The notes under the pieces: generated by a model
Database searches by the model: none
What the model was told of the DNA's origin: nothing
What the model saw: only the letters and a program-made list of their open reading frames with translations
Shown: piece by piece, positions 1-64,000 of the stretch
Position numbering within the stretch: position 1 is the stretch's first letter
Layout of the letters: every line of letters begins with the position of its first letter
Source of the DNA: an uncultured virus (IMG/VR IMGVR_UViG_3300032334_001252)
Lineage: Duplodnaviria > Heunggongvirae > Uroviricota > Caudoviricetes
Reading direction: 5' to 3' (one strand)
Length of the DNA: 64,000 nt
IMG/VR virus record: IMGVR_UViG_3300032334_001252
Made by a program: the position numbers and the translations under genes

Positions 1-47
1 ACTAGATGCGGTAAGAGTAATTAATAACCCTAATATGATAATCCATT

Positions 48-584
48 TTAAAACGGTAGCCATAGCCAAATTCCTTGGCTCATTAATATGGCTCCAAGTA
101 TTCCCACTACAATACTAGATTTAAATAATCTATCATTAACTGCTAAAATACTTGCTGTTAATAGTACGATTGCAATTTGAAACAAACTTCCTGCATAAGT
201 ATAAAAAGGGCTACGTTGTTTTGCTACCTGACGATCGGCTTCTAAACTTCTAGCTTTAGTCATTAGTGCTTGTTTGCCTTCTTTAGGATCATTTTCATAT
301 CTATCAATTTTAGCAGTTAAAGCTACCACTTTTTTGTTATCGTGTGCACGATTAGCATCGTCTAATGCCATTTCTGCTAGTGTTTGTTTAATAGATTTTG
401 CCTGATAAAATGCCCAAATATTATTAGCATCAATAGTATTACTTAAAACTTTAGAACTATTACTACCACCCATAAGTGTATTAATGGCTAATAGTGCAGC
501 TAGTACAGTAATTACCCAACCTGCTTTGTCTTTAATTTGTGCTTCATGCTCACTACGTGTAAGTGGTTTAGTTGTTTCTGTCAT
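48..584 (-). CDS. DUF4337-like membrane protein at end of lysis cassette (possible holin/antiholin)
   Basis: Three hydrophobic segments; WAFYQAKSIKQ motif; downstream of endolysin. Confidence 0.6.
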   Translation of the reverse strand: MTETTKPLTRSEHEAQIKDKAGWVITVLAALLAINTLMGGSNSSKVLSNTIDANNIWAFYQAKSIKQTLAEMALDDANRAHDNKKVVALTAKIDRYENDPKEGKQALMTKARSLEADRQVAKQRSPFYTYAGSLFQIAIVLLTASILAVNDRLFKSSIVVGILGAILMSQGIWLWLPF

Positions 585-587
585 ATC

Positions 588-935
588 TTAATCCTTCATT
601 GGTCCAACTTTTTTCTGTATGCCTGCTCTATCTTCAAGAATAGCAATATGTGTTCTATTTTCCATGATAGCGTCACGATTCTTTTGAATTTCTTTTTCTA
701 AATCTTGACGTAGTTTTTCACGTGCCAATTCAGCACCACTGTTGCTGGCTTGTTTATTGTCCGTAGTTACTACTAAACTAACTTTTTGGTTTAAAATAGT
801 TACATCATGTTGAATAGAACCTAATGCTTGAATTAAATATCCAACCGAACCAACTAATAAAGGTAATAATGCAAATAGTAATTTCTCTATAAACGCACCT
901 TTTTCGTGTGCTTGTTCTACTGTTTTTTCTGCCAT
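588..935 (-). CDS. single-TM coiled-coil protein, holin candidate
   Basis: N-terminal TM (LLFALLPLLVGSVGYLI) followed by coiled coil; adjacent to endolysin. Confidence 0.45.
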   Translation of the reverse strand: MAEKTVEQAHEKGAFIEKLLFALLPLLVGSVGYLIQALGSIQHDVTILNQKVSLVVTTDNKQASNSGAELAREKLRQDLEKEIQKNRDAIMENRTHIAILEDRAGIQKKVGPMKD

Positions 936-936
936 A

Positions 937-1554
937 TTAAACTCCTAAAACGTGAAGTGCATGTTCATAGTGGCTAATACGATCTTCTAAACCAATGTAA
1001 CCACCGTTAATAGTTTTTGTCATGGCTTTAATATCGCCACGATCTGCTAGTGTGTTTAAATTAGCAGTTTCCCAGAACCAACAAGCTGATTGTGCCGCTC
1101 CTTCAAAAGTTTCCATATATTCGGAAGCTTCTTCAGGACTAACTAGTATAGATTCAGCAAACCAAGTATAGTTATCATGACCAGTTACTTGTATTAAACC
1201 ACGACCACAATACTTATAACCGTCACCCGACTCTTCACTACCATTACCCATACGATTAGCATATACTCTATTTGCTATGCGTTCAGGTTTGCCAGCATAT
1301 TGTGATGCCAGCGCCAAATCAGGAAAATATTTTGGAAATACTTTTAGTAAAGTAGCAGCACGATAGTTTAAGTTTTCTTTAATAAAAACAAACTCTCCAG
1401 ACTCGTGAGCACATTGTGCTAAAAAACTGGCAATACGTTGTGGAGTATTGATTTCGTAGTCTGGTAATAGTTGTTGTAATACATCAAACCAGTGCTGATG
1501 GTATTTATTTTTAGGAATTATTTGTTTTAATTGAGCTAGGGTTAGTTCAGTCAT
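937..1554 (-). CDS. glycoside hydrolase family 19 endolysin
   Basis: FLAQCAHES, ENLNY, YANRMGNG, GRGLIQVTG and TKTINGG motifs. Confidence 0.93.
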   Translation of the reverse strand: MTELTLAQLKQIIPKNKYHQHWFDVLQQLLPDYEINTPQRIASFLAQCAHESGEFVFIKENLNYRAATLLKVFPKYFPDLALASQYAGKPERIANRVYANRMGNGSEESGDGYKYCGRGLIQVTGHDNYTWFAESILVSPEEASEYMETFEGAAQSACWFWETANLNTLADRGDIKAMTKTINGGYIGLEDRISHYEHALHVLGV

Positions 1555-1814
1555 CGTAATTCCTCAAAAATTAATTTTTGTTCACGATACCATTGTTGCC
1601 AAGTATCTACTAGAACAGTACACTGATAATATTCAGTATAATTATTAACAACTACTTTAGTAGCATCAATAATAGAGCTATCTTTATCCATTAATTGTAG
1701 AGGCTTACAACTAGTTAATAGTTGCTCTGGCACTAATGGAAACTTTTGTTTAACTGGTACAGTTGTACTACAACCAGTTAATAATAAAATTAATACGATT
1801 AATAAGTATTTCAT
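1551..1814 (-). CDS. o-spanin (Rz1-like lipoprotein)
   Basis: Lipobox LLTGC, Pro/Cys-containing periplasmic part, overlaps i-spanin stop. Confidence 0.8.
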   Translation of the reverse strand: MKYLLIVLILLLTGCSTTVPVKQKFPLVPEQLLTSCKPLQLMDKDSSIIDATKVVVNNYTEYYQCTVLVDTWQQWYREQKLIFEELR

Positions 1815-2245
1815 GGTTTTGCTGCCTGATTAATTGTGTTAATTATTTCAGTTGGCAGTTTAGGGCAGTGCTCAATATATTTTACCACTTCATTATCTTT
1901 GACAACTTCACGGTCAATATACTTTACAATTTCATCGCCGCGCTCTTTAATAACTTGTTTTTTAACAAGTACTTTTTCTACTATTTTAGTATTGGTTTCT
2001 GCGCTTTTTGTTTCTAATTGTAATACTTTTTGCTGTAATTCTTGACTACGTTGAACCCAGGCATCATTGTCGTGTACTGCACCAACCATAAAAATACCAA
2101 ATACTATTGTGAATACGCTAGCGATTTTAATTACATCAGTATAAGGCAATAATTTTAATAATGTATTACTAAGTAAATAACCGACTATGCCTGTAAATAA
2201 TAATAAATAAAATAACCAATTAGGTAAAAATTGTAATATCCACAT
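1811..2245 (-). CDS. i-spanin (Rz-like)
   Basis: N-terminal TMs, coiled coil, C-terminal Cys; precedes the lipoprotein. Confidence 0.75.
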   Translation of the reverse strand: MWILQFLPNWLFYLLLFTGIVGYLLSNTLLKLLPYTDVIKIASVFTIVFGIFMVGAVHDNDAWVQRSQELQQKVLQLETKSAETNTKIVEKVLVKKQVIKERGDEIVKYIDREVVKDNEVVKYIEHCPKLPTEIINTINQAAKP

Positions 2246-2293
2246 TAACCATGTCCTTCAGCATATGTTGCTAAATACTGTAATATTTCCACT

Positions 2294-2980
2294 TCATATT
2301 TCTGGAAATAACTCTTTATGTATAAAATCATGTGCCATTTCCTCTGAAAAACCTAATCCTTTTAATACTCTAGGAGTATGTGGGTTTTGTTTTTGTTGTT
2401 GGCAATAATAATTCTGTTGATCAGTAAAATTATATTTAGCTACCTGATCATCATAGGTCATTGCAGGTCTGTGCGTTTTAATATTGTCTAAGTAGTATAT
2501 TAACGACTTTTTAGACAACTCCAATACAACGTCCAGCTCAAAATCTGTGTTAATATTTCCAGCTGCTACCATTTGTTTGCTAAAAATATTGCGTGCCCAT
2601 TCGGGCAATTCTCGTGGCTTAGACCACTGAGTAGGTTCTACTAGTTCTGCAAAGTATTTACATAATGGATGATCAGGATCGCCAATAGGACTAAAGTCTA
2701 AAAATGCTCCGGTTACCTTATTTGTGCCAGCTATAATATCAAAACCATATAGCGGTGCCGCATCATAAGTATGTGGAAATACACAAATGTGCATCATGTA
2801 CAATTTTTTAGTATCAATAGCGTCTATAATATCCATGTGTGCTCTGCGAAACCAAGCACACTGATATACTTTATTTATCCACGAATATTGATCACCACTA
2901 TCCAATAAAAAAGCACGCGTACTGATAATGCTTTCCATTTCTGTAGCGTGCTTTTTAAGTTTATTAAAGATTGTACTCAT
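2294..2980 (-). CDS. pcyX: ferredoxin-dependent bilin reductase (PcyX/PcyA-like)
   Basis: FRRAH, MHICVFP, PLYGFDIIAG, GAFLDFSP and RELPEWARNIFS motifs; coupled to heme oxygenase. Confidence 0.82.
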   Translation of the reverse strand: MSTIFNKLKKHATEMESIISTRAFLLDSGDQYSWINKVYQCAWFRRAHMDIIDAIDTKKLYMMHICVFPHTYDAAPLYGFDIIAGTNKVTGAFLDFSPIGDPDHPLCKYFAELVEPTQWSKPRELPEWARNIFSKQMVAAGNINTDFELDVVLELSKKSLIYYLDNIKTHRPAMTYDDQVAKYNFTDQQNYYCQQQKQNPHTPRVLKGLGFSEEMAHDFIHKELFPEI

Positions 2981-3485
2981 CTGCTATCCTGCTAAATAAT
3001 TTGATTGCAGATTCAAAAGCATAGTTTGCTTCTGGTGCCATTGAAATATCTAGTTTTGTTCTTAGTTTGTCTATCATTAATTTTCTGTTGTCAAATTGAT
3101 ACATTAAACCACTACCAGGTACTACTTTTTTAAGTATTTGACCGCCATATAGGTCGCCCATATGTTTGGTATATATGTGTGCCCATAAACCATTATCGTT
3201 CAACTGTTTAACATGATTACAGTATTCAGCCGTAGTATCAAAAAAGATTACAGGCTCATCCAGCTCTAATACGTCTTGCATAATCAACTCACTGCGAGCT
3301 AATCCTGGAATTTCACTCAATAAATGTTTAGCACAGTGTTCTAGTGTTTGATACTGTAGTAATTGATTTGCTAAAAAAGTAGTGTAGATACCACTAGTAA
3401 TATTACCACTTAGTAACAATTTAGTGAAACTATGTTGTTCGGCTAATACATGATTATGATTGGTCAGTTCTTTTAATGTAGTCAT
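2964..3485 (-). CDS. hemO: heme oxygenase
   Basis: LKELT..NH..AE proximal His helix; AHIYTKHMGDLYGGQIL distal helix. Confidence 0.88.
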   Translation of the reverse strand: MTTLKELTNHNHVLAEQHSFTKLLLSGNITSGIYTTFLANQLLQYQTLEHCAKHLLSEIPGLARSELIMQDVLELDEPVIFFDTTAEYCNHVKQLNDNGLWAHIYTKHMGDLYGGQILKKVVPGSGLMYQFDNRKLMIDKLRTKLDISMAPEANYAFESAIKLFSRIADEYNL

Positions 3486-4207
3486 TTTTCTAATACCATT
3501 ATTGGGCGAAATCTTTTTAAATCATTATTTGAGTTTACTATTTTATATTGATCGTATTCTGATTTATTAATCATATTAATATTAAAACCAATAATAATTC
3601 TGTCATCTTCACTATTATTAGGTAATGACTCATGTGGTAACCAACCAGGAAATATAATCATTTTTCCTGTTTCTGCTGACTCTACATACCTTGTTAATAC
3701 AGTAGGAAAATTAGTAAAATCATTAGCATACATGGTTTTTGCAATATATGCTGGATCTTGAAAACTTAAACCACCACAATTAGGTAATGCTTTAGCATAA
3801 AATACACCGCTTAATAATGTATTACTATGAACGTGTTGTGGAACAAATGCACCTTTTGGGTATATAGTTGTCCACATATTTTGTAGTGTAAGTAACTGAT
3901 CTTTATTGTTATTTTCAGGCTCTAGCATTTCCATTGCAAAATTTATAATAAATTTTGCAATATGATTCCACTCAGGACTATTAAATAAATCTTCAGTAGA
4001 ACAAAAACTAGTTATACCTTTTTCGTTAAAATCTTTTTGATCAGAACTCTTTTTACCAAAATTCCAGCTATCGGACACCAATCTGGCATCCTTAGCTGTA
4101 CTTTTATATTTATAGGCCAAATCACAAATAGATTGTGTAATTTGTATATTACTTACTACACCAGTAAATACTGGTGTAGCAAATAAATTTTTTATAAACT
4201 GTGACAA
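3482..4207 (-). CDS. TIGR02466-family putative 2OG-Fe(II) oxygenase
   Basis: LFATPV start, HVHSN..LSGVFY, IIFPGWLPH, RIIIGFN. Confidence 0.85.
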   Translation of the reverse strand: MSQFIKNLFATPVFTGVVSNIQITQSICDLAYKYKSTAKDARLVSDSWNFGKKSSDQKDFNEKGITSFCSTEDLFNSPEWNHIAKFIINFAMEMLEPENNNKDQLLTLQNMWTTIYPKGAFVPQHVHSNTLLSGVFYAKALPNCGGLSFQDPAYIAKTMYANDFTNFPTVLTRYVESAETGKMIIFPGWLPHESLPNNSEDDRIIIGFNINMINKSEYDQYKIVNSNNDLKRFRPIMVLEK

Positions 4208-4225
4208 TTATTTACCTTTGTGTTT

Positions 4226-4732
4226 TTATAAACTTGTGTTTGGAGAAGTACTATTAACTGTTGTAGGTGGTTGTGGCCACACAATTTGACTAGGATCAGT
4301 TACATCTTTAAAAGTTGTTGTCATAGCACGTAGTTGTTGTCTAAACGTAACCCATAATGCTTTTTCTGCAGCAGTTAATTTAGTGTCTGGAAGTTGTGTC
4401 CAATCACTTCTAATTAACATATCATCTCTACCTTTTCTAATCCACTCATTTATACGCTCTTCTTGCGTTAGTTGTACAACATCGAATTTACGGTGAACTA
4501 CACCACTAGGCTGCACTTCATATCCAGCTTCACCTACAATTCGTACAGTAGGTGGTTCAATATGAAATTCAAATAGTTTAAATCCGCTGTTTAAAATTAT
4601 TTCTTCTGTTATTTCATAGTCAAATTTATTTTGTCTAAAAGCTACTAAATTTTTAGCACTTTCTAAATTCATGGGGTGATCGGTGATCACCCCATTTTCG
4701 TCTACTTGTATATAAAATTTATCTTTATTCAT
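4226..4732 (-). CDS. tail fibre assembly chaperone
   Basis: C-terminal IR..RD..L..SDWTQLPD...W..FRQ.LR...WPQPP; directly after fibre gene. Confidence 0.85.
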   Translation of the reverse strand: MNKDKFYIQVDENGVITDHPMNLESAKNLVAFRQNKFDYEITEEIILNSGFKLFEFHIEPPTVRIVGEAGYEVQPSGVVHRKFDVVQLTQEERINEWIRKGRDDMLIRSDWTQLPDTKLTAAEKALWVTFRQQLRAMTTTFKDVTDPSQIVWPQPPTTVNSTSPNTSL

Positions 4733-4733
4733 A

Positions 4734-7700
4734 TTATCTATCGCCTGTATTTGTTGCTGGATAATTTCTACCGGGTCCCCAGATGATTCTTACACCACCT
4801 TGACCGCCGTTACCACCTGTACTACTATAGCTAAAACTCATGGTACCTGAACCGCCACCACCGCCACCATAGTTACCACCAGGAGAACTGCCAAAAGAAC
4901 CTTGTTCCATCATACCACTAAAAGGATTTTCACCATAGGTACCTCTTTCACCACCGCTACCGCCTTCGCCACCGCCATAACTAGAGTTACCACTATAAGG
5001 TGTATAGTTAAAATACCCGCTTGGTCCAGCTCCTAGTAAGCCTACACCGCCTCCGCCACTACTGCCAGCAAAACTAGAGTAATAGTCACCTGCTTGTCCA
5101 CCACCACCTGTTGGTGCAAAGTTACCAAATCTACTGCCTCCAGGAGCGTCGCCACCATTACCTGTATAGCCACCGGCTCCACCACCACCTTGATAGCTAT
5201 TAGAAAATCCGCCAGCACCACCACCATCACCTACATAACCACCACCAGCAAAACTGCGTTGATTAGGTCCACCAGTGTTACCTTGACCAGCTCCACCGCC
5301 ACCATAACCAGCTACTGTGCTAGAACTAATAAAGTAACTGGTGCCTCCATTAAATCCGCCAAAACTATATCTACTACCACCAGCACCTACTACTACAGTA
5401 TAGCCAGTACCAGGTGTAACAGGAATATTATTTTTCCAACCTAATCCAGCTCCACCGCCACCATTGTTAGACCAAATATAGGCACCAGCACCACCACCAC
5501 CAACAGCTACTGCACTTACAGTAGTAACTCTAGCTGGGGCAACCCAGGTAAATGTTCCACTACCAAAGTTTGTACCGTATAGTGTTTGACTAGTTGGTAC
5601 AGCTCCAATATCATACGTCCAAGTAAAAGCTCTAGTAACAGTTTGTCCAGCACTAACAGCTTGAATGGTAAAAGATACAGTACCTGCTGTTGTAGTACCA
5701 CCAATAGTTACTATACCATCACTACCTAGGCTACAACCGCTTGGTAAACTACCGCTAATTAAGCTATGTGTAGTACTAGCACCAGCTTTATTTACTGCTT
5801 GGAAATATGTTACTTGAGTATTAATATAGTTGCTAGTATTATACGTACTTCCAGTAAACTGAGGAAAATTACCGCTAGTAATAGTGCTTAATGGATACCA
5901 TGATTTTACTCCACTGCTAGTAATTTGTAGTAAACCTGTCTCACCTGGAGTAGCAGGTAGCCCGCTTGATCCAAATAAATCATCTACATATTTTTTAGTA
6001 GCTGCATGTAAGTCAATAGTAGGAGCACCACTTAATGTTAGTGCACCAGTCATTGTATCGCCAGCTTTATCTACTTTAGCAGCAACTGCAGTAGTATATG
6101 CACTTGTAATATTTGTAGTTGCTGTACTAATAGCTGTTGTAGTAGCAGTTGCGCGAGCACTGTCTTTACCATCTACATAAGTTTTTACTGCATACTCAGT
6201 TGGAATTGCAACATTACTAGCATCGGATAGTGTGGCATCACTTGAAAACTCATTAATAGTTTCACCAAGTTGAGCACCAATACTACCTAAACGCAAACTA
6301 CTTAAACCACTCAAATCAAATGCGCTAGCATTTAATGTAGCTTTACCAGTTGCTTGGTCAATTTTAAAATATTTACCTACTCTGTAGTTACCGTCTTGAT
6401 CAGTACTTACATAGAATACACGACCTGGGAATGTTTCAATAGTTTCATTACCTTGTGCAGCTGGTTGTGTTGGCGTATTTGGATAATTAGTTGTTGCAAC
6501 ACCACCAGTACCAATTGATAAGAAATCATGACCAGTTAAACGTGTTTGTGAATATTTAGTACGAATTGTTACTGCTGTACCATCAGCACTACCAGTTGGT
6601 TTTTCTTGTGATAATACTAATACAATTTCGCTATTTGTACTTGTCCACGTGCCGGTAGTACTTTGAATAACATAGCTGTATGTATCGCCGGTTAAACTAA
6701 TTGAACTACCAGGTTTTGGAAGACTGCTAAACCCTTTTGCAACTAAAACAAATCCACTTTGATTTGTTACAGCCGCTTTAGTATTACCAATTATATTTCC
6801 ACCAATTCGTAAGTTTTCACTAGTCTGAAAAGTACCACTAATATTTTTAACGTATAATTTATTAGCACTATACTGTACATTTAATACTGTGGCAGTTGCT
6901 CCACTTGTGTCTCCAGTAACAGTATCACCAACATTAATATTATTACCAGTATATGTAAATGGAATTACTCTACCAACAAGTGTACCTGTTATTGCAGTTT
7001 CTGTAACATCATATCCGCTTGAATATACACCATAAGTACCATAGCTATTATTACCGTTCAATGCACGAATATGTCCGCCGCCAGTAGTAGCATAACCAAA
7101 GTATGCATAGTAAGTAAAGCATGAAACAATTTCAGATTTACCGCCGTCTTTAACCCAGTATCCAACACCGTTATCTGTAATAATGGTATAACCATGAAAA
7201 ATCATAGTTTTAGCGCCAGTAGAGTGTATAGTACCATCTACTAATGCTCCAATACATCCTGCAGAAATTGCAGAACACTCTAAAACATATGGTGATTTTG
7301 TAGTTATAGGACTAGCAGGGTTAAATCCTACTACTACGCCTTTTGGTGTACTGGTTGATATATCGGCTGCAGTAGTTCCTACTTGCCAACCTGTCATACC
7401 AGTAAAAGTCATTTTATTTAAAATACTACCATTACTTAGTTGCCACATTGTAGCAGTAGTATTTGTAGTAACACCATCGTCACTTAAACCTGATTTAGGA
7501 GTAACAATTACAGTACGTTGATTATCTCCAACAACTGCTGTATTAGGAGGAACAACAATAGGTAATTGTTCTTGATAAGTTCCGGTTTTTACAAAAATTG
7601 TAGAAGTTTGACCTGCAGCAGCAGCTCGTTGGCAAGCATACTTAATACTAGCAAAAGGAGCAGCTAAATTTTTACCTTGATTAACATCGTCAACTCCATG

Positions 7701-9212
7701 TGGCGCTACATAGTATGTGTTAACACTTTGTGTTGCACCTAGCCAATCAATATTAATACCATTACTTGTAACTGTTAAACTTTGTCCAATATCTGCGGTT
7801 GTAACAACAGGTAGTACATCACTAGCACCAACTACAAATACAGTCCATTTAGTACCATTTAAATCGCTAGTAAAACTTGCTGTACTAGTATGGTCTATTA
7901 CTGCAATATATGCACTGCCTAAACTATCTTTAACAATATCGTCTTTTAGATAATCAGTACTTGCAGTCCAAGTGCCTCTCCAACGTATACCGCTGTTAAA
8001 CTTTTGCCAGTTACCAGCAGTTAAATTTGTTTCAAATACTGTACTAGCATGTGGAGTAATACAAATATAAGTATTACCACCATAAACAACTACTTCATCA
8101 ATACCGTACTGAGTACTAGTTGTCCAGTTGCCACGATTTTTAGTACCGTATACTAATTTATTCCAAGTAGCAGTTGTAGTAGGATTAACATTCTGATTGT
8201 CAGTAATAGCTTGAAATAACGATCCACCATAAGTAATTACATGACCAATTTTATAATTTGTGCTACTTGTCCAAACACCTTGATAACTGAATCCTTCAGT
8301 AAGTAAGTCCCAACTTGCTGTAGTAGTTGGTAATGTACCAGTTTGTGTTTGTTTACTACGATAACTATTTGAACCATAGCTAACAATATCATTTAAATAA
8401 TATGTAGTACCAGCACTATAAATACCTTGATAACCCACACCACCAATTAACAATTCCCAATTTGCAGTAACTGTTGGTAAGGTAGCGCTCTGTGTTTGTT
8501 TACTACGATAAAGGTTAGGGCCATAGGTAACTAAATCATTTAAATAGTATGTACTAGCACCATTATATGCACCTTGAAACTTACTACCGCCTATAAAAAT
8601 TTCCCATTTTGTAGTATCACTAGGTAAATTACCAGTAGTATTTGTTGTGGCACGATAAATATTTGGGCCATAGGCTACTAAATCATTAGGAACATAAGCA
8701 GTTGCATTATTGTAAATGCTTTTAGCACTTACACCTTCAACAAACTTATCCCAATATGTAGTAGCAGTAGGTAAATTACCTGTAGTATCCTGTTTAGCAA
8801 TATATGCACTACCACCATAAACAACTACGTCATTTTTTTGATATGCAGTAGCACTATTAAAAGTACCTTCATATTGAATACCGTCAGCAAATAAGGACCA
8901 ATATGTTGTATTAGGAGGAGTTTGTCCTGTACTGTCTAATACCGAAACATAAACTTTACCACCATAGGCAATACCGTCACCAACTTTATAAGCTGTAGTA
9001 GAACTAAATACACCTTTGAATTTAAAGCCTTCAATCATTAAGGCCCAGTAAGCTGTATTTGTTGGCAAATTACCGCTAGTTTTCAATGCATAAGTATAAA
9101 CATATACATTACCACCATACTTAACAATATCATTTGATTCGTAAGTTGTTGTGTTGCTCCAGTCACCAGCAAAACTGAAACGTAATTTTCCTAAATCAAT
9201 TAATTGGCTCAT
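4734..9212 (-). CDS. long tail fibre/spike (N-terminal aromatic repeats, central beta-helix-like region, Gly-rich tip)
   Basis: ~10 repeats of G.W/Y...T.Y..ND.V.YG...Y; YYVAP.G.D...G..LAAPFASI parallel beta-helix leader; Gly-rich C-terminus. Confidence 0.8.
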   Translation of the reverse strand: MSQLIDLGKLRFSFAGDWSNTTTYESNDIVKYGGNVYVYTYALKTSGNLPTNTAYWALMIEGFKFKGVFSSTTAYKVGDGIAYGGKVYVSVLDSTGQTPPNTTYWSLFADGIQYEGTFNSATAYQKNDVVVYGGSAYIAKQDTTGNLPTATTYWDKFVEGVSAKSIYNNATAYVPNDLVAYGPNIYRATTNTTGNLPSDTTKWEIFIGGSKFQGAYNGASTYYLNDLVTYGPNLYRSKQTQSATLPTVTANWELLIGGVGYQGIYSAGTTYYLNDIVSYGSNSYRSKQTQTGTLPTTTASWDLLTEGFSYQGVWTSSTNYKIGHVITYGGSLFQAITDNQNVNPTTTATWNKLVYGTKNRGNWTTSTQYGIDEVVVYGGNTYICITPHASTVFETNLTAGNWQKFNSGIRWRGTWTASTDYLKDDIVKDSLGSAYIAVIDHTSTASFTSDLNGTKWTVFVVGASDVLPVVTTADIGQSLTVTSNGINIDWLGATQSVNTYYVAPHGVDDVNQGKNLAAPFASIKYACQRAAAAGQTSTIFVKTGTYQEQLPIVVPPNTAVVGDNQRTVIVTPKSGLSDDGVTTNTTATMWQLSNGSILNKMTFTGMTGWQVGTTAADISTSTPKGVVVGFNPASPITTKSPYVLECSAISAGCIGALVDGTIHSTGAKTMIFHGYTIITDNGVGYWVKDGGKSEIVSCFTYYAYFGYATTGGGHIRALNGNNSYGTYGVYSSGYDVTETAITGTLVGRVIPFTYTGNNINVGDTVTGDTSGATATVLNVQYSANKLYVKNISGTFQTSENLRIGGNIIGNTKAAVTNQSGFVLVAKGFSSLPKPGSSISLTGDTYSYVIQSTTGTWTSTNSEIVLVLSQEKPTGSADGTAVTIRTKYSQTRLTGHDFLSIGTGGVATTNYPNTPTQPAAQGNETIETFPGRVFYVSTDQDGNYRVGKYFKIDQATGKATLNASAFDLSGLSSLRLGSIGAQLGETINEFSSDATLSDASNVAIPTEYAVKTYVDGKDSARATATTTAISTATTNITSAYTTAVAAKVDKAGDTMTGALTLSGAPTIDLHAATKKYVDDLFGSSGLPATPGETGLLQITSSGVKSWYPLSTITSGNFPQFTGSTYNTSNYINTQVTYFQAVNKAGASTTHSLISGSLPSGCSLGSDGIVTIGGTTTAGTVSFTIQAVSAGQTVTRAFTWTYDIGAVPTSQTLYGTNFGSGTFTWVAPARVTTVSAVAVGGGGAGAYIWSNNGGGGAGLGWKNNIPVTPGTGYTVVVGAGGSRYSFGGFNGGTSYFISSSTVAGYGGGGAGQGNTGGPNQRSFAGGGYVGDGGGAGGFSNSYQGGGGAGGYTGNGGDAPGGSRFGNFAPTGGGGQAGDYYSSFAGSSGGGGVGLLGAGPSGYFNYTPYSGNSSYGGGEGGSGGERGTYGENPFSGMMEQGSFGSSPGGNYGGGGGGSGTMSFSYSSTGGNGGQGGVRIIWGPGRNYPATNTGDR

Positions 9213-9446
9213 TTATACCATCCTCATTAATAAGTGTCCGTTGCTACCCCAATAAAACTGAATAGTATCTTTTGTCCACACCCATTGTTTGTAGTCGTAC
9301 TTATCAATAATATTATCTTGAGGCAAAGATATTGGGGTATCCCCGTCGTCTATAATTTCTATATTTAAATTTCCACTATCAGGATCTAAACGGAATCCAT
9401 AAAATACTTTATCAGCTAAATCCGTTCCTTCATAAAAGCCACCCAT
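9213..9446 (-). CDS. hypothetical virion-associated protein
   Basis: Tightly packed in fibre operon. Confidence 0.55.
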   Translation of the reverse strand: MGGFYEGTDLADKVFYGFRLDPDSGNLNIEIIDDGDTPISLPQDNIIDKYDYKQWVWTKDTIQFYWGSNGHLLMRMV

Positions 9447-9766
9447 TATGAAACTCCTTGTAGTATGGAAAAGACAACATCTATGCTACTATCTACTTTT
9501 GACGAAACGATTAATTTGTCGCTAGTTGCAAGTACAAGTTTGTTGCCTTTCATTAATTCGAATGGTTCACCACTCTCTATTCTTTTATCTTTGTGGATAT
9601 AGGTATCTACTCCACCTCTACGCATTTTAATTGTAATAGGAACTGTTGTAGATAACAAATTTGTAATACTACATCCAATCACAATTGATTTGTCTACTGC
9701 ACTAAAAGTCTCTACTTCAGTAGTACCTACAGCGCGCGAAATTGCATTTGTAAATGTTGTTGCCAT
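9446..9766 (-). CDS. hypothetical virion-associated protein
   Basis: Beta-rich, overlaps neighbour in fibre operon. Confidence 0.6.
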   Translation of the reverse strand: MATTFTNAISRAVGTTEVETFSAVDKSIVIGCSITNLLSTTVPITIKMRRGGVDTYIHKDKRIESGEPFELMKGNKLVLATSDKLIVSSKVDSSIDVVFSILQGVS

Positions 9767-9769
9767 ATG

Positions 9770-10210
9770 TTACCCCAGTGCAATTGCCATAACAATGGCT
9801 TTTTCTGTTGCTATTTGTTCGGTAAGTGCACTTCCGCCACCACCGCCACTTGACAATGAAGTTATAGCACCCTGACTATTTTTATAGTATAATACTCCGT
9901 CCGCAGTATTTAATGCTAGTTCACCGTCTTCTAAATCTGCAGGAGTAGGAATTTTTCCTGCTACGTTACTTCGTCTAACTTGTACTTTTAATTTTACGTC
10001 AACTGTAATTACAATTCTGGTGCCACCGCCAATGATTGCAATACCATTAGCATAGCTAGTACCAGGATTAGTGATAGTTATGATACCATTATTAATACTG
10101 ATCCTAGCATCGCCATTTCCACCGTTTACTACTATATCTGTTTGTCCATTAAAAGACGCAATAGTATCATATTGTACAGCGGAAGTAATTGGACCTGTCA
10201 ATGTTGTCAT
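9770..10210 (-). CDS. small fibre-associated protein
   Basis: RRS...GKIP...L..GELALNTADG.LYYK fibre-shoulder motif; ends MAIALG. Confidence 0.65.
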   Translation of the reverse strand: MTTLTGPITSAVQYDTIASFNGQTDIVVNGGNGDARISINNGIITITNPGTSYANGIAIIGGGTRIVITVDVKLKVQVRRSNVAGKIPTPADLEDGELALNTADGVLYYKNSQGAITSLSSGGGGGSALTEQIATEKAIVMAIALG

Positions 10211-10222
10211 AACTACCCTTTA

Positions 10223-11554
10223 TTAATAAGTACCAGCATCAACAGTACTTAAATACACTGCACCGTTAGTTACTGTAAACTGTGTACTATCAAAACTTGA
10301 TAAACCTTTAACTGTAGTGCTAGCATAAGGAATTGCTGTTTGTGTTACAGCAGTTACTAAACCTTTTGCATTAACTGTTACTGTAGGAACTGTTACACTA
10401 TCACCAAAATTACCAATATTTGCATTAACTGTAGCCAATGTTAGTGCTGCCGACACGGCTGCCGAACCATCAACACTAGTCAATGTAGCGGTAGCATCAC
10501 CAGTTAAACTTAAATTACGTGCTGTTTTCCACTTTGTAGCCGTACTAGCATTTCCCACTAATTCAGCATAAACATTTGCAACATTTAAGTCTTTGTTAAA
10601 GTTCCAGCGGTCATCACCACTTGAATAAGTTAATGTAGCTGCAGTAGCAGGACCTTTAATAGTCAAACCACCGCCGTCTGCCATTGCTGCACTAGTAGCG
10701 TCTTTGGCTAACTCAATGTTTTTATCGCCAATTGCAACTGTTGTACTATTTACTGTAGTAACAGTACCTAATACTGTTAAGTTACCAGTAATCGACGCAT
10801 TGCCATCAATATTAATATTTGTAGCAGTAATGTCATTGCTATTTAATGTACCATTTACTGTTACATCATTAAAAGTAACGTTACTTGTAGGTGCTAATGA
10901 TTGTGGTAAGTTAATGGTAATTGTATTATCTGTTACTGCTGTAGTAACTCCAACTCCACCTGTAACTGTTAGTGTATCTGTTAACAAACTAACTGTATCT
11001 GTACCTGTATTACCTGCAATTGATAAGTTTGTAGCAACATTTACTGTACCTGCTGCAGTTAATCTACCTTTACTATCAACTGTAAAAGTAGGAATATGAG
11101 TAGCATCTCCATAACTACCTGCAGTTACTGCCGTATTTGCTAATGTAATTGCTGTACTGACATTAGCCGAACCATCTACACCACTAAAAGTTGCAGTTGC
11201 GTCACCAGTTAACTGCAAGTTACGTGCGTTTAACCATTTTGTAGTAGTAGCTGCGTTACCAATTAAATCTGCTGTAATATAACGTGCATTAAAATCACCA
11301 TTTGAATCACGTTTAACTAATGTCGAAATTGTATTTAAATTAGTAGCAGCATCAACCATATCGGTATATCGCTTACCACCAATAATAATGTGGTTTACTG
11401 CATTTCCCGCAGTTTCAGTACCCATACCAATGTATAGTCTGTCACCACCATTCGAACCATTATCTGCTAACCCAGAGTACGCTAGTTCACCTGCACCTAA
11501 TACGGCTGGGTTTCCGCTAGTGTCACTGCGTTTAATCTTTAAAAACGATGCCAT
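10223..11554 (-). CDS. tail fibre protein
   Basis: KIKRS...P..L..GELAY N-terminus; duplicated GNA.TA.KW..ARNL.LTGDA repeat; [11 protein letters not shown] motifs. Confidence 0.8.
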
Positions 11555-11565
11555 ATTATTATCCT

Positions 11566-11832
11566 TTAAAATTGACCAGCTTCAATAGTCTGTTGATCTA
11601 AGAGCCTGGTAGCTACCCATTTATTTGTTGTGGTATTGTAAACCAACATACTGCCAGCCTGTAGGTTTGAGATGTCAATATCACCACTATTTGATATGCT
11701 ATTAACAGTTGGAGGTCCCATTATACCAGTAACAATTAGTGTTGTTCCTTTTTCTTCGGTAACAACTTGATTAACTGTTTGAGCCTGTATAACCGCAGTA
11801 TCATTAGATTGAACAACTACGGTATCTGTCAT
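11566..11832 (-). CDS. hypothetical structural protein
   Basis: LVYN....KW motif; ends EAGQF like neighbouring fibre proteins. Confidence 0.55.
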
Positions 11833-12419
11833 CTTGTCACCTCGGGTACTAATGTTAAGTTACCTACTAAGAAACTCAAAATATTATTAGCACTGTCAAA
11901 CAATTCTACAGAATATACAGCAGTACTAAAATTAAACGTTTGTGTAACATTGCCTAAAATAGTAATTGTAATAGTCTTGTATGTATTGTTTAACACAATC
12001 TGTCCAGCAGCACTAGTTGCTTCGTAAATTACAGTAGGGCTATCGACTGTTTCGCGAATTTGCATTCTAGCATTATAGTTTGCTAAATCAACAGGTTGAT
12101 TATATTCAATAACTCCACCACTAGTATATGCGGTATAAGCTAAACTATTAACTTGATTTATTGTTATACCGGTTGAAGTAGTGCTAGTTGCTATATGGTA
12201 TGTATCCGAAGTTGGGTATAATTCTTTCATACCACCACCGGCTACCTTAAATCGCCACCCTACAGGCAATGTGTGCGGCGAAGTAGTTGTAATTACGCAA
12301 GGAGCACTTTTAGCAATTGCTGAAATTGGGGCATAAACTTTGGTTTCTGATTCCCAGCGATATGTCTCTTGAAAGGTGCTGCCTTGATAAATTTTATAAT
12401 TAAGTTTTGCGGGTTGCAT
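11829..12419 (-). CDS. putative fibre adaptor/structural protein
   Basis: IYQGSTF...DL..Y.ARMQIR...PEVTR pattern; first gene after a strong promoter. Confidence 0.6.
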   Translation of the reverse strand: MQPAKLNYKIYQGSTFQETYRWESETKVYAPISAIAKSAPCVITTTSPHTLPVGWRFKVAGGGMKELYPTSDTYHIATSTTSTGITINQVNSLAYTAYTSGGVIEYNQPVDLANYNARMQIRETVDSPTVIYEATSAAGQIVLNNTYKTITITILGNVTQTFNFSTAVYSVELFDSANNILSFLVGNLTLVPEVTR

Positions 12420-12541
12420 TATATGATACCACCTTTTATTATAACTGTTATAATAACTTATTCTAAATAGGCAAAATCCCTTTAGAGCATAGTTAATTCC
12501 TTAAACGAAAAAATTCTGAACTTTTTCTCACATTTTGATAT

Positions 12542-12570
12542 ATTATACCATAAGGGCTGCTACTTGTCAA
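12542..12570 (-). promoter_or_regulatory. sigma70 promoter (TTGACA-17-TATAAT) for fibre/lysis operon
   Basis: Perfect consensus on minus strand. Confidence 0.85.
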
Positions 12571-12573
12571 TGC

Positions 12574-12608
12574 AAAAAAATACCCTGCCCATAGGTTGGA
12601 CAGGGTAT
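12574..12608 (-). terminator. intrinsic terminator
   Basis: ATACCCTG/CAGGGTAT stem followed by T7 on minus strand. Confidence 0.75.
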
Positions 12609-12640
12609 CAGTTTTTAGGATTAACTAGTTAATTGTTCAA

Positions 12641-15600
12641 TTAAGCGATAGAATATTCGCCTAAAACTAATCCGTAAGTTCCGTTTAAAGAGTAATCAGC
12701 CATATAGCGTACTTTAACCGTATGCCACCCAGCAGATAATGCCCTAGTCATTGCACCTGATGAAACATATCCACTTTCACCAATTCTATTAGTACTATAA
12801 CTACCACTTAGTCCGTGTGCTGGTACTAATCCTGTTGCTCCTCCGCTACCCTCTCCATTACCAGCAGTAGTTCCGTAATTAACTGTTGGCCACCAATTTT
12901 CATACATAGCAACATCATCTACAAAAATATAACCATAGTCATAATTAGATTCAGTACTTACTGTTAAGTAGCAAGTAATAGTACATGCTGCGCTTACATA
13001 AAATTGTCTGGTTACTGAATAGTCAAAATCGTATGTATTAAATGCATTAATACGAATACCATCATAAGTAGCATTAGGACTTGGAGTAGCGTAATAATAT
13101 GTACTATTAGGAACTCCAGTAGCAGATAAACTATAACTACTTACAGTTACACCTGCTGGAGCAGTATATCCGCATTTTCCTACAACTTGTCCTTGTGATA
13201 CATCATAGGTTCCACCACTACCATTAGCATAAGTATATATTAAAGTATTACCGCTGCAATATTCAGTTAATTTAGTTCCTGCGGATGGATAAACTCTATT
13301 AAAGTAAGTTTTTGTAGTATGTCCTGTATATGCAAATTTTGCAGCAAAATAGTGTGATCCTACACCAATGTCTGTACCTGCATTACTATTTGTCCAAGTA
13401 CCTGATCCGCCACCACCTGTTCCATCTATAGTAATAGCTGGCTGATGATAGGTTTCAGTATCAACACTCCAAGTAAAGGTATCACCTGGTTTAGCTCCAG
13501 TAATTGCTAAAACTACTCCGTCACCAACATAACTTTGATAAGGAGTAATAGTTACTTGTTCATTATATGTAACTACTGTAGGCGTTTGACTAGTATCATA
13601 TACTAAGAAAAATGCATAATTACTAGTTACATTATTATCATATACTTGTAAAAATAAATATCTAGGACTAGCTGTTTCTGTGCGTTGATTATTTGTTAAA
13701 TTAACAGTAATATAACCTTCGCCAGCACTATTTAAAGAAACAGTGCCTCCGCTTATACTAGAACCTGTAAAATCACTGCTAATAAAATCATATGGTGATC
13801 CAATATTTACAAACGGAAATCTATAATTAATAGTTGTATTTGCAGCATTAGTACTAGTTATATAAAAATATCCAGTTTCACCTTCATTCCTTGCATATGA
13901 GGTAGTAGTACTAACTGCAGGCGTATAATTAGCTGTTATACTATATGTTGGAGCTGCTGCACGTGGTGTCCAAGTTATACTTCTACTGTGTCCTGTAAAA
14001 TCAAATGTACAACTAAATGTATGAGTAGTTGTATTACCCGGTGCAGTAGTATAAGTAAATCCTCCAAGACTATTAATAGTACCCGTGCCAGAGCTATCAT
14101 AGTTATCTACATTCCATCGAATAGTATCGCCTGGTTTAGCACCACTAACATAAATTGTTACAGAGCTAGTAGTTGTATAAGGCTGACTATCACTAATAGA
14201 TATACTTTCATTTGGTGTTACACTACTATCTGTTACATAAACTGTAGATGCAGTACCTAAAGCTTGTAATAAACTTCCATTTCCACTAACATCTTTGTTA
14301 ATGGTCATTACAATAGTTTCTTGACTTTCAGTAGTATAGTCCTGTTTTAGTGTTCGGGTAAAAGTGCCTGTATTATTAACAATCTGTACTGTTCCATACG
14401 TATATGCGGTATAGCTATCACTAAAATCATTACTATCAACTGTACCTGTCATTGTCCAATATAAATTTGTATAATTGGGTACATTAGTACTATTTACAGT
14501 CCAAGTAACACTATCACCTTCATTAATGCTAGTAGTATTAGGTGTAATTGTTGCTGTTATGGTTGGTGCTTGACTAGTATCGGTAACTACTATGGACATT
14601 GATGCTTTTGTGGCGCCAGTATATCCGCCTGTTCTTAATTTAAACGTAATTGTTTCAGTGCCTTCGGTAGCAACGTCATTTTTAAGAAAAAACTGTAAGT
14701 GTTTTTCTAAACTATCTGGAAATGTAAATGTGCCTTGTAAACTTACAGTAATACTTTGATATGCTGGTAATCCAAAATCAATATCTTGTGTATTTGGATT
14801 ATAATAGCGCATATACTGAATATCATTAGTATCTATGCCTGTACCTTCTAAAGTCCAGAACATATTAGTACCATAACTATCCATTTCATACATAGCAATA
14901 TCTACCCACTGACCTTCACTATAAGTTTCAGTGGTTGAATTACCTAAATAATATGTAGCACCATTGGATGTATCATTAATATAAACTTTACCATTATAAT
15001 CAGCTACACGTGTACCAATTGGTTTATCTAGTGCTACTGAAAAATATTCTGTGCCTTCAAACAAATTATCTGCCGTCATGGTAACAGTAAAACTGCTAAT
15101 GCCATAATTAATTACTACACCACTATTAACACCATTAACAAAAAAATTATTACCACTAGCATCAGTTGCAACAATATCTGCTACACCTGCAGTAGCTGGA
15201 TTAACTAACGAAGGATATACACGTGTACCATCAGGTGCATTACTAGTTATATAAAAAGTTACTGAACTACCTTCGTCTACATAAACATCGCCTGTTTGTT
15301 GATTAGCTCTAGTAATAGAGTATGTATAAACTGGCGCTAAACTAGTGTCGTTAATTCTTCCGCTTAAATAAATAGTGCTAACACTTGGTATTGTAATTCT
15401 AAAATACTCATAACCTTCGGTTTTTTGATCCGCTGTTATTACCATTGTCAAATCTGCAGTACCAGTAGAAGTGCCACTAGTGTTAACTGTAAAGTTACCT
15501 GTTAAACCATATTGCGATCCAAAAATATCATCAGCATCTATCATTACACTTTCGTTACCTGGCTCTGCAACTATTTGAAAGGGTATTACTGTACCATTAG

Positions 15601-17065
15601 TCACATTTCTAGTAGTTAATCTGGCAACTGCTGTTATACCCTCATTATAAGCACCGCTTGAATTTGGCGATACCCAAGCTAAACTATAAGTTTTAAACTC
15701 TTTAATACTTACAGATATTGAAGCTTTTTGAGTATTATTTGAATCATATACTGTAAATGTAAAAGTTTCCGTACCTTCTAATATATTATCATTTGCTACA
15801 GTAAAATTAAATATGGCTGTACCATTATAGACTGTAATATATCCACTAAATGCTGGTGTAAAACTTTGACCACTACCACCTCTATAACCATCTATCATAT
15901 CACTAAAATCTGAAGTGGTAATATTAGTGCCACTAATAGTAAAAGGCACTATTGTACCACTAGTCACACCGCTAACATAAAGGTATATACTTTGATTATA
16001 CATAGGAGTAGTTGATGCAGATGGCTCCTGCTCATAAATATCATCAGTATTTCTTAATTGTAGTGTGTAAGTTGCTGGTAATGGTTGACTTTGATAACCT
16101 CTATCTAATGGGCCTGTATCTAGTATTAATATATCTGCTGAGTATGTGTCTAATCCATAGTTTGTATTGCTGCCACTAGTTACTTTTAAACCTTTGGTTA
16201 AATAAGTGCTTTGATAAATACCAAATGTACTAGCACTTAAATTTCCATAATAGTCTGTGTCTATATTTCTTGCTCTAAGAGTATTACTTTGACGTTGGAA
16301 AAATACTCTTGAACCATATAATTGAGCAGTATTAGTGCTACTGTTATATTGATAACGATCAAAAGTTGTTTTAGGTATTAAAAATCCTGTATTGTTTGGT
16401 GTTGGACTATTAATAGCTGTTTCATAAACATATGCACTAGCCAAATATGGTCCTACAAAATTTGGATCAATAATAGGTAACGATGGTGATTTAAAAGAAT
16501 AAGATTCTAATTCAATATGTTGATATGCTGAACTATATGTACACTGTCCATTAGGATCATAAACTTGTATTCCATAGCCACTATTAGCCGCCGTAGGATT
16601 ACCAGTAGCATAAAAGTATACTTTAGGAATAGCTGCACTAATATCACTACTATTAGCTGTAGCACTCCAACTTCTTGGAACCATTGCATATATACTAAAT
16701 ATTGGTCTACCATTTTCGTATTCGGCAATACCTTGTCCAGCACCTTGTGTTAAAGAATATGGACCAGTTTTAGTACTATACCAAATATGATTAGTACTAC
16801 CTTCTGGTAGTGTATATATTACAAAACAAGCTTGTCCGCTAGGTGCATAATATTTTAATTCATAAACATCCCAAGTTTCTGCAGGACTACCATACCCTAC
16901 ATCCAATCTAGGTTGATTTTGAAGAATTTGAGTAAATTGTGAAGTTACGTCAACATTACTGTAATTTAAACCAATTTGTGAATCAGTAATATACCAAGGT
17001 TTAACTTGTGTATCATCAATAACAAGATTATTGTTATCATTATAAAATTTAAATCCGTATGTCAT
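12641..17065 (-). CDS. large tail tip/receptor-binding protein with Calx-beta/Ig-like repeats
   Basis: YGF/YGIQ N-terminal motifs; ~6 repeats of EG...F......D...EG.E.F...I.DTS. Confidence 0.7.
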   Translation of the reverse strand: MTYGFKFYNDNNNLVIDDTQVKPWYITDSQIGLNYSNVDVTSQFTQILQNQPRLDVGYGSPAETWDVYELKYYAPSGQACFVIYTLPEGSTNHIWYSTKTGPYSLTQGAGQGIAEYENGRPIFSIYAMVPRSWSATANSSDISAAIPKVYFYATGNPTAANSGYGIQVYDPNGQCTYSSAYQHIELESYSFKSPSLPIIDPNFVGPYLASAYVYETAINSPTPNNTGFLIPKTTFDRYQYNSSTNTAQLYGSRVFFQRQSNTLRARNIDTDYYGNLSASTFGIYQSTYLTKGLKVTSGSNTNYGLDTYSADILILDTGPLDRGYQSQPLPATYTLQLRNTDDIYEQEPSASTTPMYNQSIYLYVSGVTSGTIVPFTISGTNITTSDFSDMIDGYRGGSGQSFTPAFSGYITVYNGTAIFNFTVANDNILEGTETFTFTVYDSNNTQKASISVSIKEFKTYSLAWVSPNSSGAYNEGITAVARLTTRNVTNGTVIPFQIVAEPGNESVMIDADDIFGSQYGLTGNFTVNTSGTSTGTADLTMVITADQKTEGYEYFRITIPSVSTIYLSGRINDTSLAPVYTYSITRANQQTGDVYVDEGSSVTFYITSNAPDGTRVYPSLVNPATAGVADIVATDASGNNFFVNGVNSGVVINYGISSFTVTMTADNLFEGTEYFSVALDKPIGTRVADYNGKVYINDTSNGATYYLGNSTTETYSEGQWVDIAMYEMDSYGTNMFWTLEGTGIDTNDIQYMRYYNPNTQDIDFGLPAYQSITVSLQGTFTFPDSLEKHLQFFLKNDVATEGTETITFKLRTGGYTGATKASMSIVVTDTSQAPTITATITPNTTSINEGDSVTWTVNSTNVPNYTNLYWTMTGTVDSNDFSDSYTAYTYGTVQIVNNTGTFTRTLKQDYTTESQETIVMTINKDVSGNGSLLQALGTASTVYVTDSSVTPNESISISDSQPYTTTSSVTIYVSGAKPGDTIRWNVDNYDSSGTGTINSLGGFTYTTAPGNTTTHTFSCTFDFTGHSRSITWTPRAAAPTYSITANYTPAVSTTTSYARNEGETGYFYITSTNAANTTINYRFPFVNIGSPYDFISSDFTGSSISGGTVSLNSAGEGYITVNLTNNQRTETASPRYLFLQVYDNNVTSNYAFFLVYDTSQTPTVVTYNEQVTITPYQSYVGDGVVLAITGAKPGDTFTWSVDTETYHQPAITIDGTGGGGSGTWTNSNAGTDIGVGSHYFAAKFAYTGHTTKTYFNRVYPSAGTKLTEYCSGNTLIYTYANGSGGTYDVSQGQVVGKCGYTAPAGVTVSSYSLSATGVPNSTYYYATPSPNATYDGIRINAFNTYDFDYSVTRQFYVSAACTITCYLTVSTESNYDYGYIFVDDVAMYENWWPTVNYGTTAGNGEGSGGATGLVPAHGLSGSYSTNRIGESGYVSSGAMTRALSAGWHTVKVRYMADYSLNGTYGLVLGEYSIA

Positions 17066-17385
17066 CTTGCCATTACCAATAAAGTTGTATTTACTCTATA
17101 ACTTACTGAACCTAATAGTGTTGAGTCTGCATATTGTATTTGAGGATAACCATTAGGATAAACTATTTTATATGCTACATCACCACTATAAATAATTACA
17201 GGTACTAATTCTAGACCATATAGATTTGGCTTACCACCAGTACCATTGTAAGTAATAGTATGTTGTGTTAAATCAGTACTACCAGTTACAAGTAGTGTTT
17301 CAAATCCTACAAAAACTCCGCCAGGACTGGCGGAGCTATATACTATTTGATTTGCACTATCTTTAATTTGCATTCCATATGCCAT
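17062..17385 (-). CDS. small tail-tip protein
   Basis: MAYGMQI motif; lies between fibre genes. Confidence 0.6.
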   Translation of the reverse strand: MAYGMQIKDSANQIVYSSASPGGVFVGFETLLVTGSTDLTQHTITYNGTGGKPNLYGLELVPVIIYSGDVAYKIVYPNGYPQIQYADSTLLGSVSYRVNTTLLVMAR

Positions 17386-17388
17386 AGC

Positions 17389-20300
17389 TTATCCTAGGTT
17401 ACCAATAACAACACGTCTAACATTACTAGCATCAAATACTTCTATTTTAGTTTGTGAAACAATAATACGCTCACCGCTAGTACGTGGACTGCCATCTGCA
17501 TTAGATGGACCTACTGTTAGTCTATTTACATCAATAGTACCAGTAGTAATTCTACCACCATCAATAGTAGTCGTATTAGTCGTATAAATATCACTACCAC
17601 TTAATTTTGCATCTAATGCACTTTTTATAGGACTGCCGCTAGTTGTAGCATTAGTAAAAGTAACTAATCCTTCAAAATTAATAGCATTAAACGCACTTGT
17701 AAATGTACTAGTTTGTGAGCTATCTAAGTTGTATGTAGTTTCAGATACACTGTATCTAATTGCCCATACTTTACTGTCAGTTCCGGTATAACTAGTACTA
17801 GCGCTGGGACTAGGTGCTGTAAATGACCATGAACCCAAACTAGCAAATGTATTAGTACTAAAATTATATAATCCTAATCCGTTAGTACCTGGTGCATTAG
17901 GCTGAGTAGATTGTGCTGTATTGTAGTATAAATATCCAGAAGCATTTCTAGGACCTGGATTACCAGGATTGCCCTTATCACCTGTTAATTTAGTCCATGT
18001 ATATGCACTTAGTAGCGTACTATCTGCTTCAGTATTATCACTATAAGTACCTATCCAACTACCTGTATTTTCACCGCTATTAGCAGTAAAACTAGCACCA
18101 CCGTCATCACTATACTTTATGTGTAAATATGCAGTTTTACCGTTAGTTACTGTATACTCTACACCTAGTGTAGGAATATATTTTTGACTAGGACCGTAAG
18201 TAACGCTACCATCTACACCACTTACCTTTTTAACACGAACATATACATTACCACTTACCCAGTTTGGATCAAAATTTACATTATTGCTAGAGTATTCAAA
18301 ACTTAATGTATCCGCATTAACACCATTAGTACCATTTTTCAAAATAGCTACTGGTTGTGACCATGTTCCTCCATTTACAAGAGTAGATGTTCCAGTACTA
18401 ATAAAAGTATAACTACTAGAATAAGTTGTTAGTGTAGCAGAAGATGTTGGTAGTGTTGGTGACCAAGTAAATCCACTACTACTAGGAACTGATAGAGTAG
18501 AATTACTAAAATCATAACTGCCACCAGTTGGTGCAACAGTAGGAATACTAGCAGACTGAGTATAAACTGTTGCAGTATAACTACTTTTTCCATTAGTACC
18601 ATTAATGCCGTTTTGTGCTACAATTACTGGTTGACTCCAAGTAGTAAGTGAAACCCCTGTATATGGTGTAGTAGTTGTAGCTAAACTCTTAGTCATCCAG
18701 ATAGGCGTAGTACTAGAGTTATCTCGTGTCATACTCCAACCACTAGTACCACCGCTAGTACTAATTGTATTATTATAAAAATAATATATAGCACTAGTTG
18801 GAGGTGTAGGAGTTGGCGTAGCTGCAGCAGTTACGTATAGTTCAATTATATCTCTATATTCACCATTAGTACCATTTTGTGCTTCTACGTAAACATCACT
18901 CCATTGAGTAGCAGTTATAGTAGCGGTTGGGGCGCCAACAAAGGTATAGTCACAAGCCCAAGTAGGTACAGTAGTAGTTGCAGGTTGAGTTGGGCTCCAA
19001 CCACTTGGTGCAGTAAGATAATTATTACTAAAATTATAACTACCGCCAGTTGGGCCAGTGGAGTCTGGACTACCGGGATTGGTTACACTTTGCTTGTACA
19101 CAGTAGCAACATAAATGGAATTACCAGTTGCACCATCACGAGTTTTATTAATTGTTAGTATTCTGCTAGCATCAATATTTGTACCAGTTACTCTATAAGT
19201 AATGGTAATTTGATTAACGCCACTACCTTGATCTAAGTATGAACTTGGTACAGTAATATCACCAGAACTATTTATAGTGCTAGTATAGTTAGCAATACCT
19301 GTGGCACTTAAACCTGAATAACTAATAGCTGAAAAGGTTAAGCCAGTAGTTATTCTATCTGTTCCTTTATATACAAGTAAAGTAGTAGTTATACTTGTAT
19401 TTGAAACAGGTACACCAGTAGCACTACTACTAATATTTTGACTTGGATTAGCCAATCCAATTGCTAATCCACCACTACCAGATTCTAATGAATATACTGT
19501 TTGTACATCATAAACTAGTTGTCCATTAACAGTAGCTTGTATTTTATAAGTTTTTGTACCGCTAGTAAATTGACTTACTGTGTATTGTTTAAGATCTACT
19601 CCACTTGTAATAGCTGTAAAAGCCCCCTCATTTACAGCTTCATACCAATAATATGTTGTATTTAAAGGTATGTTAAAAGTATCTGCATTTAAAGTAATAG
19701 TATTAGGCGACCATACATTGTCTGTAGATTTTACAAATGCAATTGTTTTAAGTCCAGTTAAATTAATATTGGGAGCACTTGCACCATCTTGAGATCTATT
19801 TAGTGTTAATACTTGCGTATATACTTGACCATCTACAGTAGCATTAAATGTTGCACTAGCAAACTCACTAGTTAATGTAGCTACGCTAATTACACCTGTG
19901 CTACTATTAATATCTGCTGTCATTCCAGATGCAGCTGCTAAACCAAATGTAACTGCACCTGTACCATTCAATGAATTAGTACCACGTTTAACTTGATATA
20001 CACATTTAAAATTTGCAGGTGTAGTAGTATTTAAAGTAACATCTAACTGTCCAGCTTTAATATTTCCAGTACTGTCATAATATATAGTCTGATTGCCGTT
20101 TGTTAGGTTGTAAGATATTCCGGGATCGCCTTCTTTTAATGAAGCAATAGAAAGCTCATCAAACTGTTCATAGGTAGTACCATTTACAGTTTCACTAACT
20201 GTAACTCTTATTAACTTGGCTGGTACTGGATTACCACTTGCGAATGATTTTAGTGTAAGTACATTATTAGAAACAGTTGCTACTGAACTAGCAAAAGTAG

Positions 20301-21966
20301 TACTACCATCTATTGTCCATTGATATTGTGGGTTAGTATATTGGCTAGTTGTTGCTGTTAATGCAATGGTTGAAGGCAATACTGTTGAGCTGCCACTAGC
20401 AGTTGTAAAATTAGCATAATTGCTAGTTAAATTAACACCGCGGCCTGTAGCACCAGCTTTTGATTTTGCAAAACTTTGACGTACTGTAGTATCTAAATAT
20501 TGAGTAGAATCATTGCCAGTACCTGCAATTTGTTGAACACGAATAGTATAGTCAATATAAGCAACATCAGCAATCATGCTGCTTGCTCTACTAAATGTTA
20601 CGTGATCACTGCCTTGAGTAGCTACATAACTAGCATCGTACGATATAGTATCAACATTACTAGTATTTTTTGAAGGTACAACACTAACTATTCTCCAAGT
20701 ATCTGCACTAAAAGTATCACTTGAAGTATTATCAATTAAAAGTGTTTTATTACCTTTTTTAACTGTAATAGTATTACCACTACCATCATAGTCATTATAG
20801 GTAGTATTACCTAGTGCATTAGCAGTAATTAAATGAGATCCATTAGTTTGTTCAACTGTTATCTGATTACTACCATCATTTATTCTATATAATGTAATAG
20901 TATCTGATACAGTAATATCAGCTTGGCTAGTTGCTGTAGCTAATACGTATCCTGTAGTTATTCCATAGTAACCGAATTGTGCTGCAGTGATTGTAAAAGT
21001 ATTATTTACTTGATCTTGTGTACCACTTATAGCACCTAAGAGTGAGCCGCTTCTAGTGTATGCGTATGCTAACCATGTAATTTGTCCAGTAATATTTGCT
21101 AATCTAGCTTTAATAACAGAGCTAGTAGTTACTGAAGTAGTATCAATTTCTTGTTTATAAACAAATTCTGTTGTGTTAGCACTTAACTGAATAAGTGGAG
21201 CAGTTTGTCCACCACGGCCTTTAGTTACTGTCCAGGTACGTTCAACAGTAACACCATTATACTTAGCCAAAAATATAACACTGTTATTATAATTAGTTAC
21301 ACCTACACCAGTGCTATAAAATGCACCAGTAATACTATCAATAAATGTATTACTACTAGTTAAATCACCTGTATAGCTGTTATCTTTAATACTGTATCTA
21401 GGTCCTACTACTGATCCGTCACTTGCAAGAACGTTAGTAGTGTTTGCACCAGTTACTTCTGAATTATCATTATAAACCTTAAACACACCTTGACTAGCAG
21501 TAGTCCAGGCAGCCTGCTGCTGAGCATTGCTTGGGCTAGCTACTAATACACCGTTTACAGTAACTAAAATAGTTCCTGCACTATCAGTACTAATATTAAC
21601 TGGATCATTGCTTAAATAACCATAGACGTGCACTCCAGCAGCTAAGGTTTTGGCACTTAGCTGACTAGAGACAGTAATTGCATCTGGGTCAATTTTACTG
21701 ATATATGCATATTTTACATAGTATGTAGTATCTTCTTCTAAACCATCAATAGTGGTAAGTAAACCACCATTATCACTATATAAAACCCAAGGATTATCTA
21801 CAGGATTATATGCTATAAGTGGATCAAAAGGCGTTACTTTACTATACCAAACCTTAACAGATACTAAATCATCTCTAGTATCTGTTGTGTTATTAGGTCT
21901 AGTATAAGTTGGGCGTGATAATACTAAATGTACGGCTTTTATACCAGAATTAATAGTTGCTGACAT
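17389..21966 (-). CDS. large straight tail fibre protein
   Basis: FN3-like N-terminus, internal repeats, YLHIKYSDDGG motif, C-terminal TTIDGGRITTG...RVVIGNL. Confidence 0.75.
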   Translation of the reverse strand: MSATINSGIKAVHLVLSRPTYTRPNNTTDTRDDLVSVKVWYSKVTPFDPLIAYNPVDNPWVLYSDNGGLLTTIDGLEEDTTYYVKYAYISKIDPDAITVSSQLSAKTLAAGVHVYGYLSNDPVNISTDSAGTILVTVNGVLVASPSNAQQQAAWTTASQGVFKVYNDNSEVTGANTTNVLASDGSVVGPRYSIKDNSYTGDLTSSNTFIDSITGAFYSTGVGVTNYNNSVIFLAKYNGVTVERTWTVTKGRGGQTAPLIQLSANTTEFVYKQEIDTTSVTTSSVIKARLANITGQITWLAYAYTRSGSLLGAISGTQDQVNNTFTITAAQFGYYGITTGYVLATATSQADITVSDTITLYRINDGSNQITVEQTNGSHLITANALGNTTYNDYDGSGNTITVKKGNKTLLIDNTSSDTFSADTWRIVSVVPSKNTSNVDTISYDASYVATQGSDHVTFSRASSMIADVAYIDYTIRVQQIAGTGNDSTQYLDTTVRQSFAKSKAGATGRGVNLTSNYANFTTASGSSTVLPSTIALTATTSQYTNPQYQWTIDGSTTFASSVATVSNNVLTLKSFASGNPVPAKLIRVTVSETVNGTTYEQFDELSIASLKEGDPGISYNLTNGNQTIYYDSTGNIKAGQLDVTLNTTTPANFKCVYQVKRGTNSLNGTGAVTFGLAAASGMTADINSSTGVISVATLTSEFASATFNATVDGQVYTQVLTLNRSQDGASAPNINLTGLKTIAFVKSTDNVWSPNTITLNADTFNIPLNTTYYWYEAVNEGAFTAITSGVDLKQYTVSQFTSGTKTYKIQATVNGQLVYDVQTVYSLESGSGGLAIGLANPSQNISSSATGVPVSNTSITTTLLVYKGTDRITTGLTFSAISYSGLSATGIANYTSTINSSGDITVPSSYLDQGSGVNQITITYRVTGTNIDASRILTINKTRDGATGNSIYVATVYKQSVTNPGSPDSTGPTGGSYNFSNNYLTAPSGWSPTQPATTTVPTWACDYTFVGAPTATITATQWSDVYVEAQNGTNGEYRDIIELYVTAAATPTPTPPTSAIYYFYNNTISTSGGTSGWSMTRDNSSTTPIWMTKSLATTTTPYTGVSLTTWSQPVIVAQNGINGTNGKSSYTATVYTQSASIPTVAPTGGSYDFSNSTLSVPSSSGFTWSPTLPTSSATLTTYSSSYTFISTGTSTLVNGGTWSQPVAILKNGTNGVNADTLSFEYSSNNVNFDPNWVSGNVYVRVKKVSGVDGSVTYGPSQKYIPTLGVEYTVTNGKTAYLHIKYSDDGGASFTANSGENTGSWIGTYSDNTEADSTLLSAYTWTKLTGDKGNPGNPGPRNASGYLYYNTAQSTQPNAPGTNGLGLYNFSTNTFASLGSWSFTAPSPSASTSYTGTDSKVWAIRYSVSETTYNLDSSQTSTFTSAFNAINFEGLVTFTNATTSGSPIKSALDAKLSGSDIYTTNTTTIDGGRITTGTIDVNRLTVGPSNADGSPRTSGERIIVSQTKIEVFDASNVRRVVIGNLG

Positions 21967-21975
21967 TCGTATTCC

Positions 21976-24900
21976 TTATTGAATAGTTTTTACAAGTATT
22001 GAATTAAGTGTACTTGTATCACTATAATTACCATTTCTATCTACAGCTCTGCAAGCTACTCTATACTCTACGCCACTAGTAGATATAATTGGTTTATGTT
22101 GGTTTCTTAAATCAAACCTACCTGAATCATAACCTGTAACAGTTTGAATATTTAAAATACCATCTGTTAAAGTTGTAGTTGTATCCCAAAAATCTGCAGA
22201 GCCAGTATCTTTGTAGATTTTAAACTCCCAGTGATCAAAGTCACTTGGTTTAGTTATATTTACTGGAGTTGCTACTAAATAAACATCATCTAAATCTAAA
22301 TACAGTCCTGTAGCACTAAAATAATTAGTGTCTTTACCAATATTAGTAAATGTATATACATCGCTCCAAGGTCCCGAAATAGTACCCATTTGGTTAGCGT
22401 ATCTAGCACGTACTTTATAAATTTTACCAGTAATTAAATCATTAATAATAATACTACCCTGTTCTTTATTAACATAGTATAAATTATTTAAACTAGTTGA
22501 ATCTATTGAAGCTGTACCATCTACAACTTGAAACTGTACTATTTCTGCATTTCTTGTTAATTCAGCAGGATTAGCAAAACTAATAATGGCTACATTTTTA
22601 TAAATACCATTACTAATTTGTTCACTAACTGCACTATCACTAGTTACATCAACAATAATTGGTGCACTATTAATAGTATTTTGTATAACTGGTGTACTTA
22701 TAGGTGTAATATTAGCATCATAGATTAATAACTGTGTTAGATCACTAGTATAAATTTGTGGTGAATAATCTACTAGTGTTAATTTAGCAGTTGCATTTTC
22801 ACCAGGTTCAATGGATATAACTACAAGTTGTTGACTTACTTTATTTAACTCACCAAATAAAAATAAATTATCATCTGCTAAACCGTCACTACTACTAATA
22901 GTTGCTGTAGTTGTTCCTCCCGATACAGTAACTATATTAACAGTATCATACCATCCTGTTGTTGTAATAGCTGCAATATTTTTAGTAATACCATCAGGCT
23001 GTGATTGATTGTTTGTTCTAATTAATATTTGATATTGCTTACCTGCAGTTAACCATAATCTTTCAGTAAGTACTAATGTATTAGAGCCTACTTGTGGATT
23101 TTTAATTCTACCGCTACCAACGCCCCACTGTGGAACATCATGTGTAACTTTAACTACATCACCACGCTGGCATACTAAATGTTCAAAATCTGTATTTAAT
23201 GAATATGTTTCTGGTCTTAGGGTTAGCTGTGCAAGATGCCATCTTGCCATAAATGTAGCTTGTTGTTGATTAGTTATGCCAGGTAGTTGTAGTTGTTCAA
23301 ATAATGTTGCTTTTATTTTTCCACCGCTACCATCAGCATTATAACCATAATTATATACATAAAACTCATTTGCCTGATATGCAATAGTTTCATCTGGTAT
23401 GGTTATACGAAATGCGTGTGGTAGTCTTGGTAATGCTTTAGTAGCACTAAAACCCCAGCTATTATATGTAGTAAAATACTGTGTAGTATGATCTCTAGGT
23501 TTATCAATAATAACTGTCCACTTACCATCACTGTATTGTGGGCTAGCCATACCTGCAGCACAAATATCACGCATAATATCCATAATACTTATAGTACTAG
23601 TTATAATACTATTATAAGATAATTTACCGCCTGACGGATTGCCGCTGGAACAAAATTCGTGCCATTCTTGTAGTTTAGCCCAATTGATTTTTGTGCCATG
23701 ACCTACACCACTACTATTAATACCTGCTTCAGTTTGGTTTAACTTATAGGCATTGGCAGGATGTGTTAGTACATATAGTAATAAACTTGCAGGGTTGTTT
23801 ATAGGTTTTCCAGCCACCCATTTTCCACCAATCCAGTCATATCCAATAGTTTGTACTATAGCATTTATACCATCAATTTGTCCATTAGCTTTATTTGTAC
23901 TTTGAACCCTAACAGCTGTTTTAGCTAAATAACAGTTTGGAGGATTAACTACAGGATTATTATTACTAAAACTTGATGCACTGGACAATATAACTTTATA
24001 ATAATAGTGTACAGTATTATCACCTTCAGTAATTTCTGCAGTATCTAAATTTACACGTTTGGCTCTAATTGCATATCTTTGTGGGTCTTTGTCTAAATCA
24101 GTAAAACGATAACTAAAATTAAACGGATCTTTACGTTTTTCATAAAATCCGCCTACCCCAAACTGAAATGTCGTAGACCAACTACTTTGTGGATTTAACC
24201 CGCCAGGAAAGTAATTAATTTTAAAACCTACCCCACGTACATCGCCACTTATATTTTGACCACTATTAACAGCAGTTACTGTTACTGTGTGTGTACCTCT
24301 TTCAAGGTATACCCAATTTTTTACACTACTACCACCGCCCGCATAAGGCATAGTTGCTACAACTGCACCGTCTATAGATATAGTGCCTTGATCATCCGCA
24401 GATGCTTCTATACTGTACCAACCACTCCATTGAAATTTATCGGCGCCAAATACTTTTGGCACAGACCATGTTGTAGTACTTGCCGAACTTTTCCAAATAC
24501 CGTAGTCATTAATAATTGAGCTCCAAAAATTATGACTGCCAGCACGAGCATAGTCACCAGTTACAAAATCTAGTGATGTACAGACTGTTTGTTCTGTAAT
24601 TGGTGTTAATGGATTATCTTGAGTACCAGGTCTAATACTGCCTGCAGTAATACTAACTCTAGTAGTACCTGTTGCTATTTCTTCTGATGTGGGTACATTA
24701 TCATAATACGTAATATTTGTTGCTGTAACTGAGTAAGGTGTGGGTGATAGTGCTAAACCCGTTACTTGTAATCCTTGACTGCTATATATTGATCTATGAT
24801 CTATGGTAGAACTAGCTAAATATGTTCCTCCATATATTACAATAGTATATAACTTATATGCTCCTGGGGGCACTTGTGGTAAATAATTATAATCAGTTGG

Positions 24901-26547
24901 TGTGTCTGGATTAACTAAAGTATTGTAACTACCTTCTTTATAGCGTGATTGTAATGCACTACTAGGATTTTGTCCTAATTGTTCTGTTGCTGCACCATGA
25001 TAAACTTGTATTCCATTACCAGGTACTAAAGCTATAGTATGATACTGATACAGTTCTTGTGCTGCAGTATCATAATATTGACTAGGTATTGCTGCTAATG
25101 GTAATTCTGTTGTCCAAGTGTTAGCCATGCTACCACTAGTTGTAGAATTAAATAATGATGTAGGACTATTATCAGACCAATCATAGCCTGTACCATTCCA
25201 TCTGCCAAGTTGAACATATATGTCAGCTTGTGCAATTCCCACATCACCATTTTTAGTATTTACAGAACGCATACCTTCTGGAAATGTAAAAGATATTTCT
25301 ACACTTGTACCTGTTTGTGTAAAAGGTACTTCTACCCAAGGATTATATCCTGTAAGAACATTATTTACAAGTTCAACACCTTTGTTTATTTGCTGAACAT
25401 CTGAAGGATATAATCTGTTAAATTGTTCGTCATTTTCCCCAGGAACACCATATAAAGTTTTATAAGTAGGAATGTCAGGACCAATATTATCTATATAATA
25501 ATCTTTAATGGGTGTTGAACCAATACATAAGTTATCAACTTGTAGTGGTCCAAATCCCCAAACTACTAATAGGTTTAATAAATTTGTATCTGGTGCAGTT
25601 TGTACATACGGTACTGCACCTAAAGGTCCTGTTGAACGCATTCTTCCTAACACAACAGGTATTGATCCAAATCTATTAGCTTGATTTTGCCCACCAGTAA
25701 ATAAATTCATCTGTCCTGGTGTACCAGGATTATTAACGGGATCTTCTCTAATAGGAAATATTGCATCTACTAGTGCCATGCCTGCTACACTAATAGCTAC
25801 TGTAAGTGCCCTAGTTGCCCATACCGGTACCCATTCGCCTGCTGGTAAAATAAATTCACTTAATTCTGGTGCAAAAATAATGACTGCAAACATTGCAATC
25901 AGTCTAAGCGTGTTACCACCTTCTGGTACTGACTTATATGCTAGTACTTGTCCTCTTTTTAGTACAGTGGTTTCCCATTCTGATTGTGGAACAGGAATAC
26001 CGTCAACTGCTACAATTAATTGGCTACCAAAAGCGGGACTGACTTTATACTTTTCTTTTGTAAAATTAACAAAATCTTGAACTGTTGTACCTTCAACAGT
26101 CCATTCATGAATTATTTGAGTTTTTAATGGGTGTGGTGCTCCCACCACTTGAATATTATTATGTTCAGAATACTTATAGGTACCCTCTATTCTACTAGCC
26201 CAACGAGGACTAGCAATAGAATCTATAACACTGTCACTACCTTCACGGCTGTGTATAAATCTATTATTACCTAGATATACACCTATATGGCGGGGTTCGC
26301 CATAAATATTAAATAAAACAACATCACCTTCACTAGGTGTGGTTGTTAGTTCCCAGCTGTCTTTGTAAAGACTAATAGCCCTGATAACATTAGGGTCATC
26401 AGGGCTATTATATTCTTCTTGATAACTAGGTAATTCTATGCCTAATTCATCACGATAGTATAGGCATACCAATCCCCAGCAATCTACGCCCGTAATGTCT
26501 CTACCTTTTTCTTTGTAGGGTAAACCTATATACTTATCATATTTCAT
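21976..26547 (-). CDS. NlpC/P60 + gpI-like + gpJ-like tail tip fusion
   Basis: GLPY..GRD..GVDCWGLV...HIGVYLG..FIH; IPVVLG; NPA.LL; GDVVKVTHD; FN3 repeats. Confidence 0.85.
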   Translation of the reverse strand: MKYDKYIGLPYKEKGRDITGVDCWGLVCLYYRDELGIELPSYQEEYNSPDDPNVIRAISLYKDSWELTTTPSEGDVVLFNIYGEPRHIGVYLGNNRFIHSREGSDSVIDSIASPRWASRIEGTYKYSEHNNIQVVGAPHPLKTQIIHEWTVEGTTVQDFVNFTKEKYKVSPAFGSQLIVAVDGIPVPQSEWETTVLKRGQVLAYKSVPEGGNTLRLIAMFAVIIFAPELSEFILPAGEWVPVWATRALTVAISVAGMALVDAIFPIREDPVNNPGTPGQMNLFTGGQNQANRFGSIPVVLGRMRSTGPLGAVPYVQTAPDTNLLNLLVVWGFGPLQVDNLCIGSTPIKDYYIDNIGPDIPTYKTLYGVPGENDEQFNRLYPSDVQQINKGVELVNNVLTGYNPWVEVPFTQTGTSVEISFTFPEGMRSVNTKNGDVGIAQADIYVQLGRWNGTGYDWSDNSPTSLFNSTTSGSMANTWTTELPLAAIPSQYYDTAAQELYQYHTIALVPGNGIQVYHGAATEQLGQNPSSALQSRYKEGSYNTLVNPDTPTDYNYLPQVPPGAYKLYTIVIYGGTYLASSTIDHRSIYSSQGLQVTGLALSPTPYSVTATNITYYDNVPTSEEIATGTTRVSITAGSIRPGTQDNPLTPITEQTVCTSLDFVTGDYARAGSHNFWSSIINDYGIWKSSASTTTWSVPKVFGADKFQWSGWYSIEASADDQGTISIDGAVVATMPYAGGGSSVKNWVYLERGTHTVTVTAVNSGQNISGDVRGVGFKINYFPGGLNPQSSWSTTFQFGVGGFYEKRKDPFNFSYRFTDLDKDPQRYAIRAKRVNLDTAEITEGDNTVHYYYKVILSSASSFSNNNPVVNPPNCYLAKTAVRVQSTNKANGQIDGINAIVQTIGYDWIGGKWVAGKPINNPASLLLYVLTHPANAYKLNQTEAGINSSGVGHGTKINWAKLQEWHEFCSSGNPSGGKLSYNSIITSTISIMDIMRDICAAGMASPQYSDGKWTVIIDKPRDHTTQYFTTYNSWGFSATKALPRLPHAFRITIPDETIAYQANEFYVYNYGYNADGSGGKIKATLFEQLQLPGITNQQQATFMARWHLAQLTLRPETYSLNTDFEHLVCQRGDVVKVTHDVPQWGVGSGRIKNPQVGSNTLVLTERLWLTAGKQYQILIRTNNQSQPDGITKNIAAITTTGWYDTVNIVTVSGGTTTATISSSDGLADDNLFLFGELNKVSQQLVVISIEPGENATAKLTLVDYSPQIYTSDLTQLLIYDANITPISTPVIQNTINSAPIIVDVTSDSAVSEQISNGIYKNVAIISFANPAELTRNAEIVQFQVVDGTASIDSTSLNNLYYVNKEQGSIIINDLITGKIYKVRARYANQMGTISGPWSDVYTFTNIGKDTNYFSATGLYLDLDDVYLVATPVNITKPSDFDHWEFKIYKDTGSADFWDTTTTLTDGILNIQTVTGYDSGRFDLRNQHKPIISTSGVEYRVACRAVDRNGNYSDTSTLNSILVKTIQ

Positions 26548-27086
26548 TAGAATAATCCCGGAAAATATCCTGGTGTAAAATTAAATGCAGGAAATGGCTC
26601 TCTACTTAAACTAATCATTTCTAAGCTAAGAGTTATTTGTTGCTGATTATAAGTTACACTAGTAATATAAAAATCTGAAAAACTAACTTCTACAGTATTT
26701 GGTGTAGCACCTAATACTAATTCTAATAATACCTTGGTAGGTTTAGTTAGTTGAGTACGTATTAATTGAACTATCTCTGGAGAAGTATAGTTCAAATTAA
26801 TATTATACCCTCCAGTACCGGTATCATTTTCAGTAGGTAGTGTAATTTGTAATGGTAAAAATATATAATCATTACTACGACTAGTTACACCATACACAAT
26901 TTCACTATCTGTAGTTAATGGTGGATCCAGCCTTTTGGTAAATGTATCTGCTAATCTAAGTGCAATAGCATTGCCTGTTAAATCAGCAGGATCATAAATT
27001 GTTACAAGCATTATTAGTTGTTGTTGTGTTTCTGTACTAAACATTGCCTGTACAGCATTTGCACTTAAACTAGTTAATCTACTCAT
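26547..27086 (-). CDS. minor tail protein (DUF1833/gpL-like)
   Basis: Y.FLP..ITLP...; ends EPFPA..FTP..FPGLF. Confidence 0.75.
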   Translation of the reverse strand: MSRLTSLSANAVQAMFSTETQQQLIMLVTIYDPADLTGNAIALRLADTFTKRLDPPLTTDSEIVYGVTSRSNDYIFLPLQITLPTENDTGTGGYNINLNYTSPEIVQLIRTQLTKPTKVLLELVLGATPNTVEVSFSDFYITSVTYNQQQITLSLEMISLSREPFPAFNFTPGYFPGLF

Positions 27087-27445
27087 GGCATTATTTCCAT
27101 TTTTAAACTAGTTGTCCAATAACCAGGAGCTAAATATTGTACAGTAAAAAACTCACCATTACTACCAGGTACAATTCTAACATCAATATTTGTACCCAGT
27201 AGTCGTGGATGTGGAAATGTAAAACGTGAGGTTCCCATTATAGTGTTTTTAATAAAATCATCTAGTATTTCAGTTTGTGCAGTCGTCATAATAAATGATA
27301 ATTGCATATCATTAGGACGACTAGCACGCAAACGCTGTTTGGCAGGACCACCATCAGTTTGGGTTCTAACAATATTAATACCTATGGTTTCTTGAAAACC
27401 TTTTTGTGGTACTTGTGGCAGTGTTGCTGGCCATGGTTGAACCAT
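27083..27445 (-). CDS. distal tail protein (gpM-like)
   Basis: WP.TLP...RTQTD.GPAKQR; immediately after tape measure. Confidence 0.75.
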   Translation of the reverse strand: MVQPWPATLPQVPQKGFQETIGINIVRTQTDGGPAKQRLRASRPNDMQLSFIMTTAQTEILDDFIKNTIMGTSRFTFPHPRLLGTNIDVRIVPGSNGEFFTVQYLAPGYWTTSLKMEIMP

Positions 27446-27448
27446 ATA

Positions 27449-30400
27449 TTATCTCCTTACCAATGCTGGACGATTACCATAATTTAAATTTAAAGCTTTC
27501 TGAGAACTAGAGCCAGTTGTACTGAGTTGATCAGCAACCATATCTCCAATAATAACTTCAATTTTACGGTTGCCTTTAGAATCTTTAGTTTCTGTAGTAG
27601 TTGCTTTATCATTGCCATAGTTATTAACTACAACATCAACATTGCCACCGCCGCCATTAATTACGCCTAAGTTACCTGCGCCGTCGCGACGTAATGGCAT
27701 AATAGCTTCAGGCCCTGCTTCGCCCATCATACCAGTACCTTGTGCAAATTTAAATAATGTTGGTTGCGTAACTATACCGCCCATAGCATATTTCATAACG
27801 CCCTGATCCCAGGCACTACCTTGTGCAGAAGCAAATAGTGATTTACCCCAACTAAATAAATCGCTAGCACCACTTTTAACTGCTGACATAATACCAGGTC
27901 CACCACCTAATCCATCAGGACCATTATATAACTTTAACATCTGTTGTTTTAATTCATATCGAATTAAATCAGCAATCATAGAATCTATCAAACCTTTGAA
28001 ACTAGTTTTACCAGTAGTAACAAATTCCGTAAATTTATCAGCAGCTGTATCAATTCCTTTTTCAATTACTTGAGAATATGCTTGTTCACGTTTACTTTTT
28101 TCATTTTGCGCTTCTAGTTCAAGATCAATGAGTTTTTTCTTAGCATAGTACTCATCATCAATTCCTTGTAAAGCTGCACTATGATTATCATCTTGACGTT
28201 TTCTTGCTATTTTAGCTTCCTCAGTTTCATAAATATTATTTTTCTTTTGTTCTAATATTAAATTTCTAGTGTCTGCTTCATACTTAGCGTTTTCTACTAC
28301 TTTAGCTTTTCTTCTTTCTATATCTGCATTAGTTAGTGCAAGAGCATTACTTTCAACTGAAAAAGTAAATTCACTAATTTTGCCATTATCTTTATCAATT
28401 TGAAGACCTTTTAATTTTGCATCATTATTTCTTAGTTGTGCATCAAGAGAAAGAACGTCTAAATTTTTATTATTTTCTGTTGATGCATTAAGTCTGTCAT
28501 TGGTTAAAGCTGTTTGATCTAATAGAGCTTTTCTTTTTGTTTCTGCATCTACAGTTTTTTCTATAATACCTTGTGTTTCCCGCATTTGTTGTAGATTTTT
28601 ATCTGCATTTACCATTGCTTCAGCACCTAATGCAGCTACACCACTAAATCCTTTTTGTCTAGAAAGATCCAATACTGCTGAACCTTGTGCTTTATTTTGT
28701 TCAAAAGGTAATTGTGCAATTTTATTTTGCTGAGCCACTTCTAGTGCAGTTCTTCTTGCAATTTCTACATCTCTGGCTTCTTGTGTAGGTAATTTTCTGA
28801 ACTCTTCTCCACCAAGATATTGTTTATTTTCAGCCTGTAGTTTTTGTAGTTTTTGGTCTTCTTCTTGTTTAATTTTATCAAATCTAGCAGCTATTGTATC
28901 AGTTACTCTTTTTACTTCAATTGCACCTGCTTCACCACCTAACTGTGCTAATTTTACTTTTACACCAATTCTTTCACTAATAATATTAGCTATAGTATCT
29001 GTTAAATTGCCTTCTTTATCAAATTCTTTAGCTGTTTTGTTACTAGTAGTAGCTTCTATCTCAGCAGGTATTTGTTTTAAACGTTTTTCAGCTGCTACAC
29101 GATCTTCGCCTGTAAGTTTAAATGCTCCGCCACCAGTTTCTTCTGCTAATTTAGCCTCTAAATTAATTCTTTCTGTATTTAAACGAGATAGTCTGGTTTC
29201 TTTTGATAATTCGTATAATGCTGTAATTTCACTTTTTCTAATAGCAATGGACTCTAACTCAAGTTTGGCAGTCATAGCAACAGTTGCTTCTGTACGTGGT
29301 AGTGTGCTTACTAAAGCTTTTTGATAGTTTATTGAAGCACTTTGAATTGCGCGTACTAATGGTCCTTCAATAAACTTAATAGCAGTTTCCATTGACCCAG
29401 ACATTTTAATAATAGTTTTATCAGAAAGATCTTTTTCTTTTGCTAAAATATCTTTTTGTTTATCTAATGCTGCATTTAGCTGTCTTTGGCCATCTGCTAT
29501 AATTGATGCACTTGATGCATAGTTTGCAGTATTGCCGCCGTTAAAAGCAATATCAATTGCTTTTTGTTTACCCTGTTGAATTAATTTTTCAGCAGCAGCT
29601 TGCTCATCTTTTGCCTGTCTTAGCTGTGTTTCTAGTTTTTGCATTTCGGCTGTAGCTGCTCGGAACTCAGTCTGTATATTAGCAGGCAATAAATCAAGTT
29701 TACTAGTATTATTAGCTAAATCTCTTAATTGTGCTAATTTAGCTATAGGATCGTCTACAGCTGTAGCTAGTGAATTCATTTGAGCTATAAGTGCAAGTGC
29801 ATATTTAGTACCAGCATCATTGCTAATAAATGTATTATTTAAATCTGTAAATGCTTTTTCTAGTTTTTTATATTTATCAGCAACATCCTCGCCAGGTGCT
29901 GCAATCTTTTTATTAGCTTTATTGATATCTTCAACTAAACCGGTTACACTTTCCATTGTAGCTCTGCTAGCATTTTCTAATTTAGCAGTTACCTTATCTT
30001 GTGTTAGTGGACCTTTTATCTCTAATAAATCTTTTAACTTTTCTTCTGCTTTTGATTTTAGCTCAGGAGTAGCTGCATCATTAATTGCTGCTATTACAGA
30101 TTTACCAAATCCTTCAATAGCATTTGATCTAGTTTGTCCACCTAGTGCAGTTGGTAAAACATTTTCCCAAAACTTTGACCAAGCCCCTTGAGCTTTTTGT
30201 TGTTCTTCTAGTTGCTTTGGCAACTCTTTTAGCGACTGTGCAATTCCATCAATTGCTTTAGATTTTGCAGATAAACCTGCTACTGTAGTTTCGTCACCAT
30301 AATTTTTAAATACATCAACTGCAGTTTTAGTAACTTCAGCTAAAATTTCTGTTTTACTAGCTAATGCTTCAGTTTCTTTTACAGCTGTACTTAAAAACAT

Positions 30401-32062
30401 ATCTAATATAGCTTTAGTACCTGCTAATATAGAAATTGCCATTCCTACATTGCCTAGTGCACCTACAAATTGCATTAATCTAGTAGCTGCAGCTGCAGCT
30501 GTTCCACTAATGCCAGTAAGTAATGCGCGTGGAATACTAAGATCTGCACGACTAATATTTGCAGTCATTTCATTCCAGGATGCTTTAAATCCTAGAATAC
30601 CAGCAGTTTCGCCTGCGGTAGCTACAATATTACCAGCCGCCGCTTTTTGTCTTGCTTTCTCCGCATCACGATTAATTGCGGCTTGTGGACTAAATACTCC
30701 AGCAGTAGCATTTAATTTTTTGTCTAATTGCGCTGTTTTTTCAGCTTCATCTCTATTATTTTTCTGATAGTCTTTGACTGCGGCAGACCAATCTCTATAT
30801 TGTTGCGCAACTTTAGTTTGTTTTGCACCTAATTCATCAATATAGGCTAACTCTGCTTTACTAATCTTTGAAATATCTCTATTAGGATCAGTGATAGTTT
30901 TAGCACGATCACTCATACCTTTTTTAGCAACTTTTAATGCACTATCTGCAGCACCAACCTGTGCAGCTTTTAATTGCTCAATATTTTCTACTTCTGCTTG
31001 AAAAGCCTGTCTACGTAAATCATTTTGAACTGCATTTGCTTTTTTAGCATAGTCTAATTTTGCTGCTGCTGCCACTGCTAATGCATCTGCTTCAGCTCTA
31101 GCACTTTGACGTAATTGTGAAATAGCAGGTAAAAATTTATCAAATATGCTTTTGGCTAATAGAATCATTACACCAGTTAATGCAGTAGGATTTTCACTTA
31201 AAAATCCAACTAAAGGTTTTAATACACTATTAATAAGTGTTAATCCTTGTAGTGATAAATTAGTAATACTTGCTAATAATTTATCATAGGGATTCGAATC
31301 TACTTTAATAGTGTTATATTTATCGCCGCCTTCTTTTAATACTGCAATAGCAAAGCCTTGGGCTCTTTCTAGTTCAGTAAGCGCATGTACTGGTTTGCCT
31401 AATGCTGCAGCATATTTTTCTACTGCAGGGCCTAATTTAGTATATATACCTAATTCATCTAATAATTCTGGTTCTAATTTAGAAATACCACGCGATAAAC
31501 GACTAACAGAATCATTTAAATCTCTGCCTAATGCCACACTAGCTTTTTTAGCTATATCTGCAATTTTTAATATTTGTTCTTGACTTAGTCCAGCACCACT
31601 AGCTTTTGATACTGCTTCCATGCTGTCTTTCATACTTACAGCAAATCCAGTAGCTGCCTGAAATTGTTTAGACATAGCACCTAATGAAACGCCACTTCTA
31701 GCGCTCATTTGTTCCATGCCTTTAGTCATATTTTCAAAGTCAGCAGCTTCTTTTAATTTACGAAATGCAGCTTCTACAGCAAATATTGTGGCTGCATATT
31801 GTGCATAAATTGCAACTAAACCACCAATACTTCTAGCTTCTTTTCCAAAATCGCGACCGGCCGCACCTGTTCCTCCGCCAATAGCACGAGCGGCATTATA
31901 GTCAGTATTCTCAGCTTTTGCAGCTGCAGCAGTTCTACGTTTGTTACTAGTTTCTAATTTGTCTAACTCTTGATTTAATCGCTGAGCTTCTTGGGTACGC
32001 TTTTGTGCCGTAGCCCCATCATCAGTAACTTGTAGATTTGCCTTAATGGTATAGTCTGCCAT
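27449..32062 (-). CDS. tail tape measure protein
   Basis: Long helical Ala/Lys-rich protein; KLEPELLDELGI; C-terminal GEAGPEAIMPL; GGAG RBS before ATG 32062. Confidence 0.93.
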   Translation of the reverse strand: MADYTIKANLQVTDDGATAQKRTQEAQRLNQELDKLETSNKRRTAAAAKAENTDYNAARAIGGGTGAAGRDFGKEARSIGGLVAIYAQYAATIFAVEAAFRKLKEAADFENMTKGMEQMSARSGVSLGAMSKQFQAATGFAVSMKDSMEAVSKASGAGLSQEQILKIADIAKKASVALGRDLNDSVSRLSRGISKLEPELLDELGIYTKLGPAVEKYAAALGKPVHALTELERAQGFAIAVLKEGGDKYNTIKVDSNPYDKLLASITNLSLQGLTLINSVLKPLVGFLSENPTALTGVMILLAKSIFDKFLPAISQLRQSARAEADALAVAAAAKLDYAKKANAVQNDLRRQAFQAEVENIEQLKAAQVGAADSALKVAKKGMSDRAKTITDPNRDISKISKAELAYIDELGAKQTKVAQQYRDWSAAVKDYQKNNRDEAEKTAQLDKKLNATAGVFSPQAAINRDAEKARQKAAAGNIVATAGETAGILGFKASWNEMTANISRADLSIPRALLTGISGTAAAAATRLMQFVGALGNVGMAISILAGTKAILDMFLSTAVKETEALASKTEILAEVTKTAVDVFKNYGDETTVAGLSAKSKAIDGIAQSLKELPKQLEEQQKAQGAWSKFWENVLPTALGGQTRSNAIEGFGKSVIAAINDAATPELKSKAEEKLKDLLEIKGPLTQDKVTAKLENASRATMESVTGLVEDINKANKKIAAPGEDVADKYKKLEKAFTDLNNTFISNDAGTKYALALIAQMNSLATAVDDPIAKLAQLRDLANNTSKLDLLPANIQTEFRAATAEMQKLETQLRQAKDEQAAAEKLIQQGKQKAIDIAFNGGNTANYASSASIIADGQRQLNAALDKQKDILAKEKDLSDKTIIKMSGSMETAIKFIEGPLVRAIQSASINYQKALVSTLPRTEATVAMTAKLELESIAIRKSEITALYELSKETRLSRLNTERINLEAKLAEETGGGAFKLTGEDRVAAEKRLKQIPAEIEATTSNKTAKEFDKEGNLTDTIANIISERIGVKVKLAQLGGEAGAIEVKRVTDTIAARFDKIKQEEDQKLQKLQAENKQYLGGEEFRKLPTQEARDVEIARRTALEVAQQNKIAQLPFEQNKAQGSAVLDLSRQKGFSGVAALGAEAMVNADKNLQQMRETQGIIEKTVDAETKRKALLDQTALTNDRLNASTENNKNLDVLSLDAQLRNNDAKLKGLQIDKDNGKISEFTFSVESNALALTNADIERRKAKVVENAKYEADTRNLILEQKKNNIYETEEAKIARKRQDDNHSAALQGIDDEYYAKKKLIDLELEAQNEKSKREQAYSQVIEKGIDTAADKFTEFVTTGKTSFKGLIDSMIADLIRYELKQQMLKLYNGPDGLGGGPGIMSAVKSGASDLFSWGKSLFASAQGSAWDQGVMKYAMGGIVTQPTLFKFAQGTGMMGEAGPEAIMPLRRDGAGNLGVINGGGGNVDVVVNNYGNDKATTTETKDSKGNRKIEVIIGDMVADQLSTTGSSSQKALNLNYGNRPALVRR

Positions 32063-32112
32063 AAACTCTCCAATTTTATTGTAAAAGTACAATAATATAA
32101 TTAATTTGATCC

Positions 32113-32141
32113 ATTATATCACTTGAGGACTTAGTTGTCAA
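32113..32141 (-). promoter_or_regulatory. sigma70 promoter (TTGACA-17-TATAAT)
   Basis: Perfect consensus upstream of tape measure. Confidence 0.85.
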
Positions 32142-32161
32142 ACCAAAAAATTTTAAGCAAT

Positions 32162-32194
32162 AAAAAAACCGCTAATTATTAGTTAGCGGTTTTT
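32162..32194. terminator. bidirectional intrinsic terminator
   Basis: AAAAAACCGCTAA...TTAGCGGTTTTT. Confidence 0.85.
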
Positions 32195-32197
32195 AGT

Positions 32198-32530
32198 TTA
32201 CTTATTTTTTCTAGTTTCTTGTATTCTAATAGCGTCTATAATATGTATTAATTCTAAATAATATCTTTTATCTAGCGGTGCAATATCATAGACTTCGAAC
32301 AGTTCAAAAATTCCGTTAAAGTTTTTACCAGTATAAGTGCCTCCCATATATTCCCACTCATCTCGCATCAGTCTGTATATACTAAGTGCGACTTGAATTT
32401 CGTCTGGAAAGTCATTATATTCTACGGGTATTTCTTCTTCTATTGGCTCTGATCCAAGTGCTTCACACATTTCAAAATATTGCTCTTTGGTCATACTAAC
32501 CGCACTATTTTGAAGATAACTCTCGATCAT
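32198..32530 (-). CDS. tail assembly chaperone, C-terminal (gpT-like) frame reached by -1 frameshift
   Basis: Open -1 frame continues from GGGAAAG at 32563-32569 into this ORF. Confidence 0.8.
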   Translation of the reverse strand: MIESYLQNSAVSMTKEQYFEMCEALGSEPIEEEIPVEYNDFPDEIQVALSIYRLMRDEWEYMGGTYTGKNFNGIFELFEVYDIAPLDKRYYLELIHIIDAIRIQETRKNK

Positions 32531-32544
32531 TTGCCTAATTTCTG

Positions 32545-32979
32545 TTAACTGTTCTTCGAAAACTTTCCCAAGTCACTTACAAATTCACTAATAAAGTTAT
32601 CAAAGTCACTGGAATTTTTCATAAGCATTAGCGCATTTTCTTTGCTAAATCCTAAGAAATCTTCAGGGTCATATTGTGATACGTCTACAGGTACTAGTTG
32701 TTCTACAAACTTAAATTTTAAACCAGTCCAACCTTTAACTGCTGTTTCAGCGTAAAGTTCTAGAAATAATTCTTCATTAAAATCATCACTAGTTTGACGG
32801 TTTTTAAATGTTGTTTTTGTAGATTTTTTACGTAGGTTAATTAAATTTTCACGACTCATAAAACCTAATGTAACTTTGAAACCAGGTAGCCCTGGGTATT
32901 CTACTTCAACTGTTTTAGAAGGTACTAGTAGTGATTTTAAACTAACTTGTTGTTGTGCTTGAGATGTTTCTGTTGCCAT
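32545..32979 (-). CDS. tail assembly chaperone (gpG-like)
   Basis: VKGW.G motif; between tail tube and tape measure; slippery site at 3' end. Confidence 0.85.
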   Translation of the reverse strand: MATETSQAQQQVSLKSLLVPSKTVEVEYPGLPGFKVTLGFMSRENLINLRKKSTKTTFKNRQTSDDFNEELFLELYAETAVKGWTGLKFKFVEQLVPVDVSQYDPEDFLGFSKENALMLMKNSSDFDNFISEFVSDLGKFSKNS

Positions 32980-33055
32980 TTGGCGTCCTATTATTATATA
33001 ATTAAGAAAAAGAAGTGCTGGAGATCAACCCAGCACTTGCCGATAAAGTTACGGC

Positions 33056-34609
33056 TTAATATGTAGCCGCTGCTCTGTATACAACTGTAGCTTCGTTTTG
33101 AGCTGTAATATCGTACGCAGAACTTGCAGAACCTTGAGCAGTAAAGTTAATTGTTGTAGAAATAACTTGTGCAGTATTGATTTGTGGAATCTGTAACATA
33201 GCTGCTGGCATTTTTAACTCTACACCTGTTGGGTTAGAACTAGGTCCACCCATTTGTACATTTACTGAAAACTTAGGATCTACTGTTGTAGCTGCTCCAG
33301 CTAGTAAATCTGACAATAGTTTTCCAGCTTCATTAGTACCTGTTTTTAAATAAGCAGTTAAGTTACCAGTAATAGCACGAGTACCTGTAAAATAAGTAAT
33401 CGGATTATTAACTTGTGCTAAGTTGGCAGGAATCAAATATGTCAAGTTATTGTTAAAACTAATTTGACCGCCTGTTAATGCAATAGTATACTTTGTACCA
33501 GCACCACTTCCAGTAAGATTATCAATACCCGCATTAAGTACTAGTGTACTTAGTTTATTGGTAATATATTGTGCAGTAGTATTTTTAGCTTTAGCAAAGT
33601 CACTAGGTTCTGTTGTACTACCGTTGTTAACTGTTCCAACAGTAGCAATACTAGAAAGAGCAGGACTTCCAGTACCACCTGAAGCTATAGTAATATTAGG
33701 ATTAATATCTGTATTTGCAGTAGCTCCAGCAACAACAATTGCATTACTACCATCTACAGTACTAGTAAAATAGTTTGTTAATGTACCACTATAAGCACCT
33801 GTTAGTGTACCACCACCAGTTGTAGCACCGTTACTTAAATTAGCAAAAGCATTAGCTAATTGTACTGCAGTTGTTCCGGCAGTAGAAGTGTAGGTTAATC
33901 CACCAATTGTAAATGTTTGACCAGCAGTTAAACTGTTATTAAATGTAACTGTAACGTTTTCAGTAGTACCACCACTTAAAACATCTGCACCACCTATTGC
34001 AACAGGACTACTTGTATCTGCTGTAATATCTAATGGACGAATTGCAGAGCCTTTACCTGCCCATTGAATAGTACCAATTGCATCAATACCAAAATCAATA
34101 GTAGCAGTATTTAGTGCACAGTTATCTAGAACATATGCGCTATTATCAAAAATGATAATTAAACCAAAACTCTGTAACTGGTGTTTATTAGAATTTGTAA
34201 AAGCCATAGTAGCTGCACTACTAGTTTCTGACCAAGCTGCTGTAGCAGAACCAATAGGATTTGCAGAACCAAAAGCATTCCATAATAAACGCTCTTCACA
34301 AGTGATCTTGCTATTAGTAGTATCATTGAAAGGGCGCATATAAGTACTAAATGAAAAATCTAGTGCTTGTAATTGTGTGTTAAAGCTACGTTGGCCACGG
34401 CTTGGAGCAGCGCCTGCTTCATTTAGTGTAACTGTATCTTGAGTTGTATTTTGACTGAAAGTTAAACCTTCCAGAACTTGAATTTCAAAAGTATTGGTTT
34501 CTTTAAATGGAAATGCACCATTTTTAAGCGTACCAGCTCTTACTCTTCCATTGCCGTCAACGTTTGTAGTAAAGAATACTCTACTATTACGAATTAAATT
34601 AACTGCCAT
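33056..34609 (-). CDS. major tail tube protein (T5 pb6-like) with internal insertion
   Basis: RNSRVF, EIQVL...FSQ, EAG..P.RG..SFN, FSTYMRP and TGTRAI motifs. Confidence 0.85.
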   Translation of the reverse strand: MAVNLIRNSRVFFTTNVDGNGRVRAGTLKNGAFPFKETNTFEIQVLEGLTFSQNTTQDTVTLNEAGAAPSRGQRSFNTQLQALDFSFSTYMRPFNDTTNSKITCEERLLWNAFGSANPIGSATAAWSETSSAATMAFTNSNKHQLQSFGLIIIFDNSAYVLDNCALNTATIDFGIDAIGTIQWAGKGSAIRPLDITADTSSPVAIGGADVLSGGTTENVTVTFNNSLTAGQTFTIGGLTYTSTAGTTAVQLANAFANLSNGATTGGGTLTGAYSGTLTNYFTSTVDGSNAIVVAGATANTDINPNITIASGGTGSPALSSIATVGTVNNGSTTEPSDFAKAKNTTAQYITNKLSTLVLNAGIDNLTGSGAGTKYTIALTGGQISFNNNLTYLIPANLAQVNNPITYFTGTRAITGNLTAYLKTGTNEAGKLLSDLLAGAATTVDPKFSVNVQMGGPSSNPTGVELKMPAAMLQIPQINTAQVISTTINFTAQGSASSAYDITAQNEATVVYRAAATY

Positions 34610-34679
34610 TTCTTTTCCTTTTTAATTAGTAATGCTAGGCATACCTACTAGATATTTATCTGTTTCGATACCGATCACA

Positions 34680-35120
34680 TTATTGTAGTGCATATCGCAC
34701 CTGTAAGTTTATTTCACCAACTCCATAAGGACGTAATAGGCCTTCGTCTGTAGTGATAGTTGTAATCAGTATTTCTGTTGTTTGAAGATTATTAGTAGTG
34801 TCATAAACAAGTTGACGATTTGCGTCAATGCACGTGCTTATATCTTCAAGAAGTACTTCTAGTTCTTCTTGTGCTCGTTCTTCACTATTAACATACAGTT
34901 TAATACTAACATTCAATAGGCCCCAAATAAAACCAGATAGTTGATAATCTCTGGCTCCCATTCCTGCAGTTATATACACACTTGGAAAATCTTGCACTTC
35001 ATCCCAAAATTTCATTTTTGGATAGGCATTTCCGAATAAGTTAGTTGTGTATTGAACCCCATCTAATTGTTCATTTAATTTATTTGCAAGTGCTTTTACT
35101 ATACTAGCTCGTTTACTCAT
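34680..35120 (-). CDS. tail terminator protein (T5 p142-like)
   Basis: KFWDEVQDFP, TTDEGLL.PYGVGEI; gene position. Confidence 0.8.
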   Translation of the reverse strand: MSKRASIVKALANKLNEQLDGVQYTTNLFGNAYPKMKFWDEVQDFPSVYITAGMGARDYQLSGFIWGLLNVSIKLYVNSEERAQEELEVLLEDISTCIDANRQLVYDTTNNLQTTEILITTITTDEGLLRPYGVGEINLQVRYALQ

Positions 35121-36520
35121 ACTACTACGGCCCTTAATCTAGCTGCAACATTTTCTGTTACAATTTCTCTAATTGATTTGGCTATTAACAGTTTAGGATC
35201 TCTACTAGTAGGTTTTGACTGCCTTCCACCTTCGCTAAATGTTGCATAAGGATATTTCATATAATTATAAAAAGCAGTTATCATACCTTGCTTACTCATA
35301 GTTAATCGTTCAACTTTTGCAGAGCCAGCAAATCTTCCTGTTCTATAATTTAATATATCTTTACGTTCGCCAGAACCCATATTAGCACTAATTACATCTT
35401 GTAAATGTAAGTCTATTAACATTTTTAAGTTTAATAAATCTACATTTTGTTCGTATGTAGAAATACTAGAACTAGTTTGTGGTTTTGCAAATTTAGCTTC
35501 AATAGGCACGCCTGTACCTACTTCACCTTTATTACCAATAGTTTTTTTATCTGTAGAAATATTTCTAGCAGGATGTTTGGTTAACTTAGCTTTACCTGTT
35601 TTTAATGTACTAATTAAGGCCTGCTCAATATCTTGAAATATAGTATTAGAACCTTCTAAATCTAAAAACTTTCTGACATATTTTGGATCAGCTAAAAGTA
35701 TTGCTATATTTCTTACAAAATCTGTATATATTTTTGCTTCTATGGGATTGAACTCTTTTTGGTTAACATCTACAGTATGAATAGTTACTGTAACAAACTG
35801 TTCCCCAAATAAATTACCTACACCTTGTAGTAATTCAGGAGTAGTATTTCTTACTGTATATTCAAAATCAGCTTGAATCTCATTTAATTTATTAAGTGCA
35901 TATTTTGCTGCATCTATTGCATCAGTTCTTGCCCCACTAGCGTCTAATACATCTATTACTGCTCCAACTTTTTGTTGTAGTGGTGATATTAGTGAAGCTG
36001 TTGGATCTAAATCTAAGTCACTAGCAATATGGCCTATATTAAGTCGACTTAATTCAGTAACATCAAATTCACCAGGTATTACACGTTTTTTAGCATCCAG
36101 TTTTTGTTTTTTTATTTGTTTTACACCAAATTCTGTATCTACTAATCTAGGGTCTCTAACTACTTCTTTTAATAGTGTAGAAATAGGTCCCGCTGATTTT
36201 GCTAATAGTAGTTCTTGTCCTGGATTATTAACAAATATTAAATATGGTTTAGATCCTTGGAAATAATTTTTACCAATTTTTTCAATTGATTCAACTGTTC
36301 TGCCAGCTTTACTTTTAATTACTTCAATAAAAGTATCGTACAACTCATCAAAATTAAAAATTTGACCATCACGGTCATTAACACGTAAACTGGTTTTTGA
36401 TATGTCTACAACGTGTGGACGTTTATTTAAATCTTCTTCACGAAAATCTTTGCTTAATAACGCTTTAATCTCTGGATCAATTGAATTGATCAAATCTTTG
36501 AGAGTTATTTTTAGTGCCAT
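35117..36520 (-). CDS. tail completion protein (T5 p143-like C-terminus, long N-terminal extension)
   Basis: LNYRTGRFA.S...Y.YMKYPY..F...RDP..LI.KSIRE. Confidence 0.7.
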   Translation of the reverse strand: MALKITLKDLINSIDPEIKALLSKDFREEDLNKRPHVVDISKTSLRVNDRDGQIFNFDELYDTFIEVIKSKAGRTVESIEKIGKNYFQGSKPYLIFVNNPGQELLLAKSAGPISTLLKEVVRDPRLVDTEFGVKQIKKQKLDAKKRVIPGEFDVTELSRLNIGHIASDLDLDPTASLISPLQQKVGAVIDVLDASGARTDAIDAAKYALNKLNEIQADFEYTVRNTTPELLQGVGNLFGEQFVTVTIHTVDVNQKEFNPIEAKIYTDFVRNIAILLADPKYVRKFLDLEGSNTIFQDIEQALISTLKTGKAKLTKHPARNISTDKKTIGNKGEVGTGVPIEAKFAKPQTSSSISTYEQNVDLLNLKMLIDLHLQDVISANMGSGERKDILNYRTGRFAGSAKVERLTMSKQGMITAFYNYMKYPYATFSEGGRQSKPTSRDPKLLIAKSIREIVTENVAARLRAVVV

Positions 36521-37092
36521 TAGGTATAGTCCGCTGCATACATATCTAACACGCGTCTAATATGTGCTGGTAAACTGGTAGTAGAAATATACTCAATTTG
36601 CACAGTATTTGAACCAGGATTTTTTTGTGAGTGAACACTAGAATCATGTCTGCGATAATAAGTTACTAAATCATAGACTGCTAGTGTTAAATCTTGTGGT
36701 ACTGTTTCGTATCCTGCAAAGTAGGTTACTTTGTAACCATTAATTTGTTTTGTAAAACCAGTTGGATTTAGTGATAGAATTGAGTCACCATCCTGAACCC
36801 AATCTGTAAATTTTGTTAATTTAGTAAAAGTCTGGCCGTAATCAGCACTATATTGAACACTAGTTACATTAACTACTGGAGTTTCTTTTAGTAATAGTGT
36901 TGTAAACCCACCATGAAAAGTTTCTGTTTTAGCCTCATCGTAGTAATCTACAAATGTTCTGCGGCAGTAAGTTTTTACAAAATCAGATACTTTAGGAATT
37001 AGTAAATCAATTTCGGCATCCATGTTATTACTTGAGATGCCTATGTAGGACTTATAATTAGTCCTTGTAATTAAATTTGTTGCCATATACAC
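36520..37092 (-). CDS. head completion / head-tail connector (T5 p144-like)
   Basis: V.Y.AGY..VP.DL.LA; LP.HI.RVLD.Y. Confidence 0.8.
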   Translation of the reverse strand: MYMATNLITRTNYKSYIGISSNNMDAEIDLLIPKVSDFVKTYCRRTFVDYYDEAKTETFHGGFTTLLLKETPVVNVTSVQYSADYGQTFTKLTKFTDWVQDGDSILSLNPTGFTKQINGYKVTYFAGYETVPQDLTLAVYDLVTYYRRHDSSVHSQKNPGSNTVQIEYISTTSLPAHIRRVLDMYAADYT

Positions 37093-37131
37093 CTCACTTG
37101 TTTTATAAAAGCACTTGTGATACCTTTATAA

Positions 37132-37155
37132 AACAAGACCCCATTGGGGTCTTGT
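37132..37155. terminator. hairpin/terminator after capsid gene
   Basis: AACAAGACCCC-ATT-GGGGTCTTGTT with T-run on minus strand. Confidence 0.75.
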
Positions 37156-37172
37156 TAATACTCATCAACTGA

Positions 37173-39137
37173 TTAGGTTGCTGTGTACTTGTGTGCTGTA
37201 ACTGCGTTACCGTAGTTACTTGTAACACGTGTCATACCTGTACGTAGGCTAGCTACCATAACACGACGTTGTGTCTCTACCAACTCTTGTGTGTCGATAC
37301 GTAGACCGCGTTGGTTACCAACAATGAAGTTACCTGGGTTCAAGCAGATTGCACCAGCAACACCTGTACCTGGAGTAGCAAATTCACCAGAAACTAATAC
37401 TGGGCTACCACCGATTTGGCCAATTTGACCAGTTAGTAATGTAGCTTGTGTACCAACTTGGTTCATTGTTTGGAACACTGTGTCTTCTAGCAATTGGTAG
37501 TATGTATCGGTATTAACGATATAAATTACTTCTTGTGGATCTAGACCCCAAGTACCTAGGCCTTGGCGTAGAGTACGCATTTTAGCAACTGTCATACCAG
37601 CAGCAACTGTATTACCAGTAGCAGTAGTGTTAGAAGCCCAGTTAGACAATCCCTTAACAGGAACTGTAGCATCGCCAGCACCTAACAAGAAAGCTGCATC
37701 AACAGCGCGAGCAACACGACGAATCATGCCGTCACGGATGATTGGCATTAAAGCCAATAGTGAGTCTTCTTCTTCTTCGTAAGCTGTGTACTCGTTAGTA
37801 GCAACTTTATATGCATTCAAAGTAATTTCTTTGATAGCGTGTGTAGAATTTCCACCAGCAGAAGCGCCAGCAGTAGATGTACCAGGTGTACCTGCAACAG
37901 CACCAAAGTTGCTGTTAGCAACCCAAGTAGCAGTACCTGCTTCTGGATTAACTGGAATTGTCATTACGTTAGTTTGCATAGCAATGTTGCGGAAAATAGG
38001 AGCAACAACTAAACGACGACGAACTTCAGCTTCTAGATTTAAAGAAACTTCTGTTTCCCATGTAGCGCTAGGAACGTGATTGCCATACTTTTCGGCATAT
38101 TCGCGACCTGTACGTGTACCTTCGATAGATTTACCAGCCATTTTGGCTAACAAAACTGCCTTCTCTTTTTCAGCATAAGTCATTTCACCAGACTTAGTGT
38201 CAGTGAAAGTCATTTTAGATTTTGTGATTGCTTCGATTTCAGCAGCTTTATCTTTTAGAGCAGCTTCTAAACCAGCTAAAGCTGATTTGCTTTGCTCTGT
38301 TTGAGCTTCTAAACGCTTTTCTACTTCGGCTAACAAACGCTCAGCGCCTGTGTCGACAGTAGATACTTGTGCAGCAACGGCTGCTTTAACTTTAGCTTCG
38401 AACTCAGCTTGTGCTTTTTCAGCAGCAGCTTTTTGATCAGCGGCTTTAGTTTGAGCTTCGATAACAGCCTTGGCTGTAGATTCTGCGGCTTTAGCAGCAG
38501 TGTCTGCTAGCAATTGTTCTAATTGTTTTGGATCCATGATGTCCCATTCCTTTTTGATTTCGCTATTTGCTTCCGTTGAGGATTCTAGCCCTTTAGCTGA
38601 CTCGCTGTTGGGTGCAAATTGCAGTTTGAAAGATTTCAATTCTTCGGCATTGTCAAATGCTTTAGAAAGACTAAATAGAGTATTTTGATTTGCTGGCACT
38701 GACACTACTGAAATTTCATGTAGTTCCAATTCTTTTACTACGAACAGCTCTTGAGCTGCATTGTATTCCGCGTCTACGATTCGGAATCCGATACTAAATG
38801 CGGTTAGTACACCGTCTTTTACAAGATTGTACACTTCTTCTGCTGCGCTAGAAATTCTGGCTTTAATCCATAATCCTTTTGCATCAACTTTGTGTTCTAC
38901 CATTCGGCCAACTGGTTCACTATGGTCATGATAAGCTAAAATTACTGGATTTTTCAAGTAATTGGCAATACCTTTTTCCCACACACTGGCCGGCACTACA
39001 TCCCCTTGGCGATCTGCATCATTGGTACTTGCGTAACCAGTAATATAAACACTACCTTCTGGATCTGTACTTGCTGGTAGAGTATCACTCTTTGTAAAAG
39101 AACTGTTTAAAAACAGAACTTTATTTTTATCTACCAT
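37173..39137 (-). CDS. HK97-type prohead protease fused to major capsid protein (T5 pb11+pb8-like)
   Basis: GYAST..DR.GD, HDH..PVG, FSIGF, EISVVSVPAN, then coiled-coil delta domain and HK97 fold (GQIGGSPV). Confidence 0.92.
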   Translation of the reverse strand: MVDKNKVLFLNSSFTKSDTLPASTDPEGSVYITGYASTNDADRQGDVVPASVWEKGIANYLKNPVILAYHDHSEPVGRMVEHKVDAKGLWIKARISSAAEEVYNLVKDGVLTAFSIGFRIVDAEYNAAQELFVVKELELHEISVVSVPANQNTLFSLSKAFDNAEELKSFKLQFAPNSESAKGLESSTEANSEIKKEWDIMDPKQLEQLLADTAAKAAESTAKAVIEAQTKAADQKAAAEKAQAEFEAKVKAAVAAQVSTVDTGAERLLAEVEKRLEAQTEQSKSALAGLEAALKDKAAEIEAITKSKMTFTDTKSGEMTYAEKEKAVLLAKMAGKSIEGTRTGREYAEKYGNHVPSATWETEVSLNLEAEVRRRLVVAPIFRNIAMQTNVMTIPVNPEAGTATWVANSNFGAVAGTPGTSTAGASAGGNSTHAIKEITLNAYKVATNEYTAYEEEEDSLLALMPIIRDGMIRRVARAVDAAFLLGAGDATVPVKGLSNWASNTTATGNTVAAGMTVAKMRTLRQGLGTWGLDPQEVIYIVNTDTYYQLLEDTVFQTMNQVGTQATLLTGQIGQIGGSPVLVSGEFATPGTGVAGAICLNPGNFIVGNQRGLRIDTQELVETQRRVMVASLRTGMTRVTSNYGNAVTAHKYTAT

Positions 39138-39146
39138 AATTTTCCT

Positions 39147-40346
39147 TTATTGCTGAGTGTCCTGTGGTTTTTTACCTTGCGGTCTTCCACCTTGTGACGG
39201 ATCAGCGGCCGAACCTGCAATATTTGCAGGGATTCTTATTTCGTCATGGCCTGTCATTTCAGGATAACGTAATTCTATTCTTGCTTCATTAGCAGTAATA
39301 ATTCCTGCATTAACTAGAGTGGAGTAATATGCAGCTTTGTCTTTTAGTTCTGGTTGTAGTGCTGAAACATTGCTTGTAACTGCTTCTATATCATATCCGT
39401 AATAACGTTCTAATGCAGATACAAATTTTCTTACAACTGGAAGTACTGTTTCTAGATAAAATAATCGTAAATTAGGCGAGATATTAGCATTGTTGCCACC
39501 TTGCAATAAGATGGGTGGAACACCAATAACTTGCATAATCATTTCATTATGTACTTTAATAGACTCGTTAAAGTCCATTTCTTTAAAATTAGTATCTGAA
39601 ACCGATGCTGGTTTAAGACCACTATCTAAAATTACTGGGCGCTTACCGCCTTGTTTAGAGCTGTATTTTTGTAACCAGTATTGTATTGTTTTTTCTTTAG
39701 CGACTTGTGATAGTGTATTGTCACTCGTTAGTACTAAACCAAACACAGCACCATTTTCAAAGTACTGTTCTTGAAATTGTAACATTGAGTAAAGTGTATT
39801 AATAGTTTTTTGTGCGGGTTCTAATCGTGAACTACCACGATAAATAGATTGACTATTGAGATCACGGAAGTGAAACACTTCCTGTTCAGGAAAAACGACT
39901 ATGCCGTTATATCTGTAACCTTGAATAAATGTCTTAACGTCTGTTAAGATTTCTACATTGATCGCAGGCAAGTGGTACATAAATGTACCATCAAAATGAA
40001 TAAATACGTTACCTTCTAAAATCAAGTCCTGAAAGATAGCTTGACGAAATTCTTGGATTGATTGGTAAGGGTTTGGTCTAAAATTTAATAAGTTGACCAG
40101 TGTTTTTTGACGTATGCCGCCAACGATACCTTCGTTGGTCTTATCTTTAACGTCATAGTCCATGCTACTGCATGCCGACACCAGCATGTTAACCGAACGA
40201 TTAACTGCTTCTAATTTTTTAAATGCTTGCTGATAGGTAATTGTACTAGTAGTAGTTACAAACGTACCTTCAGACTGTGCAATTCTGGCCTGTGCTGGAT
40301 TTAGTTTTGTTACTAACCAGTCACGCGAATCTGTAATCCAACTCAT
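39147..40346 (-). CDS. portal protein (T5 pb7-like)
   Basis: LLN.RPNPYQ, LEGN, GVPPILL, ITANEAR, RIPANIAGSA. Confidence 0.93.
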   Translation of the reverse strand: MSWITDSRDWLVTKLNPAQARIAQSEGTFVTTTSTITYQQAFKKLEAVNRSVNMLVSACSSMDYDVKDKTNEGIVGGIRQKTLVNLLNFRPNPYQSIQEFRQAIFQDLILEGNVFIHFDGTFMYHLPAINVEILTDVKTFIQGYRYNGIVVFPEQEVFHFRDLNSQSIYRGSSRLEPAQKTINTLYSMLQFQEQYFENGAVFGLVLTSDNTLSQVAKEKTIQYWLQKYSSKQGGKRPVILDSGLKPASVSDTNFKEMDFNESIKVHNEMIMQVIGVPPILLQGGNNANISPNLRLFYLETVLPVVRKFVSALERYYGYDIEAVTSNVSALQPELKDKAAYYSTLVNAGIITANEARIELRYPEMTGHDEIRIPANIAGSAADPSQGGRPQGKKPQDTQQ

Positions 40347-40354
40347 AATTTATC

Positions 40355-40789
40355 CTAAATAAATTGGCTAAAAAATGAACCACTACTCGTCTTAGGAATT
40401 TCACGACTACCACCATCCGCAATTTTTTGGCGTTGCAGTTCTATCCAACGAACTTGCTTTTGTTCACTACCAGTTTGGGGCGTCTTACCATAAACACCAT
40501 GAAGCTGAACATGATGGCGATTACATAGGGTGTAAACTTGATCATATAACTCCGATTTGTGCGTATCAATAAACTCGTCACGAACTGCCAGGATGCCATC
40601 ATCAGTTGAAATATCATAGTTCATCTTTGCTGCCCAAGTGTTTACCAGGGTAGTGATGGAGTGAGTATGATGTAATTCCAATTCTTGATTAGTATTGCAG
40701 ATATAGCAGTGATCTTGCTTTTCGTAAGCAGACTTGGCTCTATCTCTTATCCATTTAACTGCTATACGCTTATTGGTATTTGCAGCCAT
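40355..40789 (-). CDS. HNH nicking endonuclease (T5 SciA-like)
   Basis: CYIC...LELHH...TLC..HH..LH; located between terminase and portal as in T5. Confidence 0.75.
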   Translation of the reverse strand: MAANTNKRIAVKWIRDRAKSAYEKQDHCYICNTNQELELHHTHSITTLVNTWAAKMNYDISTDDGILAVRDEFIDTHKSELYDQVYTLCNRHHVQLHGVYGKTPQTGSEQKQVRWIELQRQKIADGGSREIPKTSSGSFFSQFI

Positions 40790-40790
40790 G

Positions 40791-41231
40791 TTACTTTAAT
40801 GTACTACGCAGCATCCAGCTGTGTTTTTTGTGAGCATCTTGGCGGTCAGCCAAAAAGTTTGAGAATCCGTGATCGCCAAACTGTTCGGCAATTACAAATG
40901 CTTGCTTAAATAATTCAGCTAAATCATCGCTATCTCCCAACAATTCTTGGGCCATAGCAGTAGGTTGTGGTACCTGATCTTGTCCCTGAACAGTACTCAA
41001 ACTATTCAAAATACCGAGCGAGGCAGGTGTGTAGCTGCGAAGGGCGCGAAGCTCTTCAGCAAAGGTGTCAATTGACTCGTAAACTTCAGTATAGATACGC
41101 TCAAAAATTAAGTGAAACTCGTAAAAGTCAGGACCTTCAACGTTCCAGTGAAAGTTAGCAGCTTTTAAATAGAAGGCAAACTCTGAAGCAAACAAAGTTT
41201 GCATTGTCTTTATGTACTGATCTTGATCCAT
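40791..41231 (-). CDS. dps: Dps / ferritin-like DNA protection protein
   Basis: FHWNVEG..F...H..FE..Y....D..AE; H.K..WML. Confidence 0.92.
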   Translation of the reverse strand: MDQDQYIKTMQTLFASEFAFYLKAANFHWNVEGPDFYEFHLIFERIYTEVYESIDTFAEELRALRSYTPASLGILNSLSTVQGQDQVPQPTAMAQELLGDSDDLAELFKQAFVIAEQFGDHGFSNFLADRQDAHKKHSWMLRSTLK

Positions 41232-41278
41232 TTTTTTATCCTGTGGTTTATTTTAAAACCTATATGTGCATTACAAGT

Positions 41279-41307
41279 ATTATACTACAAGAGGATAAAA
41301 TTGTCAA
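41279..41307 (-). promoter_or_regulatory. sigma70 promoter (TTGACA-17-TATAAT) upstream of dps/head operon
   Basis: Perfect consensus with A/T-rich UP element. Confidence 0.85.
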
Positions 41308-41325
41308 TGTAAAAATTTTATTACC

Positions 41326-42612
41326 CTAAATTGTATAAGTGTATAGTGCATAACGAACCGCATCAGCCATGTGACTGTAACGATCATGCAGTGGTCGTTC
41401 GCGCTGTAAGTTCTCGCGATCATCCCAACGGTACTGATCAAACATTGCACGCACGTTAGTACAGTGTGGTGCTACCTTTAAACGACCTTGTTGCACTAAG
41501 GTTTGTACGTATGCAATACCTGGTAATACATCTTTTTTGGCTTTGGTGGTTGAAATGTTGTATAGGTAGGCTAAATCACTGGCAAATTGTGCGGCAGCAC
41601 TATCTATAAACGTAACTTCAACTCCATGTTTATTATTAAACTCTGCGAACGCTTCAGCGTGCTGTTGTGTAGTTTGTTCTGCTTTTAGGTATTCGTCTAC
41701 TACATAGAATGTATCGCGACCCCAGTCGTATACAATTACCACAAATGCAGTTTCGTCACGATAGCCTGGATCACAGCCAGCAATAGCTTCACCTTTCAAG
41801 TCGTCAGGAGGTTCTACTACATCCGATTCGTTAAGGGCATAAATTTGACCCTCAAATGTAGTGAACGATGCCAAGTACTCTTGTTCAAATTCAGCTTTTG
41901 ACATAGATCTGCGTGCTTCAGCCACATCCGATTCTGCCATGCGGGTGTTTTCGGTGTAGTCTGCCTGCAATGAAATCCACTCAGGAAAGTTGGGATCAAA
42001 GCCGCGATTCCAAAACTGCGAAAACCAGTTGTTGCGGCCGCGGGGGGTACTGATGAATATGGCCTTGGCGTTTGGCTTGTCCAATGTAGGTCTGAGCGCA
42101 ACATTAAAGGCAGCTTCACCACCTTCACCCAATGCGGCCTCGTCAAATATAATTAAGTCGTAACTGCGTCCTACAGTAGAGTCCACTGTGCTTAGTGAGC
42201 CCATGCGGATGGTAGAACCATTTTCCAGTTCAATAATTTTGTCCTTTAAGTTGTCTCTGGCAACTTCCAAATCAAAATGCTTGATTAGCTTACGCTGCAG
42301 TTCAAACGAAATGCTGCTCAAATTGTAATTTGGAGAAATGATTAGTACATTCGAGCCAGGTACAAGTGTTACCAGCTGCCCAATAATATTAGCAATGTAA
42401 GTTTTGCCCAATCGTCTGGCGAGTGCAGCACAGATAAACCTGTATTTAGGATCATTAACTGCGTTGATCAATGCAACTTGTGGGCGATTAATGGTATCCC
42501 ATACATTGAGCAGTTTAAGATAGTTTGTGATGGGCAGCTTAATAAACCGCTGTTGAGGGTCGAAGTCAACTATAGTGTCTACATTGACGTCTGGTCTTGA
42601 TACTACTAGCAT
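41326..42612 (-). CDS. terL: terminase large subunit
   Basis: ARRLGKT Walker A, IIFDEAA Walker B, ISTPRG, DPG, H.ADA.RYA. Confidence 0.96.
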   Translation of the reverse strand: MLVVSRPDVNVDTIVDFDPQQRFIKLPITNYLKLLNVWDTINRPQVALINAVNDPKYRFICAALARRLGKTYIANIIGQLVTLVPGSNVLIISPNYNLSSISFELQRKLIKHFDLEVARDNLKDKIIELENGSTIRMGSLSTVDSTVGRSYDLIIFDEAALGEGGEAAFNVALRPTLDKPNAKAIFISTPRGRNNWFSQFWNRGFDPNFPEWISLQADYTENTRMAESDVAEARRSMSKAEFEQEYLASFTTFEGQIYALNESDVVEPPDDLKGEAIAGCDPGYRDETAFVVIVYDWGRDTFYVVDEYLKAEQTTQQHAEAFAEFNNKHGVEVTFIDSAAAQFASDLAYLYNISTTKAKKDVLPGIAYVQTLVQQGRLKVAPHCTNVRAMFDQYRWDDRENLQRERPLHDRYSHMADAVRYALYTYTI

Positions 42613-42893
42613 TATTTAGTACAGGTTCTTTCACGATAAATTTTACCGTCAGGTTGTTGGATTTCAGTCCAAGCTGTACACGTTTCTTGAGGCACTGTTT
42701 GCTGAATAACGATAGGTTGTGATGGTTTAGTAGCTTCATAAACTACTACACCTCCAACGATTGCTGGAACCATCCAATACCAACGATCACCTTGATAACG
42801 CCAGTGTGGTCCTTGAAATCCATGGTGGTGATAGTGTTGTGCAAAGGCTAGTGTGGGGAATAGTGCTAATACTAATAATAACTTTTTCATCAT
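42612..42893 (-). CDS. exported small protein with signal peptide
   Basis: MKKLLLVLAL..AFA signal, His-rich segment, Cys pair. Confidence 0.6.
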   Translation of the reverse strand: MMKKLLLVLALFPTLAFAQHYHHHGFQGPHWRYQGDRWYWMVPAIVGGVVVYEATKPSQPIVIQQTVPQETCTAWTEIQQPDGKIYRERTCTK

Positions 42894-43363
42894 ACGCCTT
42901 CTCCACTAATTAATTGTTGTACCAACTTACCATACTTGCTACCTTCTAATCCCTCATTGATCTGAACGTTAACTTGCTTTTGTGGTCCAGTTTGGGTGCG
43001 TGCTTTTTCTAGTTGGATTTCTCTATCCAACAAGTCCATAGACATTTTATGTGACATTTGCAGCAATTCTGCAATGTCTTTAGTAGAACCCATTTGTGAT
43101 TCTTCTAGTTCTTGAAATTTTTGTTTAATGAGAGCATCCATTGCTCTGCGCATAAGAAATCTGTTATTGTATCCCGAATCAAAAAATACACTATCAATGT
43201 ATCCTTTAACTTCGCGTTTAGCTAAAATGTTGGTAACAACTTCTGGGTCAATTCCCAGTTCGTCGGCAACTTGTCTAGCATCATTCAATTGTAGATAAGC
43301 ATTGGCTACTTCCAGTGCCTCGGGAGAAATACGTACAGTTTCGGCTGGTAGGTGTGTAGTCAT
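42890..43363 (-). CDS. terS: terminase small subunit (T5-like)
   Basis: ISPEALEVA.AYL HTH, REVK.YID.VF.D.GY; upstream of terL. Confidence 0.8.
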   Translation of the reverse strand: MTTHLPAETVRISPEALEVANAYLQLNDARQVADELGIDPEVVTNILAKREVKGYIDSVFFDSGYNNRFLMRRAMDALIKQKFQELEESQMGSTKDIAELLQMSHKMSMDLLDREIQLEKARTQTGPQKQVNVQINEGLEGSKYGKLVQQLISGEGV

Positions 43364-43521
43364 AAGTCCATCCTTTTTATAGAGTATATCAGGTTAGGGA
43401 AAGTTTTGCAAGTGTAGATTTTGGCACCTTTAGTGTTTGGGGATTTTTCTTATAGGCCACGTGACGGGGGGCCACCGTGACAGTTAGAAATCAGTAGTCT
43501 AATAACCGCCCTGGTGGTCCG

Positions 43522-43558
43522 TGTCAATAGGTACATACCCTAATGTTGTATTTGTGCA
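43522..43558. repeat. pre-early intergenic repeat copy 1 (partial)
   Basis: TGTCAATAGGTACATACCCTAATGTTGTATTT. Confidence 0.8.
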
Positions 43559-43649
43559 AATATAAAAATAAATGTTGACGCGTGAGGTGATCGCATATAT
43601 AATAGAGGCTTAGATTGATTGATTGACCTTTAACACTGGAGAATGTAAC

Positions 43650-43973
43650 ATGACTGCAAAGACTGTAAACTATACCCCTGAGCAAACTGCTAAGATGGTA
43701 GCTGACTATCAAGCTGGCGTTAGCGTTGATGCTCTCGCTCAAGAGCTGGGTAAGACTGTACGCTCTATCGTTGCGAAGCTATCGCGCGAAAAAGTATATC
43801 AGGCTAAGACCTATGTGTCTAAGACTGGTGAAACACCTATCAAGAAAGATGTTCACGCTGATTACATCGGCATGGCATTGGGCTTGACTGAGGCTGATAC
43901 AGAATCGCTCACTAAGGCTAACAAGACTGCGCTCGCTAAGATCGTAGATTTTATCAAGGCTGAAAAGACCTGA
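43650..43973 (+). CDS. T5 A2/D3-like HTH DNA-binding protein (paralog 1)
   Basis: NYT.EQT...Y....LA..LG..RSI.AKLS...Y; ESL.KAN; GGAG RBS. Confidence 0.8.
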   Translation: MTAKTVNYTPEQTAKMVADYQAGVSVDALAQELGKTVRSIVAKLSREKVYQAKTYVSKTGETPIKKDVHADYIGMALGLTEADTESLTKANKTALAKIVDFIKAEKT

Positions 43974-43979
43974 TAGATG

Positions 43980-44008
43980 GTAGGGGCTTTATGCCCCTAC
44001 TCTTTTTT
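43980..44008 (+). terminator. intrinsic terminator
   Basis: GTAGGGGC-TTTAT-GCCCCTAC followed by T-run. Confidence 0.8.
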
Positions 44009-44025
44009 GTGCTATAATATACACT

Positions 44026-44352
44026 ATGCAAAACCTTAACGATTACATTAAATTTTTGGGCTTAACAAAACCTGTTGTTGTGCGTATCAATTCACGCACA
44101 CACAAGGCATGGGATGGTTACTACATCGCACGCTATAACAACAAGGGTAAGCTAGCAGAACATCGCATTACTGTATACTTGCAAGATCAAAGCAGGGACT
44201 TTAACACTATACTTGCACATGAGCTAATTCACGCATGGCAAGAAGAAAATGGGCATACAGAATTTCACGGCAAAGAATTTAAACGAATTGCTCGCAAAAT
44301 GGAAAAGTCTTTTGGTCTGGTAAATATTTACATAAAAGGGACTGATGTCTAA
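44026..44352 (+). CDS. SprT-like zinc metalloprotease
   Basis: LAHELIHAWQ...HGKEF. Confidence 0.75.
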   Translation: MQNLNDYIKFLGLTKPVVVRINSRTHKAWDGYYIARYNNKGKLAEHRITVYLQDQSRDFNTILAHELIHAWQEENGHTEFHGKEFKRIARKMEKSFGLVNIYIKGTDV

Positions 44353-44379
44353 TTTGGCAACTGTTGCATTTTTGCAACA

Positions 44380-44449
44380 GGCGCCAATTATACCATGTAT
44401 AATTGGGCGTTGTCAATAGGTACTTTCCCTAATGTTGTATTTTTACACA
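44380..44449. repeat. pre-early intergenic repeat copy 2
   Basis: GGCGCCAATTATA-CCATG-TATAATTGG..TGTCAA TAGGTACTTTCCCTA ATGTTGTATTTTTACA. Confidence 0.9.
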
Positions 44450-44486
44450 CTTGACTTTTTTCCTGAAATTCTGTTATAATAAACCT

Positions 44487-44615
44487 ATGAAAACACAAAC
44501 TTACACCGAAAAACAAATTGCAGAATTTGCAAAATTTTGCTTGCGTCATGACTTAAAATTTGCTACAATGGCAGAATACAATGGCGCAATTGCTCAATAC
44601 TTTTTAGAGGATTAA
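44487..44615 (+). CDS. small hypothetical protein (42 aa, probably leaderless)
   Basis: MKTQTYTEKQIAEF...; ATG 6 nt after TATAAT. Confidence 0.6.
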   Translation: MKTQTYTEKQIAEFAKFCLRHDLKFATMAEYNGAIAQYFLED

Positions 44616-44616
44616 A

Positions 44617-44919
44617 ATGTTTACAGAATACACAACTATTGACCAAATGCAATCTACCATTTGGGATTTTTATAAAGATGTTCACGGATTCCGTCCTAGA
44701 CACTTTACACAACAAGAATGGGATTCAAGAGAATTCTTGCAAAAAGAATTTGACAATCTTTGCAAGATCGTAGACAATATGACACCTGAGCAAAAAATTG
44801 CTGAGGGTTGGGGTTCTGATATTGATTCAGAATTTGACAATGGTTGTGATGGTGATGCTTTAGCCTCTGCGGGTTATGGTACTGATGAAGATTATGGTTA
44901 TGCTGAGGATGTATTATGA
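44617..44919 (+). CDS. acidic hypothetical phage protein
   Basis: D.YKDVHGFRPR and ALASAGYGTDEDY motifs; GAGG RBS. Confidence 0.65.
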   Translation: MFTEYTTIDQMQSTIWDFYKDVHGFRPRHFTQQEWDSREFLQKEFDNLCKIVDNMTPEQKIAEGWGSDIDSEFDNGCDGDALASAGYGTDEDYGYAEDVL

Positions 44920-45008
44920 TTGAATTTAAGTTATACTTTTTAGCGTTTGTTGCGTTTCTTGCGTTTGTTGTGGTTATAATAGCACTTTTAGAATGGATTT
45001 CAAAATGA
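44916..45008 (+). CDS. 30-aa single-TM peptide
   Basis: MIEFKLYFLAFVAFLAFVVVIIALLEWISK; ATGA overlaps at both ends. Confidence 0.55.
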   Translation: MIEFKLYFLAFVAFLAFVVVIIALLEWISK

Positions 45009-45637
45009 TTAAATATACTGGAAACAATTTCGTTAAATTTAAAAAATCTGCCTTTGCTGAATTGATTACAGAATTGACAAAGGTCGAAGGCTACATGATT
45101 GGTCGATGCGACACATTAAATGGTTGCGACTATTGGGGCATTGTTGATGCTGAAGGCGAAGAAAATTGTTTTGTAAATTTAGCGCAAGGGTTATCGGGTG
45201 AAGCGCATGGTGTTACATGGGAACAACTAGCGACTGATTTTCCTCGTTTAATTGAATTGCTAGATGAGCACAATTTGCACTATTACATTGGTAAAAACTA
45301 TGTAGGCAATTGGGGCGTTCATCGTCATATTTATGATGAATCTAGCACAATGAATTTGTGCCTACTGGTAAATGGTAATAATGGCGGTACTGTTAACTTT
45401 CACGAATTTGATAACGAATCAGATTTTGAGGAAATGTCAGACACTCACATTTTTGACCTACACGACAAAGAATTTTCTAGAGATACCATTGTTGAATCGG
45501 TAGACATTAAAGATGGACAATGCTATTCTTTTAATACTGGTAAATGGCACTCGCACATTGTATATGGCAACAGAGCAGAATTATTTTTGCTACATTTTAA
45601 AGATGCGACAGATGTTATAGATTTGATAAATATGTAA
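45005..45637 (+). CDS. cupin/2OG-oxygenase-fold hypothetical protein
   Basis: H.H motif and FNTGKWHSH; start inferred from ATGA overlap. Confidence 0.55.
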   Translation: MIKYTGNNFVKFKKSAFAELITELTKVEGYMIGRCDTLNGCDYWGIVDAEGEENCFVNLAQGLSGEAHGVTWEQLATDFPRLIELLDEHNLHYYIGKNYVGNWGVHRHIYDESSTMNLCLLVNGNNGGTVNFHEFDNESDFEEMSDTHIFDLHDKEFSRDTIVESVDIKDGQCYSFNTGKWHSHIVYGNRAELFLLHFKDATDVIDLINM

Positions 45638-45672
45638 AAAGAAACAAAGGTTCTCGTTTTGAGAACCTTTGG

Positions 45673-45755
45673 GGCGCCAAAATTATATCATATAATTTTG
45701 GGGCGTGTCAAGCTTTTTTTGCTAGGTATTTTCCCTAATGTTGTATTTTTACAAA
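45673..45755. repeat. pre-early intergenic repeat copy 3
   Basis: GGCGCCAAAATTATA-TCA-TATAATTTTGG..TGTCAA..TAGGTATTTTCCCTAATGTTGTATTTTTACA. Confidence 0.9.
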
Positions 45756-45825
45756 TTTGCAAATTTTTTGTTGTGTGGGCGTTTTTCGTGCTATAATCTA
45801 CACATACAAACAAGGAATGATCTAA

Positions 45826-46302
45826 ATGGCTAAAATTACAAAGGTTTCAATATATGACATGGATGGCACAATCGTTGATTCACTGCATCGGTATCGTACT
45901 ATCGTTGATGCCAATGGCGAACGAATTGATCTCAATTATTGGAGAGAAAACGAATATCGGGCAATGGATGATTCACTATTGCCACTCGCAGAACAATACA
46001 AGCGAGATCTCGCAGATCAAAATTGTTATGTTATTATTGCTACTGCCCGTGTTCTTCGTTCCGCTGATAATCAATTTATTAGCGAGATTTTAGGCGAACC
46101 CGATTATATCATTAGTCGCAATGATGGATCGACAATATCAGGCGGTTTGCTAAAAATTAATGGTTTAGCAAAATTCTTCAATTTGATAACTTTCAAAGAT
46201 GCTGAATTTACTTTTTATGAGGATAATGTAGACTATCTCAAAGCGGTTTGCGATAGGTTTAATATTCGTGGCGTTTATGTTCCATCAAAACAAGGACACT
46301 AA
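45826..46302 (+). CDS. dmp: HAD-family deoxynucleoside-5'-monophosphatase (T5 Dmp-like)
   Basis: DMDGTIVDSLHR, LLPL, ATAR, FYED; pre-early context. Confidence 0.75.
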   Translation: MAKITKVSIYDMDGTIVDSLHRYRTIVDANGERIDLNYWRENEYRAMDDSLLPLAEQYKRDLADQNCYVIIATARVLRSADNQFISEILGEPDYIISRNDGSTISGGLLKINGLAKFFNLITFKDAEFTFYEDNVDYLKAVCDRFNIRGVYVPSKQGH

Positions 46303-46305
46303 AAA

Positions 46306-46383
46306 ATGATTACAACAATTTGCGTTATTGCATTTATTTTGGTAAAATTTGCATTGTTAGAATTTTTTGTGAAAGGACACTAA
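46306..46383 (+). CDS. 25-aa hydrophobic peptide
   Basis: AAGGA RBS; MITTICVIAFILVKFALLEFFVKGH. Confidence 0.45.
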   Translation: MITTICVIAFILVKFALLEFFVKGH

Positions 46384-46386
46384 AAA

Positions 46387-46536
46387 ATGATTCGTGTTAT
46401 ACTTGGCTTTTTGATAATCTTTGGTGCGGTTGGCGGTTTGGACAATGACCAAGATTTGCTCAATTGCATAATGGTTGCCATTTGTGGAATGTTCCTAATG
46501 GCATGGGGCGCATTTGATAAAAACGCAATGCGATAA
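46387..46536 (+). CDS. 49-aa two-TM peptide
   Basis: AAGGA RBS; MIRVILGFLIIFGAVGG... Confidence 0.55.
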   Translation: MIRVILGFLIIFGAVGGLDNDQDLLNCIMVAICGMFLMAWGAFDKNAMR

Positions 46537-46542
46537 TAATTA

Positions 46543-46569
46543 TCAAAATGAGAATGATTCTCATTTTGA
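46543..46569. promoter_or_regulatory. Fur box (perfect palindrome)
   Basis: AATGAGAATGATTCTCATT inside a 13-1-13 palindrome; extra GATAATAATTATC just upstream. Confidence 0.75.
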
Positions 46570-46641
46570 GGCGCCAAAATTATAGCATATAATTTTGGGG
46601 CGTGTCAATAGGGGTTTTCCCCTATGTTGTATTTTTACAAA
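46570..46641. repeat. pre-early intergenic repeat copy 4
   Basis: GGCGCCAAAATTATA-GCA-TATAATTTTGG..TGTCAATAGGGGTTTTCCCCTATGTTGTATTTTTACA. Confidence 0.9.
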
Positions 46642-46700
46642 TTGTGTGTCGGTCGCAATTTTTGTGATATAATTAAGCTCTTAACAACTGGAAAGCTCAA

Positions 46701-47396
46701 ATGGCTAAAAAACAATTCTTTGCAATTCTCGACACGGAAACTACCATTAATGATACTGTTGCCGATTTTGCAATTGTTATTTGTGATCGCACTGGTCGCA
46801 TTTATAATCAATGCGCGGTTTTAGTCGCTGGACATTATAACACAATGGAATTATTCCACGATAAAAATAATAATGATATTTGGGGTTATGAGGGTTTGAA
46901 TAAACGCAAAGCGGGTTATACTGCTATGCTTGATAATGGCGTTCGCATGATTGCTTCAGTTAATGCAATTAATAAATGGATTAATCAAGCCATTGGCAAA
47001 TATAATCCTACACTTACTGCATATAATCTTGCATTTGATTTGGCTAAATGCTCAAATACTGGTATTGATTTATCAGGTTTTAATGAGAAATTTTGCTTAT
47101 GGCAAGCAAGCATTGGCAATATTTGCAAAACTAAAAAATACAAACAATTTTGCTTAGATAATCACGGTTTTAATAATGTTACTAAGCATGGTAATATGAC
47201 ATTCAAAACTAATGCTGAGATGGTTTGCGGTTTTATTAATAATAATCTTATTACTGAGCCACATACTGCGCTCGAAGATGCTAGAGATTTTGAATTGCCT
47301 ATTTTGACAAATATTATTAAAAAACGTAATTGGCAAGATAATATTATTCCTTACGATTGGAATAAATTTCAAGTCAGAGATAATTTTAAGGCTTAA
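46701..47396 (+). CDS. DEDDh 3'-5' exonuclease
   Basis: ILDTETT, AYNLAFD, HTALEDA. Confidence 0.85.
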   Translation: MAKKQFFAILDTETTINDTVADFAIVICDRTGRIYNQCAVLVAGHYNTMELFHDKNNNDIWGYEGLNKRKAGYTAMLDNGVRMIASVNAINKWINQAIGKYNPTLTAYNLAFDLAKCSNTGIDLSGFNEKFCLWQASIGNICKTKKYKQFCLDNHGFNNVTKHGNMTFKTNAEMVCGFINNNLITEPHTALEDARDFELPILTNIIKKRNWQDNIIPYDWNKFQVRDNFKA

Positions 47397-47399
47397 TAA

Positions 47400-47648
47400 A
47401 TGGAAACTATCGGATATATTGGTTCTATTCTTTTGGCAATCTGTGGATTGCCACAAGCAATAGAATCATATAAAACAAAATCAAGCGAGGGATTAACTTG
47501 GGGTTTTATTTTATTATGGTTTTTTGGCGAAATATTTACATTCGCTTATATATTGCCAAAAATGGATTTGCCCCTATTAATTAATTATTCGGCAAACCTT
47601 ATATTTTTGATAATCATTCTTTATTTTAAAATATTCCCCAAAAAATAA
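47400..47648 (+). CDS. PQ-loop / SemiSWEET-like membrane protein
   Basis: GLPQA..Y.TKS..GL; three TMs. Confidence 0.8.
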   Translation: METIGYIGSILLAICGLPQAIESYKTKSSEGLTWGFILLWFFGEIFTFAYILPKMDLPLLINYSANLIFLIIILYFKIFPKK

Positions 47649-47671
47649 CCCTACGGGCAGTAGGGTTTTGG

Positions 47672-47740
47672 GGCGCCAATTTTATCACATAAAATTGGTC
47701 GCTGTCAATAGGTATTTTCCCTAATGTTGTATTTTTGCAC
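47672..47740. repeat. pre-early intergenic repeat copy 5
   Basis: GGCGCCAATTTTAT-CAC-ATAAAATTGG..TGTCAATAGGTATTTTCCCTAATGTTGTATTTTTGCA. Confidence 0.9.
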
Positions 47741-47780
47741 AGACTGGTTTTTTCGTGATTTTTCGGGTATAATTTCAGAC

Positions 47781-48158
47781 ATGGACAGACAGAAATTAGA
47801 ATTGAGATTAAATAGCAAATGTGAAAGCATTTGGGAAACCCTTGCCGAAATGCATGGTAGACTGGTGCGCTTCAATCCGCCAAAAATTGTGCTAGATGCT
47901 AGATTTTGGCGCACTGCGGGAATGTGTCACCAAGACGAAAATTTTATTCGACTAGGCTATAAATTTTTCTTGCACTCGCAAAATTATTGTGATACAATGG
48001 TAAAAATTATTTTACCGCATGAGATCATTCACCAAGCCGATTTTAATCTTTTTGGCGAGAGCGAAAAAAATTGTGGTCATGGCAAAAATTGGTGTAATCT
48101 TATGGTACAATATGGGCTTAAACCCGAAAAGCATCACTCAATGGACATTAAACGATGA
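47781..48158 (+). CDS. SprT-like zinc metalloprotease (second copy)
   Basis: TAG, PHEIIH, HGKNW...M...G; ATG 7 nt after TATAAT. Confidence 0.8.
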   Translation: MDRQKLELRLNSKCESIWETLAEMHGRLVRFNPPKIVLDARFWRTAGMCHQDENFIRLGYKFFLHSQNYCDTMVKIILPHEIIHQADFNLFGESEKNCGHGKNWCNLMVQYGLKPEKHHSMDIKR

Positions 48159-48370
48159 TAAACAAAATTTCATGGCTAGGAACAATTGCTTCAATTATTG
48201 GGGCTTTTGTAGTTGCTTCAAAATTATTTTTGGTAGGCTATTGCTTTTTTATTGTTGGTAGCGTATCATGGCTAATTGTCGGATTTGCTAGAAAAGATAA
48301 TTCGCTGATTGTTTTAAATGGTACTTTTTTTCTAGCGAATATTTTGGGTTTTTATAATTCTGTGGTATAA
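48155..48370 (+). CDS. small multi-TM membrane protein
   Basis: Three hydrophobic segments; ATGA overlap. Confidence 0.65.
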   Translation: MINKISWLGTIASIIGAFVVASKLFLVGYCFFIVGSVSWLIVGFARKDNSLIVLNGTFFLANILGFYNSVV

Positions 48371-48394
48371 TAAATTTTTGAAAGGAAAGTTAAA

Positions 48395-48715
48395 ATGAAA
48401 GCATTGAACTACACTCCAGAGCAAACGCTCGCAATGGTTGCCGATTATCAAAACGGCGTTTCTGTAGAACAAATTGCCGAAACACTTGGCAAAACTGTTC
48501 GTTCAGTTGTTGCAAAATTGAGCCGTGAAAAGGTTTATAAGGCTAAAGAATATATTTCTAAAACTGGCGAAAAACCAGTTAAAAAAGATGTTCATGCCGA
48601 TGCAATTGGCGCAATTTTGCGACTAAATGAAAATGATATTGAATCGCTTACTAAAGCAAATAAAAATGCTCTCAAAGCAATTTTTGATGCATTGGCAAAT
48701 TCAAAGCCAATTTAA
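48395..48715 (+). CDS. T5 A2/D3-like DNA-binding protein (paralog 2)
   Basis: Closely similar to 43650 ORF (NYTPEQT...KLSREKVY...KKDVHAD). Confidence 0.8.
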   Translation: MKALNYTPEQTLAMVADYQNGVSVEQIAETLGKTVRSVVAKLSREKVYKAKEYISKTGEKPVKKDVHADAIGAILRLNENDIESLTKANKNALKAIFDALANSKPI

Positions 48716-48798
48716 AATTATATAACATAATTTTAATAACCCTGCAAATTGCAGGGTTATTTTTTAGCTTAATAACCCTACAACCCGTAGGGTTATTT

Positions 48799-48870
48799 GC
48801 GCCAAAATTATAACATAATTTTGGGGCGCGTGTCAATAGGTACTTTCCCTAATGTTGGCAAAAAACAACA
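48799..48870. repeat. pre-early intergenic repeat copy 6
   Basis: GCGCCAAAATTAT-AAC-ATAATTTTGG..TGTCAATAGGTACTTTCCCTAATGTTG. Confidence 0.88.
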
Positions 48871-48877
48871 CCTAGTC

Positions 48878-48938
48878 TGGCACGATTCTTGCGCCGCGGC
48901 GGCTGGCACGATTATTGCTAATAGCAAGGTTCATGCCA
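48878..48938. promoter_or_regulatory. three sigma54 (-24/-12) consensus sites
   Basis: TGGCACGATTCTTGC (48878), TGGCACGATTATTGC (48904), minus-strand TGGCATGAACCTTGC (48924-48938). Confidence 0.8.
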
Positions 48939-48947
48939 GCAAATCCA

Positions 48948-48966
48948 AATGCGAATGATTATCATT
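48948..48966. promoter_or_regulatory. Fur box
   Basis: AATGCGAATGATTATCATT. Confidence 0.7.
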
Positions 48967-48976
48967 CAGCAAAAAG

Positions 48977-49028
48977 TTATCCACAGGTTATCCACAGAGG
49001 GCAAAAAGTTATCCACAGCTTATCCACA
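48977..49028 (+). promoter_or_regulatory. four perfect DnaA boxes
   Basis: TTATCCACA at 48977, 48988, 49009 and 49020. Confidence 0.9.
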
Positions 49029-49222
49029 GCAGCAGCGCTGCTGCGCCAGTGCAAAAGTGGGAAAGTGGGAAATTTTGAGGTACCGCGTGCGCCCATTATA
49101 TAGTGTAAAACCTAATTTGTCAAGTGTATTTTCGATTCAGGTTGCCTCAAGTGCAAAAATAATCTCTTGATCGATTTTGCAGAATTTTGTATAATTTATA
49201 TATTGATGGAAAGGAAACTGAG

Positions 49223-49354
49223 ATGACAGACAATGAATTTTTTAGGCTGGATCAGGAGCAGTGGTACCAAGATTTTGTGGATGCAGAAGTGTATGAAATT
49301 ATGGCAAGTACTATCCCACACGAAGAAAATTTCTTACTTGATGTTCCCTTCTGA
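49223..49354 (+). CDS. 43-aa acidic peptide ending DVPF
   Basis: AAGGA RBS and upstream TTGATC-17-TATAAT promoter; MTDNEFFRLD...FLLDVPF. Confidence 0.6.
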   Translation: MTDNEFFRLDQEQWYQDFVDAEVYEIMASTIPHEENFLLDVPF

Positions 49355-49406
49355 TCAGTGTATAATTTAATCTTTAACGGCGCAGAAACCAAAACACAAA
49401 GGACAT

Positions 49407-49715
49407 ATGATGACTGACAAAACTGTAAACTATACCCCTGAGCAAACTCAGCAACTCGTGCAAGCCTACCAAGACGGCCAAAGCGTAGAAACTTTGGCAA
49501 TGCAATTGGGTCGTAGCACTCGTAGCATTGTTGCTAAACTGTCACGCGAAGGCGTGTACAAAGCAAAGAGCAAAGCCAGTGGCGTTGCTCGTGTCAAGAA
49601 GGCTGACCTTGTTGACCAGATCGCTAACCGTTGCGGTGTAGCTCCAGAGATTTTCGAATCTCTCGAAAAAGCCAACCACGAAGTGTTGGAAGCAATTGTC
49701 GCTAACTTGCGTTGA
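49407..49715 (+). CDS. T5 A2/D3-like DNA-binding protein (paralog 3)
   Basis: VNYTPEQT...RSIVAKLSREGVY...ESLEKAN. Confidence 0.8.
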   Translation: MMTDKTVNYTPEQTQQLVQAYQDGQSVETLAMQLGRSTRSIVAKLSREGVYKAKSKASGVARVKKADLVDQIANRCGVAPEIFESLEKANHEVLEAIVANLR

Positions 49716-49781
49716 TTGTTACGGTTGGGGGTCAAAAAATATTAACTTGATCTCCAGCCCCTTTTCATGTATAATTATTCT

Positions 49782-49917
49782 ATAAACAGTCGGGAAGGGC
49801 TTAATGAATACCACAGCAATGTGGTGCCCGTCTGCACAAGAACACTTACTCAACCTTTGACAAAAACTATTAGTCTCTTACGTAAGGTAGTCTAGTTGCA
49901 ACGACTGTTATTTTTTA
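49782..49917 (+). ncRNA. candidate ~130-nt structured small RNA
   Basis: Promoter TTGATC-17-TATAAT (49747-49775); closing stem AACAGTCG/CGACTGTT followed by T-run; internal ACCACA-GCAA-TGTGGT hairpin. Confidence 0.55.
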
Positions 49918-50276
49918 CTTGAAAGTTTAAATCAATTAGCGTATAATTGATATATAGATTGGGTGGACAGCGGTCACTAAGCTAAACATAGTGATACGTC
50001 CTTAATTGTACAAAAGCTACTCACCGAGCTACAGCCCCAAGCTAAAATTATCTATAAATTAGTGTTATCAAGGTATCGTGTGCAGACGTGTACACTATTC
50101 GGGTCCCATCAGCCAGAGGCGGATCCTGATATAACTGCTTGGCGTAGGGAGGCTTAGCGGCTTGTCCCAAAATTGGCAAGATAACATTAATTTATGGGTA
50201 AATCGAGACCAGCTCTATGCGTAACTGGATAAATTTTTAATTGCGACTGAATGACTCTGGTTGCAGCCCGTTTAAA

Positions 50277-50378
50277 CACCTCTGATGAGTACCCTGGGAT
50301 GGGACGAAACTCTAAACCTTGAGGCAACTTTGCTGAGTATTCCCCATACACACGGTTGCATCGGTTTAGGGTCAGGTG
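50277..50378 (+). ncRNA. type I hammerhead ribozyme
   Basis: Stem I CACCU/AGGUG; CUGAUGA; stem II GU(A)CCC/GGGAC; GAAA; stem III ACUCUAAACC/GGUUUAGGGU; GUC cleavage triplet ending 50373. Confidence 0.85.
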
Positions 50379-50791
50379 AAAGAACACCATAAAATACAGC
50401 TATCTTCTAACCAAGAACTGGGTTCACCCAGCAATGTGAGTATGGAATCTTACTAGCGATTGAATAGTGTTGCGCAAACTATTCTATTAATAGCGCACCC
50501 CGACCCTAAACTGCAGAGGGGTCGCAAAAAATTGTCTGCAGGCGCTAAGCACTGAAACTGTAAGCCGACAAAGCCCAAAGTCGATAAAAATGTGGTGGGC
50601 AGTAGTGCCGAACCAATACTGTTAGTCACGGATATCCCGACGACCTTATATGGCAACTGTGGACTGAAACGTGCAGCTTACCTAAATTAGAGCAGACTCC
50701 AATTCACCACTGGCTAAGGCTTTTACCAATTTAGGGTCAGGTAGCTGTGGTGGCTTAAAAATCCTGTTGTGAGCAAAAAACTTCTAGAGTT

Positions 50792-50831
50792 CAAAACCCC
50801 GTACACGTAATGGTGACGGGGTTTTGTTTTT
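50792..50831 (+). terminator. intrinsic terminator
   Basis: CAAAACCCCGT...ACGGGGTTTTG followed by T5. Confidence 0.8.
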
Positions 50832-50955
50832 GGAGCTTGCTGCGCCATTATACCATAGTGCCAAAACTACTGTCAAGTGCGTTTTCAATAACTTGACCCT
50901 AAACCGCAACAATTTGACCGAATTCACGGCACCCGCGACCAATTGTGTGAAGACG

Positions 50956-50994
50956 CAAAAAAGCCTACTTAACTCACATTAAGTAGGCTTTTGT
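50956..50994. terminator. bidirectional terminator after D3-like gene
   Basis: AAAAGCCTACTTAA...TTAAGTAGGCTTTT. Confidence 0.8.
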
Positions 50995-51013
50995 GTTTTT
51001 GGGGCCAATTTGC

Positions 51014-51325
51014 TCAGTTTAGGGTCGATTCTTGCAGTTTAAGTTCAATTAACTTAAGCACCTGCTTATTAACCTTTTCCAAGCTCTCCAACATCTCTTC
51101 GTCGCACCCTAGCAGTGTGGCGATGGTGGCAATATGAGCTGACTTCTTAATTGGCACCTCACCACGCTTGTTGACATACTGCTTTTTGTGGTAGACGCCC
51201 AGAGAGCTCAATTTAGCAATCACACTGCGTTCTGGCACGTCTAAGGTGGTAGCTAGTGTGGCTACAGGAGTTCCACTTTTGTACTGTTCGATCAAATTGT
51301 CTGTAATTTCTTTTGTGTATTTCAT
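51014..51325 (-). CDS. T5 D3/A2-like DNA-binding protein (paralog 4)
   Basis: MKYTKEIT...RSVIAKLSSLGVY...ESLEKVN; follows D2-like gene. Confidence 0.75.
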   Translation of the reverse strand: MKYTKEITDNLIEQYKSGTPVATLATTLDVPERSVIAKLSSLGVYHKKQYVNKRGEVPIKKSAHIATIATLLGCDEEMLESLEKVNKQVLKLIELKLQESTLN

Positions 51326-52101
51326 AATAACCAAGGTAGTTCTGTTTCTAGTGTTTGACTTTTTGTAGCCAATTGTTGTACAGGTTCAGGCTTTTTAAAC
51401 ACATCATGCGGAATTATAGGTTCTGGCATTAAGTCCCAATTGTTGGGATCTAAGATCATGAGTTGATCTCTATGTTTGGGATGTGCTAACCAAATCTGAC
51501 ACAACATAGTTTGTGTTAGTTTAGGAAGATGACCAATCTCAGTATCTTGGATTCCTGTAAGACTCCAAGTACTTTCAGCAGGCTTTTGTTGGCCTGCCTT
51601 TGACCCACTTCTTTGAGTGAGCCCTTGCGTTCTAATTTCCAATAATCTTTCTGACCCTAAATCGCTATAAACCACATCCAATGCAGCCATCAATTCAGGT
51701 TCTAAAATCCACTCCAAATTATTTAGTCCACGCCACTCACTATAACTGATACCTTGATATAATTTTATACCAGCTAAAATTAGTGGAGTAAGACTACTAT
51801 ACTTAGGATTTGCAATTTGCTTTGCGACTAATAAACTTCTCTTGATTCTAGTCAATTTCCACAATTCCTGCTGTTTAGGGTCACTGCAGTTATGTTTTAG
51901 TGTAGCTAAAACATCAATACAACCACTAGGGCCATACATAACCGACCACCTGCCAAAGTTGCCAACAAGTTGGGGCAGCAGCCAAGATTCAAAGCGGTTT
52001 AACTTGTTGTCTTCAGCCCAAAAGTTTAGTTGTTTATCTTGTAGTTTAACAATCTCTTTTAAGTCCAAATATTCAATATCTTGTTTTTTAATTTGTATCA
52101 T
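51322..52101 (-). CDS. T5 D2-like protein
   Basis: C-terminal QIWLA...MILDPNNWD.MPE resembles T5 D2 (from memory); D2-D3 order conserved. Confidence 0.6.
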   Translation of the reverse strand: MIQIKKQDIEYLDLKEIVKLQDKQLNFWAEDNKLNRFESWLLPQLVGNFGRWSVMYGPSGCIDVLATLKHNCSDPKQQELWKLTRIKRSLLVAKQIANPKYSSLTPLILAGIKLYQGISYSEWRGLNNLEWILEPELMAALDVVYSDLGSERLLEIRTQGLTQRSGSKAGQQKPAESTWSLTGIQDTEIGHLPKLTQTMLCQIWLAHPKHRDQLMILDPNNWDLMPEPIIPHDVFKKPEPVQQLATKSQTLETELPWLL

Positions 52102-52130
52102 ATTTTTAAGCGTAGTATTCCTATTTATAG

Positions 52131-52260
52131 GGACTAGTGGATAATCCTAAACGACTTGACCCTAAATTGCAGAAACACACGCTTACGGGAACCCTCGTTG
52201 GAATCGTCCCATATCGAAATGTTTCTGCATTAGACTCTGTCTTTTGAATTCCACTAGTCC
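52131..52260 (-). ncRNA. rod-shaped structured RNA / 5' leader of D2-like gene
   Basis: GGACTAGTGGA/TCCACTAGTCC outer stem, TGCAGAAACA/TGTTTCTGCA inner stem; minus-strand promoter at ~52283-52312. Confidence 0.5.
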
Positions 52261-52437
52261 TTAACTTTTTAAGTTATACTAAATTATATCATAACGGGCA
52301 AATAGTTGGCAAGCTAATTTTTTAGTGAGCAGGTAATTCGTGATTTTTGTAAATCGTAGTTACAAATTTTGTGAATTATAATTATTATAACAGGTTGGGT
52401 GTTATTTAGCAAGTGTTTTAGTGCGGTAGCGGTGCAT

Positions 52438-52791
52438 TTACTTTAGTAATTGTTTTGCCTTGGTGGTAATGTTTTGCTGTGATTTTGTCAAGTCAATGTA
52501 ACCTAGGCTTTCAAGCACTGCTATGATAGCTAATGTATCTTCCAGTTCTGCTACTAAATCTTCCAAATTGGTGGTAGTTCTGTCTGGATGTTTATTGTTG
52601 GCCCCAAACCGCCTAATCTTGCTAACTGCCTGAATGCATTCAGCAGACTCTTCCTGCAATTTGTCTAGTAGGTAATTAGTTTGTGCTTCACGAATTGTGG
52701 TAGGTTGTAACAGTGGTTGTTCTTTAGGTATGTCTTTAATTTGTTCTGGTTTATAATTCATAAGGTCTTGCATTGGAGTAGTATGCATCAT
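52438..52791 (-). CDS. MazG-like NTP pyrophosphohydrolase
   Basis: QEESAE.IQAVSK..RFG...ELED. Confidence 0.7.
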   Translation of the reverse strand: MMHTTPMQDLMNYKPEQIKDIPKEQPLLQPTTIREAQTNYLLDKLQEESAECIQAVSKIRRFGANNKHPDRTTTNLEDLVAELEDTLAIIAVLESLGYIDLTKSQQNITTKAKQLLK

Positions 52792-52984
52792 AGGTGGTTT
52801 CCAATGATGACTAGTGTTAGTGAAATGAGTGTGATTAAGTTAATGGCAACAGCTACCACAAATATGGTTGCCGCTGCTACTATAAGTTGTTTGTAGTCTG
52901 GAGGCATTATAATTCCTTTTTTGTAAATTATATTATAGCACAAATACAAAAAGGATTCAAGTGCAGAGACTTGAATCCTTTTTA

Positions 52985-53140
52985 TTACTTAGGTTTCCGT
53001 TTAGGTCGATCAGGATTAGCTTCCACATCTTGCGGCAGTTTAGGGTCGAAAGTACCTGGCTTTGGTTTAGGTTGATTGTTAGGTACTGTTTCTGGTGGAT
53101 TAATGTGTTGAATAGGTTTATTAGGATCAGGTTTAGCCAT
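52985..53140 (-). CDS. 51-aa Pro-rich peptide
   Basis: GGAG RBS; MAKPDPNKPIQHINPP...KRKPK. Confidence 0.5.
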   Translation of the reverse strand: MAKPDPNKPIQHINPPETVPNNQPKPKPGTFDPKLPQDVEANPDRPKRKPK

Positions 53141-53340
53141 TATGGTTTATCTCCACTAGGAAAAGGCCAGCTAATATCTTCTTTAACTGGCTGTTGGTTG
53201 CCGAACCCAAAAGGGCATTTAGCAATGGGTTCTTGATAAGGTGGTAGCAGTTGATCTTGCGTACTAAAGTAAAACATCAATACTGCTAGTACAATAATAA
53301 AGGTAATTGCAGCAAATGCAATTGTAAGTTCTAGTCCCAT
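53140..53340 (-). CDS. small membrane protein
   Basis: N-terminal TM; WPFP motif. Confidence 0.55.
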   Translation of the reverse strand: MGLELTIAFAAITFIIVLAVLMFYFSTQDQLLPPYQEPIAKCPFGFGNQQPVKEDISWPFPSGDKP

Positions 53341-54029
53341 AATGCCTCGTAATATTTTCCAAATAATCTAAATCCGTTAGTAATGCGATCTTGCATTTGT
53401 TTACGGCCCTCCCAGTCACACTCACGATTACCTGTCAGCTCCATTGTGTAAGTAGCTTCTTCTTTTTGAGTGATAGGATTAAAGAATGTTTTGCCTGTAG
53501 GCACACTTTTAAAGTCACCATACTCACCAGTCCAAAACTGTGCATCCCAGTTGTCATTAGTTTTGCACTCAAATGCAAAGATCATCTCACCAATAGCCCA
53601 ATCCCAACGCTTAAAGTGGTTGTCGTCAATGTCCCACTCATTTTCTTTGGGTGGTGCGCTAGTGCTTTTAAAATTGTCAGGTACATCTTCGTCATCAACA
53701 CAAGGTGCACCCTGCTTAGTAGCCTGCAATTGACGCAGCATAGGCAGTGCAATAAGTGCTAGTGTAGCATCCATTGACCAAGTATCAAACTTATCAATGC
53801 GAACATAGATCTGACGTTTATTGTGACTGTCAATCCAGTTGCACAGTTTAGTTAACCAAGTATCTTTGCCATGTTTGTCTTCTGCAAGCCAAGTACCAAA
53901 TTTATGTACCCAATCAGGCTTGCGAGGAATACCGCACTCGTCTGGTGTTTCTTTTACCCAAAAGCAGAGTGCATTAGCAATTTGATAGGGCCCGATCCAA
54001 TTTGGATACTTTCCAATTTTAACTTTCAT
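53331..54029 (-). CDS. conserved hypothetical phage protein
   Basis: ID..DTWSMD.TLA...LPML; GFRLFGKYY..LWD. Confidence 0.75.
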   Translation of the reverse strand: MKVKIGKYPNWIGPYQIANALCFWVKETPDECGIPRKPDWVHKFGTWLAEDKHGKDTWLTKLCNWIDSHNKRQIYVRIDKFDTWSMDATLALIALPMLRQLQATKQGAPCVDDEDVPDNFKSTSAPPKENEWDIDDNHFKRWDWAIGEMIFAFECKTNDNWDAQFWTGEYGDFKSVPTGKTFFNPITQKEEATYTMELTGNRECDWEGRKQMQDRITNGFRLFGKYYEALWD

Positions 54030-54342
54030 CTAGTTCTCCAAATAATTTTTTATAGTGATAATCTAAATTTAGCTCAGCACGATCAAATACTTCGCTAGGA
54101 GTAGTTAATTCAGGATCTAGACCCTCAACCTCACAAGCCCAGTCACTCAGCACACAACGTGTTTCGTTTGCCATGCTGCGAGCACCTTGTTTATATGCTT
54201 GACGCATCCAAAAGTCCAATACATCAATATCAGTATTAAAACTACGCATAGCAACCATAGCACGATTGCTACCCATATCGGGATAAGGTTCTTCATAAAA
54301 CCATTTAATAAACTCACGATCAAGGTTGTACGGTTGTGTCAT
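54019..54342 (-). CDS. hypothetical protein
   Basis: Packed ORF in minus-strand early operon. Confidence 0.55.
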   Translation of the reverse strand: MTQPYNLDREFIKWFYEEPYPDMGSNRAMVAMRSFNTDIDVLDFWMRQAYKQGARSMANETRCVLSDWACEVEGLDPELTTPSEVFDRAELNLDYHYKKLFGELDES

Positions 54343-54610
54343 TTTCTGGCCTAATAAAATAATTAAAAAATTCTTTTGGTTCACTGTCACCATCTAACAA
54401 TATAGTATATATAGTAATTATTCGTTGACTAGGAGTATACTCTGGCTCTACAAAAACTTTACCTTCAGGCAGTGGTTTTTGTGTTGCTGCGGGCAATTCG
54501 CCTACAATATTACCAATAGTGTCATCACGATAGCTAATTATTACACCATGCAATTCGCCTTCTATGGTATTAATTACAACCCTGGTGTCAGGTTTAAAAT
54601 AAGTTATCAT
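54320..54610 (-). CDS. hypothetical protein
   Basis: Overlapping operon ORF. Confidence 0.55.
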   Translation of the reverse strand: MITYFKPDTRVVINTIEGELHGVIISYRDDTIGNIVGELPAATQKPLPEGKVFVEPEYTPSQRIITIYTILLDGDSEPKEFFNYFIRPENDTTVQP

Positions 54611-54843
54611 AGTAATTTTGCTAACATTCTTTTTTCATCTAGTACTACTTGCCAATAAGGTACTACAACAATATCTGCATCTACTGGTGTTGGCCACTTG
54701 GTGACATCATCTAATTTTACAGAATACATATAAACATCTGCTTGATAACCACCAGATATAATTGTACCTGTAGTAGTGGTCAATGAATTTACACTAACTA
54801 AAACGTAACTATCGTCAGGTATAATAGTATTAGGAGTTCGCAT
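54607..54843 (-). CDS. hypothetical protein
   Basis: AGGAG RBS; overlap with neighbour. Confidence 0.55.
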   Translation of the reverse strand: MRTPNTIIPDDSYVLVSVNSLTTTTGTIISGGYQADVYMYSVKLDDVTKWPTPVDADIVVVPYWQVVLDEKRMLAKLL

Positions 54844-55081
54844 TAAACACTCCTGGTTTAATATAACCAAATGTACTTAACAAGTGATTAGTAATCTTAG
54901 ATTCTACACAGCTAACAACACCTAAGTCGTAGGTAGTCAATGCACAGTGTTGTGTGTTAGCTGATTCAATTTCACTAATAACATCGCTAATAATTAAGTC
55001 TGCAAACTCTTGTAGTCTAGCATGGCTAACGCAGTGCTCTAGTTGTGCCTTAACAGCTAATTGTTTCATTCGTTCGTTCAT
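54830..55081 (-). CDS. hypothetical protein (MNERxKxLA family)
   Basis: MNERMKQLA...EFADLII. Confidence 0.6.
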   Translation of the reverse strand: MNERMKQLAVKAQLEHCVSHARLQEFADLIISDVISEIESANTQHCALTTYDLGVVSCVESKITNHLLSTFGYIKPGVFNANS

Positions 55082-55089
55082 TATTTATC

Positions 55090-55350
55090 CTATAAGATTA
55101 GTAGGGGTGTGCTATCCTTTGGATAGATATGCGATTGATGTAGAATACCTAAAGTAATACCATAAGTGGCTACGGTTATTTGAAGCCAAGTGTTGCCTCT
55201 CTGACTAGAGTCAAATAGAGCCATCAGAGGGTTCCTAAATTTTGGAAACTTTGTTAGCTTGAAAGGTTTTACTTTATTAGTTTTAAACTTTATGCTAATC
55301 TTCCACCACTTACTTTCTCGAAAGGGAGTATAGTAAATTACAGCAGTCAT
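55090..55350 (-). CDS. hypothetical protein
   Basis: Operon ORF. Confidence 0.45.
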   Translation of the reverse strand: MTAVIYYTPFRESKWWKISIKFKTNKVKPFKLTKFPKFRNPLMALFDSSQRGNTWLQITVATYGITLGILHQSHIYPKDSTPLLIL

Positions 55351-55556
55351 TTTAAGATCTCAGTAACAAATACTTCAAATTTCTTCTCATCAGACCACTC
55401 GGCAATTTCTTTAATTCGTTCGTTCATTTTGTTTTATCCATTTAAATAATCTATAATAGTACTTGAACTGAATCGGGTGGTGTTCTGGGTCTGGTAGTTT
55501 ATCACCAAACTGTTCCACCATACTACTGTAGACTTCTAATACTTCCGTATCTGTCA

Positions 55557-55745
55557 TCAATATGTTCCACTTGCGTGTTGCATTAAATAGTTATAAACTT
55601 TGCTTAAATCTTGTTTAGACATTTGTTCTGGTGTTATATTATCAAAAGCTAAGTTATTACCAGTCCACCATTTGCAAGCCATATGTTTACCTACTAGTGC
55701 AACAACTAATACTTGACAACGCTTTAACATAACGTCGTGGTTCAT
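55557..55745 (-). CDS. hypothetical protein
   Basis: WW...N.AFD..TP motif. Confidence 0.55.
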   Translation of the reverse strand: MNHDVMLKRCQVLVVALVGKHMACKWWTGNNLAFDNITPEQMSKQDLSKVYNYLMQHASGTY

Positions 55746-55963
55746 TAGTATGCTCCCATGCTGTTGTCTACTGCATGACTAATTTCAGGCAAAAACATCT
55801 CCAACACTTTATCCAAGTCGCCGTCGCCATGCTTTTGTGAACTACGCACAGCATTGTAAATGTCGTCTAGTAGTGCAAGATATTGAGGTCCGTTAAGATA
55901 AACGCGAGCATCTTCAGCACTTTCACATTTAATTGTAATATCAAACATATTTAACATCTCCAC
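55745..55963 (-). CDS. hypothetical protein
   Basis: Operon ORF, start uncertain. Confidence 0.5.
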   Translation of the reverse strand: MEMLNMFDITIKCESAEDARVYLNGPQYLALLDDIYNAVRSSQKHGDGDLDKVLEMFLPEISHAVDNSMGAY

Positions 55964-56147
55964 CTTTAGAATTAATACCGACTAAATCACGCATATTGTA
56001 AATAGGCACATAGTTGCTTTTGTGCATAGGTACAATGGTGTGTTTGTGAGCACGCGCACGCAACTCGCCACACTCCATGCAAAAATGATGACCCAAAGCC
56101 CAACGAGCTTTAGCTACTTCACGACCACAAGCTACACAGCAATACAT
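55941..56147 (-). CDS. zinc-finger small protein (DksA/TraR C4-like)
   Basis: C..CG.....R...G...C..C; PMHKSNY. Confidence 0.6.
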   Translation of the reverse strand: MYCCVACGREVAKARWALGHHFCMECGELRARAHKHTIVPMHKSNYVPIYNMRDLVGINSKGGDVKYV

Positions 56148-56205
56148 AAGGTTCTCCGATTAATTTATAAATATATTATAAATGATTTGACCCTAAGCCG
56201 CAAGA

Positions 56206-56568
56206 CTAAAGTTGTCGACCTAATCTGATTAGTTGTTCATGAAGCTGACGAATCACTTGTTTATAATGATTGACTGCTTGACGTTGACCTGGCAGCCAAT
56301 CTGGACGTAGACTTAGTGCCAACTCTTCATTTGGTGTAACCAATATGGTTTTGAGTGTATCATCACGCCAACGTAATTTTTCACAAAATATTAACACAGT
56401 TTCCAACTTAAATTTAGATACGTCAATATCATCACTATGCAACAACTCAGGCGGTAGTGATACAGCAATGCGTGCTCCGCCATTCTTTTCCATTTGTTCT
56501 AATAACCATACAGGTAGATCTAATATGGTTATTGGCTCAAACTCCGTTGTGTAAAGTACTACTTGCAT
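56206..56568 (-). CDS. hypothetical protein
   Basis: Operon ORF. Confidence 0.6.
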   Translation of the reverse strand: MQVVLYTTEFEPITILDLPVWLLEQMEKNGGARIAVSLPPELLHSDDIDVSKFKLETVLIFCEKLRWRDDTLKTILVTPNEELALSLRPDWLPGQRQAVNHYKQVIRQLHEQLIRLGRQL

Positions 56569-56722
56569 CTTTTTTCCTTAAAGTGTAGCTACCATCACCA
56601 TTGTCATCCCACATAATGGTATCGCCAATTTCCCAGCCTAAGGTATCCCACAACTCATCAGGAATCTGAAAGTATGCTTCACCACTAGGATCCATTTCAA
56701 TCTTGGTTGTGTAGGTTGTCAT
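56537..56722 (-). CDS. AbrB/MazE-like small DNA-binding protein
   Basis: IPDEL...LGW..GD...W pattern. Confidence 0.65.
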   Translation of the reverse strand: MTTYTTKIEMDPSGEAYFQIPDELWDTLGWEIGDTIMWDDNGDGSYTLRKKDASSTLHNGV

Positions 56723-56723
56723 A

Positions 56724-57314
56724 TTATTTATAGTTTAATGCTAATGAAATTCTAGGAACAGTATTTGTACCTTGCTCTACTAAATGTCGTAAATATGATC
56801 TAAAAATCAACAATAATCCTTGACGTGCAGGAAATTTAATTCTAGTAATATTTAGTTTATTTTTATATTTAATATCTTTTAGCGGAAACATATCAGGTTC
56901 CTTAGGATCTTCAAACATAATATTACCTGAATTTTCTGGCGCACTAATATAGTACACTGCACTAAATACATTTGCATTGTGTGCATGAAATTCTTGGTAA
57001 CTACCACTATCCGCTACATTAAACCAACCTGTATGTGGAGTATAGTTGCCTTCACAACCACTAATACGTGCAAATTCGTTAACGTGTTGAGTAATTAAAT
57101 TGACAAGTGGTTGAAACATTTTGTCTTGGTACAAGTCATGTGTGCCAAGAGTATTATAAGTATTGCCTAACCAACCTTCCCCACCTATAGCAGTATTTTG
57201 TTTTATTTGTAAACAATGTTTTGCTAATTCATAATTTTGTTCTAAACTAACTAAATCTTCTTTAACATAAAAAGCTACTGGAAACCATTCCTCAATTGCT
57301 GTTGGTTCAATCAT
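56724..57314 (-). CDS. TIGR02466-family putative 2OG-Fe(II) oxygenase
   Basis: QEFHAH..FSAVYY, LIFRSYLRH, RISLALN. Confidence 0.85.
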   Translation of the reverse strand: MIEPTAIEEWFPVAFYVKEDLVSLEQNYELAKHCLQIKQNTAIGGEGWLGNTYNTLGTHDLYQDKMFQPLVNLITQHVNEFARISGCEGNYTPHTGWFNVADSGSYQEFHAHNANVFSAVYYISAPENSGNIMFEDPKEPDMFPLKDIKYKNKLNITRIKFPARQGLLLIFRSYLRHLVEQGTNTVPRISLALNYK

Positions 57315-57982
57315 TGAAATATACTTTCAGGAAAGAAAGCTTCAATGGTTACAGGTGCAATAAAACGCAAATCATGTAAAATTTGTTGTGCAATATCTCT
57401 GTGTTCTCGCTGAGTGCTAGGGTCTAGTCGTTGTTTAAGGTAAAATATCCAACTACGCATATTGCCATTCATGTACATTCTGCTCATGGTCAAACCTTCG
57501 GGCAAAATGGCACGGGCTTGCTCTTTGGCAATGCCTAAACTAAGTGCATAATCATAGTTTTCTTGAGCCTTTTTCATAATATTGCTTTGCAATTGTTCCC
57601 ACTGATAAGCAATACGCCTATCATCATCATTTTCACGAAGGTTTAATTGCATGCTGTTTTGACGATTTTTAGCGTCTTGCAGTCTAGCCTCTCTATGCAC
57701 AAACTCGCCTAACTCACTCACATCTGCATAACGCTGTGAAAATTCTTGGAAACTAAACGATCTATGACGTAGTATTTGACGACCAATGTCACGTGTAGTA
57801 TTAATCTCTACACAAACATTAGCCATTTCAAAAGGACTAGTATGTCCCTCACGCATCATATATTTTAATAGTCCAGCAATTTGCTTATTAGTTTGATTAT
57901 CAGGATTTGATACTCTAGCCATGTATGCTATTTGTTTGTCAATGTCGGGTGTTGCCCAAATAATTTTTGTAGATTGTGTCAT
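57311..57982 (-). CDS. thyX: flavin-dependent thymidylate synthase
   Basis: H.SPFE, RHRSFSFQEFSQRY, EQAR.ILP, QREH. Confidence 0.96.
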   Translation of the reverse strand: MTQSTKIIWATPDIDKQIAYMARVSNPDNQTNKQIAGLLKYMMREGHTSPFEMANVCVEINTTRDIGRQILRHRSFSFQEFSQRYADVSELGEFVHREARLQDAKNRQNSMQLNLRENDDDRRIAYQWEQLQSNIMKKAQENYDYALSLGIAKEQARAILPEGLTMSRMYMNGNMRSWIFYLKQRLDPSTQREHRDIAQQILHDLRFIAPVTIEAFFPESIFQ

Positions 57983-58755
57983 ACTGTAATTTGTAAGTGT
58001 GGATTGAATTCGTCTCTGGTTTCATAACCGTAGTAACCATGTGGGTTGCATACTAATCTAGTGTCACCAATTATAATGTCTGAGGGATCATGAGTGTGAC
58101 CATACAACCAAGTAGTATTTGATAACCCACTAATATATTCACCAAGATCATTAGCAAAGTAGTTATTCAATAGGTCACTACCACGATAGCGTTCATGAAT
58201 ACACTCGATAGCTGGCAAAAAATGTGTAACAATTACTTTTTTGTATTCTGAGAATTCATTGTACACAAAGTCAATAGCATCTAAGTCCGCATAAAAACGC
58301 TTAGCGGCTTCGTTAGTGCTAAAGTCCCGAATAGTTTTAAAATCACTAATTCTGCTTTGACAAGCCATGTGTGCAATGTGGTCAGCACGAAAGTTAGTCC
58401 ACAATGTGCCACCACAAAATACTACACCATCAATAATAGTAAAGTTATCATTAGGATTAGTAAATGCGTACACACGATCCCAGTATTCACGATTACTAAG
58501 TATTGCGTCTAACTCATTATTAAATTCATTAATACTAGTGCCATAAAATTCATGGTTACCAGGAACGTACACAATTTTAGGAAAACCAGCTTCTAAGAAT
58601 TTGTCTATAGTATGCGCTACATTATTAGCACCCACGGCAATATCGCCAGCCAAAACCAATACATCTTCACCTTTATATTCCATAAAAGTTTCAGTGTACA
58701 TTGATTTTGAACGGAAAAATTCGTGGTGTAAATCACTTAGTAATCTGATCTTCAT
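57979..58755 (-). CDS. metallophosphoesterase
   Basis: SDLH, AGDI, PGNHE, VTH, GHTH. Confidence 0.92.
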   Translation of the reverse strand: MKIRLLSDLHHEFFRSKSMYTETFMEYKGEDVLVLAGDIAVGANNVAHTIDKFLEAGFPKIVYVPGNHEFYGTSINEFNNELDAILSNREYWDRVYAFTNPNDNFTIIDGVVFCGGTLWTNFRADHIAHMACQSRISDFKTIRDFSTNEAAKRFYADLDAIDFVYNEFSEYKKVIVTHFLPAIECIHERYRGSDLLNNYFANDLGEYISGLSNTTWLYGHTHDPSDIIIGDTRLVCNPHGYYGYETRDEFNPHLQITV

Positions 58756-58835
58756 TTTGGTTCTCTGTTAATTGTTTATAGTGTATATTATACTACAATA
58801 AGCTAGGGCTAGCAAGTGTAAAATTATTTTTGTTG

Positions 58836-59315
58836 TTAGCTATAAAATATATGATTGCCTATTTTAGCCACAATAGTTTTAGTTTTAGCCCATTTAGGCT
58901 TTATATCTTTAGCATGAAAGTAAAGGGCATTGGTAGTAGGTATTAGTATATATCCTTGTAATATACCTTTAGCTAAAAGCTGTGCTTCACGCCAAGCTAT
59001 TCCATCTTTTACTTTTAATTTTTGATCTGTCCAACTAAATTGTTTGTTGGCATATACCACTTTACAAACAGTTTTATCAAAAAGTGTATCGTGATTTGCA
59101 CGATTTAGGGTTACTTTAGCAACATGAAGTTTACCAGTCATAGGCTCACCGCGTGATTCAAAGTAAATGTTTTTAGCTAAGCATACAATATCTTGTTGAG
59201 TGTAATTTTTATTTTTATAGAATTCAAATCCGTCTATGTACGGTATAGTTAGTGTTGTAGTAAAAAATGTAGTACTCAATATTGCTATGCTTGCTAACTT
59301 TTTATAAGTTAGCAT
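58836..59315 (-). CDS. SleB-like cell wall hydrolase (Hydrolase_2)
   Basis: CLAKNIYFESRGE, V.LNR, QFSW, IGNHIFY; GAAAGG RBS. Confidence 0.9.
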   Translation of the reverse strand: MLTYKKLASIAILSTTFFTTTLTIPYIDGFEFYKNKNYTQQDIVCLAKNIYFESRGEPMTGKLHVAKVTLNRANHDTLFDKTVCKVVYANKQFSWTDQKLKVKDGIAWREAQLLAKGILQGYILIPTTNALYFHAKDIKPKWAKTKTIVAKIGNHIFYS

Positions 59316-59496
59316 ATAAACCTTTCTATATAATTTTAAGGTTATTTCCTTAATGTCATGAAAATGAACTTTCATTATAACAGTTAACCACAACATTGGC
59401 AAGTATAAATTTTGTATTTGCCTATAGCTTACACACAAATTTACTTGAAAATTGTTGCCCCAAGTGATATAATGTAGAGAATCACAGGATTAATTT

Positions 59497-59697
59497 ATGG
59501 CTCAACCAAACTATACAGAAGAACTAGAACGCATAGTAATAGAAGTACTACTGCCTGTTTTTGAACAACACGTTAAAGAACGAGGATATCCTATTATGCA
59601 AACGGAAATTCCTCCAGCTTATCTACAAAAGTTTAAAACTAAGAAAGTTCTACCTAGGCTGCTTATGCCTAAAGAAAAATTAGACTTGAACCAATAA
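59497..59697 (+). CDS. hypothetical protein
   Basis: Promoter and RBS upstream. Confidence 0.55.
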   Translation: MAQPNYTEELERIVIEVLLPVFEQHVKERGYPIMQTEIPPAYLQKFKTKKVLPRLLMPKEKLDLNQ

Positions 59698-59720
59698 TTA
59701 AATTATTGTATAATATAAAT

Positions 59721-60275
59721 ATGAAACCAAATTACTTTTACATTAATAACATCTTAACAAAAGAAGATTGTGAACTAATAGTTGCAAAACAATTAGAACA
59801 AAACTTTGAAAAAGGTACTACTAGTACAAAACAACAATCAATTTTTGAAAGAAATAGTTTTGTTAATTGGGTATTACCACAAACAATTTTAGACCCGTTA
59901 ATGTATAGAATAATGGACGCGGTTAGATTTCACACAATGAATGAGTTTGAATTTCCTGTTGGACAAGGAGAAATAATTCAATTTGGGGAATATGGATTTT
60001 TACAACATTATAGAGAACACATAGACTGTAACATAACTAAACCTTATAGATTTATAAGTGCTACAGTACAACTTACTGACCCTAAACAGTATTTAGGGGG
60101 TAATTTACAAATAAAAAGAGGACCATATGATTGGGAAACTACACCTAAACAACAAGGTATTTTAACAGTATTTCCAAGTATGTTACCTCACAGGGTTACC
60201 CCAGTTTTATGGGGTAAAAGGCACTCACTAGCACTATGGTTTGATATTGCTAGAGAGTATGAAGATGTTCAATAG
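59721..60275 (+). CDS. 2OG-Fe(II) oxygenase (PKHD-type), probably leaderless
   Basis: HID, Y.GG.L, FPS..PHRVTPV..G.R.SL..W. Confidence 0.88.
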   Translation: MKPNYFYINNILTKEDCELIVAKQLEQNFEKGTTSTKQQSIFERNSFVNWVLPQTILDPLMYRIMDAVRFHTMNEFEFPVGQGEIIQFGEYGFLQHYREHIDCNITKPYRFISATVQLTDPKQYLGGNLQIKRGPYDWETTPKQQGILTVFPSMLPHRVTPVLWGKRHSLALWFDIAREYEDVQ

Positions 60276-60315
60276 AAATCTTCAATTTTTCAATCTCGCT
60301 TAACAAGGAGAAAAA

Positions 60316-60732
60316 ATGACAAATCTTAGTTTGGGTCGTATTGACCAAGCATTACTTAGCCGTGCTTTAGTTGGTTTTGATAGAATGTTTGAGGACATTC
60401 AACATCTATCAGGAAACACTTACCCACCTCATAACATTATTAAAATTGATGAAACTAATTATGAGATTGAAGTAGCTGTTGCAGGTTTTAAACGTGATGA
60501 AATCACAGTAGAACTAAATGAAACTGAACTAAAAATTACTGGGGATAAAGTAGACAAAGAAACATCAATCTATCTATACAGAGGCCTAGCTTCTCGCAGT
60601 TTTGTAAAAACACTACACCTTGCTGAAAATATTAAAGTAAATGATGTAGAGTTAGCAGATGGTATTCTTAAAATTAGTTTGGAGAAAGTCATTCCAGAAG
60701 AACTTAAACCACGAAAATTAAAAATTAAATAA
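60316..60732 (+). CDS. small heat-shock protein Hsp20 (IbpA-like)
   Basis: GFD, YPPHNI, AVAGF, RGLA.R.F, DGIL.I.L. Confidence 0.93.
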   Translation: MTNLSLGRIDQALLSRALVGFDRMFEDIQHLSGNTYPPHNIIKIDETNYEIEVAVAGFKRDEITVELNETELKITGDKVDKETSIYLYRGLASRSFVKTLHLAENIKVNDVELADGILKISLEKVIPEELKPRKLKIK

Positions 60733-60735
60733 ACA

Positions 60736-60763
60736 AAAGGGCAGGGAAACCTGCCCTTTCTTA
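60736..60763 (+). terminator. intrinsic terminator
   Basis: AAAGGGCAGG-GAAA-CCTGCCCTTT. Confidence 0.75.
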
Positions 60764-60776
60764 TCTATATATTATT

Positions 60777-61157
60777 ATGCCAAAAGAAAATATTGAACAA
60801 TTAGAATTAGCAGCAGTAGTAGGTAACTATGTAACCACTCCTAAGCCCACAGGTACAGCATTAAAATTTGATGATGGTAAATTGCCATTTCACCTACTTA
60901 GTACCGAAGCAATGAATCAAACAGCAGCAGTACTAGCTTTTGGTGCAGAAAAATATGCTGAACATAATTGGCGTAAAGGTTTTGCATGGAGCAGACCTTT
61001 AAGCGCAGCAATGCGACACATCACCGCATTTAATGCAGGTGAAGATAAAGACCCTGAGTCAGGACTATCACATTTAGCTCATGCAGCTTGTTGTATCATG
61101 TTCTTGCTCGAATTTGAGAAAACTCATCAAGAGCTAGATGACAGATATAAGCCTTAA
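60777..61157 (+). CDS. dATP/dGTP diphosphohydrolase domain protein (DUF5664)
   Basis: KFD.GK, FGAEKY..NWRKG, RH, D.ESGL.HLAHA. Confidence 0.85.
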   Translation: MPKENIEQLELAAVVGNYVTTPKPTGTALKFDDGKLPFHLLSTEAMNQTAAVLAFGAEKYAEHNWRKGFAWSRPLSAAMRHITAFNAGEDKDPESGLSHLAHAACCIMFLLEFEKTHQELDDRYKP

Positions 61158-61371
61158 TTATAAAAGACTTGCTAAAACATTAAATAAAACACGCAAGTCT
61201 TTGACCCAAACCTGTTACGATTTGGGCATAGATATAGATGAAATAGAAGACCATGTACTAGTAAGCATAATAGATCAATGCTCACATTGTAATATATGGT
61301 CGCAACAATTAGTACAAGATTTAGACGACAACCCAATTTGCCCAACCTGTGTAAGACTAACAGGGCTTTAA
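61138..61371 (+). CDS. small Zn-ribbon protein
   Basis: CSHC...CPTC. Confidence 0.65.
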   Translation: MTDISLNYKRLAKTLNKTRKSLTQTCYDLGIDIDEIEDHVLVSIIDQCSHCNIWSQQLVQDLDDNPICPTCVRLTGL

Positions 61372-61380
61372 GAGAATAAA

Positions 61381-61803
61381 ATGACATACTTTCAAGAAGG
61401 CACAAAAAACGCTGCAATCTTTCGTACAAGCGCCCCTTACAACAATCCTTATCAAGGTAATCAAGAACGTTGGCTTTTTGTGTGCAGCGCTGGATTACTA
61501 CGTAGTCCAACAGGTGCCGCACTAGCCATTCAACGTGGTATTAATGCACGCAGTTGCGGATCAAACTTTAATTACGCACTAATTCCTTGTAGTGCCAATT
61601 TGATTGCTTGGGCTGATAAAATAATCTTTGTTAATTGGGAGAACTTACACCAATTAGAAGATAATTATATAGGTCATCCACATATACTAGAAGCAATTGA
61701 ACAAAAACAAGTTGTGTTAGATATTCCTGATAACTATGAGTACATGAGTCCTAAACTTCAACAACATTTTCAAGAACAATTGTTTGAACCATTAGAAAAG
61801 TAA
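61381..61803 (+). CDS. low-molecular-weight protein tyrosine phosphatase-like
   Basis: LFVCSAGLLRSPT (CX5R), WAD.I, LDIPD.Y. Confidence 0.85.
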   Translation: MTYFQEGTKNAAIFRTSAPYNNPYQGNQERWLFVCSAGLLRSPTGAALAIQRGINARSCGSNFNYALIPCSANLIAWADKIIFVNWENLHQLEDNYIGHPHILEAIEQKQVVLDIPDNYEYMSPKLQQHFQEQLFEPLEK

Positions 61804-61811
61804 CATAAAAT

Positions 61812-61888
61812 CTGTCCTTAGCTCAGTTGGATAGAGCATCGGTCTTCTACACCGTTGGTCGGGGGTTCGAATCCCTCAGGGCAGGCCA
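61812..61888 (+). tRNA. tRNA-Arg(TCT)
   Basis: Cloverleaf; anticodon loop CT-TCT-AC; TTCGAAT; CCA end. Confidence 0.93.
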
Positions 61889-61950
61889 ATAAATATTGAC
61901 TTGATTTCTTCAACAAATAATAGTATAATATATACTTATTGGAGAAAACT

Positions 61951-62148
61951 ATGGCAGGATATACTAAAGAATTTTTAATTGCAGCTTTTGTTAGCCGTTA
62001 TGAGTGTTTAGGTTTAGAAGCTGTAGAGCAACAATATCGATTAGCATCAAAAACATGGGATATGTACCCTGTAGAAAAGTTTAGACAATATTGCAGTTTA
62101 GATGCTAATGCAATTAAACTTTATAAAGAAAAGTTAACACAACAATAG
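61951..62148 (+). CDS. hypothetical protein
   Basis: GGAG RBS and promoter upstream. Confidence 0.6.
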   Translation: MAGYTKEFLIAAFVSRYECLGLEAVEQQYRLASKTWDMYPVEKFRQYCSLDANAIKLYKEKLTQQ

Positions 62149-62230
62149 CCCCGATGGTGGAATTGGTAGACACGCTGGTCTTAGAAGCCAGTGCGCAAGC
62201 ATCCGAGTTCGAGTCTCGGTTGGGGCACCA
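62148..62230 (+). tRNA. tRNA-Leu(TAG)
   Basis: GCCCCGA/TTGGGGC acceptor, anticodon TAG, variable arm, CCA. Confidence 0.93.
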
Positions 62231-62241
62231 AGGAATTTTAA

Positions 62242-62859
62242 ATGCAAACAATAGTAAATGACTATTTATATAGTTTTCAATTAGATAATATTGATAATAA
62301 TGCACTATTCAACAAGTGTTTAGTTATTGAAGATATTATTATTCAAACCACACCGGCTGCTGAAAAAGGTTGGTATGGTAATCTTACTAGTGCTAAAAAT
62401 CAAAGTTATAATTTATTTACTTTTCCAGTAAAAGAGTTACACGAACTTTATCAAGCAATGGTAAAAAATATTACACCACTACTAGATAAAGATACCAGCT
62501 ATGTATTAAAAAGCTGGATGAATGTATATCGTAATGGTGATAAAGTAAGTTGGCATCAACATTGGCCTCCTAAAGATAAAGTATGGCATGGTTTTTATTG
62601 TGTAAATGTTGGCAAAAATGAAAGTGCTACCAATTATAAAATACCAGGAATTAAAGAAATTATTAATGTTCCTAGTATTGATGGATTATTGGTAGTAGGC
62701 AAAAGCGATGACGATAAACACAGCAGTACAGAGTGGCAAGGTAATAAACCACGTATTACATTAGCATTTGATATTGTTCCTATGTGGGCAGTAAATCCTA
62801 ATGAAAATACAGATATGCATCATTTACAACTATACCACTATATACCATTTAAAGCATGA
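62242..62859 (+). CDS. putative 2OG-Fe(II) oxygenase-like protein
   Basis: W.N, WH.H, HGFY.V, H, RIT.AFD. Confidence 0.7.
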   Translation: MQTIVNDYLYSFQLDNIDNNALFNKCLVIEDIIIQTTPAAEKGWYGNLTSAKNQSYNLFTFPVKELHELYQAMVKNITPLLDKDTSYVLKSWMNVYRNGDKVSWHQHWPPKDKVWHGFYCVNVGKNESATNYKIPGIKEIINVPSIDGLLVVGKSDDDKHSSTEWQGNKPRITLAFDIVPMWAVNPNENTDMHHLQLYHYIPFKA

Positions 62860-63146
62860 CACAAAAAATAGCAATTAATACAGATTTTGGCGGATTCGGT
62901 CTTAGTGATGAAGCAATAGACCTTTACAAAATCTTAACGGGAATCCCTCCCGCTGAAGATGTATATTACTGGGAAATTGACAGAGATAACCCAGTACTTA
63001 TACAAATCATAGAACAACTAAATGAACGTGCTGGCGGAAAATACAGTAGTTTAAAAGTTGTAGAAATTCCTGATGGTGTCGAATGGCACATTCATGAGTA
63101 TGACGGCATGGAACACGTAGCAGAAAATCACAGAACATGGCACTAA
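62856..63146 (+). CDS. conserved hypothetical phage protein
   Basis: N..FGGFGLS, R.NP.L, LKVVEIP, EYDG.E. Confidence 0.75.
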   Translation: MTQKIAINTDFGGFGLSDEAIDLYKILTGIPPAEDVYYWEIDRDNPVLIQIIEQLNERAGGKYSSLKVVEIPDGVEWHIHEYDGMEHVAENHRTWH

Positions 63147-64000
63147 CACACACATTTAATCAAAACATTCAACGTATCGGTTTTGCTTGTAAAATCCAAG
63201 ATAGTACAGGCAAAGCTGACCCTAAACTGAACACAAAGACCACAACACTAACTTGGTTAAACAACCAACCACGCGATAAAAGTGTGCAAAAGCTAGAATT
63301 AATCATGGAAAGCAACTGCAATGCCATGAAACAGCAAATGCACTGGCTAGCGAAACAGCCTAACAATCAGCGTATGTTTCGCATTAGTAGTGATCTTTTT
63401 CCTGCGTATACCCATGACGACTGGACATGGTGGTATTACGAACAAAATCAAATCAAATATTTAGAAAAACACTTAGCAGAAGTTGGCGAGTTGGCTAGAC
63501 AGAATGACATTCGTCTTAGCTTCCATCCTGGTCAATTCTGCGTATTAGCATCGGAAAATGATGGAATTGTTGATAACAGTATCAGGGAGTTTGAGTATCA
63601 TACTGACGTGGCCAGGTATATGGGCTATGGCAAATCTTTTCAAGACTTTAAGTGCAATGTACACATCGGTGGTAAACGCGGACCTGCTGGCATTCAAAGT
63701 GCTCTAAAGAAACTTAGCACTGAAGCACGTAATATCTTAACTATCGAAAATGCCGAGTATACATGGGGTCTAGACGCTAGTCTAGAACTTATGCTTGACT
63801 GTGCCTTAGTCTTAGACATTCATCACCACTGGATTGCTAGTGGTGAATATATTACGCCAGAGGATGACCGTTTTAAAGCTGTTATCGAATCATGGCGTGG
63901 TGTACGTCCTGCCATGCACTATAGCGTTAGTCGCGAAGATGTAATCGTAGATCATGACCCTAACACAAAGCCTAATCTAATGGAACTGAAAGCTCAGGGT
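63137..64000 (+). CDS. uvsE: UV damage endonuclease UvsE (runs off window end)
   Basis: RIGFACK, RMFRISSDLFP, RLSFHPGQF, TIEN, LDIHHH. Confidence 0.92.
   Translation, partial: MALTHTFNQNIQRIGFACKIQDSTGKADPKLNTKTTTLTWLNNQPRDKSVQKLELIMESNCNAMKQQMHWLAKQPNNQRMFRISSDLFPAYTHDDWTWWYYEQNQIKYLEKHLAEVGELARQNDIRLSFHPGQFCVLASENDGIVDNSIREFEYHTDVARYMGYGKSFQDFKCNVHIGGKRGPAGIQSALKKLSTEARNILTIENAEYTWGLDASLELMLDCALVLDIHHHWIASGEYITPEDDRFKAVIESWRGVRPAMHYSVSREDVIVDHDPNTKPNLMELKAQG

Follow-up and report, generated by a model that had tools for sequence, protein, structure and literature searches.

Bacteriophage T5 pauses the injection of its DNA after the first 8%, and the search for the cause of this stop goes back decades. 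In the literature covered, DnaA is the only host factor to have been proposed, in a preprint by Davison (2020; 10.1101/866236), and a paper on BF23 (PMC10644984) states that experimental studies of such sites are lacking and that no host factor has been shown even for T5. The question considered here is whether a boundary of this kind is also present in an uncultured virus, where a gene-free stretch of ~400 bases holds a cluster of motifs far denser than chance, many of them resembling the binding sites of host regulators. The original prediction, made from the sequence alone, was of an injection-stop signal or a sponge for host proteins. The analysis suggests, tentatively, that the array may well be the counterpart of Repeat Region 3 (the injection stop signal, iss) of T5. 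It would then be a non-coding element acting in cis as the inner boundary of a pre-early segment that is presumably injected first and terminally repeated.

The window, by which is meant the whole 64,000-nucleotide stretch of DNA analysed, belongs to an uncultured, metagenome-derived and distant T5-like siphophage. Its TerL, which matches phrog_2, is 51% identical to that of Demerecviridae Vibrio T5-like phages, and its major tail protein matched 908 phage records, the leading names being Vibrio (357), Salmonella (270), Escherichia (131) and Klebsiella (80). The array DNA had no match among 50,697 phage records, the A2-like proteins and a 231-aa protein of the window had none among the phage records searched, and the record nearest to the window (G001) is without coverage of 40-58 kb. 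The array is real in assemblies of reads, with an exact 818-nt contig (run X1) covering 48592-49409 and a 722-nt contig (run X2) covering 48704-49427 with 34 differences from the window. In the same sample a co-occurring variant either lacks 48714-49085 or has other sequence in its place.

The leftward late or structural operon starts with TerS (42890-43363, minus strand; 37% identical to TerS of Vibrio phage 234P1, E 2e-21), a short ORF (42612-42893, minus) and TerL (41326-42612, minus), and this start (41326..43363) directly adjoins a block of pre-early type. The block consists of small rightward genes with six copies of an intergenic repeat (43515..48867, plus), and carries two SprT-like genes (Pfam), a first A2-family paralog (43650-43973, plus; phrog_1725), a homologue of dmp (45826-46302, plus; phrog_415; tblastn against T5, E 1e-11; 31% identity to dmp of Vibrio phage VCPH) and the 231-aa ORF (46701-47396, plus), which has no family match. 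A second A2-family paralog, a helix-turn-helix (HTH) protein (48395..48715, plus; phrog_1725, E 6e-5; BLASTP against T5 A2, E 0.002), is the last gene ahead of the array. Beyond the array are a rightward promoter (49167-49195, plus), a conserved 43-aa ORF (49223-49354, plus), a second promoter and a third A2-family paralog (49407-49715, plus; phrog_1725, E 1e-6), so that the order runs from TerL/TerS through dmp-like and A2-family genes and the non-coding array to convergent minus-strand genes of nucleotide metabolism. No homologue of A1 (phrog_1745) was found in the window or in any of five near-complete relatives. With the window, the T5-type pre-early architecture would reach an abundant clade of uncultured phages whose genomes are ~100 kb long and have no A1.

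Conservation was counted in the cores of 62 distinct relatives, and an alignment was made of eight sequences, among them the window and the relatives L203, L246 and L249. The description of some 390 bp as almost all motifs held good, with every listed element recovered and the named elements covering 315 of the 391 bases of the array. When 48716-49130 was folded as single-stranded DNA the z-score against shuffles was -6.4. Rfam gave 10 weak matches, all far below gathering scores, and a known RNA family was ruled out on that ground. No parS site with up to three mismatches was found in the window or the 62 relatives, no LexA box in the window or the cores of the relatives, no CRP site in those cores and no IHF consensus in 48716-49200.

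At its left end the array has two tandem TAACCCT..AGGGTTA hairpins (48735-48761 and 48771-48797, plus), the first of which is followed by a T-run and scored as intrinsic-terminator-like; the tandem hairpins were present in four of the eight aligned sequences, those named above. Copy 6 of the intergenic repeat (48799-48867, minus), the other copies of which begin at 43515, 44404, 45710, 46596 and 47696, combines a palindrome (48799-48827) with a leftward consensus promoter that is TG-extended and matches at 12 of 12 positions (-35 at 48836-48831, -10 at 48812-48807), and its TGTCAA and palindrome core were invariant in all eight sequences. The opposite end is formed by a leftward sigma70 promoter firing into the array (TTGACA-17-TATAAT, 49123-49095, minus; 12/12 matches), whose ATTATA and TGTCAAGT were likewise invariant (8/8). 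Between these the middle cassette is swapped among close relatives in the alignment.

Three sigma54-type -24/-12 elements, TGGCAY-N5-TTGC, lie at 48878-48892 (plus), 48904-48918 (plus) and 48924-48938 (minus), the last two forming an inverted pair and so confirming the three sites, two of them convergent, that had been reported. The pattern has four matches in the 64 kb, against 0.40 expected and with none of 100 shuffles reaching four, and the only one outside the array is a stray site at 63312. The elements fit the sigma54 -24/-12 consensus, YTGGCACG-N4-TTGCW, and as in sigma54 (RpoN) promoters their GG and GC are invariant and a fixed distance apart, but most copies have no downstream gene and they occur in both orientations. 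Across 72 distinct copies TGGCA and TTGC are conserved and the spacer varies. Sites were found in 32 of the 62 relatives (two or more in 19, with up to seven copies on both strands), and no strict site in the other 30. The first two elements were invariant in all eight aligned sequences, and the sigma54-type pair is the best conserved part of the array. Neither an enhancer-binding protein (PF00158) nor a sigma54 gene was found in any of the five near-complete relatives. Sigma54 holoenzyme without an activator stays in a stable closed complex, and since no phage activator was found, silent docking would fit better than phage-driven sigma54 transcription.

A Fur-like 7-1-7 palindrome, GAATGATTATCATTC (48953-48967), is embedded in a conserved context, TCCAAATGCGAATG. 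On its minus strand it carries an exact copy of the 13-nt core of the Fur consensus, and the core with at most one mismatch has three matches in the window against 0.32 expected. The AATGMGAATSATT form of the palindrome was found in 20 of the 62 relatives. The half-site kept across relatives and other T5-like phages is GAGAAT, not GATAAT, which suggests that the palindrome may be the operator of a phage protein. The window's TCCAAATGCGAATGATTATCATTC and the TCCAAATGCGAATGCTTCTCATTG of 234P1 agree at 21 of 24 positions, and the counterparts in VCPH and T5 are CCAAATGAGAATAGTTCTCATTTG and AAATGAGAATCATTATCATT. The iss holds five of the six Fur-core matches (at most one mismatch) in the first 13 kb of T5, so that Fur-like sites are not peculiar to the phage of the window.

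To the right of the palindrome are two GCAAAAAG-TTATCCACAG-N-TTATCCACAG units that are 97% alike (48969-48997 and 49001-49029, plus), each made up of GCAAAAAG and two perfect DnaA boxes arranged head to tail with a 2-bp gap, the pairs spanning 48977-49028. All four exact TTATCCACA of the window are in these units (0.72 expected; four reached in 0 of 100 shuffles), and boxes with one mismatch are not enriched over the whole window (25 found, 23.6 expected). The window's GCAAAAAGTTATCCACAGcTTATCCACAG resembles the reverse complement of the DnaA pair of VCPH with its flank, GTAAAAAGTTATCCACAGGCTTATCCACTG. Perfect boxes were found in none of the cores of the 62 relatives and in none of 77 loci at the homologous place; they are specific to the lineage of the window, and the part of the array that is known from T5 is its least conserved part. 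Conservation in relatives, proposed as a check on the array, was seen for the sigma54-type and Fur-like sites, which are the more persistent across the clade, and not for the DnaA boxes. Other tandem motifs are carried in the arrays of relatives. The tandem form in 11-bp register, in which the array matches the tandem boxes of many bacterial genomes, was found in at least 121 viral contigs and in bacteria of 58 species spread over many phyla, and assignment of a host from the DnaA cassette was ruled out by this breadth. DnaA-trios of an unwinding system were considered for CAGCAGCAG, which adjoins the last of the DnaA pairs, and dropped, the next bases being a GC-rich palindrome with no AT-rich tract.

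A palindrome, GCAGCAGCGCTGCTGC (49029-49044), is perfect over 16 nt, and its place holds other sequence in the aligned relatives. It is followed by an GCGCCAGTG.AAA element with repeats (49043..49075, plus), in which GCGCCAGTG is invariant in all eight sequences, AGTGGGAA occurs twice at 49056-49071 and AGTGCAAA lies ahead at 49048; a further AGTGCAAA is at 49150. In the relatives AGTGCAAAA has 80 matches, distributed over 44 of the 62. The window has no excess of AGTGSRAA per se, with 16 occurrences and 10.6 expected.

Comparison with T5 reveals a common layout. The iss of T5 (AY543070, misc_feature 9140-10149) lies in an LTR that runs from rightward genes through a terminator and the iss to the LTR end and minus-strand genes. 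Both iss and array are non-coding, rich in palindromes and repeats, placed after a terminator and distal to rightward pre-early genes, and both are followed by convergent minus-strand genes. In both, the DnaA boxes are paired and flanked by AAGTTATCCACAG, palindromes resemble the Fur core and repeats of GTGCAAA type lie distally, the AGTGCAAA/AGTGGGAA repeats resembling the GTGCAAATCCGAC repeats of T5 (named DRD from Davison's list) and the AAGTGCGAAATC repeats of VCPH. A scan of the T5 genome placed all six TTATCCACA, all four CTGTAT-N4-ATACAG and all six Fur-core matches in the non-coding regions of the terminal repeat, so that T5 itself also gathers all its LexA-type and Fur-core sites there. 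The two differ in that sigma54-type sites are present in the array and in none of the 121,750 bp of T5, whereas LexA boxes are present in T5 and not in the array. The array is ~0.4 kb long against ~1.2 kb for the iss, and A1 is present in T5 and in none of the five near-complete relatives. T5 has an inverted partner module (IRC-spacer-IRD with IRD'-spacer-IRC') that the window is without, no second DnaA/sigma54-type cluster being found in its 64 kb. According to the Davison preprint (10.1101/866236), 'Type 4' T5-like phages are also without the partner module, and the DnaA pairs of T5-like phages are 3 bp apart, compared with 2 bp and a single direction in the array. A blind blastn search of the 62 relatives' cores and the window region against the T5 and 234P1 genomes returned 28 local matches, nine of them in T5 9546-9722 and one in 234P1 106701-106723, the remainder being mostly to the promoter part of the queries.

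Similar observations were made for two Vibrio phages, 234P1 (MW824415.1; non-coding regions at 105.2-106.8 and 109.4-110.8 kb) and VCPH (AP014889.1; 116.5-117.7 and 119.65-120.5 kb), in which the non-coding regions lie on either side of a cassette of small genes. Every sigma54-type (6/6), DnaA (5/5) and strict LexA site (3/3) in the 234P1 genome lies at 106.4-110.4 kb of 113.6 kb, and in VCPH all six sigma54-type matches of a 12.5-kb locus are in its two non-coding regions. Both phages share with the array the GnAAAAAGTTATCCACA DnaA unit, repeats of AAGTGCGAA type and sigma54-type sites, two of them as an inverted pair, and their Fur-like palindrome has the flank seen in the window; the order TerS, pre-early block, array is the same in VCPH as in the window. 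LexA boxes, two mirror modules and the A1 gene were found in the Vibrio phages and not in the window, and upstream of A2/A1 in both phages a LexA box adjoins a sigma54-type site. The database records carry no annotation of these sites, and no paper describing them was found in the literature searched. The original prediction had stated that sigma54 and Fur sites were not known from such a signal, which agrees with the literature searched, where no account in print of an injection stop signal with sigma54, Fur or LexA sites was found; the Davison 2020 preprint (10.1101/866236) contains no mention of the three.

The position of the array at the iss-equivalent place is well supported. Synteny with the T5 LTR and with VCPH, the common motif grammar, whole-genome clustering and conservation in the clade all argue for a counterpart of the iss; from these we infer host-protein binding, a stop function and a terminal-repeat boundary. 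The injection-stop signal that had been proposed is partly supported, by its position at the distal end of a dmp-like/A2 block starting beside TerS/TerL and by a grammar common to T5 and the two Vibrio phages; the paired DnaA boxes known from T5 are present in the lineage of the window and not in its relatives. Transcription of the pre-early genes by host polymerase would run rightward and end at the two tandem hairpin terminators, and the DNA beyond them would be loaded with abundant host proteins, namely sigma54 or its holoenzyme, a Fur-type repressor and, in the lineage of the window, DnaA. RNA polymerase at the opposing consensus promoter would add to the complex, which might mark or hold the boundary such that DNA transfer is paused and transcription insulated. 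Phage pre-early proteins would then release the remaining genome, the flanking A2-family DNA-binding proteins being the obvious candidates. The host-type sites appear to differ by lineage, with DnaA, LexA and Fur-like sites in T5, sigma54, LexA, DnaA and Fur-like sites in Vibrio T5-like phages, and sigma54 and Fur-like sites in the clade of the window, to which DnaA boxes or other tandem motifs may be added. A wider generalisation, which as a whole is rather doubtful, is that T5-like phages mark the end of the first-injected DNA with an exchangeable cassette of host sites (DnaA, LexA, Fur-type, sigma54 holoenzyme), the host-built complex acting as injection stop or gate, with an activator-less sigma54 clamp in Vibrio and freshwater lineages and release by A2-family proteins.

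Several points count against an iss counterpart. A1 is required for second-step transfer in T5, and it is missing from the window and the five near-complete relatives. The DnaA boxes are the only element tied to the iss in print, and they are the one absent from all 62 relatives; the window has no inverted partner module, and 30 of the 62 have no strict sigma54-type site. The 19 runs covered consist of assembled contigs, and no molecule ends were seen when contigs of runs X1-X4 were placed on the window. Related contigs are circular permutations or fragments, one of which (G002) has its wrap point within the block, close to repeat copy 5, and the VCPH record holds a single copy of the block; an apparent direct terminal repeat in another contig (G006) was rejected as an assembly overlap of 127 bp that lies within a tandem repeat. 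That the host has RpoN and Fur is an assumption, and it is not obvious how proteins bound to DNA that has already entered the cell would keep the rest from following.

The same elements can be read in other ways. The array might be an ordinary regulatory intergenic region, with sigma54 promoters dependent on a host activator directed rightward into the 43-aa ORF and A2 paralog 3, Fur-like and DnaA operators to tune them or the opposing sigma70 promoter, and a role as transcriptional insulator or switch without any part in DNA transfer. Two of the three sigma54-type sites do point to the next genes, terminators and conserved leftward and rightward promoters bracket the array, and the LexA box beside a sigma54-type site upstream of A2/A1 in 234P1 and VCPH has the look of an operator-promoter. 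This is nonetheless unlikely when set against sigma54-type sites on both strands, in inverted pairs and in up to seven copies with no gene behind them, the want of an enhancer-binding protein in the five relatives (a host activator being possible), the strong sigma70 promoters that already serve the downstream genes, and the swapping of the middle cassette among close relatives, which is unusual for a fixed set of operators. The resemblance of the sites to host-factor sites could also be incidental, with operators or iterons for phage proteins, for example the three A2-family HTH paralogs, in their place. A2-family genes lie to either side of the array, relatives carry the other tandem motifs mentioned above, and the Fur-like palindrome keeps GAGAAT and the flank CCAAATG.GAATG across phages of very different hosts, which exceeds the needs of Fur. 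However, T5 has A2 and yet no sigma54-type site, the DnaA and LexA boxes in such arrays agree exactly with the host consensus, and the conserved sigma54-type positions are, at fixed spacing, those that define the -24/-12 consensus, which makes this reading distinctly unlikely.

Two further readings turn on titration and replication. It is established for datA and in the Fur titration assay that binding sites can titrate a protein, and like datA the array clusters consensus boxes outside a dnaA/oriC context, although it has no IHF site, its boxes are not kept in relatives and they are embedded among sites for other factors. As a decoy or sponge the array, in two copies per genome if terminally repeated, would titrate sigma54, a Fur-type protein and DnaA from the host chromosome after replication, and thereby reprogramme transcription, iron uptake and the initiation of replication in the host. 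In favour, the sites are of consensus grade, lie in a cluster of several copies and have no gene targets, and the cassettes differ by lineage, as expected if targets track the host. With only one to seven sites per factor per genome, a fixed iss-equivalent place in four lineages that a sponge does not need, and early degradation of host DNA by T5-type phages (A1 annotation) making titration less necessary, this too is improbable. A plain DnaA-dependent replication origin, which the original prediction had named as a finding that would speak against it, is very improbable indeed. The four perfect head-to-tail boxes, in a register common in bacteria and viral contigs, favour it, but relatives in which the frame is otherwise kept do not have the boxes, the co-occurring variant skips or replaces the stretch that holds them, neither an IHF consensus nor, by eye, a repeated AT-rich unwinding element is present, and the origins of T5 are near the genome centre according to the Davison preprint (10.1101/866236).

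If the array is the counterpart of the iss, the iss-equivalent region of distant T5-like phages would keep its position and frame and change the host-type sites that it carries. A region described vaguely by its repeats and palindromes would then be exchanged for a short list of named host-protein candidates, for which cultured models exist in T5 with E. coli K-12 and in 234P1 and VCPH with Vibrio. A likeness between TTGACAAGTG of T5 and the CTTGNCAAGTG element of the clade was set aside as within chance for a pattern of nine specified bases. In T5, TTGACAAGTG lies only 25 nt from the end of the terminal repeat.

Every motif named in the original prediction was present when the sequence of 48300-49700 was inspected directly. 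The array (48735-49125) opens with two TAACCCT..AGGGTTA hairpins at 48735-48761 and 48771-48797, the first with a T-run and a terminator-like score, followed at 48799-48867 by the sixth copy of a six-copy intergenic repeat. Three putative sigma54-type sites (TGGCAY-N5-TTGC) lie at 48878 (+), 48904 (+) and 48924 (-). The palindrome GAATGATTATCATTC at 48953-48967 is Fur-like and has on its minus strand an exact match to the 13-nt core of the Fur consensus. Two units of GCAAAAAG plus a DnaA-box pair (48969-49029) are followed by the palindrome GCAGCAGCGCTGCTGC (49029-49044, by direct reading of the sequence), by AGTGCAAA and two copies of AGTGGGAA (49048-49071), and by a leftward TTGACA-17-TATAAT promoter with a 12/12 match (49123-49095). 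Named elements account for 315 of the 391 bases, and folding of the array strand gave z = -6.4 against shuffles. The sigma54-type pattern occurs four times in the window, three of them in the array (0.40 expected), and TTATCCACA occurs exactly four times, all in the two DnaA units (0.72 expected); neither count was reached in any of 100 shuffles. There was no enrichment in the window of DnaA-like 9-mers with one mismatch (25 vs 23.6 expected) or of AGTGSRAA as such (16 vs 10.6 expected). An 818-nt contig of the public run X1, identical in sequence, spans the array and a 722-nt contig from a second run crosses it with 34 differences, so the array sequence is real. In the source-like sample (run X1), one contig fuses 48713 to 49086 at a depth of 17 vs 54 for the full form. 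This variant occurs alongside the full form and either skips the entire array or has something else in its place, which is consistent with cassette turnover. A second Fur-like palindrome, TCAAAATGAGAATCATTCTCATTTTGA, is intergenic at 46543-46569, ahead of repeat copy 4, and its half-sites are GAGAAT, as in the Fur-like form of the relatives.

The window is metagenome-derived. A leftward structural operon (1-43363) encodes tail fibre, tape measure, major tail protein, a protease-capsid fusion, portal, TerL and TerS. For TerL, identity to Vibrio phages of about 113-117 kb is 51%, and one of these phages, 234P1 (MW824415.1), is classified in Demerecviridae. The major tail protein has matches in 908 phage records, the leading organism names being Vibrio (357), Salmonella (270), Escherichia (131) and Klebsiella (80). 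Together with numerous related IMG/VR contigs (133/137 candidate stretches confirmed with one protein, 700/713 with another) these matches point to a distant, uncultured T5-like clade, near-complete records of which are 98-128 kb. The 654-aa single ORF at 37173-39137 matches prohead-protease and major-capsid families alike and is thus a fused gene; in T5-like Vibrio phages the two proteins are encoded separately.

A rightward block of small genes, most with a promoter-like site upstream, runs from 43.5 kb to the array. Three paralogous HTH proteins of ~105 aa match phrog_1725 (E 1e-6 to 2e-4), the family that also takes in T5 A2 (4e-52) and a 'putative DNA-binding protein' of 234P1 (5e-27); direct BLASTP against T5 A2 was weak (E 0.002). 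A dmp homologue was found by tblastn with T5 dmp (E 1e-11); both match phrog_415, and it has 31% identity to the annotated dmp of the Vibrio phage VCPH (AP014889.1). Among the remaining genes of the block are two for SprT-like proteins and one for a PQ-loop protein, and no A1 homologue was found in the window or in any of five near-complete relatives. The array is followed on its right by a conserved 43-aa ORF, A2 paralog 3 and then convergent minus-strand nucleotide-metabolism genes. Paralogs 1 and 3 of the A2 family share 92% DNA identity over their initial 39 nt (43650-43688, 49410-49448), the proteins diverging later, and 49410-49448 is the exact break or branch point of many public contigs. 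The intergenic repeat extends over 43515-48867, with copy starts at 43515, 44404, 45710, 46596, 47696 and 48824. All copies except that at 43515 carry the palindrome GCGCCAAAATTATA.CATATAATTTTGG.. and a leftward TTGACA-18-TATAAT, which is 12/12 in four and TAAAAT (11/12) in the copy at 47696. This promoter opposes the rightward genes and is followed by a rightward one; antisense transcription and polymerase trapping are possible roles.

The arrangement resembles that of known T5-like phages. VCPH has the same gene order, with capsid, portal, TerL and TerS (-), then dmp, A1 and A2, a non-coding region, small genes, a second non-coding region and the record end. The left terminal repeat of T5 has rightward T5.011-017, a terminator, the annotated injection stop signal (iss) at 9140-10149, the repeat end at 10219 and minus-strand genes. 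Motif scans covered the whole genomes of T5 (121,750 bp) and 234P1 (113,569 bp) and a 12.5-kb locus of VCPH. All copies in T5 of TTATCCACA (6/6), LexA-type CTGTAT-N4-ATACAG (4/4) and the Fur-core AATGAKAATCATT (6/6) are inside non-coding parts of the terminal repeats, near 6.1-6.2 and 9.4-9.7 kb plus the right-end copies; the sigma54-type pattern had no match in the whole T5 genome. For 234P1, all six sigma54-type matches, five perfect DnaA boxes and three strict LexA boxes fall within 106.4-110.4 kb. Of the sigma54-type matches, five are in two non-coding regions around a small-gene cassette adjoining the A2 and A1 genes and one (107568) is within a cassette gene. All six sigma54-type matches in the VCPH locus are in the two equivalent non-coding regions.

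Read side by side, the regions of the window, T5 and the Vibrio phages have in common a terminator, a Fur-like palindrome (window TCCAAATGCGAATGATTATCATTC and 234P1 TCCAAATGCGAATGCTTCTCATTG are alike at 21/24 positions) and distal (A)AGTGC(A/G)AA repeats. Sigma54-type sites including an inverted pair are shared by the Vibrio phages and the window clade, and DnaA pairs with a GnAAAAAGTTATCCACAG flank by VCPH and the window, T5 having AAGTTATCCACAGACTTATC.. on the other strand. When the relatives' cores and the window region were compared blind by blastn with the T5 and 234P1 genomes, 9 of 28 matches fell in T5 9546-9722 and one in 234P1 106701-106723, with individual E-values that were marginal (best 4e-4). 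The T5 segment 9400-9720 is conserved in 541 phage records, 410 of which cover at least 80%.

Alignment of eight homologous regions, the window's and those of relatives, revealed an invariant frame in three parts: TGTCAA with the palindrome of repeat copy 6; the two sigma54-type elements in tandem (TGGCA..TTCTTGCGCC.......CTGGCA.GATT.TTGCT); and GCGCCAGTG with the promoters pointing left (ATTATA.AGTG ... TGTCAAGT) and right, the small ORF and the beginning of A2. The stretch from the sigma54 pair to GCGCCAGTG differs in content in each relative, with one or two Fur-like palindromes in L220 and L246, other motifs repeated two or three times in tandem in L203, L204, L211 and L221, and a Fur-like palindrome plus four DnaA boxes in the window. 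Among 62 distinct relatives' regions, strict sigma54-type sites gave 75 matches (76 in a longer stretch) in 32/62 regions, with at least two in 19, and the Fur-like AATGMGAATSATT 25 matches in 20/62, whereas perfect DnaA boxes were found in 0/62 and at the homologous place in none of 77 loci. GTGAGYRCTCAC had 15 matches in 14/62 regions, AGTGCAAAA 80 in 44/62 and LexA boxes none in the 62; parS sites, at up to 3 mismatches, were likewise absent from the window and the 62 relatives. A caveat that must be applied to these counts is that the regions are related to one another and the matches are not independent events. The distance from the sigma54-type sites to the A2 gene is constant among relatives. 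In a more distant subgroup there are 5-7 copies, which lie on both strands and, as in the window, include an inverted pair, and the 72 distinct copies from a loose search vary in the spacer and rarely in TGGCA or TTGC. Further palindromes and tandem motifs occupy the variable slot of relatives such as L256, L209, L213 and L251, among them the lac-operator-like AAGTGAGCGCTCACTT (GTGAGYRCTCAC, in 14/62), AGTTAGTGAGCACTTACTAAC x3, GTTCATTTTGTGACT x2-3 and GAGTACTTT.GTACTAC. At least 121 viral contigs (IMG/VR loci L002-L122) contain GTTATCCACAGNTTATCCACAG, a DnaA-box pair in tandem, and 26 of these loci have within the 4-kb flank a TerL-like ORF that shares 24-29% identity with that of the window.

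The array is probably the counterpart of T5 Repeat Region 3 / iss, judging by where it lies, by the gene families beside it and by the motif grammar in common, and to that extent the injection-stop reading originally offered is supported. Its sites match, at consensus grade, those of host proteins for which T5-like phages have no genes, and they have no gene targets; a gene for an enhancer-binding protein or sigma54 was found in 0/5 relatives, and host-type sites are swapped between lineages while the frame is retained. Sites of this kind fit a platform recruiting host DNA-binding proteins at the boundary better than ordinary promoters; regulatory promoters or an insulator seem unlikely. Without an activator the sigma54 holoenzyme remains in stable closed complexes and does not fire, which makes it a plausible clamp. 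The array would also be a transcriptional dead end, lying between tandem terminators and a conserved consensus promoter of opposing direction.

These features favour an injection-stop or boundary element, at which host DNA-binding proteins would be recruited to the putative sites, the sigma54 holoenzyme would act as a clamp and pre-early proteins of the A2 family would bring about release; this mode of working is put forward tentatively, at slightly under an even chance. Against it weigh the absence of A1 and of a mirror module, the lack of strict sigma54 sites in half of the relatives and the lack of a demonstrated host factor for T5 itself (PMC10644984). GAGAAT, the half-site conserved in the Fur-like form, may be that of a phage protein, which counts against the boundary element and in favour of operators for phage proteins, themselves rather improbable. 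A decoy for host proteins is equally improbable, and a replication origin more so.

Repeats, palindromes and DnaA boxes have already been described in the T5 iss region, and membrane-bound DnaA was proposed by Davison to stop T5 DNA (preprint 10.1101/866236); that preprint has 0 mentions of Fur, sigma, RpoN, LexA or SOS. The original prediction knew of no description of sigma54 and Fur sites in such a signal, and full-text literature on phage T5 with a Fur box or an SOS/LexA box and on sigma54 sites in phage genomes gave nothing relevant; Davison 2015, Heusterspreute 1987 or Wang 2005 may have priority. The observation is confirmed and its first reading partly supported. New here is a single short array in which sigma54-type, Fur-like and DnaA sites are combined. 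Also new are the turnover of cassettes across the 62 relatives, the concentration of Fur-core matches within the iss of T5 itself, and a clade without A1 that retains the frame.

Several minor features were also seen. TTGACAAGTG occurs once per T5 terminal repeat (L001 / T5 10194-10203, and 121725), 25 nt from the repeat end, and has look-alikes in the clade's conserved CTTGNCAAGTG(C)AAAA element and the window's TTGTCAAGTG at 49117-49126; such an element may mark the repeat boundary, a single match being within chance. Long AT-rich or GGCAACTGTTGCGGT-type tandem repeat arrays in 234P1 (L281 6190-6400) and VCPH (L356 about 12150-12330) sit between the host-site cluster and the GTGCGAA repeats and have no counterpart in the window. 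The motif TTGACCCTAAA(C/T)(C/T)GCA and its complement occur ~10 times on both strands at 50356-54133, among minus-strand early-type genes, and the motif is present in L273, a distant relative, too; a promoter or a regulator site specific to the phage is a possible reading.

Follow-up and report, generated by a model that had tools for sequence, protein, structure and literature searches.

A conserved structured non-coding transcript with a predicted type I hammerhead ribozyme in an uncultured freshwater T5-like phage

The locus, its relatives and its transcripts

The window is the whole 64,000-nucleotide stretch of viral DNA analysed here (IMG/VR record IMGVR_UViG_3300032334_001252). Its source is an uncultured freshwater T5-like phage, a distant T5-like siphophage whose terminase is 51% identical to those of Vibrio T5-like phages; the PHROG annotation agrees. 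We know of no described structured RNAs in the T5-like phages of lakes besides tRNAs. The region of interest is a gap between a small HTH gene that ends at 49715 and a convergent HTH gene that ends at 51014 (Table 1). No ORF longer than 67 aa lies within 49716-51013, and none of the window ORFs of at least 30 aa is shared with more than 4 of 21 other genomes, which bears out the initial annotation in finding no credible ORF. The consensus promoter (49919-49947) and terminator (50792-50831) that it had proposed also stand. A promoter of the same form as P2 precedes the element in 22 of 22 full-length relatives, and the terminator T1 consists of a hairpin (CCCCGU/ACGGGG, 50797-50821) and a T-run (50822-50831). 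The hairpin is kept in all 25 aligned sequences that reach the 3' end, with compensatory substitutions in the stem. T1 is absent from the terminator scan output because its 13-nt loop exceeds the scanner's limit, and it was read directly from the sequence. Read on the minus strand, the T1 hairpin is a weaker terminator. Positions 49919-50831 of the plus strand are a conserved, expressed and structured non-coding transcript of about 880 nt that runs from promoter to terminator, with its start probably near 49954. The convergent promoter that faces T1 would give rise to a short RNA only, unless T1 is read through.

Table 1. Features at and around the locus (positions in the window)
Feature	Position	Strand	Remarks
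HTH paralogues (three, small)	48395-48715, 49407-49715, 51014-51334		sub-threshold Pfam matches only
Promoter P1	49747-49775	+	TTGATC-17-TATAAT; 10/12 match; conserved in 8-sequence alignment
P1 RNA, ~135 nt	49784-49918	+	5' and 3' ends pair (AACAGUCG/CGACUGUU) right before U-run
Promoter P2	49919-49947	+	TTGAAA-17-TATAAT; sigma-70-type; 11/12 consensus match
Module M1, three-way junction	49961-50038	+	closing helix GGG/CCC; arm GAC/GUC with variable hairpin; linker UUAAUUG; second hairpin
Module M2, optional long hairpin domain	50057-50192	+	13-bp closing stem
Module M3, paralogue of M1	50196-50269	+	immediately 5' of hammerhead
Type I hammerhead (predicted)	50277-50378	+	same layout in 22/22 full-length relatives
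Stem I, 5' strand	50277-50281	+	CACCU
Core	50282-50288	+	CUGAUGA
Stem II	50289-50305	+	
GAA	50306-50308	+	
Stem III, 5' strand	50309-50318	+	ACUCUAAACC
Stem III, 3' strand	50363-50372	+	GGUUUAGGGU
C17	50373	+	predicted cleavage between 50373 and 50374
Stem I, 3' strand	50374-50378	+	AGGUG
Predicted 3' cleavage product ("cargo"), ~460 nt	50374-50832	+	conserved blocks 50391-50459 and 50565-50615; highest RNA-contig depth
TTTAGGGTC copy, opposite orientation	50502-50510	-	reads GACCCUAAA in plus-strand RNA; kept in relatives
Core hairpin	50627-50673	+	CACG-GAUA-UCC[variable hairpin]GGA-CUGAAA-CGUG; internal loop invariant
TTTAGGGTC, second sense copy (site 2)	50730-50738	+	in 3' RNA
Terminator T1 (intrinsic)	50793-50831	+	hairpin + TTTTGTTTTT; conserved with compensatory changes
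Convergent promoter facing T1	50847-50876	-	12/12 consensus with TG; kept in 7/8 aligned and in compact relatives
TTTAGGGTC copies around terminator T2	50895, 51018	-, +	
TTTAGGGTC copies inside 259-aa gene	51653, 51874	-, +	
TTTAGGGTC copy in leader of 259-aa gene	52158	-	

Upstream of P2, and outside the coordinates of the initial annotation, the promoter P1 serves a separate RNA of the same locus. Compensatory changes occur in 12 of the 21 predicted pairs of this P1 RNA (21 sequences), and RNA contigs from one run (X1) start at 49784 and 49786, with one that stops at 49922. Further upstream still, in an ORF-poor gap, two tight pairs of perfect DnaA boxes (TTATCCACA) lie at 48977-49028; they are not within long inverted repeats.

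A protein-guided scan yielded one partial locus, from which an invariant 15-mer was recognised at 50661-50675 of the window. Viral contigs scanned with this 15-mer gave 23 loci, 13 of them true relatives, and metagenome contigs scanned with a longer pattern gave 22 further loci. Clustering at 98.5% left 26 distinct sequences, the window among them; 22 are full-length. P2 and the main blocks are kept in all relatives of this clustered set of viral and lake metagenome contigs; between relatives, large blocks are inserted or deleted, and the indels are not multiples of three.

None of 50,697 phage records is similar in sequence to the region, and among isolate phages neither the region, nor the neighbouring 259-aa gene, nor the HTH paralogue has a blastn or tblastn match. 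In the nearest record (G001) neither the region nor the motif is present, and none of 185,579 cellular species genomes has the invariant core pattern. At Rfam gathering scores the only matches in the window are two tRNAs 11 kb from the region, and 18 further loci of the wider family have none. No full-length match to a known family emerged from the Rfam search, an outcome that agrees with the initial annotation's suggestion of an undescribed RNA. Twister, pistol, hatchet, hairpin and HDV-like ribozymes were considered for the conserved 3' block, and none was reported at E values up to 10. The literature, subscription journals excepted, yielded no description of a hammerhead in a T5-like non-coding operon or of the present RNA. 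The type of ribozyme is familiar, but its neighbouring folded modules correspond to no RNA family described so far.

Several features indicate that the plus strand is the functional one: the promoter/terminator pair, the hammerhead, a tRNA-Glu(UUC) embedded on the plus strand between M3 and the ribozyme in three relatives (L011, L020 and L021), and G-U pairs, which would be C-A mismatches on the opposite strand. The M3 pair 53/71 is GU in 12 sequences and GC in 5, and the hammerhead pair 46/105 is GU in 14. Twelve RNA runs contain part of the stretch, and contigs of four runs, from four freshwater metatranscriptome studies, were mapped; many of these contigs are from relatives, and they indicate presence in RNA libraries rather than ends, strand or level. 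In the four runs they cover 49746-50779, where the word depth in X1 reaches 176 per bin and 374 at individual positions. Depth is zero on 50780-50967 in all four runs and scattered, below 4, further on; upstream of 49370 it is below 1.5, and one bin over the gene at 49407-49715 reaches 11 in one run. Positions 50028-50309 are almost without cover and cover ends before 50780, gaps to which no weight is given. The alignment of one 86-nt contig runs from 50459 down to 50376 and leaves two letters over, so that the end of the contig falls within 2 nt of the predicted cut after C50373, a weak hint of self-cleavage.

The ribozyme and the modules around it

Comparison of the full-length relatives identifies 50277-50378 as a genuine type I hammerhead, in support of the initial annotation, which had placed a hammerhead here. 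The core (C3 U4 G5 A6 N7 G8 A9 ... G12 A13 A14, with G10.1-C11.1 and A15.1-U16.1) is invariant in 22 of 22, with position 7 alone varying (U/C), and the cleavage triplet NUH 3' of stem III is GUC in all 22. Stems II and III are closed and stem I is open; 97.2% of stem II, 79.8% of stem III and 80.0% of stem I is paired. Across the alignment 83.1% of cells are paired, compared with 73.2% after shuffling and 22-44% in slid controls, and both sides have changed in 14 of 20 pairs, a value that none of 500 shuffles attained. All three stems covary. Stem II has 10 different sequences among the full-length relatives, and stem I is short throughout (3-6 bp). Arm and cleavage site have changed together in L009 (ACCCUCGGG with CCUGAGGGU, UCCA with UGGA) and in L020 (AACCUU with AAGGUU). 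The hammerhead should cut the ~880-nt RNA in two after C50373.

Rfam recognises this ribozyme poorly. At permissive thresholds the only match in the region is a sub-threshold Hammerhead_3 (21.0 bits against a gathering score of 48.5), which is assigned to type III in a mis-registered alignment; the actual fold is type I. No hammerhead was reported at E ≤ 0.1 in 7 other loci or at the gathering score in 18 more. The low score is attributed to stem III, which encloses about 42 nt, and Rfam thresholds evidently miss hammerheads with large stem III inserts.

The ribozyme follows a series of folded modules. M1 and M3, each about 80 nt long, have a common architecture (closing GGGU/GCCC, an internal-loop arm with hairpin, the linker UUAAUUG and a second hairpin). 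In M1, 96.9% of cells are paired versus 87.4% after shuffling, with double changes at 7 of 16 pairs and no shuffle out of 500 as high; the values for M3 are 96.9% versus 77.8%, with double changes at 15 of 18 pairs. A covariance model of M3 matches M1 in the window (19.8 bits, E 0.0044). It also finds matches of at least 40 bits directly 5' of the hammerhead in 52 of 67 loci, of which 21 are rows used to train the model and 31 are new among the 46 others, and 20 weaker second matches at the M1 position. M2 lies between the two. Its closing stem (AATTAGTGTTATC/GATAACATTAATT, 50057-50069 with 50180-50192) was correctly drawn in the initial annotation as closing a domain at about 50057-50192; it covaries, with a different sequence in L034, L021 and L035, and the domain proves to be optional, being complete in the window, L020, L034, L021 and L035, shortened to a mini version in L037 and L044, and missing from all others.

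In the 3' part the clearest element is the core hairpin. Its 39 distinct versions are 100% paired and 3 of 3 inner pairs covary: the inner helix occurs as UCC/GGA, CUC/GAG, UCGC/GCGA, CUAC/GUAG and UUUU/AAAA around a fixed internal loop. The hairpin seemed invariant until sampling was widened. RNAalifold finds little in the 3' block besides this hairpin and the terminator. The pair counts of M1, M3, the core hairpin and the P1 RNA hold up against shuffled sequences and slid controls alike. A helix scan adds covarying hairpins at 50209-50212/50225-50228, 50376-50378/50385-50388 and 50436-50440/50449-50453. Next to the proposed CAGCTTACCT/AGGTAGCTG stem, a helix of 4 bp (ACCA/UGGU, 50706-50710 with 50748-50751) covaries at one pair, which is CG in 14 sequences and UA in 11. 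The helix scan finds no long-range covarying helix, which may reflect poor alignment of the variable parts and a sample of only 22 sequences. Covariation in the homologues favours the local helices and supports neither the two pseudoknots that had been proposed nor two helices drawn by eye. The TATAGAT/ATCTATA pairing, taken to close a first domain, is specific to the window and absent from relatives, the conserved unit there being a different three-way junction (49961-50038); the CAGCTTACCT/AGGTAGCTG stem pairs in the window, but across 25 sequences 75.5% is paired compared with 75.4% after shuffling. The folding energy of the whole plus strand (z = -3.13) is close to that of the minus strand (z = -2.99), so energy alone says little and the evidence is comparative. 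As folds that might bind protein or RNA, the recurring M1/M3 and the GAUA/CYGAAA hairpin are new candidates.

A degenerate hammerhead pattern finds 51 loci in viral contigs. The M1 anchor lies upstream in 32 of these, and the window's 15-mer occurs in only 5. Ten pattern loci were inspected, and three seem unrelated (GC-rich coding sequence with no motif copies). The 3' parts of the pattern loci fall into several unrelated clusters, some without the core hairpin altogether; M1 is absent in L009, and a block of about 200 nt present in relatives is absent in the window. In a compact class the hammerhead is followed by a terminator with no 3' cargo: nine loci cluster by downstream sequence, and the hammerhead-terminator layout was read in six. 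One compact locus (L062) occupies the same genomic place, between an HTH gene and a convergent pair of 259-aa and HTH genes. M3 with the hammerhead is the unit kept most widely, reduced in the compact class to the ribozyme by itself. Sequence downstream of this unit is exchangeable, which favours a modular self-processing operon in which the ribozyme would fix the boundary of the upstream RNA. The range from compact loci (ribozyme and terminator) to those with a tRNA or different 3' cargo is a natural series for asking what purpose a phage hammerhead serves.

The repeated 9-mer

The window has 11 copies of the 9-mer TTTAGGGTC, where 0.42 would be expected, and none of 100 shuffles reaches 11. 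The orientation of the first nine copies, from 50365 to 53047, strictly alternates, and the copies share the extended consensus YTGCRG-TTTAGGGTC-R. One copy is the 3' strand of stem III together with GUC, that is, the strand that carries the cleavage site. The initial annotation was right about the ribozyme and missed that this strand belongs to a repeated family. Relatives keep copies at matching places, where alternation is only partial. Of 16 homologues of the 259-aa gene, with protein identities as low as 38%, 9 retain (T/C)TTAGGGTC at the site; in six of these it is exactly TTTAGGGTCAGA, and the codon before it varies. Others have a copy at a different position of the gene. Loci of the compact class have a perfect copy in the opposite orientation about 50 nt upstream of the core; it could compete with stem III and is a possible candidate for a switch.

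Two roles for the other copies at the RNA level were considered and rejected. Trans or alternative cleavage by the hammerhead is contradicted by L009 and L020, in which the arms changed together with their own site and site 2 did not. Drift at the hammerhead's own site is followed by its arm, and the other copies keep the consensus, so they are not ribozyme substrates. A closing helix between the copy at 50502 and site 2 (50730) is likewise not borne out, as pairing of the extensions scores 2.95 within genomes and 2.91 between genomes. The mixed orientation of the copies relative to local transcription fits a DNA-level site, perhaps one for the three HTH paralogues, a reading that explains neither the alternation nor why one copy coincides with the cleavage site. 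The motif links an RNA cleavage site to a DNA-wide repeat, which is unusual.

Interpretation and comparison with known systems

These features suggest that the region is probably a modular, self-cleaving stable-RNA operon on the plus strand, an array of separable structured RNAs. Host RNA polymerase would start at P2 and stop at T1 near 50830, producing the non-coding primary transcript. During or soon after synthesis the type I hammerhead would fold through its long-range stem III and its stem I and cut after C50373. The predicted products are a 5' RNA of about 420 nt, which would carry M1, M2, M3 and the ribozyme and end in a 2',3'-cyclic phosphate, and a 3' RNA of about 460 nt, which would start with a 5'-hydroxyl and contain the core hairpin. 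Modules appear to be swapped among phages: a tRNA-Glu or other pieces may stand before the ribozyme and a module of about 200 nt after it, and the 3' part may be exchanged or absent. Where it is absent, the ribozyme would do no more than remove the terminator hairpin from the upstream RNA. The conserved task of the hammerhead would be to mark off the upstream module RNA, by a defined end, from whatever comes next. Each module would act independently, and we would guess that the RNAs bind a protein or RNA partner through their recurring internal-loop hairpins. The initial annotation had offered two options, one large structured RNA or an array of small RNAs, putative decoys, released by self-cleavage. 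The array is favoured, since modules are gained and lost between relatives and only local helices covary, and its mode of release needs amending, since a single ribozyme would split the transcript into two halves and not free every domain. The locus adds a well-supported and apparently abundant non-coding RNA family to the T5-like phages of lakes.

The other option, a single ornate RNA of the GOLLD/ROOL type in which all ~880 nt fold and perhaps multimerise as a unit while the hammerhead nicks a linker and the halves stay joined, is unlikely. Size, phage origin, an occasional tRNA in the linker and a 3' block that is well conserved compared with a more variable 5' part are all GOLLD traits on the account of PMC12286853, which attributes a variable 5' half and embedded tRNAs to GOLLD as well, so that module turnover alone would be compatible with one large RNA. 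Apparent abundance in RNA libraries is high, and an invariant self-complementary GGAUAUCC, with CUGCAG, could form intermolecular contacts. However, GGAUAUCC is not palindromic in 15 of 39 variants, where it covaries within a local helix; no long-range helix covaries; Rfam gives no GOLLD or ROOL match even at E up to 10; and many relatives that have M3 and the hammerhead have the 3' block replaced or absent. A functional product from the minus strand, either an antisense RNA from the promoter at 50876-50847 or small peptides encoded in the region, is hardly credible. That promoter is conserved and matches the consensus at 12 of 12 positions, the minus strand folds as well as the plus strand, and it has two 67-aa ORFs, but the T1 hairpin lies within about 10 nt in front of this promoter, the plus strand is the one on which the hammerhead, tRNA-Glu and G-U pairs all read, and the minus-strand ORFs occur in at most 4 of 21 genomes with indels that are not multiples of three.

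Against the self-cleaving operon stand the low Rfam score of the hammerhead, its short stem I, folding energies that do not favour the plus strand, and the 9-mer, whose presence on both strands and also within genes points to an additional DNA-level or trans-acting layer. Such a DNA-level element is quite possible as an addition to the RNA operon, although we lean slightly against it. As the primary function, with the region a counterpart of the terminal-repeat untranslated regions of T5-like phages (injection-stop or regulatory), YTGCRG-TTTAGGGTC a protein site, for example for the HTH paralogues, and the RNA secondary, it is very improbable. The excess of the 9-mer, with nine copies in 50365-53047 on both strands and also inside genes, its conserved places in relatives, the retention of (T/C)TTAGGGTC in the 259-aa gene while the preceding codon changes, and motif extensions without RNA-helix covariation all agree with a DNA element. 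So do the four perfect DnaA boxes, in two close pairs 900 bp upstream, which resemble the paired boxes of T5 as portrayed in bioRxiv 10.1101/866236. A DNA element leaves unexplained, however, an intact hammerhead core with three covarying stems, the G-U-tolerant helices of M1, M3 and the core hairpin, the embedded tRNA and RNA-library coverage confined to the region; the region is similar to none of the phage records searched, and binding by the HTH paralogues, with their sub-threshold Pfam matches, is putative. A more far-reaching proposal joins the two levels, and we regard it as speculative and rather doubtful: in an undescribed family of phage RNA operons, YTGCRG-TTTAGGGTC, alternating over about 3 kb of early DNA, would provide the cleavage-site strand and at the same time act, in cis or in trans, as an element for pairing or binding. 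Through the copies in the RNA and in the convergent mRNAs, the ribozyme would be turned on or off, or the fate of early messages would be coupled to that of the non-coding RNA. Extended further, this proposal implies that the long "untranslated repeat regions" known from T5-like phages, hitherto interpreted solely as DNA signals, may be RNA genes.

Among the nearest known systems are the type I hammerheads of phages and prophages (Perreault et al. 2011, PMC3088659). As described there, these share with the present ribozyme the full catalytic core, three stems, a GUC triplet, an intergenic position in phages and the presumed role of cutting a long transcript into pieces. The present ribozyme differs in that its stem III encloses about 42 nt with a hairpin of its own (Rfam 21 bits) and that its cleavage-site strand belongs to a repeated 9-mer family. 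It also lies in a non-coding operon right after a conserved 80-nt module rather than between protein genes. GOLLD, with a 5' half that varies and tRNAs embedded in it in the portrayal of Kretsch et al. (2025, PMC12286853), and ROOL are likewise large phage non-coding RNAs, sometimes with a tRNA inside and with a 5' part more variable than the 3' block. Unlike them, the present RNA has a ribozyme of self-cleaving type, swappable modules and local covariation only, and it matches neither model at E up to 10 (49700-51050) or up to 0.5 (whole window). Theta (HDV-like) ribozymes adjoin phage tRNAs (Kienbeck et al. 2024, PMC10879173), and by that description they too are small ribozymes beside a phage tRNA in a non-coding unit. 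They are of another ribozyme class, and most members of the present family have no tRNA; the predicted cut lies about 100 nt downstream of the tRNA and so could not make its 3' end. The terminal repeats of T5-like phages contain kilobase-sized untranslated repeat regions with paired DnaA boxes, which Davison (2020, bioRxiv 10.1101/866236) reads as DNA injection-stop signals. In that account they resemble the present locus as a kilobase ORF-free stretch with repeats, inverted repeats and paired DnaA boxes nearby, and differ from it in being interpreted purely as DNA, whereas the present stretch is a covarying, expressed RNA in which no sequence similarity to them was found. The locus is a possible counterpart of T5's untranslated region.

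Compact relatives of the RNA locus

A compact form of the RNA locus, the hammerhead-bearing non-coding transcript, is found in the related viral-contig loci L050, L052, L058, L062, L070 and L088. In this form a structured leader is followed by an opposite-orientation copy of the repeated motif, the hammerhead, and immediately thereafter a terminator and a convergent promoter. The 3' cargo, the RNA downstream of the predicted hammerhead cut, is missing from these loci. In the window, the minus-strand promoter at 50876..50847 is oriented toward the intrinsic terminator T1, which closes the RNA locus, and it is kept in relatives (Table). It is one of three perfect sigma-70 promoters within 2.1 kb of the minus strand, none of which has an obvious gene downstream. 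The repeated 9-mer TTTAGGGTC also occurs beyond the RNA, and four of these six copies lie in protein genes.

Features of the window outside the RNA locus
Feature	Window position	Strand	Remarks
Giant ORFs	4734-9212, 12641-17065, 17389-21966, 21976-26547, 27449-32092	-	Five; 1474-1547 aa; tail region
654-aa protein	37173-39137	-	Matches two families, head maturation protease and major head protein
Polynucleotide-kinase-like protein	45826-46302	+	Annotation match
HTH paralogues	48395-48715 (+), 49407-49715 (+), 51014-51334 (-)		Three; ~105 aa; flank RNA locus
Twin hairpins	48735-48797		Near-identical palindromes 36 bp apart; one is AATAACCCTGCAA/TTGCAGGGTTATT, the other a variant of it
TGGCAC-N5-TTGC	48878-48892, 48904-48918		Tandem; sigma-54 type -24/-12 spacing
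Sigma-70 promoters	48836..48807, 49123..49095, 50876..50847	-	12/12 each; promoter scan
DnaA boxes TTATCCACA	48977-49028	+	Four, perfect; two pairs, 2 bp spacing within pair
TTTAGGGTC copies	51653, 51874, 52158, 53039, 60078, 63218
Metallophosphoesterase	57979-58755	-	Annotation match

Protein genes

In PHROG, all three HTH paralogues match 'D5-like regulator / DNA binding protein'; Pfam adds sub-threshold matches to GcrA/sigma-70 region 4 for two. Enzymes of the polynucleotide-kinase-like and metallophosphoesterase kinds have as substrates RNA ends with 5'-OH or cyclic phosphate, as left by a hammerhead. The 654-aa protein, with its matches to both families, is an apparent fusion of the head maturation protease and the major head protein. 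The run of five giant tail-region genes is unusual.

Elements upstream of the RNA locus

TGGCAC-N5-TTGC is the sigma-54 type -24/-12 consensus; two matches were found in the window where 0.15 were expected. The four perfect DnaA boxes, against an expectation of 0.72, sit within an ORF-poor gap (48716-49406), and this count was reached in none of 100 shuffles. Their two pairs are reminiscent of the T5 untranslated region, a kilobase-sized repeat region in T5-like terminal repeats, which also has paired DnaA boxes (Davison, bioRxiv 10.1101/866236).

Follow-up and report, generated by a model that had tools for sequence, protein, structure and literature searches.

A polar DNA box with a two-way hub gives two-armed polarity to the genomes of an uncultured T5-like phage clade

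Background

Among the described systems closest to the locus reported here is the iss of phage T5 (Repeat Region 3), an untranslated repeat region which follows the pre-early genes and occupies the inner end of the terminal repeat; in the T5 record, the major nick at 9748 (- strand) falls inside the iss feature. The A2 protein of T5 is an essential DNA-binding protein of unknown role, and the accessible portion of the source names no DNA targets for it. Three old questions about T5-type phages concern how injection stops and restarts, what the target of A2 is, and how the unmodified phage DNA escapes the nuclease that destroys the host, and the protection of T5 ends from RecBCD is also an open question. 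To this subject the clade described below offers a sharply defined word of ~20 bp, an adjoining family of candidate readers, and a genome-wide rule of orientation.

Several kinds of dispersed asymmetric sites serve for comparison. In cluster A mycobacteriophages, the stoperators are asymmetric 13-bp sites dispersed in and between genes, with arm-dependent orientation and a phage helix-turn-helix protein as reader, and in L5-type mycobacteriophages the repressor bound to asymmetric sites blocks RNA polymerase in one direction. To our knowledge polar words that organise a whole chromosome, as in the Ter/Tus, Chi/RecBCD and KOPS/FtsK systems, are known only from bacteria. That such words take their orientation from the chromosome arm and are read by DNA-tracking machines is put as a general principle in the accessible part of one source (PMC3384302). 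Known nick motifs, as far as the available part of another source goes, are asymmetric 7-20-mers with 4-14 copies, strand-specific, and located in coding as well as non-coding DNA (PMC3517423).

Results and Discussion

The box and its copies in the window

The window analysed here is a stretch of 64,000 nt from an uncultured T5-like virus, and it was searched on both strands for exact matches to TTTAGGGTCR. Eleven matches were found where 0.20 are expected, a number reached by none of 100 shuffles, and all of them start at or right of 50365 (Table 1). An earlier sequence-only reading of the window had reported nine copies in strictly alternating orientation within 50365-53048, further copies at 60077 and 63217, and no exact copy in the late region; every position and strand agrees with this, the two further copies both lie on the - strand, and nothing matches in 1-50364. 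The tenth copy (60077, - strand) continues the alternation and the eleventh (63217, - strand) breaks it. The near-copies which that reading placed at 56188, 59104 and 63955 exist as well, but two of the coordinates were off by one (56189 and 63956). The excess over background, which it had made a condition for a signal, applies to the window and also, far above background, to the relatives.

The flanks are conserved too, all 11 copies having C at -3 and a purine at -1, so that the extended consensus proposed earlier is correct as CNRTTTAGGGTCR. This is the core of an asymmetric box of ~20 bp, whose wider consensus is TTGCnGCRG-TTTAGGGTC-AG, and the conservation around GTC covers ~12 nt on the 5' side and only 1-2 nt on the 3' side. 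A one-sided pattern of this kind would also be expected of an enzyme with its start or cut at GTC. A role as sigma-70 promoter element was considered and rejected: no single offset has a promoter hexamer in more than 10-11 of 249 unique boxes, and the boxes concerned belong to two orthologous sites.

Table 1. Positions of the boxes and of neighbouring features in the window
Feature	Position	Strand	Remark
A2-like helix-turn-helix paralog 1 (106 aa)	48395..48715	+	candidate box reader
Four perfect DnaA boxes TTATCCACA	48977..49028	+	two tandem 29-nt units, 1.3 kb left of hub
A2-like paralog 2 (102 aa)	49407..49715	+	T5 A2 alignment
Predicted hammerhead ribozyme	50277..50378	+	core motif, covariation, MFE fold
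Hammerhead stem I	50277-50281 with 50374-50378
Hammerhead core CUGAUGAG (CTGATGAG)	50282-50289
Hammerhead stem II	50289-50305
Hammerhead CGAAAC	50305-50310
Hammerhead stem III	50309-50318 with 50363-50372
Hammerhead cleavage triplet GTC	50371-50373		predicted cleavage after 50373
Box copy 1	50365..50374	+	also hammerhead stem III 3' strand and GUC triplet
Box copy 2	50501..50510	-	exact match, untranslated hub
Box copy 3	50730..50739	+	exact match, untranslated hub
Box copy 4	50894..50903	-	12/12 sigma-70-like promoter follows on - strand (50876 to 50847)
Two-way terminator-like hairpin	50956..50995	.	between box copies 4 and 5
A2-like paralog 3 (106 aa)	51014..51334	-	T5 A2 alignment
Box copy 5	51018..51027	+	within 3' end of A2-like gene 3
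Clade-specific 259-aa ORF	51322..52101	-	two boxes inside
Box copy 6	51652..51661	-	within 259-aa ORF, frame xxT TTA GGG TCx
Box copy 7	51874..51883	+	within 259-aa ORF as GAC CCT AAA; opposite-strand partner of copy 6
Box copy 8	52157..52166	-	leader of 259-aa ORF
Box copy 9	53039..53048	+	hub's right edge
Near-copy TTGAGGGTC	54120..54128	-	good flanks; hub-pointing despite - strand gene
Near-copy CTTAGGGTC	56189..56197	-	hub-pointing despite - strand gene
Near-copy TTTAGGGTT	59104	+
Arm copy	60077..60086	-	hub-pointing; antisense within + strand ORF
Arm copy	63217..63226	-	hub-pointing; within UvdE-like + strand ORF
Near-copy GTTAGGGTC	63956-63964	-

The box in relatives and the selection on it

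Among the four near-complete relatives tested, TTTAGGGTC is the most over-represented 9-mer in three (G003, G006 and G007), and each near-complete genome holds 12-20 boxes versus 0-2 copies of the reversed control word, with the reservation that the contigs are related to one another and the counts are not independent events. Each related genome has a single hub of boxes in mixed orientation adjoining A2-like genes, plus 5-13 dispersed copies; the hub consists of 4-10 exact boxes in both orientations and is located at the border of the pre-early-like block and the early genes. Strict alternation within the hub is seen in the window and in the closest relative G002 (+-+-+-+), and the hubs of eight further relatives contain the two orientations in roughly equal numbers without strict alternation (G007, for instance, has +--++-+-). 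A search for the pattern of box pairs found 37 loci, of which nine have only the two copies demanded and are probably chance; gene calls throughout are crude longest-ORF calls.

The box inside genes provides a view of what is being conserved. Copy 6 is kept in 20 of 23 unique orthologs of the 259-aa ORF, whose proteins share 30-68% identity, and the place of copy 7 differs between lineages, a lost partner box being replaced elsewhere. Asp-Pro-Lys tripeptides are spelled GACCCTAAA in 41 of 61 cases versus 10.4% expected, and boxes are found in two reading frames as well as outside ORFs. Comparison of the orthologs has shown in this way that selection on the box acts at DNA level; the synonymous conservation (20/23 orthologs, 41/61 codings), whose absence was earlier named as evidence against a DNA signal, and the counts above background are both favourable to such a signal. 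Moreover, the box is kept in phages which span 36-46% G+C.

The nearest record, G001, which includes no part of 44-64 kb, has no box. Exact copies number 0 in T5, and the T5-like Vibrio phage 234P1 is likewise without the box, so that T5 genetics cannot be transferred directly to this clade. INPHARED phages gave no DNA match to 49800-53300, nor was there any match to the 20-mer around copy 1 in viral contigs, and of the 433 papers that contain the 9-mer, the 20 listed have it in primers or unrelated items and none is on phages.

Dispersed boxes point to the hub

The dispersed copies follow a rule of orientation. In ten contigs, of the 71 exact boxes lying outside hubs, 69 are oriented toward the hub, the gene-convergence point having been placed by hand in four partial contigs for this count; in 55 loci of relatives defined by protein, 36 of 38 boxes do so, and in five further near-complete genomes 38 of 38 fit the rule. 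The arrow 5'-TTTAGGGTC-3' flips roughly half-way round the genome whatever the local gene direction, the switch being located near the hub antipode, and in G013 it is pinned between two boxes 546 bp apart within one ORF. Near-copies which keep the polarity nearly always retain GGGTC (for example CTTAGGGTC, TTGAGGGTC and TTTGGGGTC). The box thus gives the genomes of this clade, of ~98 kb with one dispersed box per 5-10 kb, a two-armed polarity. The earlier suggestion of a signal confined to the border of the second-step-transfer DNA does not hold, since relatives carry boxes with polarity genome-wide, late genes included.

Such asymmetric words with an orientation set by arm, flipping at two poles, resemble those of Ter/Tus, Chi/RecBCD and KOPS/FtsK, and the arm-set orientation with two switch points expected of a replichore word is found in all three counts above. 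By its length and near-absolute polarity the box is closest to Ter. It differs from the bacterial words in its setting, namely a phage genome of ~98 kb with a box of ~20 bp recurring once per 5-10 kb, and neither dif nor Ter has anything equivalent to the dense two-way hub. In the literature searched, no phage was found with a hub and arms pointing to it.

A reading of the boxes as stoperator-like operators, on which a bound repressor blocks RNA polymerase one way, would suit a 13-mer that is asymmetric and dispersed in dozens of copies, with a family of helix-turn-helix genes beside a cluster, as well as the fact that 57 of 66 long-arm boxes are antisense to the local gene. However, where position and gene strand are in conflict, position wins 8 to 1 for exact boxes and 19 to 6 for near-copies; relative to the local ORF, the boxes of the 55 protein-defined loci divide into 11 sense and 15 antisense while 36 of 38 are hub-pointing; both orientations occur within one ORF of G013; and the boxes have no association with promoters. 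Orientation is thus not tied to the direction of transcription, which stoperators follow, but to position relative to the hub, and unlike the stoperator phages this T5-like phage gives no sign of lysogeny in its annotated parts. The operator reading is largely refuted as a uniform rule and we regard it as very improbable.

The same arrows could be taken as preferred priming sites on the lagging-strand template, with the conserved 5' part copied into the primer. The invariant GGGTC end is the strongest site of T7-type primases, it is what the near-copies with kept polarity nearly always keep, and the conserved stretch lies 5' of GTC only. The encoded proteins include a primase and a DnaB-like helicase, and the direction from mid-genome to hub is that of the lagging template if forks start near the centre, as T5 forks do according to papers cited by Davison, in the portion of that source available. 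On the other side, ordinary lagging-strand priming would call for sites far denser than one per 5-10 kb, a primase requires no more than 3-5 nt and not ~20, the GGGTC specificity is that of T7 and may not be that of this primase family, and neither the two-orientation hub nor the fixed places within it would be explained. Priming is therefore quite unlikely in our estimate.

A third reading takes the box for a Chi-like or KOPS-like signal to a host enzyme, either protecting the linear phage DNA from a RecBCD/AddAB-type host nuclease that comes in at the ends or steering a host translocase. By the orientation rule of Chi, with T5-like ends flanking the terminal repeat, each arm box would be oriented as Chi active toward the nearer end. 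But Chi and KOPS words have 5-8 nt against 13-20 nt for the box, the same box at 36-46% G+C would require hosts that share one signal, and the pre-early block from the left end to the hub would stay unprotected. In addition, a scan of bacterial genomes with the 16-mer gave at least 120 single scattered matches in all phyla, at chance level, with no standout among the matches listed. A host signal of this kind has in our judgement a very low probability, and the reader of the box is probably encoded by the phage itself.

The neighbourhood of the hub

The synteny runs from the late block through the pre-early-like block with A2-like genes and the hub to the early block. The hub of the window adjoins a pre-early-like block with three A2-like genes and includes a ~1.1-kb untranslated stretch in the same position as T5 iss; in each of the four complete relatives checked, A2-like paralogs lie on both sides of the hub. 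All three can be aligned with T5 A2 over their full length, though the similarity is weak (25% identity, pairwise E 0.002); paralogs 1 and 2 have weak Pfam helix-turn-helix matches below the curated cut-offs, and paralog 3 (51014-51334) has no Pfam match. The 259-aa protein has no Pfam or PHROG family and no Atlas match, its AF2 model (pLDDT 61.7) gave no PDB match in Foldseek at E<=0.001, and among INPHARED proteins there is no match for this ORF, for A2-like paralog 1 or for a 231-aa ORF.

The likeness to T5 iss concerns the arrangement: ~1 kb of untranslated DNA full of direct and inverted repeats where the pre-early block ends, with A2-type genes beside it. Paired DnaA boxes would be expected of a T5-type injection-stop region, and the window has four DnaA boxes at 1.3 kb from the hub. 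There is no sequence likeness, and the T5 repeat word is not enriched in this clade. The repeat of T5 iss is itself a direct repeat on one strand, T5 is without genome-wide copies that flip by arm, and the boxes here, unlike T5 iss, run on into coding genes. The DnaA boxes of the window lie outside the hub; the cluster is absent in G003, G004, G006 and G007, which are near-complete and all span the region, and five further contigs were scanned, some of which do not cover it.

Contig depth is 54-64 at 45.0-49.4 kb versus 34-43 at 53.3-62 kb in run X1, a step of ~1.5-fold which weakly hints at a terminal repeat ending near 51.7 kb. The nine public sequencing runs entered the analysis as assembled contigs, with uncovered parts and small-share runs set aside. 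A terminal repeat of 126 bp in G003 was rejected as a physical end, being an assembly overlap. Crossover sites of a shufflon or invertase were rejected as well: no recombinase is found among the hub neighbours, gene order is collinear in the four complete relatives, and among the joints listed no strand change occurs at boxes.

As T5-like phages are the classic nicked phages, the boxes may also be considered as recognition sites of a phage nicking enzyme, each of which would have a strand-specific nick in virion DNA, with the hub corresponding to the major nick in T5 iss. The sharp end of conservation after GTC would suit this, and the motifs of T5, BF23, tf and phiKMV-like phages are, in the available part of the source, likewise short and asymmetric, with few to some dozen copies and strict strand specificity, and they recur at similar places in related phages (PMC3517423). 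In those phages, however, as far as that part of the source goes, all nicks of a genome lie in one strand, whereas the strand of the box changes from one arm to the other and both strands occur in the hub, where the alternating boxes would put opposed nicks 130-880 bp apart. The T5 nick motif R/GCGCRGG is unrelated to the box, the hub of the window has no nickase gene, HNH or other, as a neighbour, and no HNH gene was found in 43-64 kb. Nicking is accordingly rated as rather unlikely.

A possible reader and its use

The reading which we put forward, tentatively and at somewhat less than an even chance, is a protein-bound polar box, probably read by A2-like protein, that orients or stops a machine tracking along DNA. 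The box would be read as duplex DNA by a phage protein, for which the three A2-like helix-turn-helix paralogs are the best candidates because they are encoded on both sides of the hub, an argument from neighbourhood; neither a Tus-like nor an FtsK-like gene was found among 34 early-arm ORFs of G006. One-faced complexes of protein and box would then act as one-way signs or barriers for the machine, which might be either a replication fork or a helicase-nuclease that comes in at the genome ends. On this view the boxes would follow the logic of Ter/Tus or Chi, with the hub as endpoint of the traffic from both arms, and the hub would need both orientations since the terminal repeat is present at both genome ends, if the hub lies in the repeat. 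The near-strict alternation and the replacement of a lost partner are left unexplained by this requirement for both orientations.

A wider proposal, to which we give a minor chance, is that an A2-like reader and ~15 hub-pointing boxes form a code of viral chromosome architecture, marking phage DNA as self and giving it a direction. If this were true, helicase-nucleases and forks of phage or host would be stopped or steered on phage DNA only, and for this clade it would explain both the target of A2 and the sparing of an unmodified genome by a T5-type phage that destroys host DNA.

A predicted hammerhead ribozyme that shares one box

The copy at 50365 had earlier been assigned to the stem III/GUC strand of a hammerhead ribozyme, and the assignment stands; covariation is seen in all three stems (I, II and III) across 16 unique relatives. 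The core elements (CUGAUGA ... GAAA and GUH at the junction) are present in the window, the same core is found by a strict script in 21 of 38 sources, and the MFE fold yields the three-way junction. In the alignment 84.2% of the cells are paired versus 75.1% in shuffles, with none of 500 shuffles reaching the value; 11 of 20 pairs change on both sides, stem II having 4 of 5 compensatory, and slid controls gave 20-50%. RNAalifold on its own did not recover the hammerhead. Rfam gave no hammerhead match at E<=1 in 44000-64000 and none at gathering score in 7 relatives, which is likely due to the 44-nt insertion in the stem III loop.

The box is the substrate strand, exactly or with one mismatch, in 15 of the 16 unique hammerheads, and this leads to the question of whether the boxes in general are signals at RNA level, namely sites for trans-cleavage by the hammerhead or for RNA pairing between boxes or between box and hub. 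Opposite boxes can indeed form helices of 9-15 bp, and the purine/pyrimidine degeneracy is compatible with G-U wobble. Nevertheless the AGG that would pair with stem I occurs in only 2 of the 11 window copies, the inner flanks pair in 10 of 13 box pairs versus ~75% by chance and show no covariation beyond a Y/R preference, and the orientation in the arms is independent of which strand is transcribed. The first two of these points leave unsupported the RNA processing at each GUC that had been suggested as an alternative, and an RNA-level role of the boxes is extremely unlikely.

It appears that one box, with a degenerate opposite copy as pairing partner, was taken over by the hammerhead to supply its stem III and GUC site. 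The ribozyme shares with known hammerheads of type I topology (stem I open) the CUGAUGAG, the CGAAAC and the GUC at the three-way junction, and differs by the 44-nt insertion, by the lack of an Rfam score and by a cleavage strand which is a copy of a genomic DNA box, a modest but clear example of a single sequence with roles at two levels.

Polarity of the box across the genomes

The principal new finding of our analysis is the polarity of the box, TTTAGGGTCR, an asymmetric word acting at the DNA level and in an orientation-dependent way. In the near-complete relatives (~98 kb) there is a single hub, namely a cluster of mixed-orientation boxes near the A2-like genes, while the dispersed arm copies are uniform, '-' to the right of the hub and '+' to its left, and a second, antipodal switch of orientation lies far from it. 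As a rule with few exceptions, the 5'-TTTAGGGTC-3' arrows of the arm boxes thus point hubward. Outside the hubs of ten contigs, 69 of 71 exact boxes are hub-pointing, as are 86 of 103 near-copies, of which about 1-3 per genome are expected by chance. Moreover, the flanks of 55 protein-defined loci have 36/38 unique boxes pointing to the hub, and five more near-complete genomes, identified through their proteins, have 38 arm boxes that by our reading all fall into two uniform domains. Since the contigs are related, these counts are not independent events.

The polarity follows the map, not the genes. In the long arms 57/66 boxes are antisense to local genes because most genes there point away from the hub; in the two blocks adjoining the hub the genes point hubward, and these blocks therefore discriminate a position rule from a transcription rule. 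Where the two rules conflict, exact boxes follow position in 8 cases and transcription in 1, near-copies in 19 and 6, and in the protein-defined loci 11 boxes are sense and 15 antisense with respect to the local ORF (longest-ORF calls from our own script, not from a gene finder) though nearly all are hub-pointing. For example in the 102-kb relative G013, the far switch, ~49 kb from the hub, falls between boxes at 52638 and 53184 (3638 and 4184 in locus L282), 546 bp apart and within one 286-aa minus-strand ORF, so that one is sense and the other antisense; an origin or a terminus might be sought first in this ORF. Likewise in G006, another relative, a '-' box lies 3.2 kb past the convergence point of early and late genes, yet before the hub antipode. 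Strand-specific nick sites are the main rival explanation. Such sites are well documented for T5, tf and phiKMV-like phages (PMC3517423; T5 record), but there they are all confined to one strand, and we consider this reading unlikely.

Copies in the window and in relatives

The window has 11 exact boxes, spanning 50365 to 63226, against 0.20 expected from dinucleotide-preserving shuffles (n=100, none reaching 11), and 28 matches against 12.4 expected when one mismatch is allowed. No exact copy occurs in the first ~50 kb, upstream of 50365; from 50365 to 53048 nine boxes change strand at every step, a pattern that the tenth keeps. Position -3 is C and position -1 a purine in all 11 copies. Of 194 unique copies from relatives, 152 carry C at -3, 174 and 180 a purine at -2 and -1 respectively, and 130 an A at +9, with a weaker TTGC signal 6-9 nt upstream. 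Copy counts, strand order and flank consensus together show that the sequence-only reading had correctly described the repeat, its alternating orientation and the lack of exact copies in the late region.

Relatives were obtained independently in two ways, by searching at the protein level with the clade-specific 259-aa ORF and by searching for the pattern of two opposed boxes separated by 100-130 nt. The former gave G002, whose ORF is 68% identical and which has 14 exact boxes and a hub that agrees with that of the window place for place; the latter gave 37 viral contigs, 28 with at least three copies and 9 with only the demanded two. As the pattern-search set is selected by the box itself, a box-independent profile search with the 259-aa protein was added, in which 54/59 loci have at least three exact boxes while the 4 with none are the most divergent. 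TTTAGGGTC is the top over-represented 9-mer in G003, G006 and G007; in G004 a tandem repeat ranks above it. The exact box is absent from T5 and Vibrio phage 234P1, whose one-mismatch counts are no higher or lower than those of the control, and a scan of bacterial genomes for a host word gave only scattered single matches among the matches listed.

Around the terminase genes there is a small group of near-copies in both orientations (window 41322-42561; G003 76.5-77.8 kb; G004 9.9-11.3 kb), where the pre-early-like block has its other border, and G004 has an exact box in a divergent gap near these genes. A '-' box 6-10 kb away from the hub gene is common among the protein-defined relatives.

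Selection on the DNA word

Selection acts on the box at the DNA level. The box at 51652-51661, within the 259-aa ORF, occupies the same alignment column in 20/23 unique orthologs (18 exact copies, 2 one-mismatch copies) and always reads xxT TTA GGG TCx, while neighbour codons are free to vary and protein identity goes down to 30-40%. Its opposite-strand partner stands at column 267, 75, 236 or 449 by lineage, so that a pair persists even as one of its boxes is replaced. Of the 49 unique arm boxes that lie in ORFs, 41 are antisense, 38 of these having GAC CCT AAA in frame, and all 8 sense ones have xxT TTA GGG TCx; 17/66 arm boxes lie outside ORFs. Asp-Pro-Lys is spelled GACCCTAAA in 41 of 61 tripeptides from six contigs, against 10.4% from codon usage (p ~3e-26). 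The conservation at synonymous positions to which the sequence-only reading had looked is thus present in the relatives.

Several other roles were rejected. As a promoter element, 249 unique boxes have no hexamer at a fixed offset save at two orthologous sites (10-11 boxes each), and TTGACC in 46 boxes is the box sequence itself rather than a separate hexamer. As inversion sites, the boxes have no recombinase nearby, gene order is collinear in the relatives, and no strand-change joint is found among those listed.

Genome layout and likeness to T5

Features of the window
Feature	Position	Strand	Remarks
Late genes	43.4 kb down to 1	-	including terminase, portal, protease-capsid fusion, tail tube, tape measure
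1474-aa late ORF	12641-17065	-	no PHROG match at E<=0.001; neighbours are three more ORFs of ~1500 aa
654-aa ORF	37173-39137	-	matches head-maturation-protease and major-head-protein families, hence a fused protease-capsid gene
Small-gene block	43.6-49.9 kb	+
Six direct copies of a 60-90-nt unit	43515-48867		starts 43515, 44404, 45710, 46596, 47696, 48824
Three small helix-turn-helix paralogs	48395-48715, 49407-49715, 51014-51334		both sides of untranslated stretch
Four perfect DnaA boxes	48977-49028		two tandem 29-nt units
Untranslated stretch	49.9-51.0 kb
Conserved stretch	50190-50270		directly 5' of hammerhead
Hammerhead	50277-50378
Promoter	50876-50847	-	12/12 sigma-70-like, with TG extension
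Genes after untranslated stretch	51.0-59.4 kb	-
259-aa ORF	51322-52101	-	two boxes
Genes with two tRNAs	after 51.0-59.4 kb block	+

The window comes from a tailed phage of ~36% G+C whose large terminase shares ~51% identity with the terminases of T5-like Vibrio phages, and the three paralogs can be aligned over their full length with A2 of T5 (25% identity, pairwise BLASTP E 0.002). The T5 record and Davison (10.1101/866236) give for T5 the order of pre-early genes including A2, untranslated injection-stop region (iss) and early genes, with a major nick in the iss at the inner end of the terminal repeat. The order in the window is the same. Exact-match contigs from the sequencing run X1 reach a depth of 54-64 over 45.0-49.4 kb of the window and of 34-43 over 53.3-62 kb, a weak hint of a terminal repeat ending near 51.7 kb, within the box cluster.

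The six direct units, spaced ~0.9-1.3 kb between pre-early-like genes, look like terminator-promoter cassettes, with a GC-clamped AT hairpin in 5/6 and TGTCAATAGGTAYTTTCCCTAATGTTGTATTTTTRCA in 6/6; their CCCTAA core faintly resembles the box. The DnaA boxes TTATCCACA number 4 against 0.72 expected, and paired DnaA boxes are a known feature of the T5 iss region; the cluster is absent in the near-complete G003, G004, G006 and G007, which span the region, and some of five other scanned contigs do not cover it. In T5 (AY543070, L094-L100) the iss repeat word of GTGCAAATCCGACA type is also found outside the iss at ~12 kb and ~78 kb, without any change of strand; the ~78-kb position is presumably near the reported 64.8% major nick.

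A possible mechanism

The results agree with the hub being an array of boxes for an A2-type protein at an iss-like border. We infer that a phage protein reads the box as duplex DNA, and by neighbourhood and the known properties of A2, described as an essential DNA-binding protein of unknown mechanism (bioRxiv 10.64898/2026.04.02.716235), the A2-like paralogs are the best candidates. Such a reader would form a one-faced asymmetric complex, and these complexes would act on a DNA-tracking machine as Ter/Tus does on forks or Chi on RecBCD, a family of mechanisms that we propose tentatively, as plausible though somewhat short of probable. If replication starts near the genome centre, as reported for T5 in papers cited by Davison (10.1101/866236), forks would meet each box tail-first and converge on the hub; if the machine were a nuclease entering at the genome ends, each box would be met head-on. 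If the hub lay in the terminal repeat, the same sequence would stand at both genome ends, which would explain both orientations in the hub but not their near-strict alternation. Priming sites, a reading built on the GGGTC core of the box, the preferred site of the T7 primase, seem quite improbable.

We rate the box system as akin to replichore-type polar words or phage strand-specific motifs. In the literature, covered mainly at the level of titles and abstracts, neither a description of the box nor a phage with a hub-and-arms polar word was found; what the present analysis adds is the polarity across whole genomes, the selection seen in codon choice and the covariation of the ribozyme stems.

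The hammerhead ribozyme in the hub

The box at 50365 had been read as the stem III/GUC strand of a hammerhead, and both folding and covariation bear this out. From 5' to 3' the element has CACCU as one strand of stem I, then CUGAUGAG, a short stem II, CGAAAC and a stem III of 10 bp with GGUUUAGGGU as its 3' strand, followed by C (predicted cleavage after 50373) and AGGUG closing stem I; the minimum-energy fold yields exactly this junction. Rfam reported no hammerhead in the window or in seven relatives; a strict script found the same ribozyme in the hubs of 21/38 sources. Among 16 unique sequences 84.2% of cells are paired in the specified structure against 75.1% in shuffles (0/500 reach it), and 11/20 pairs change on both sides; slid controls drop to 20-50%. 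The cleavage strand is a box or a one-mismatch copy in 15/16, and in locus L026, where the box is altered to TTGAGGGTC, the partner strand is altered along with it.

As for the RNA-processing sites that had been offered as an alternative, the other copies do not behave as substrates cleaved in trans, since AGG continues the box in only 2/11 window copies, nor as RNA stems, since the inner flanks of opposed pairs can pair in 10/13, the 75% given by the Y/R preference alone.

The conserved stretch before the hammerhead, ccagctctatgcgtaactggataa ... gcagccc, is probably structured and also occurs in loci L019, L020 and L037; a tRNA gene takes its place in L026, L040 and L051, ending in the latter two just upstream of the ribozyme. 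In L019, L020, L041, L043 and L052 the 3' product begins AGGACGAAACCC ... and ends near CTATGAG; these may be parts of another hammerhead-like motif in permuted form. The minus-strand promoter, whose spacing from the box recurs in 10-11 relatives, faces the plus-strand hub transcript, so that convergent, overlapping transcription is predicted in the hub.
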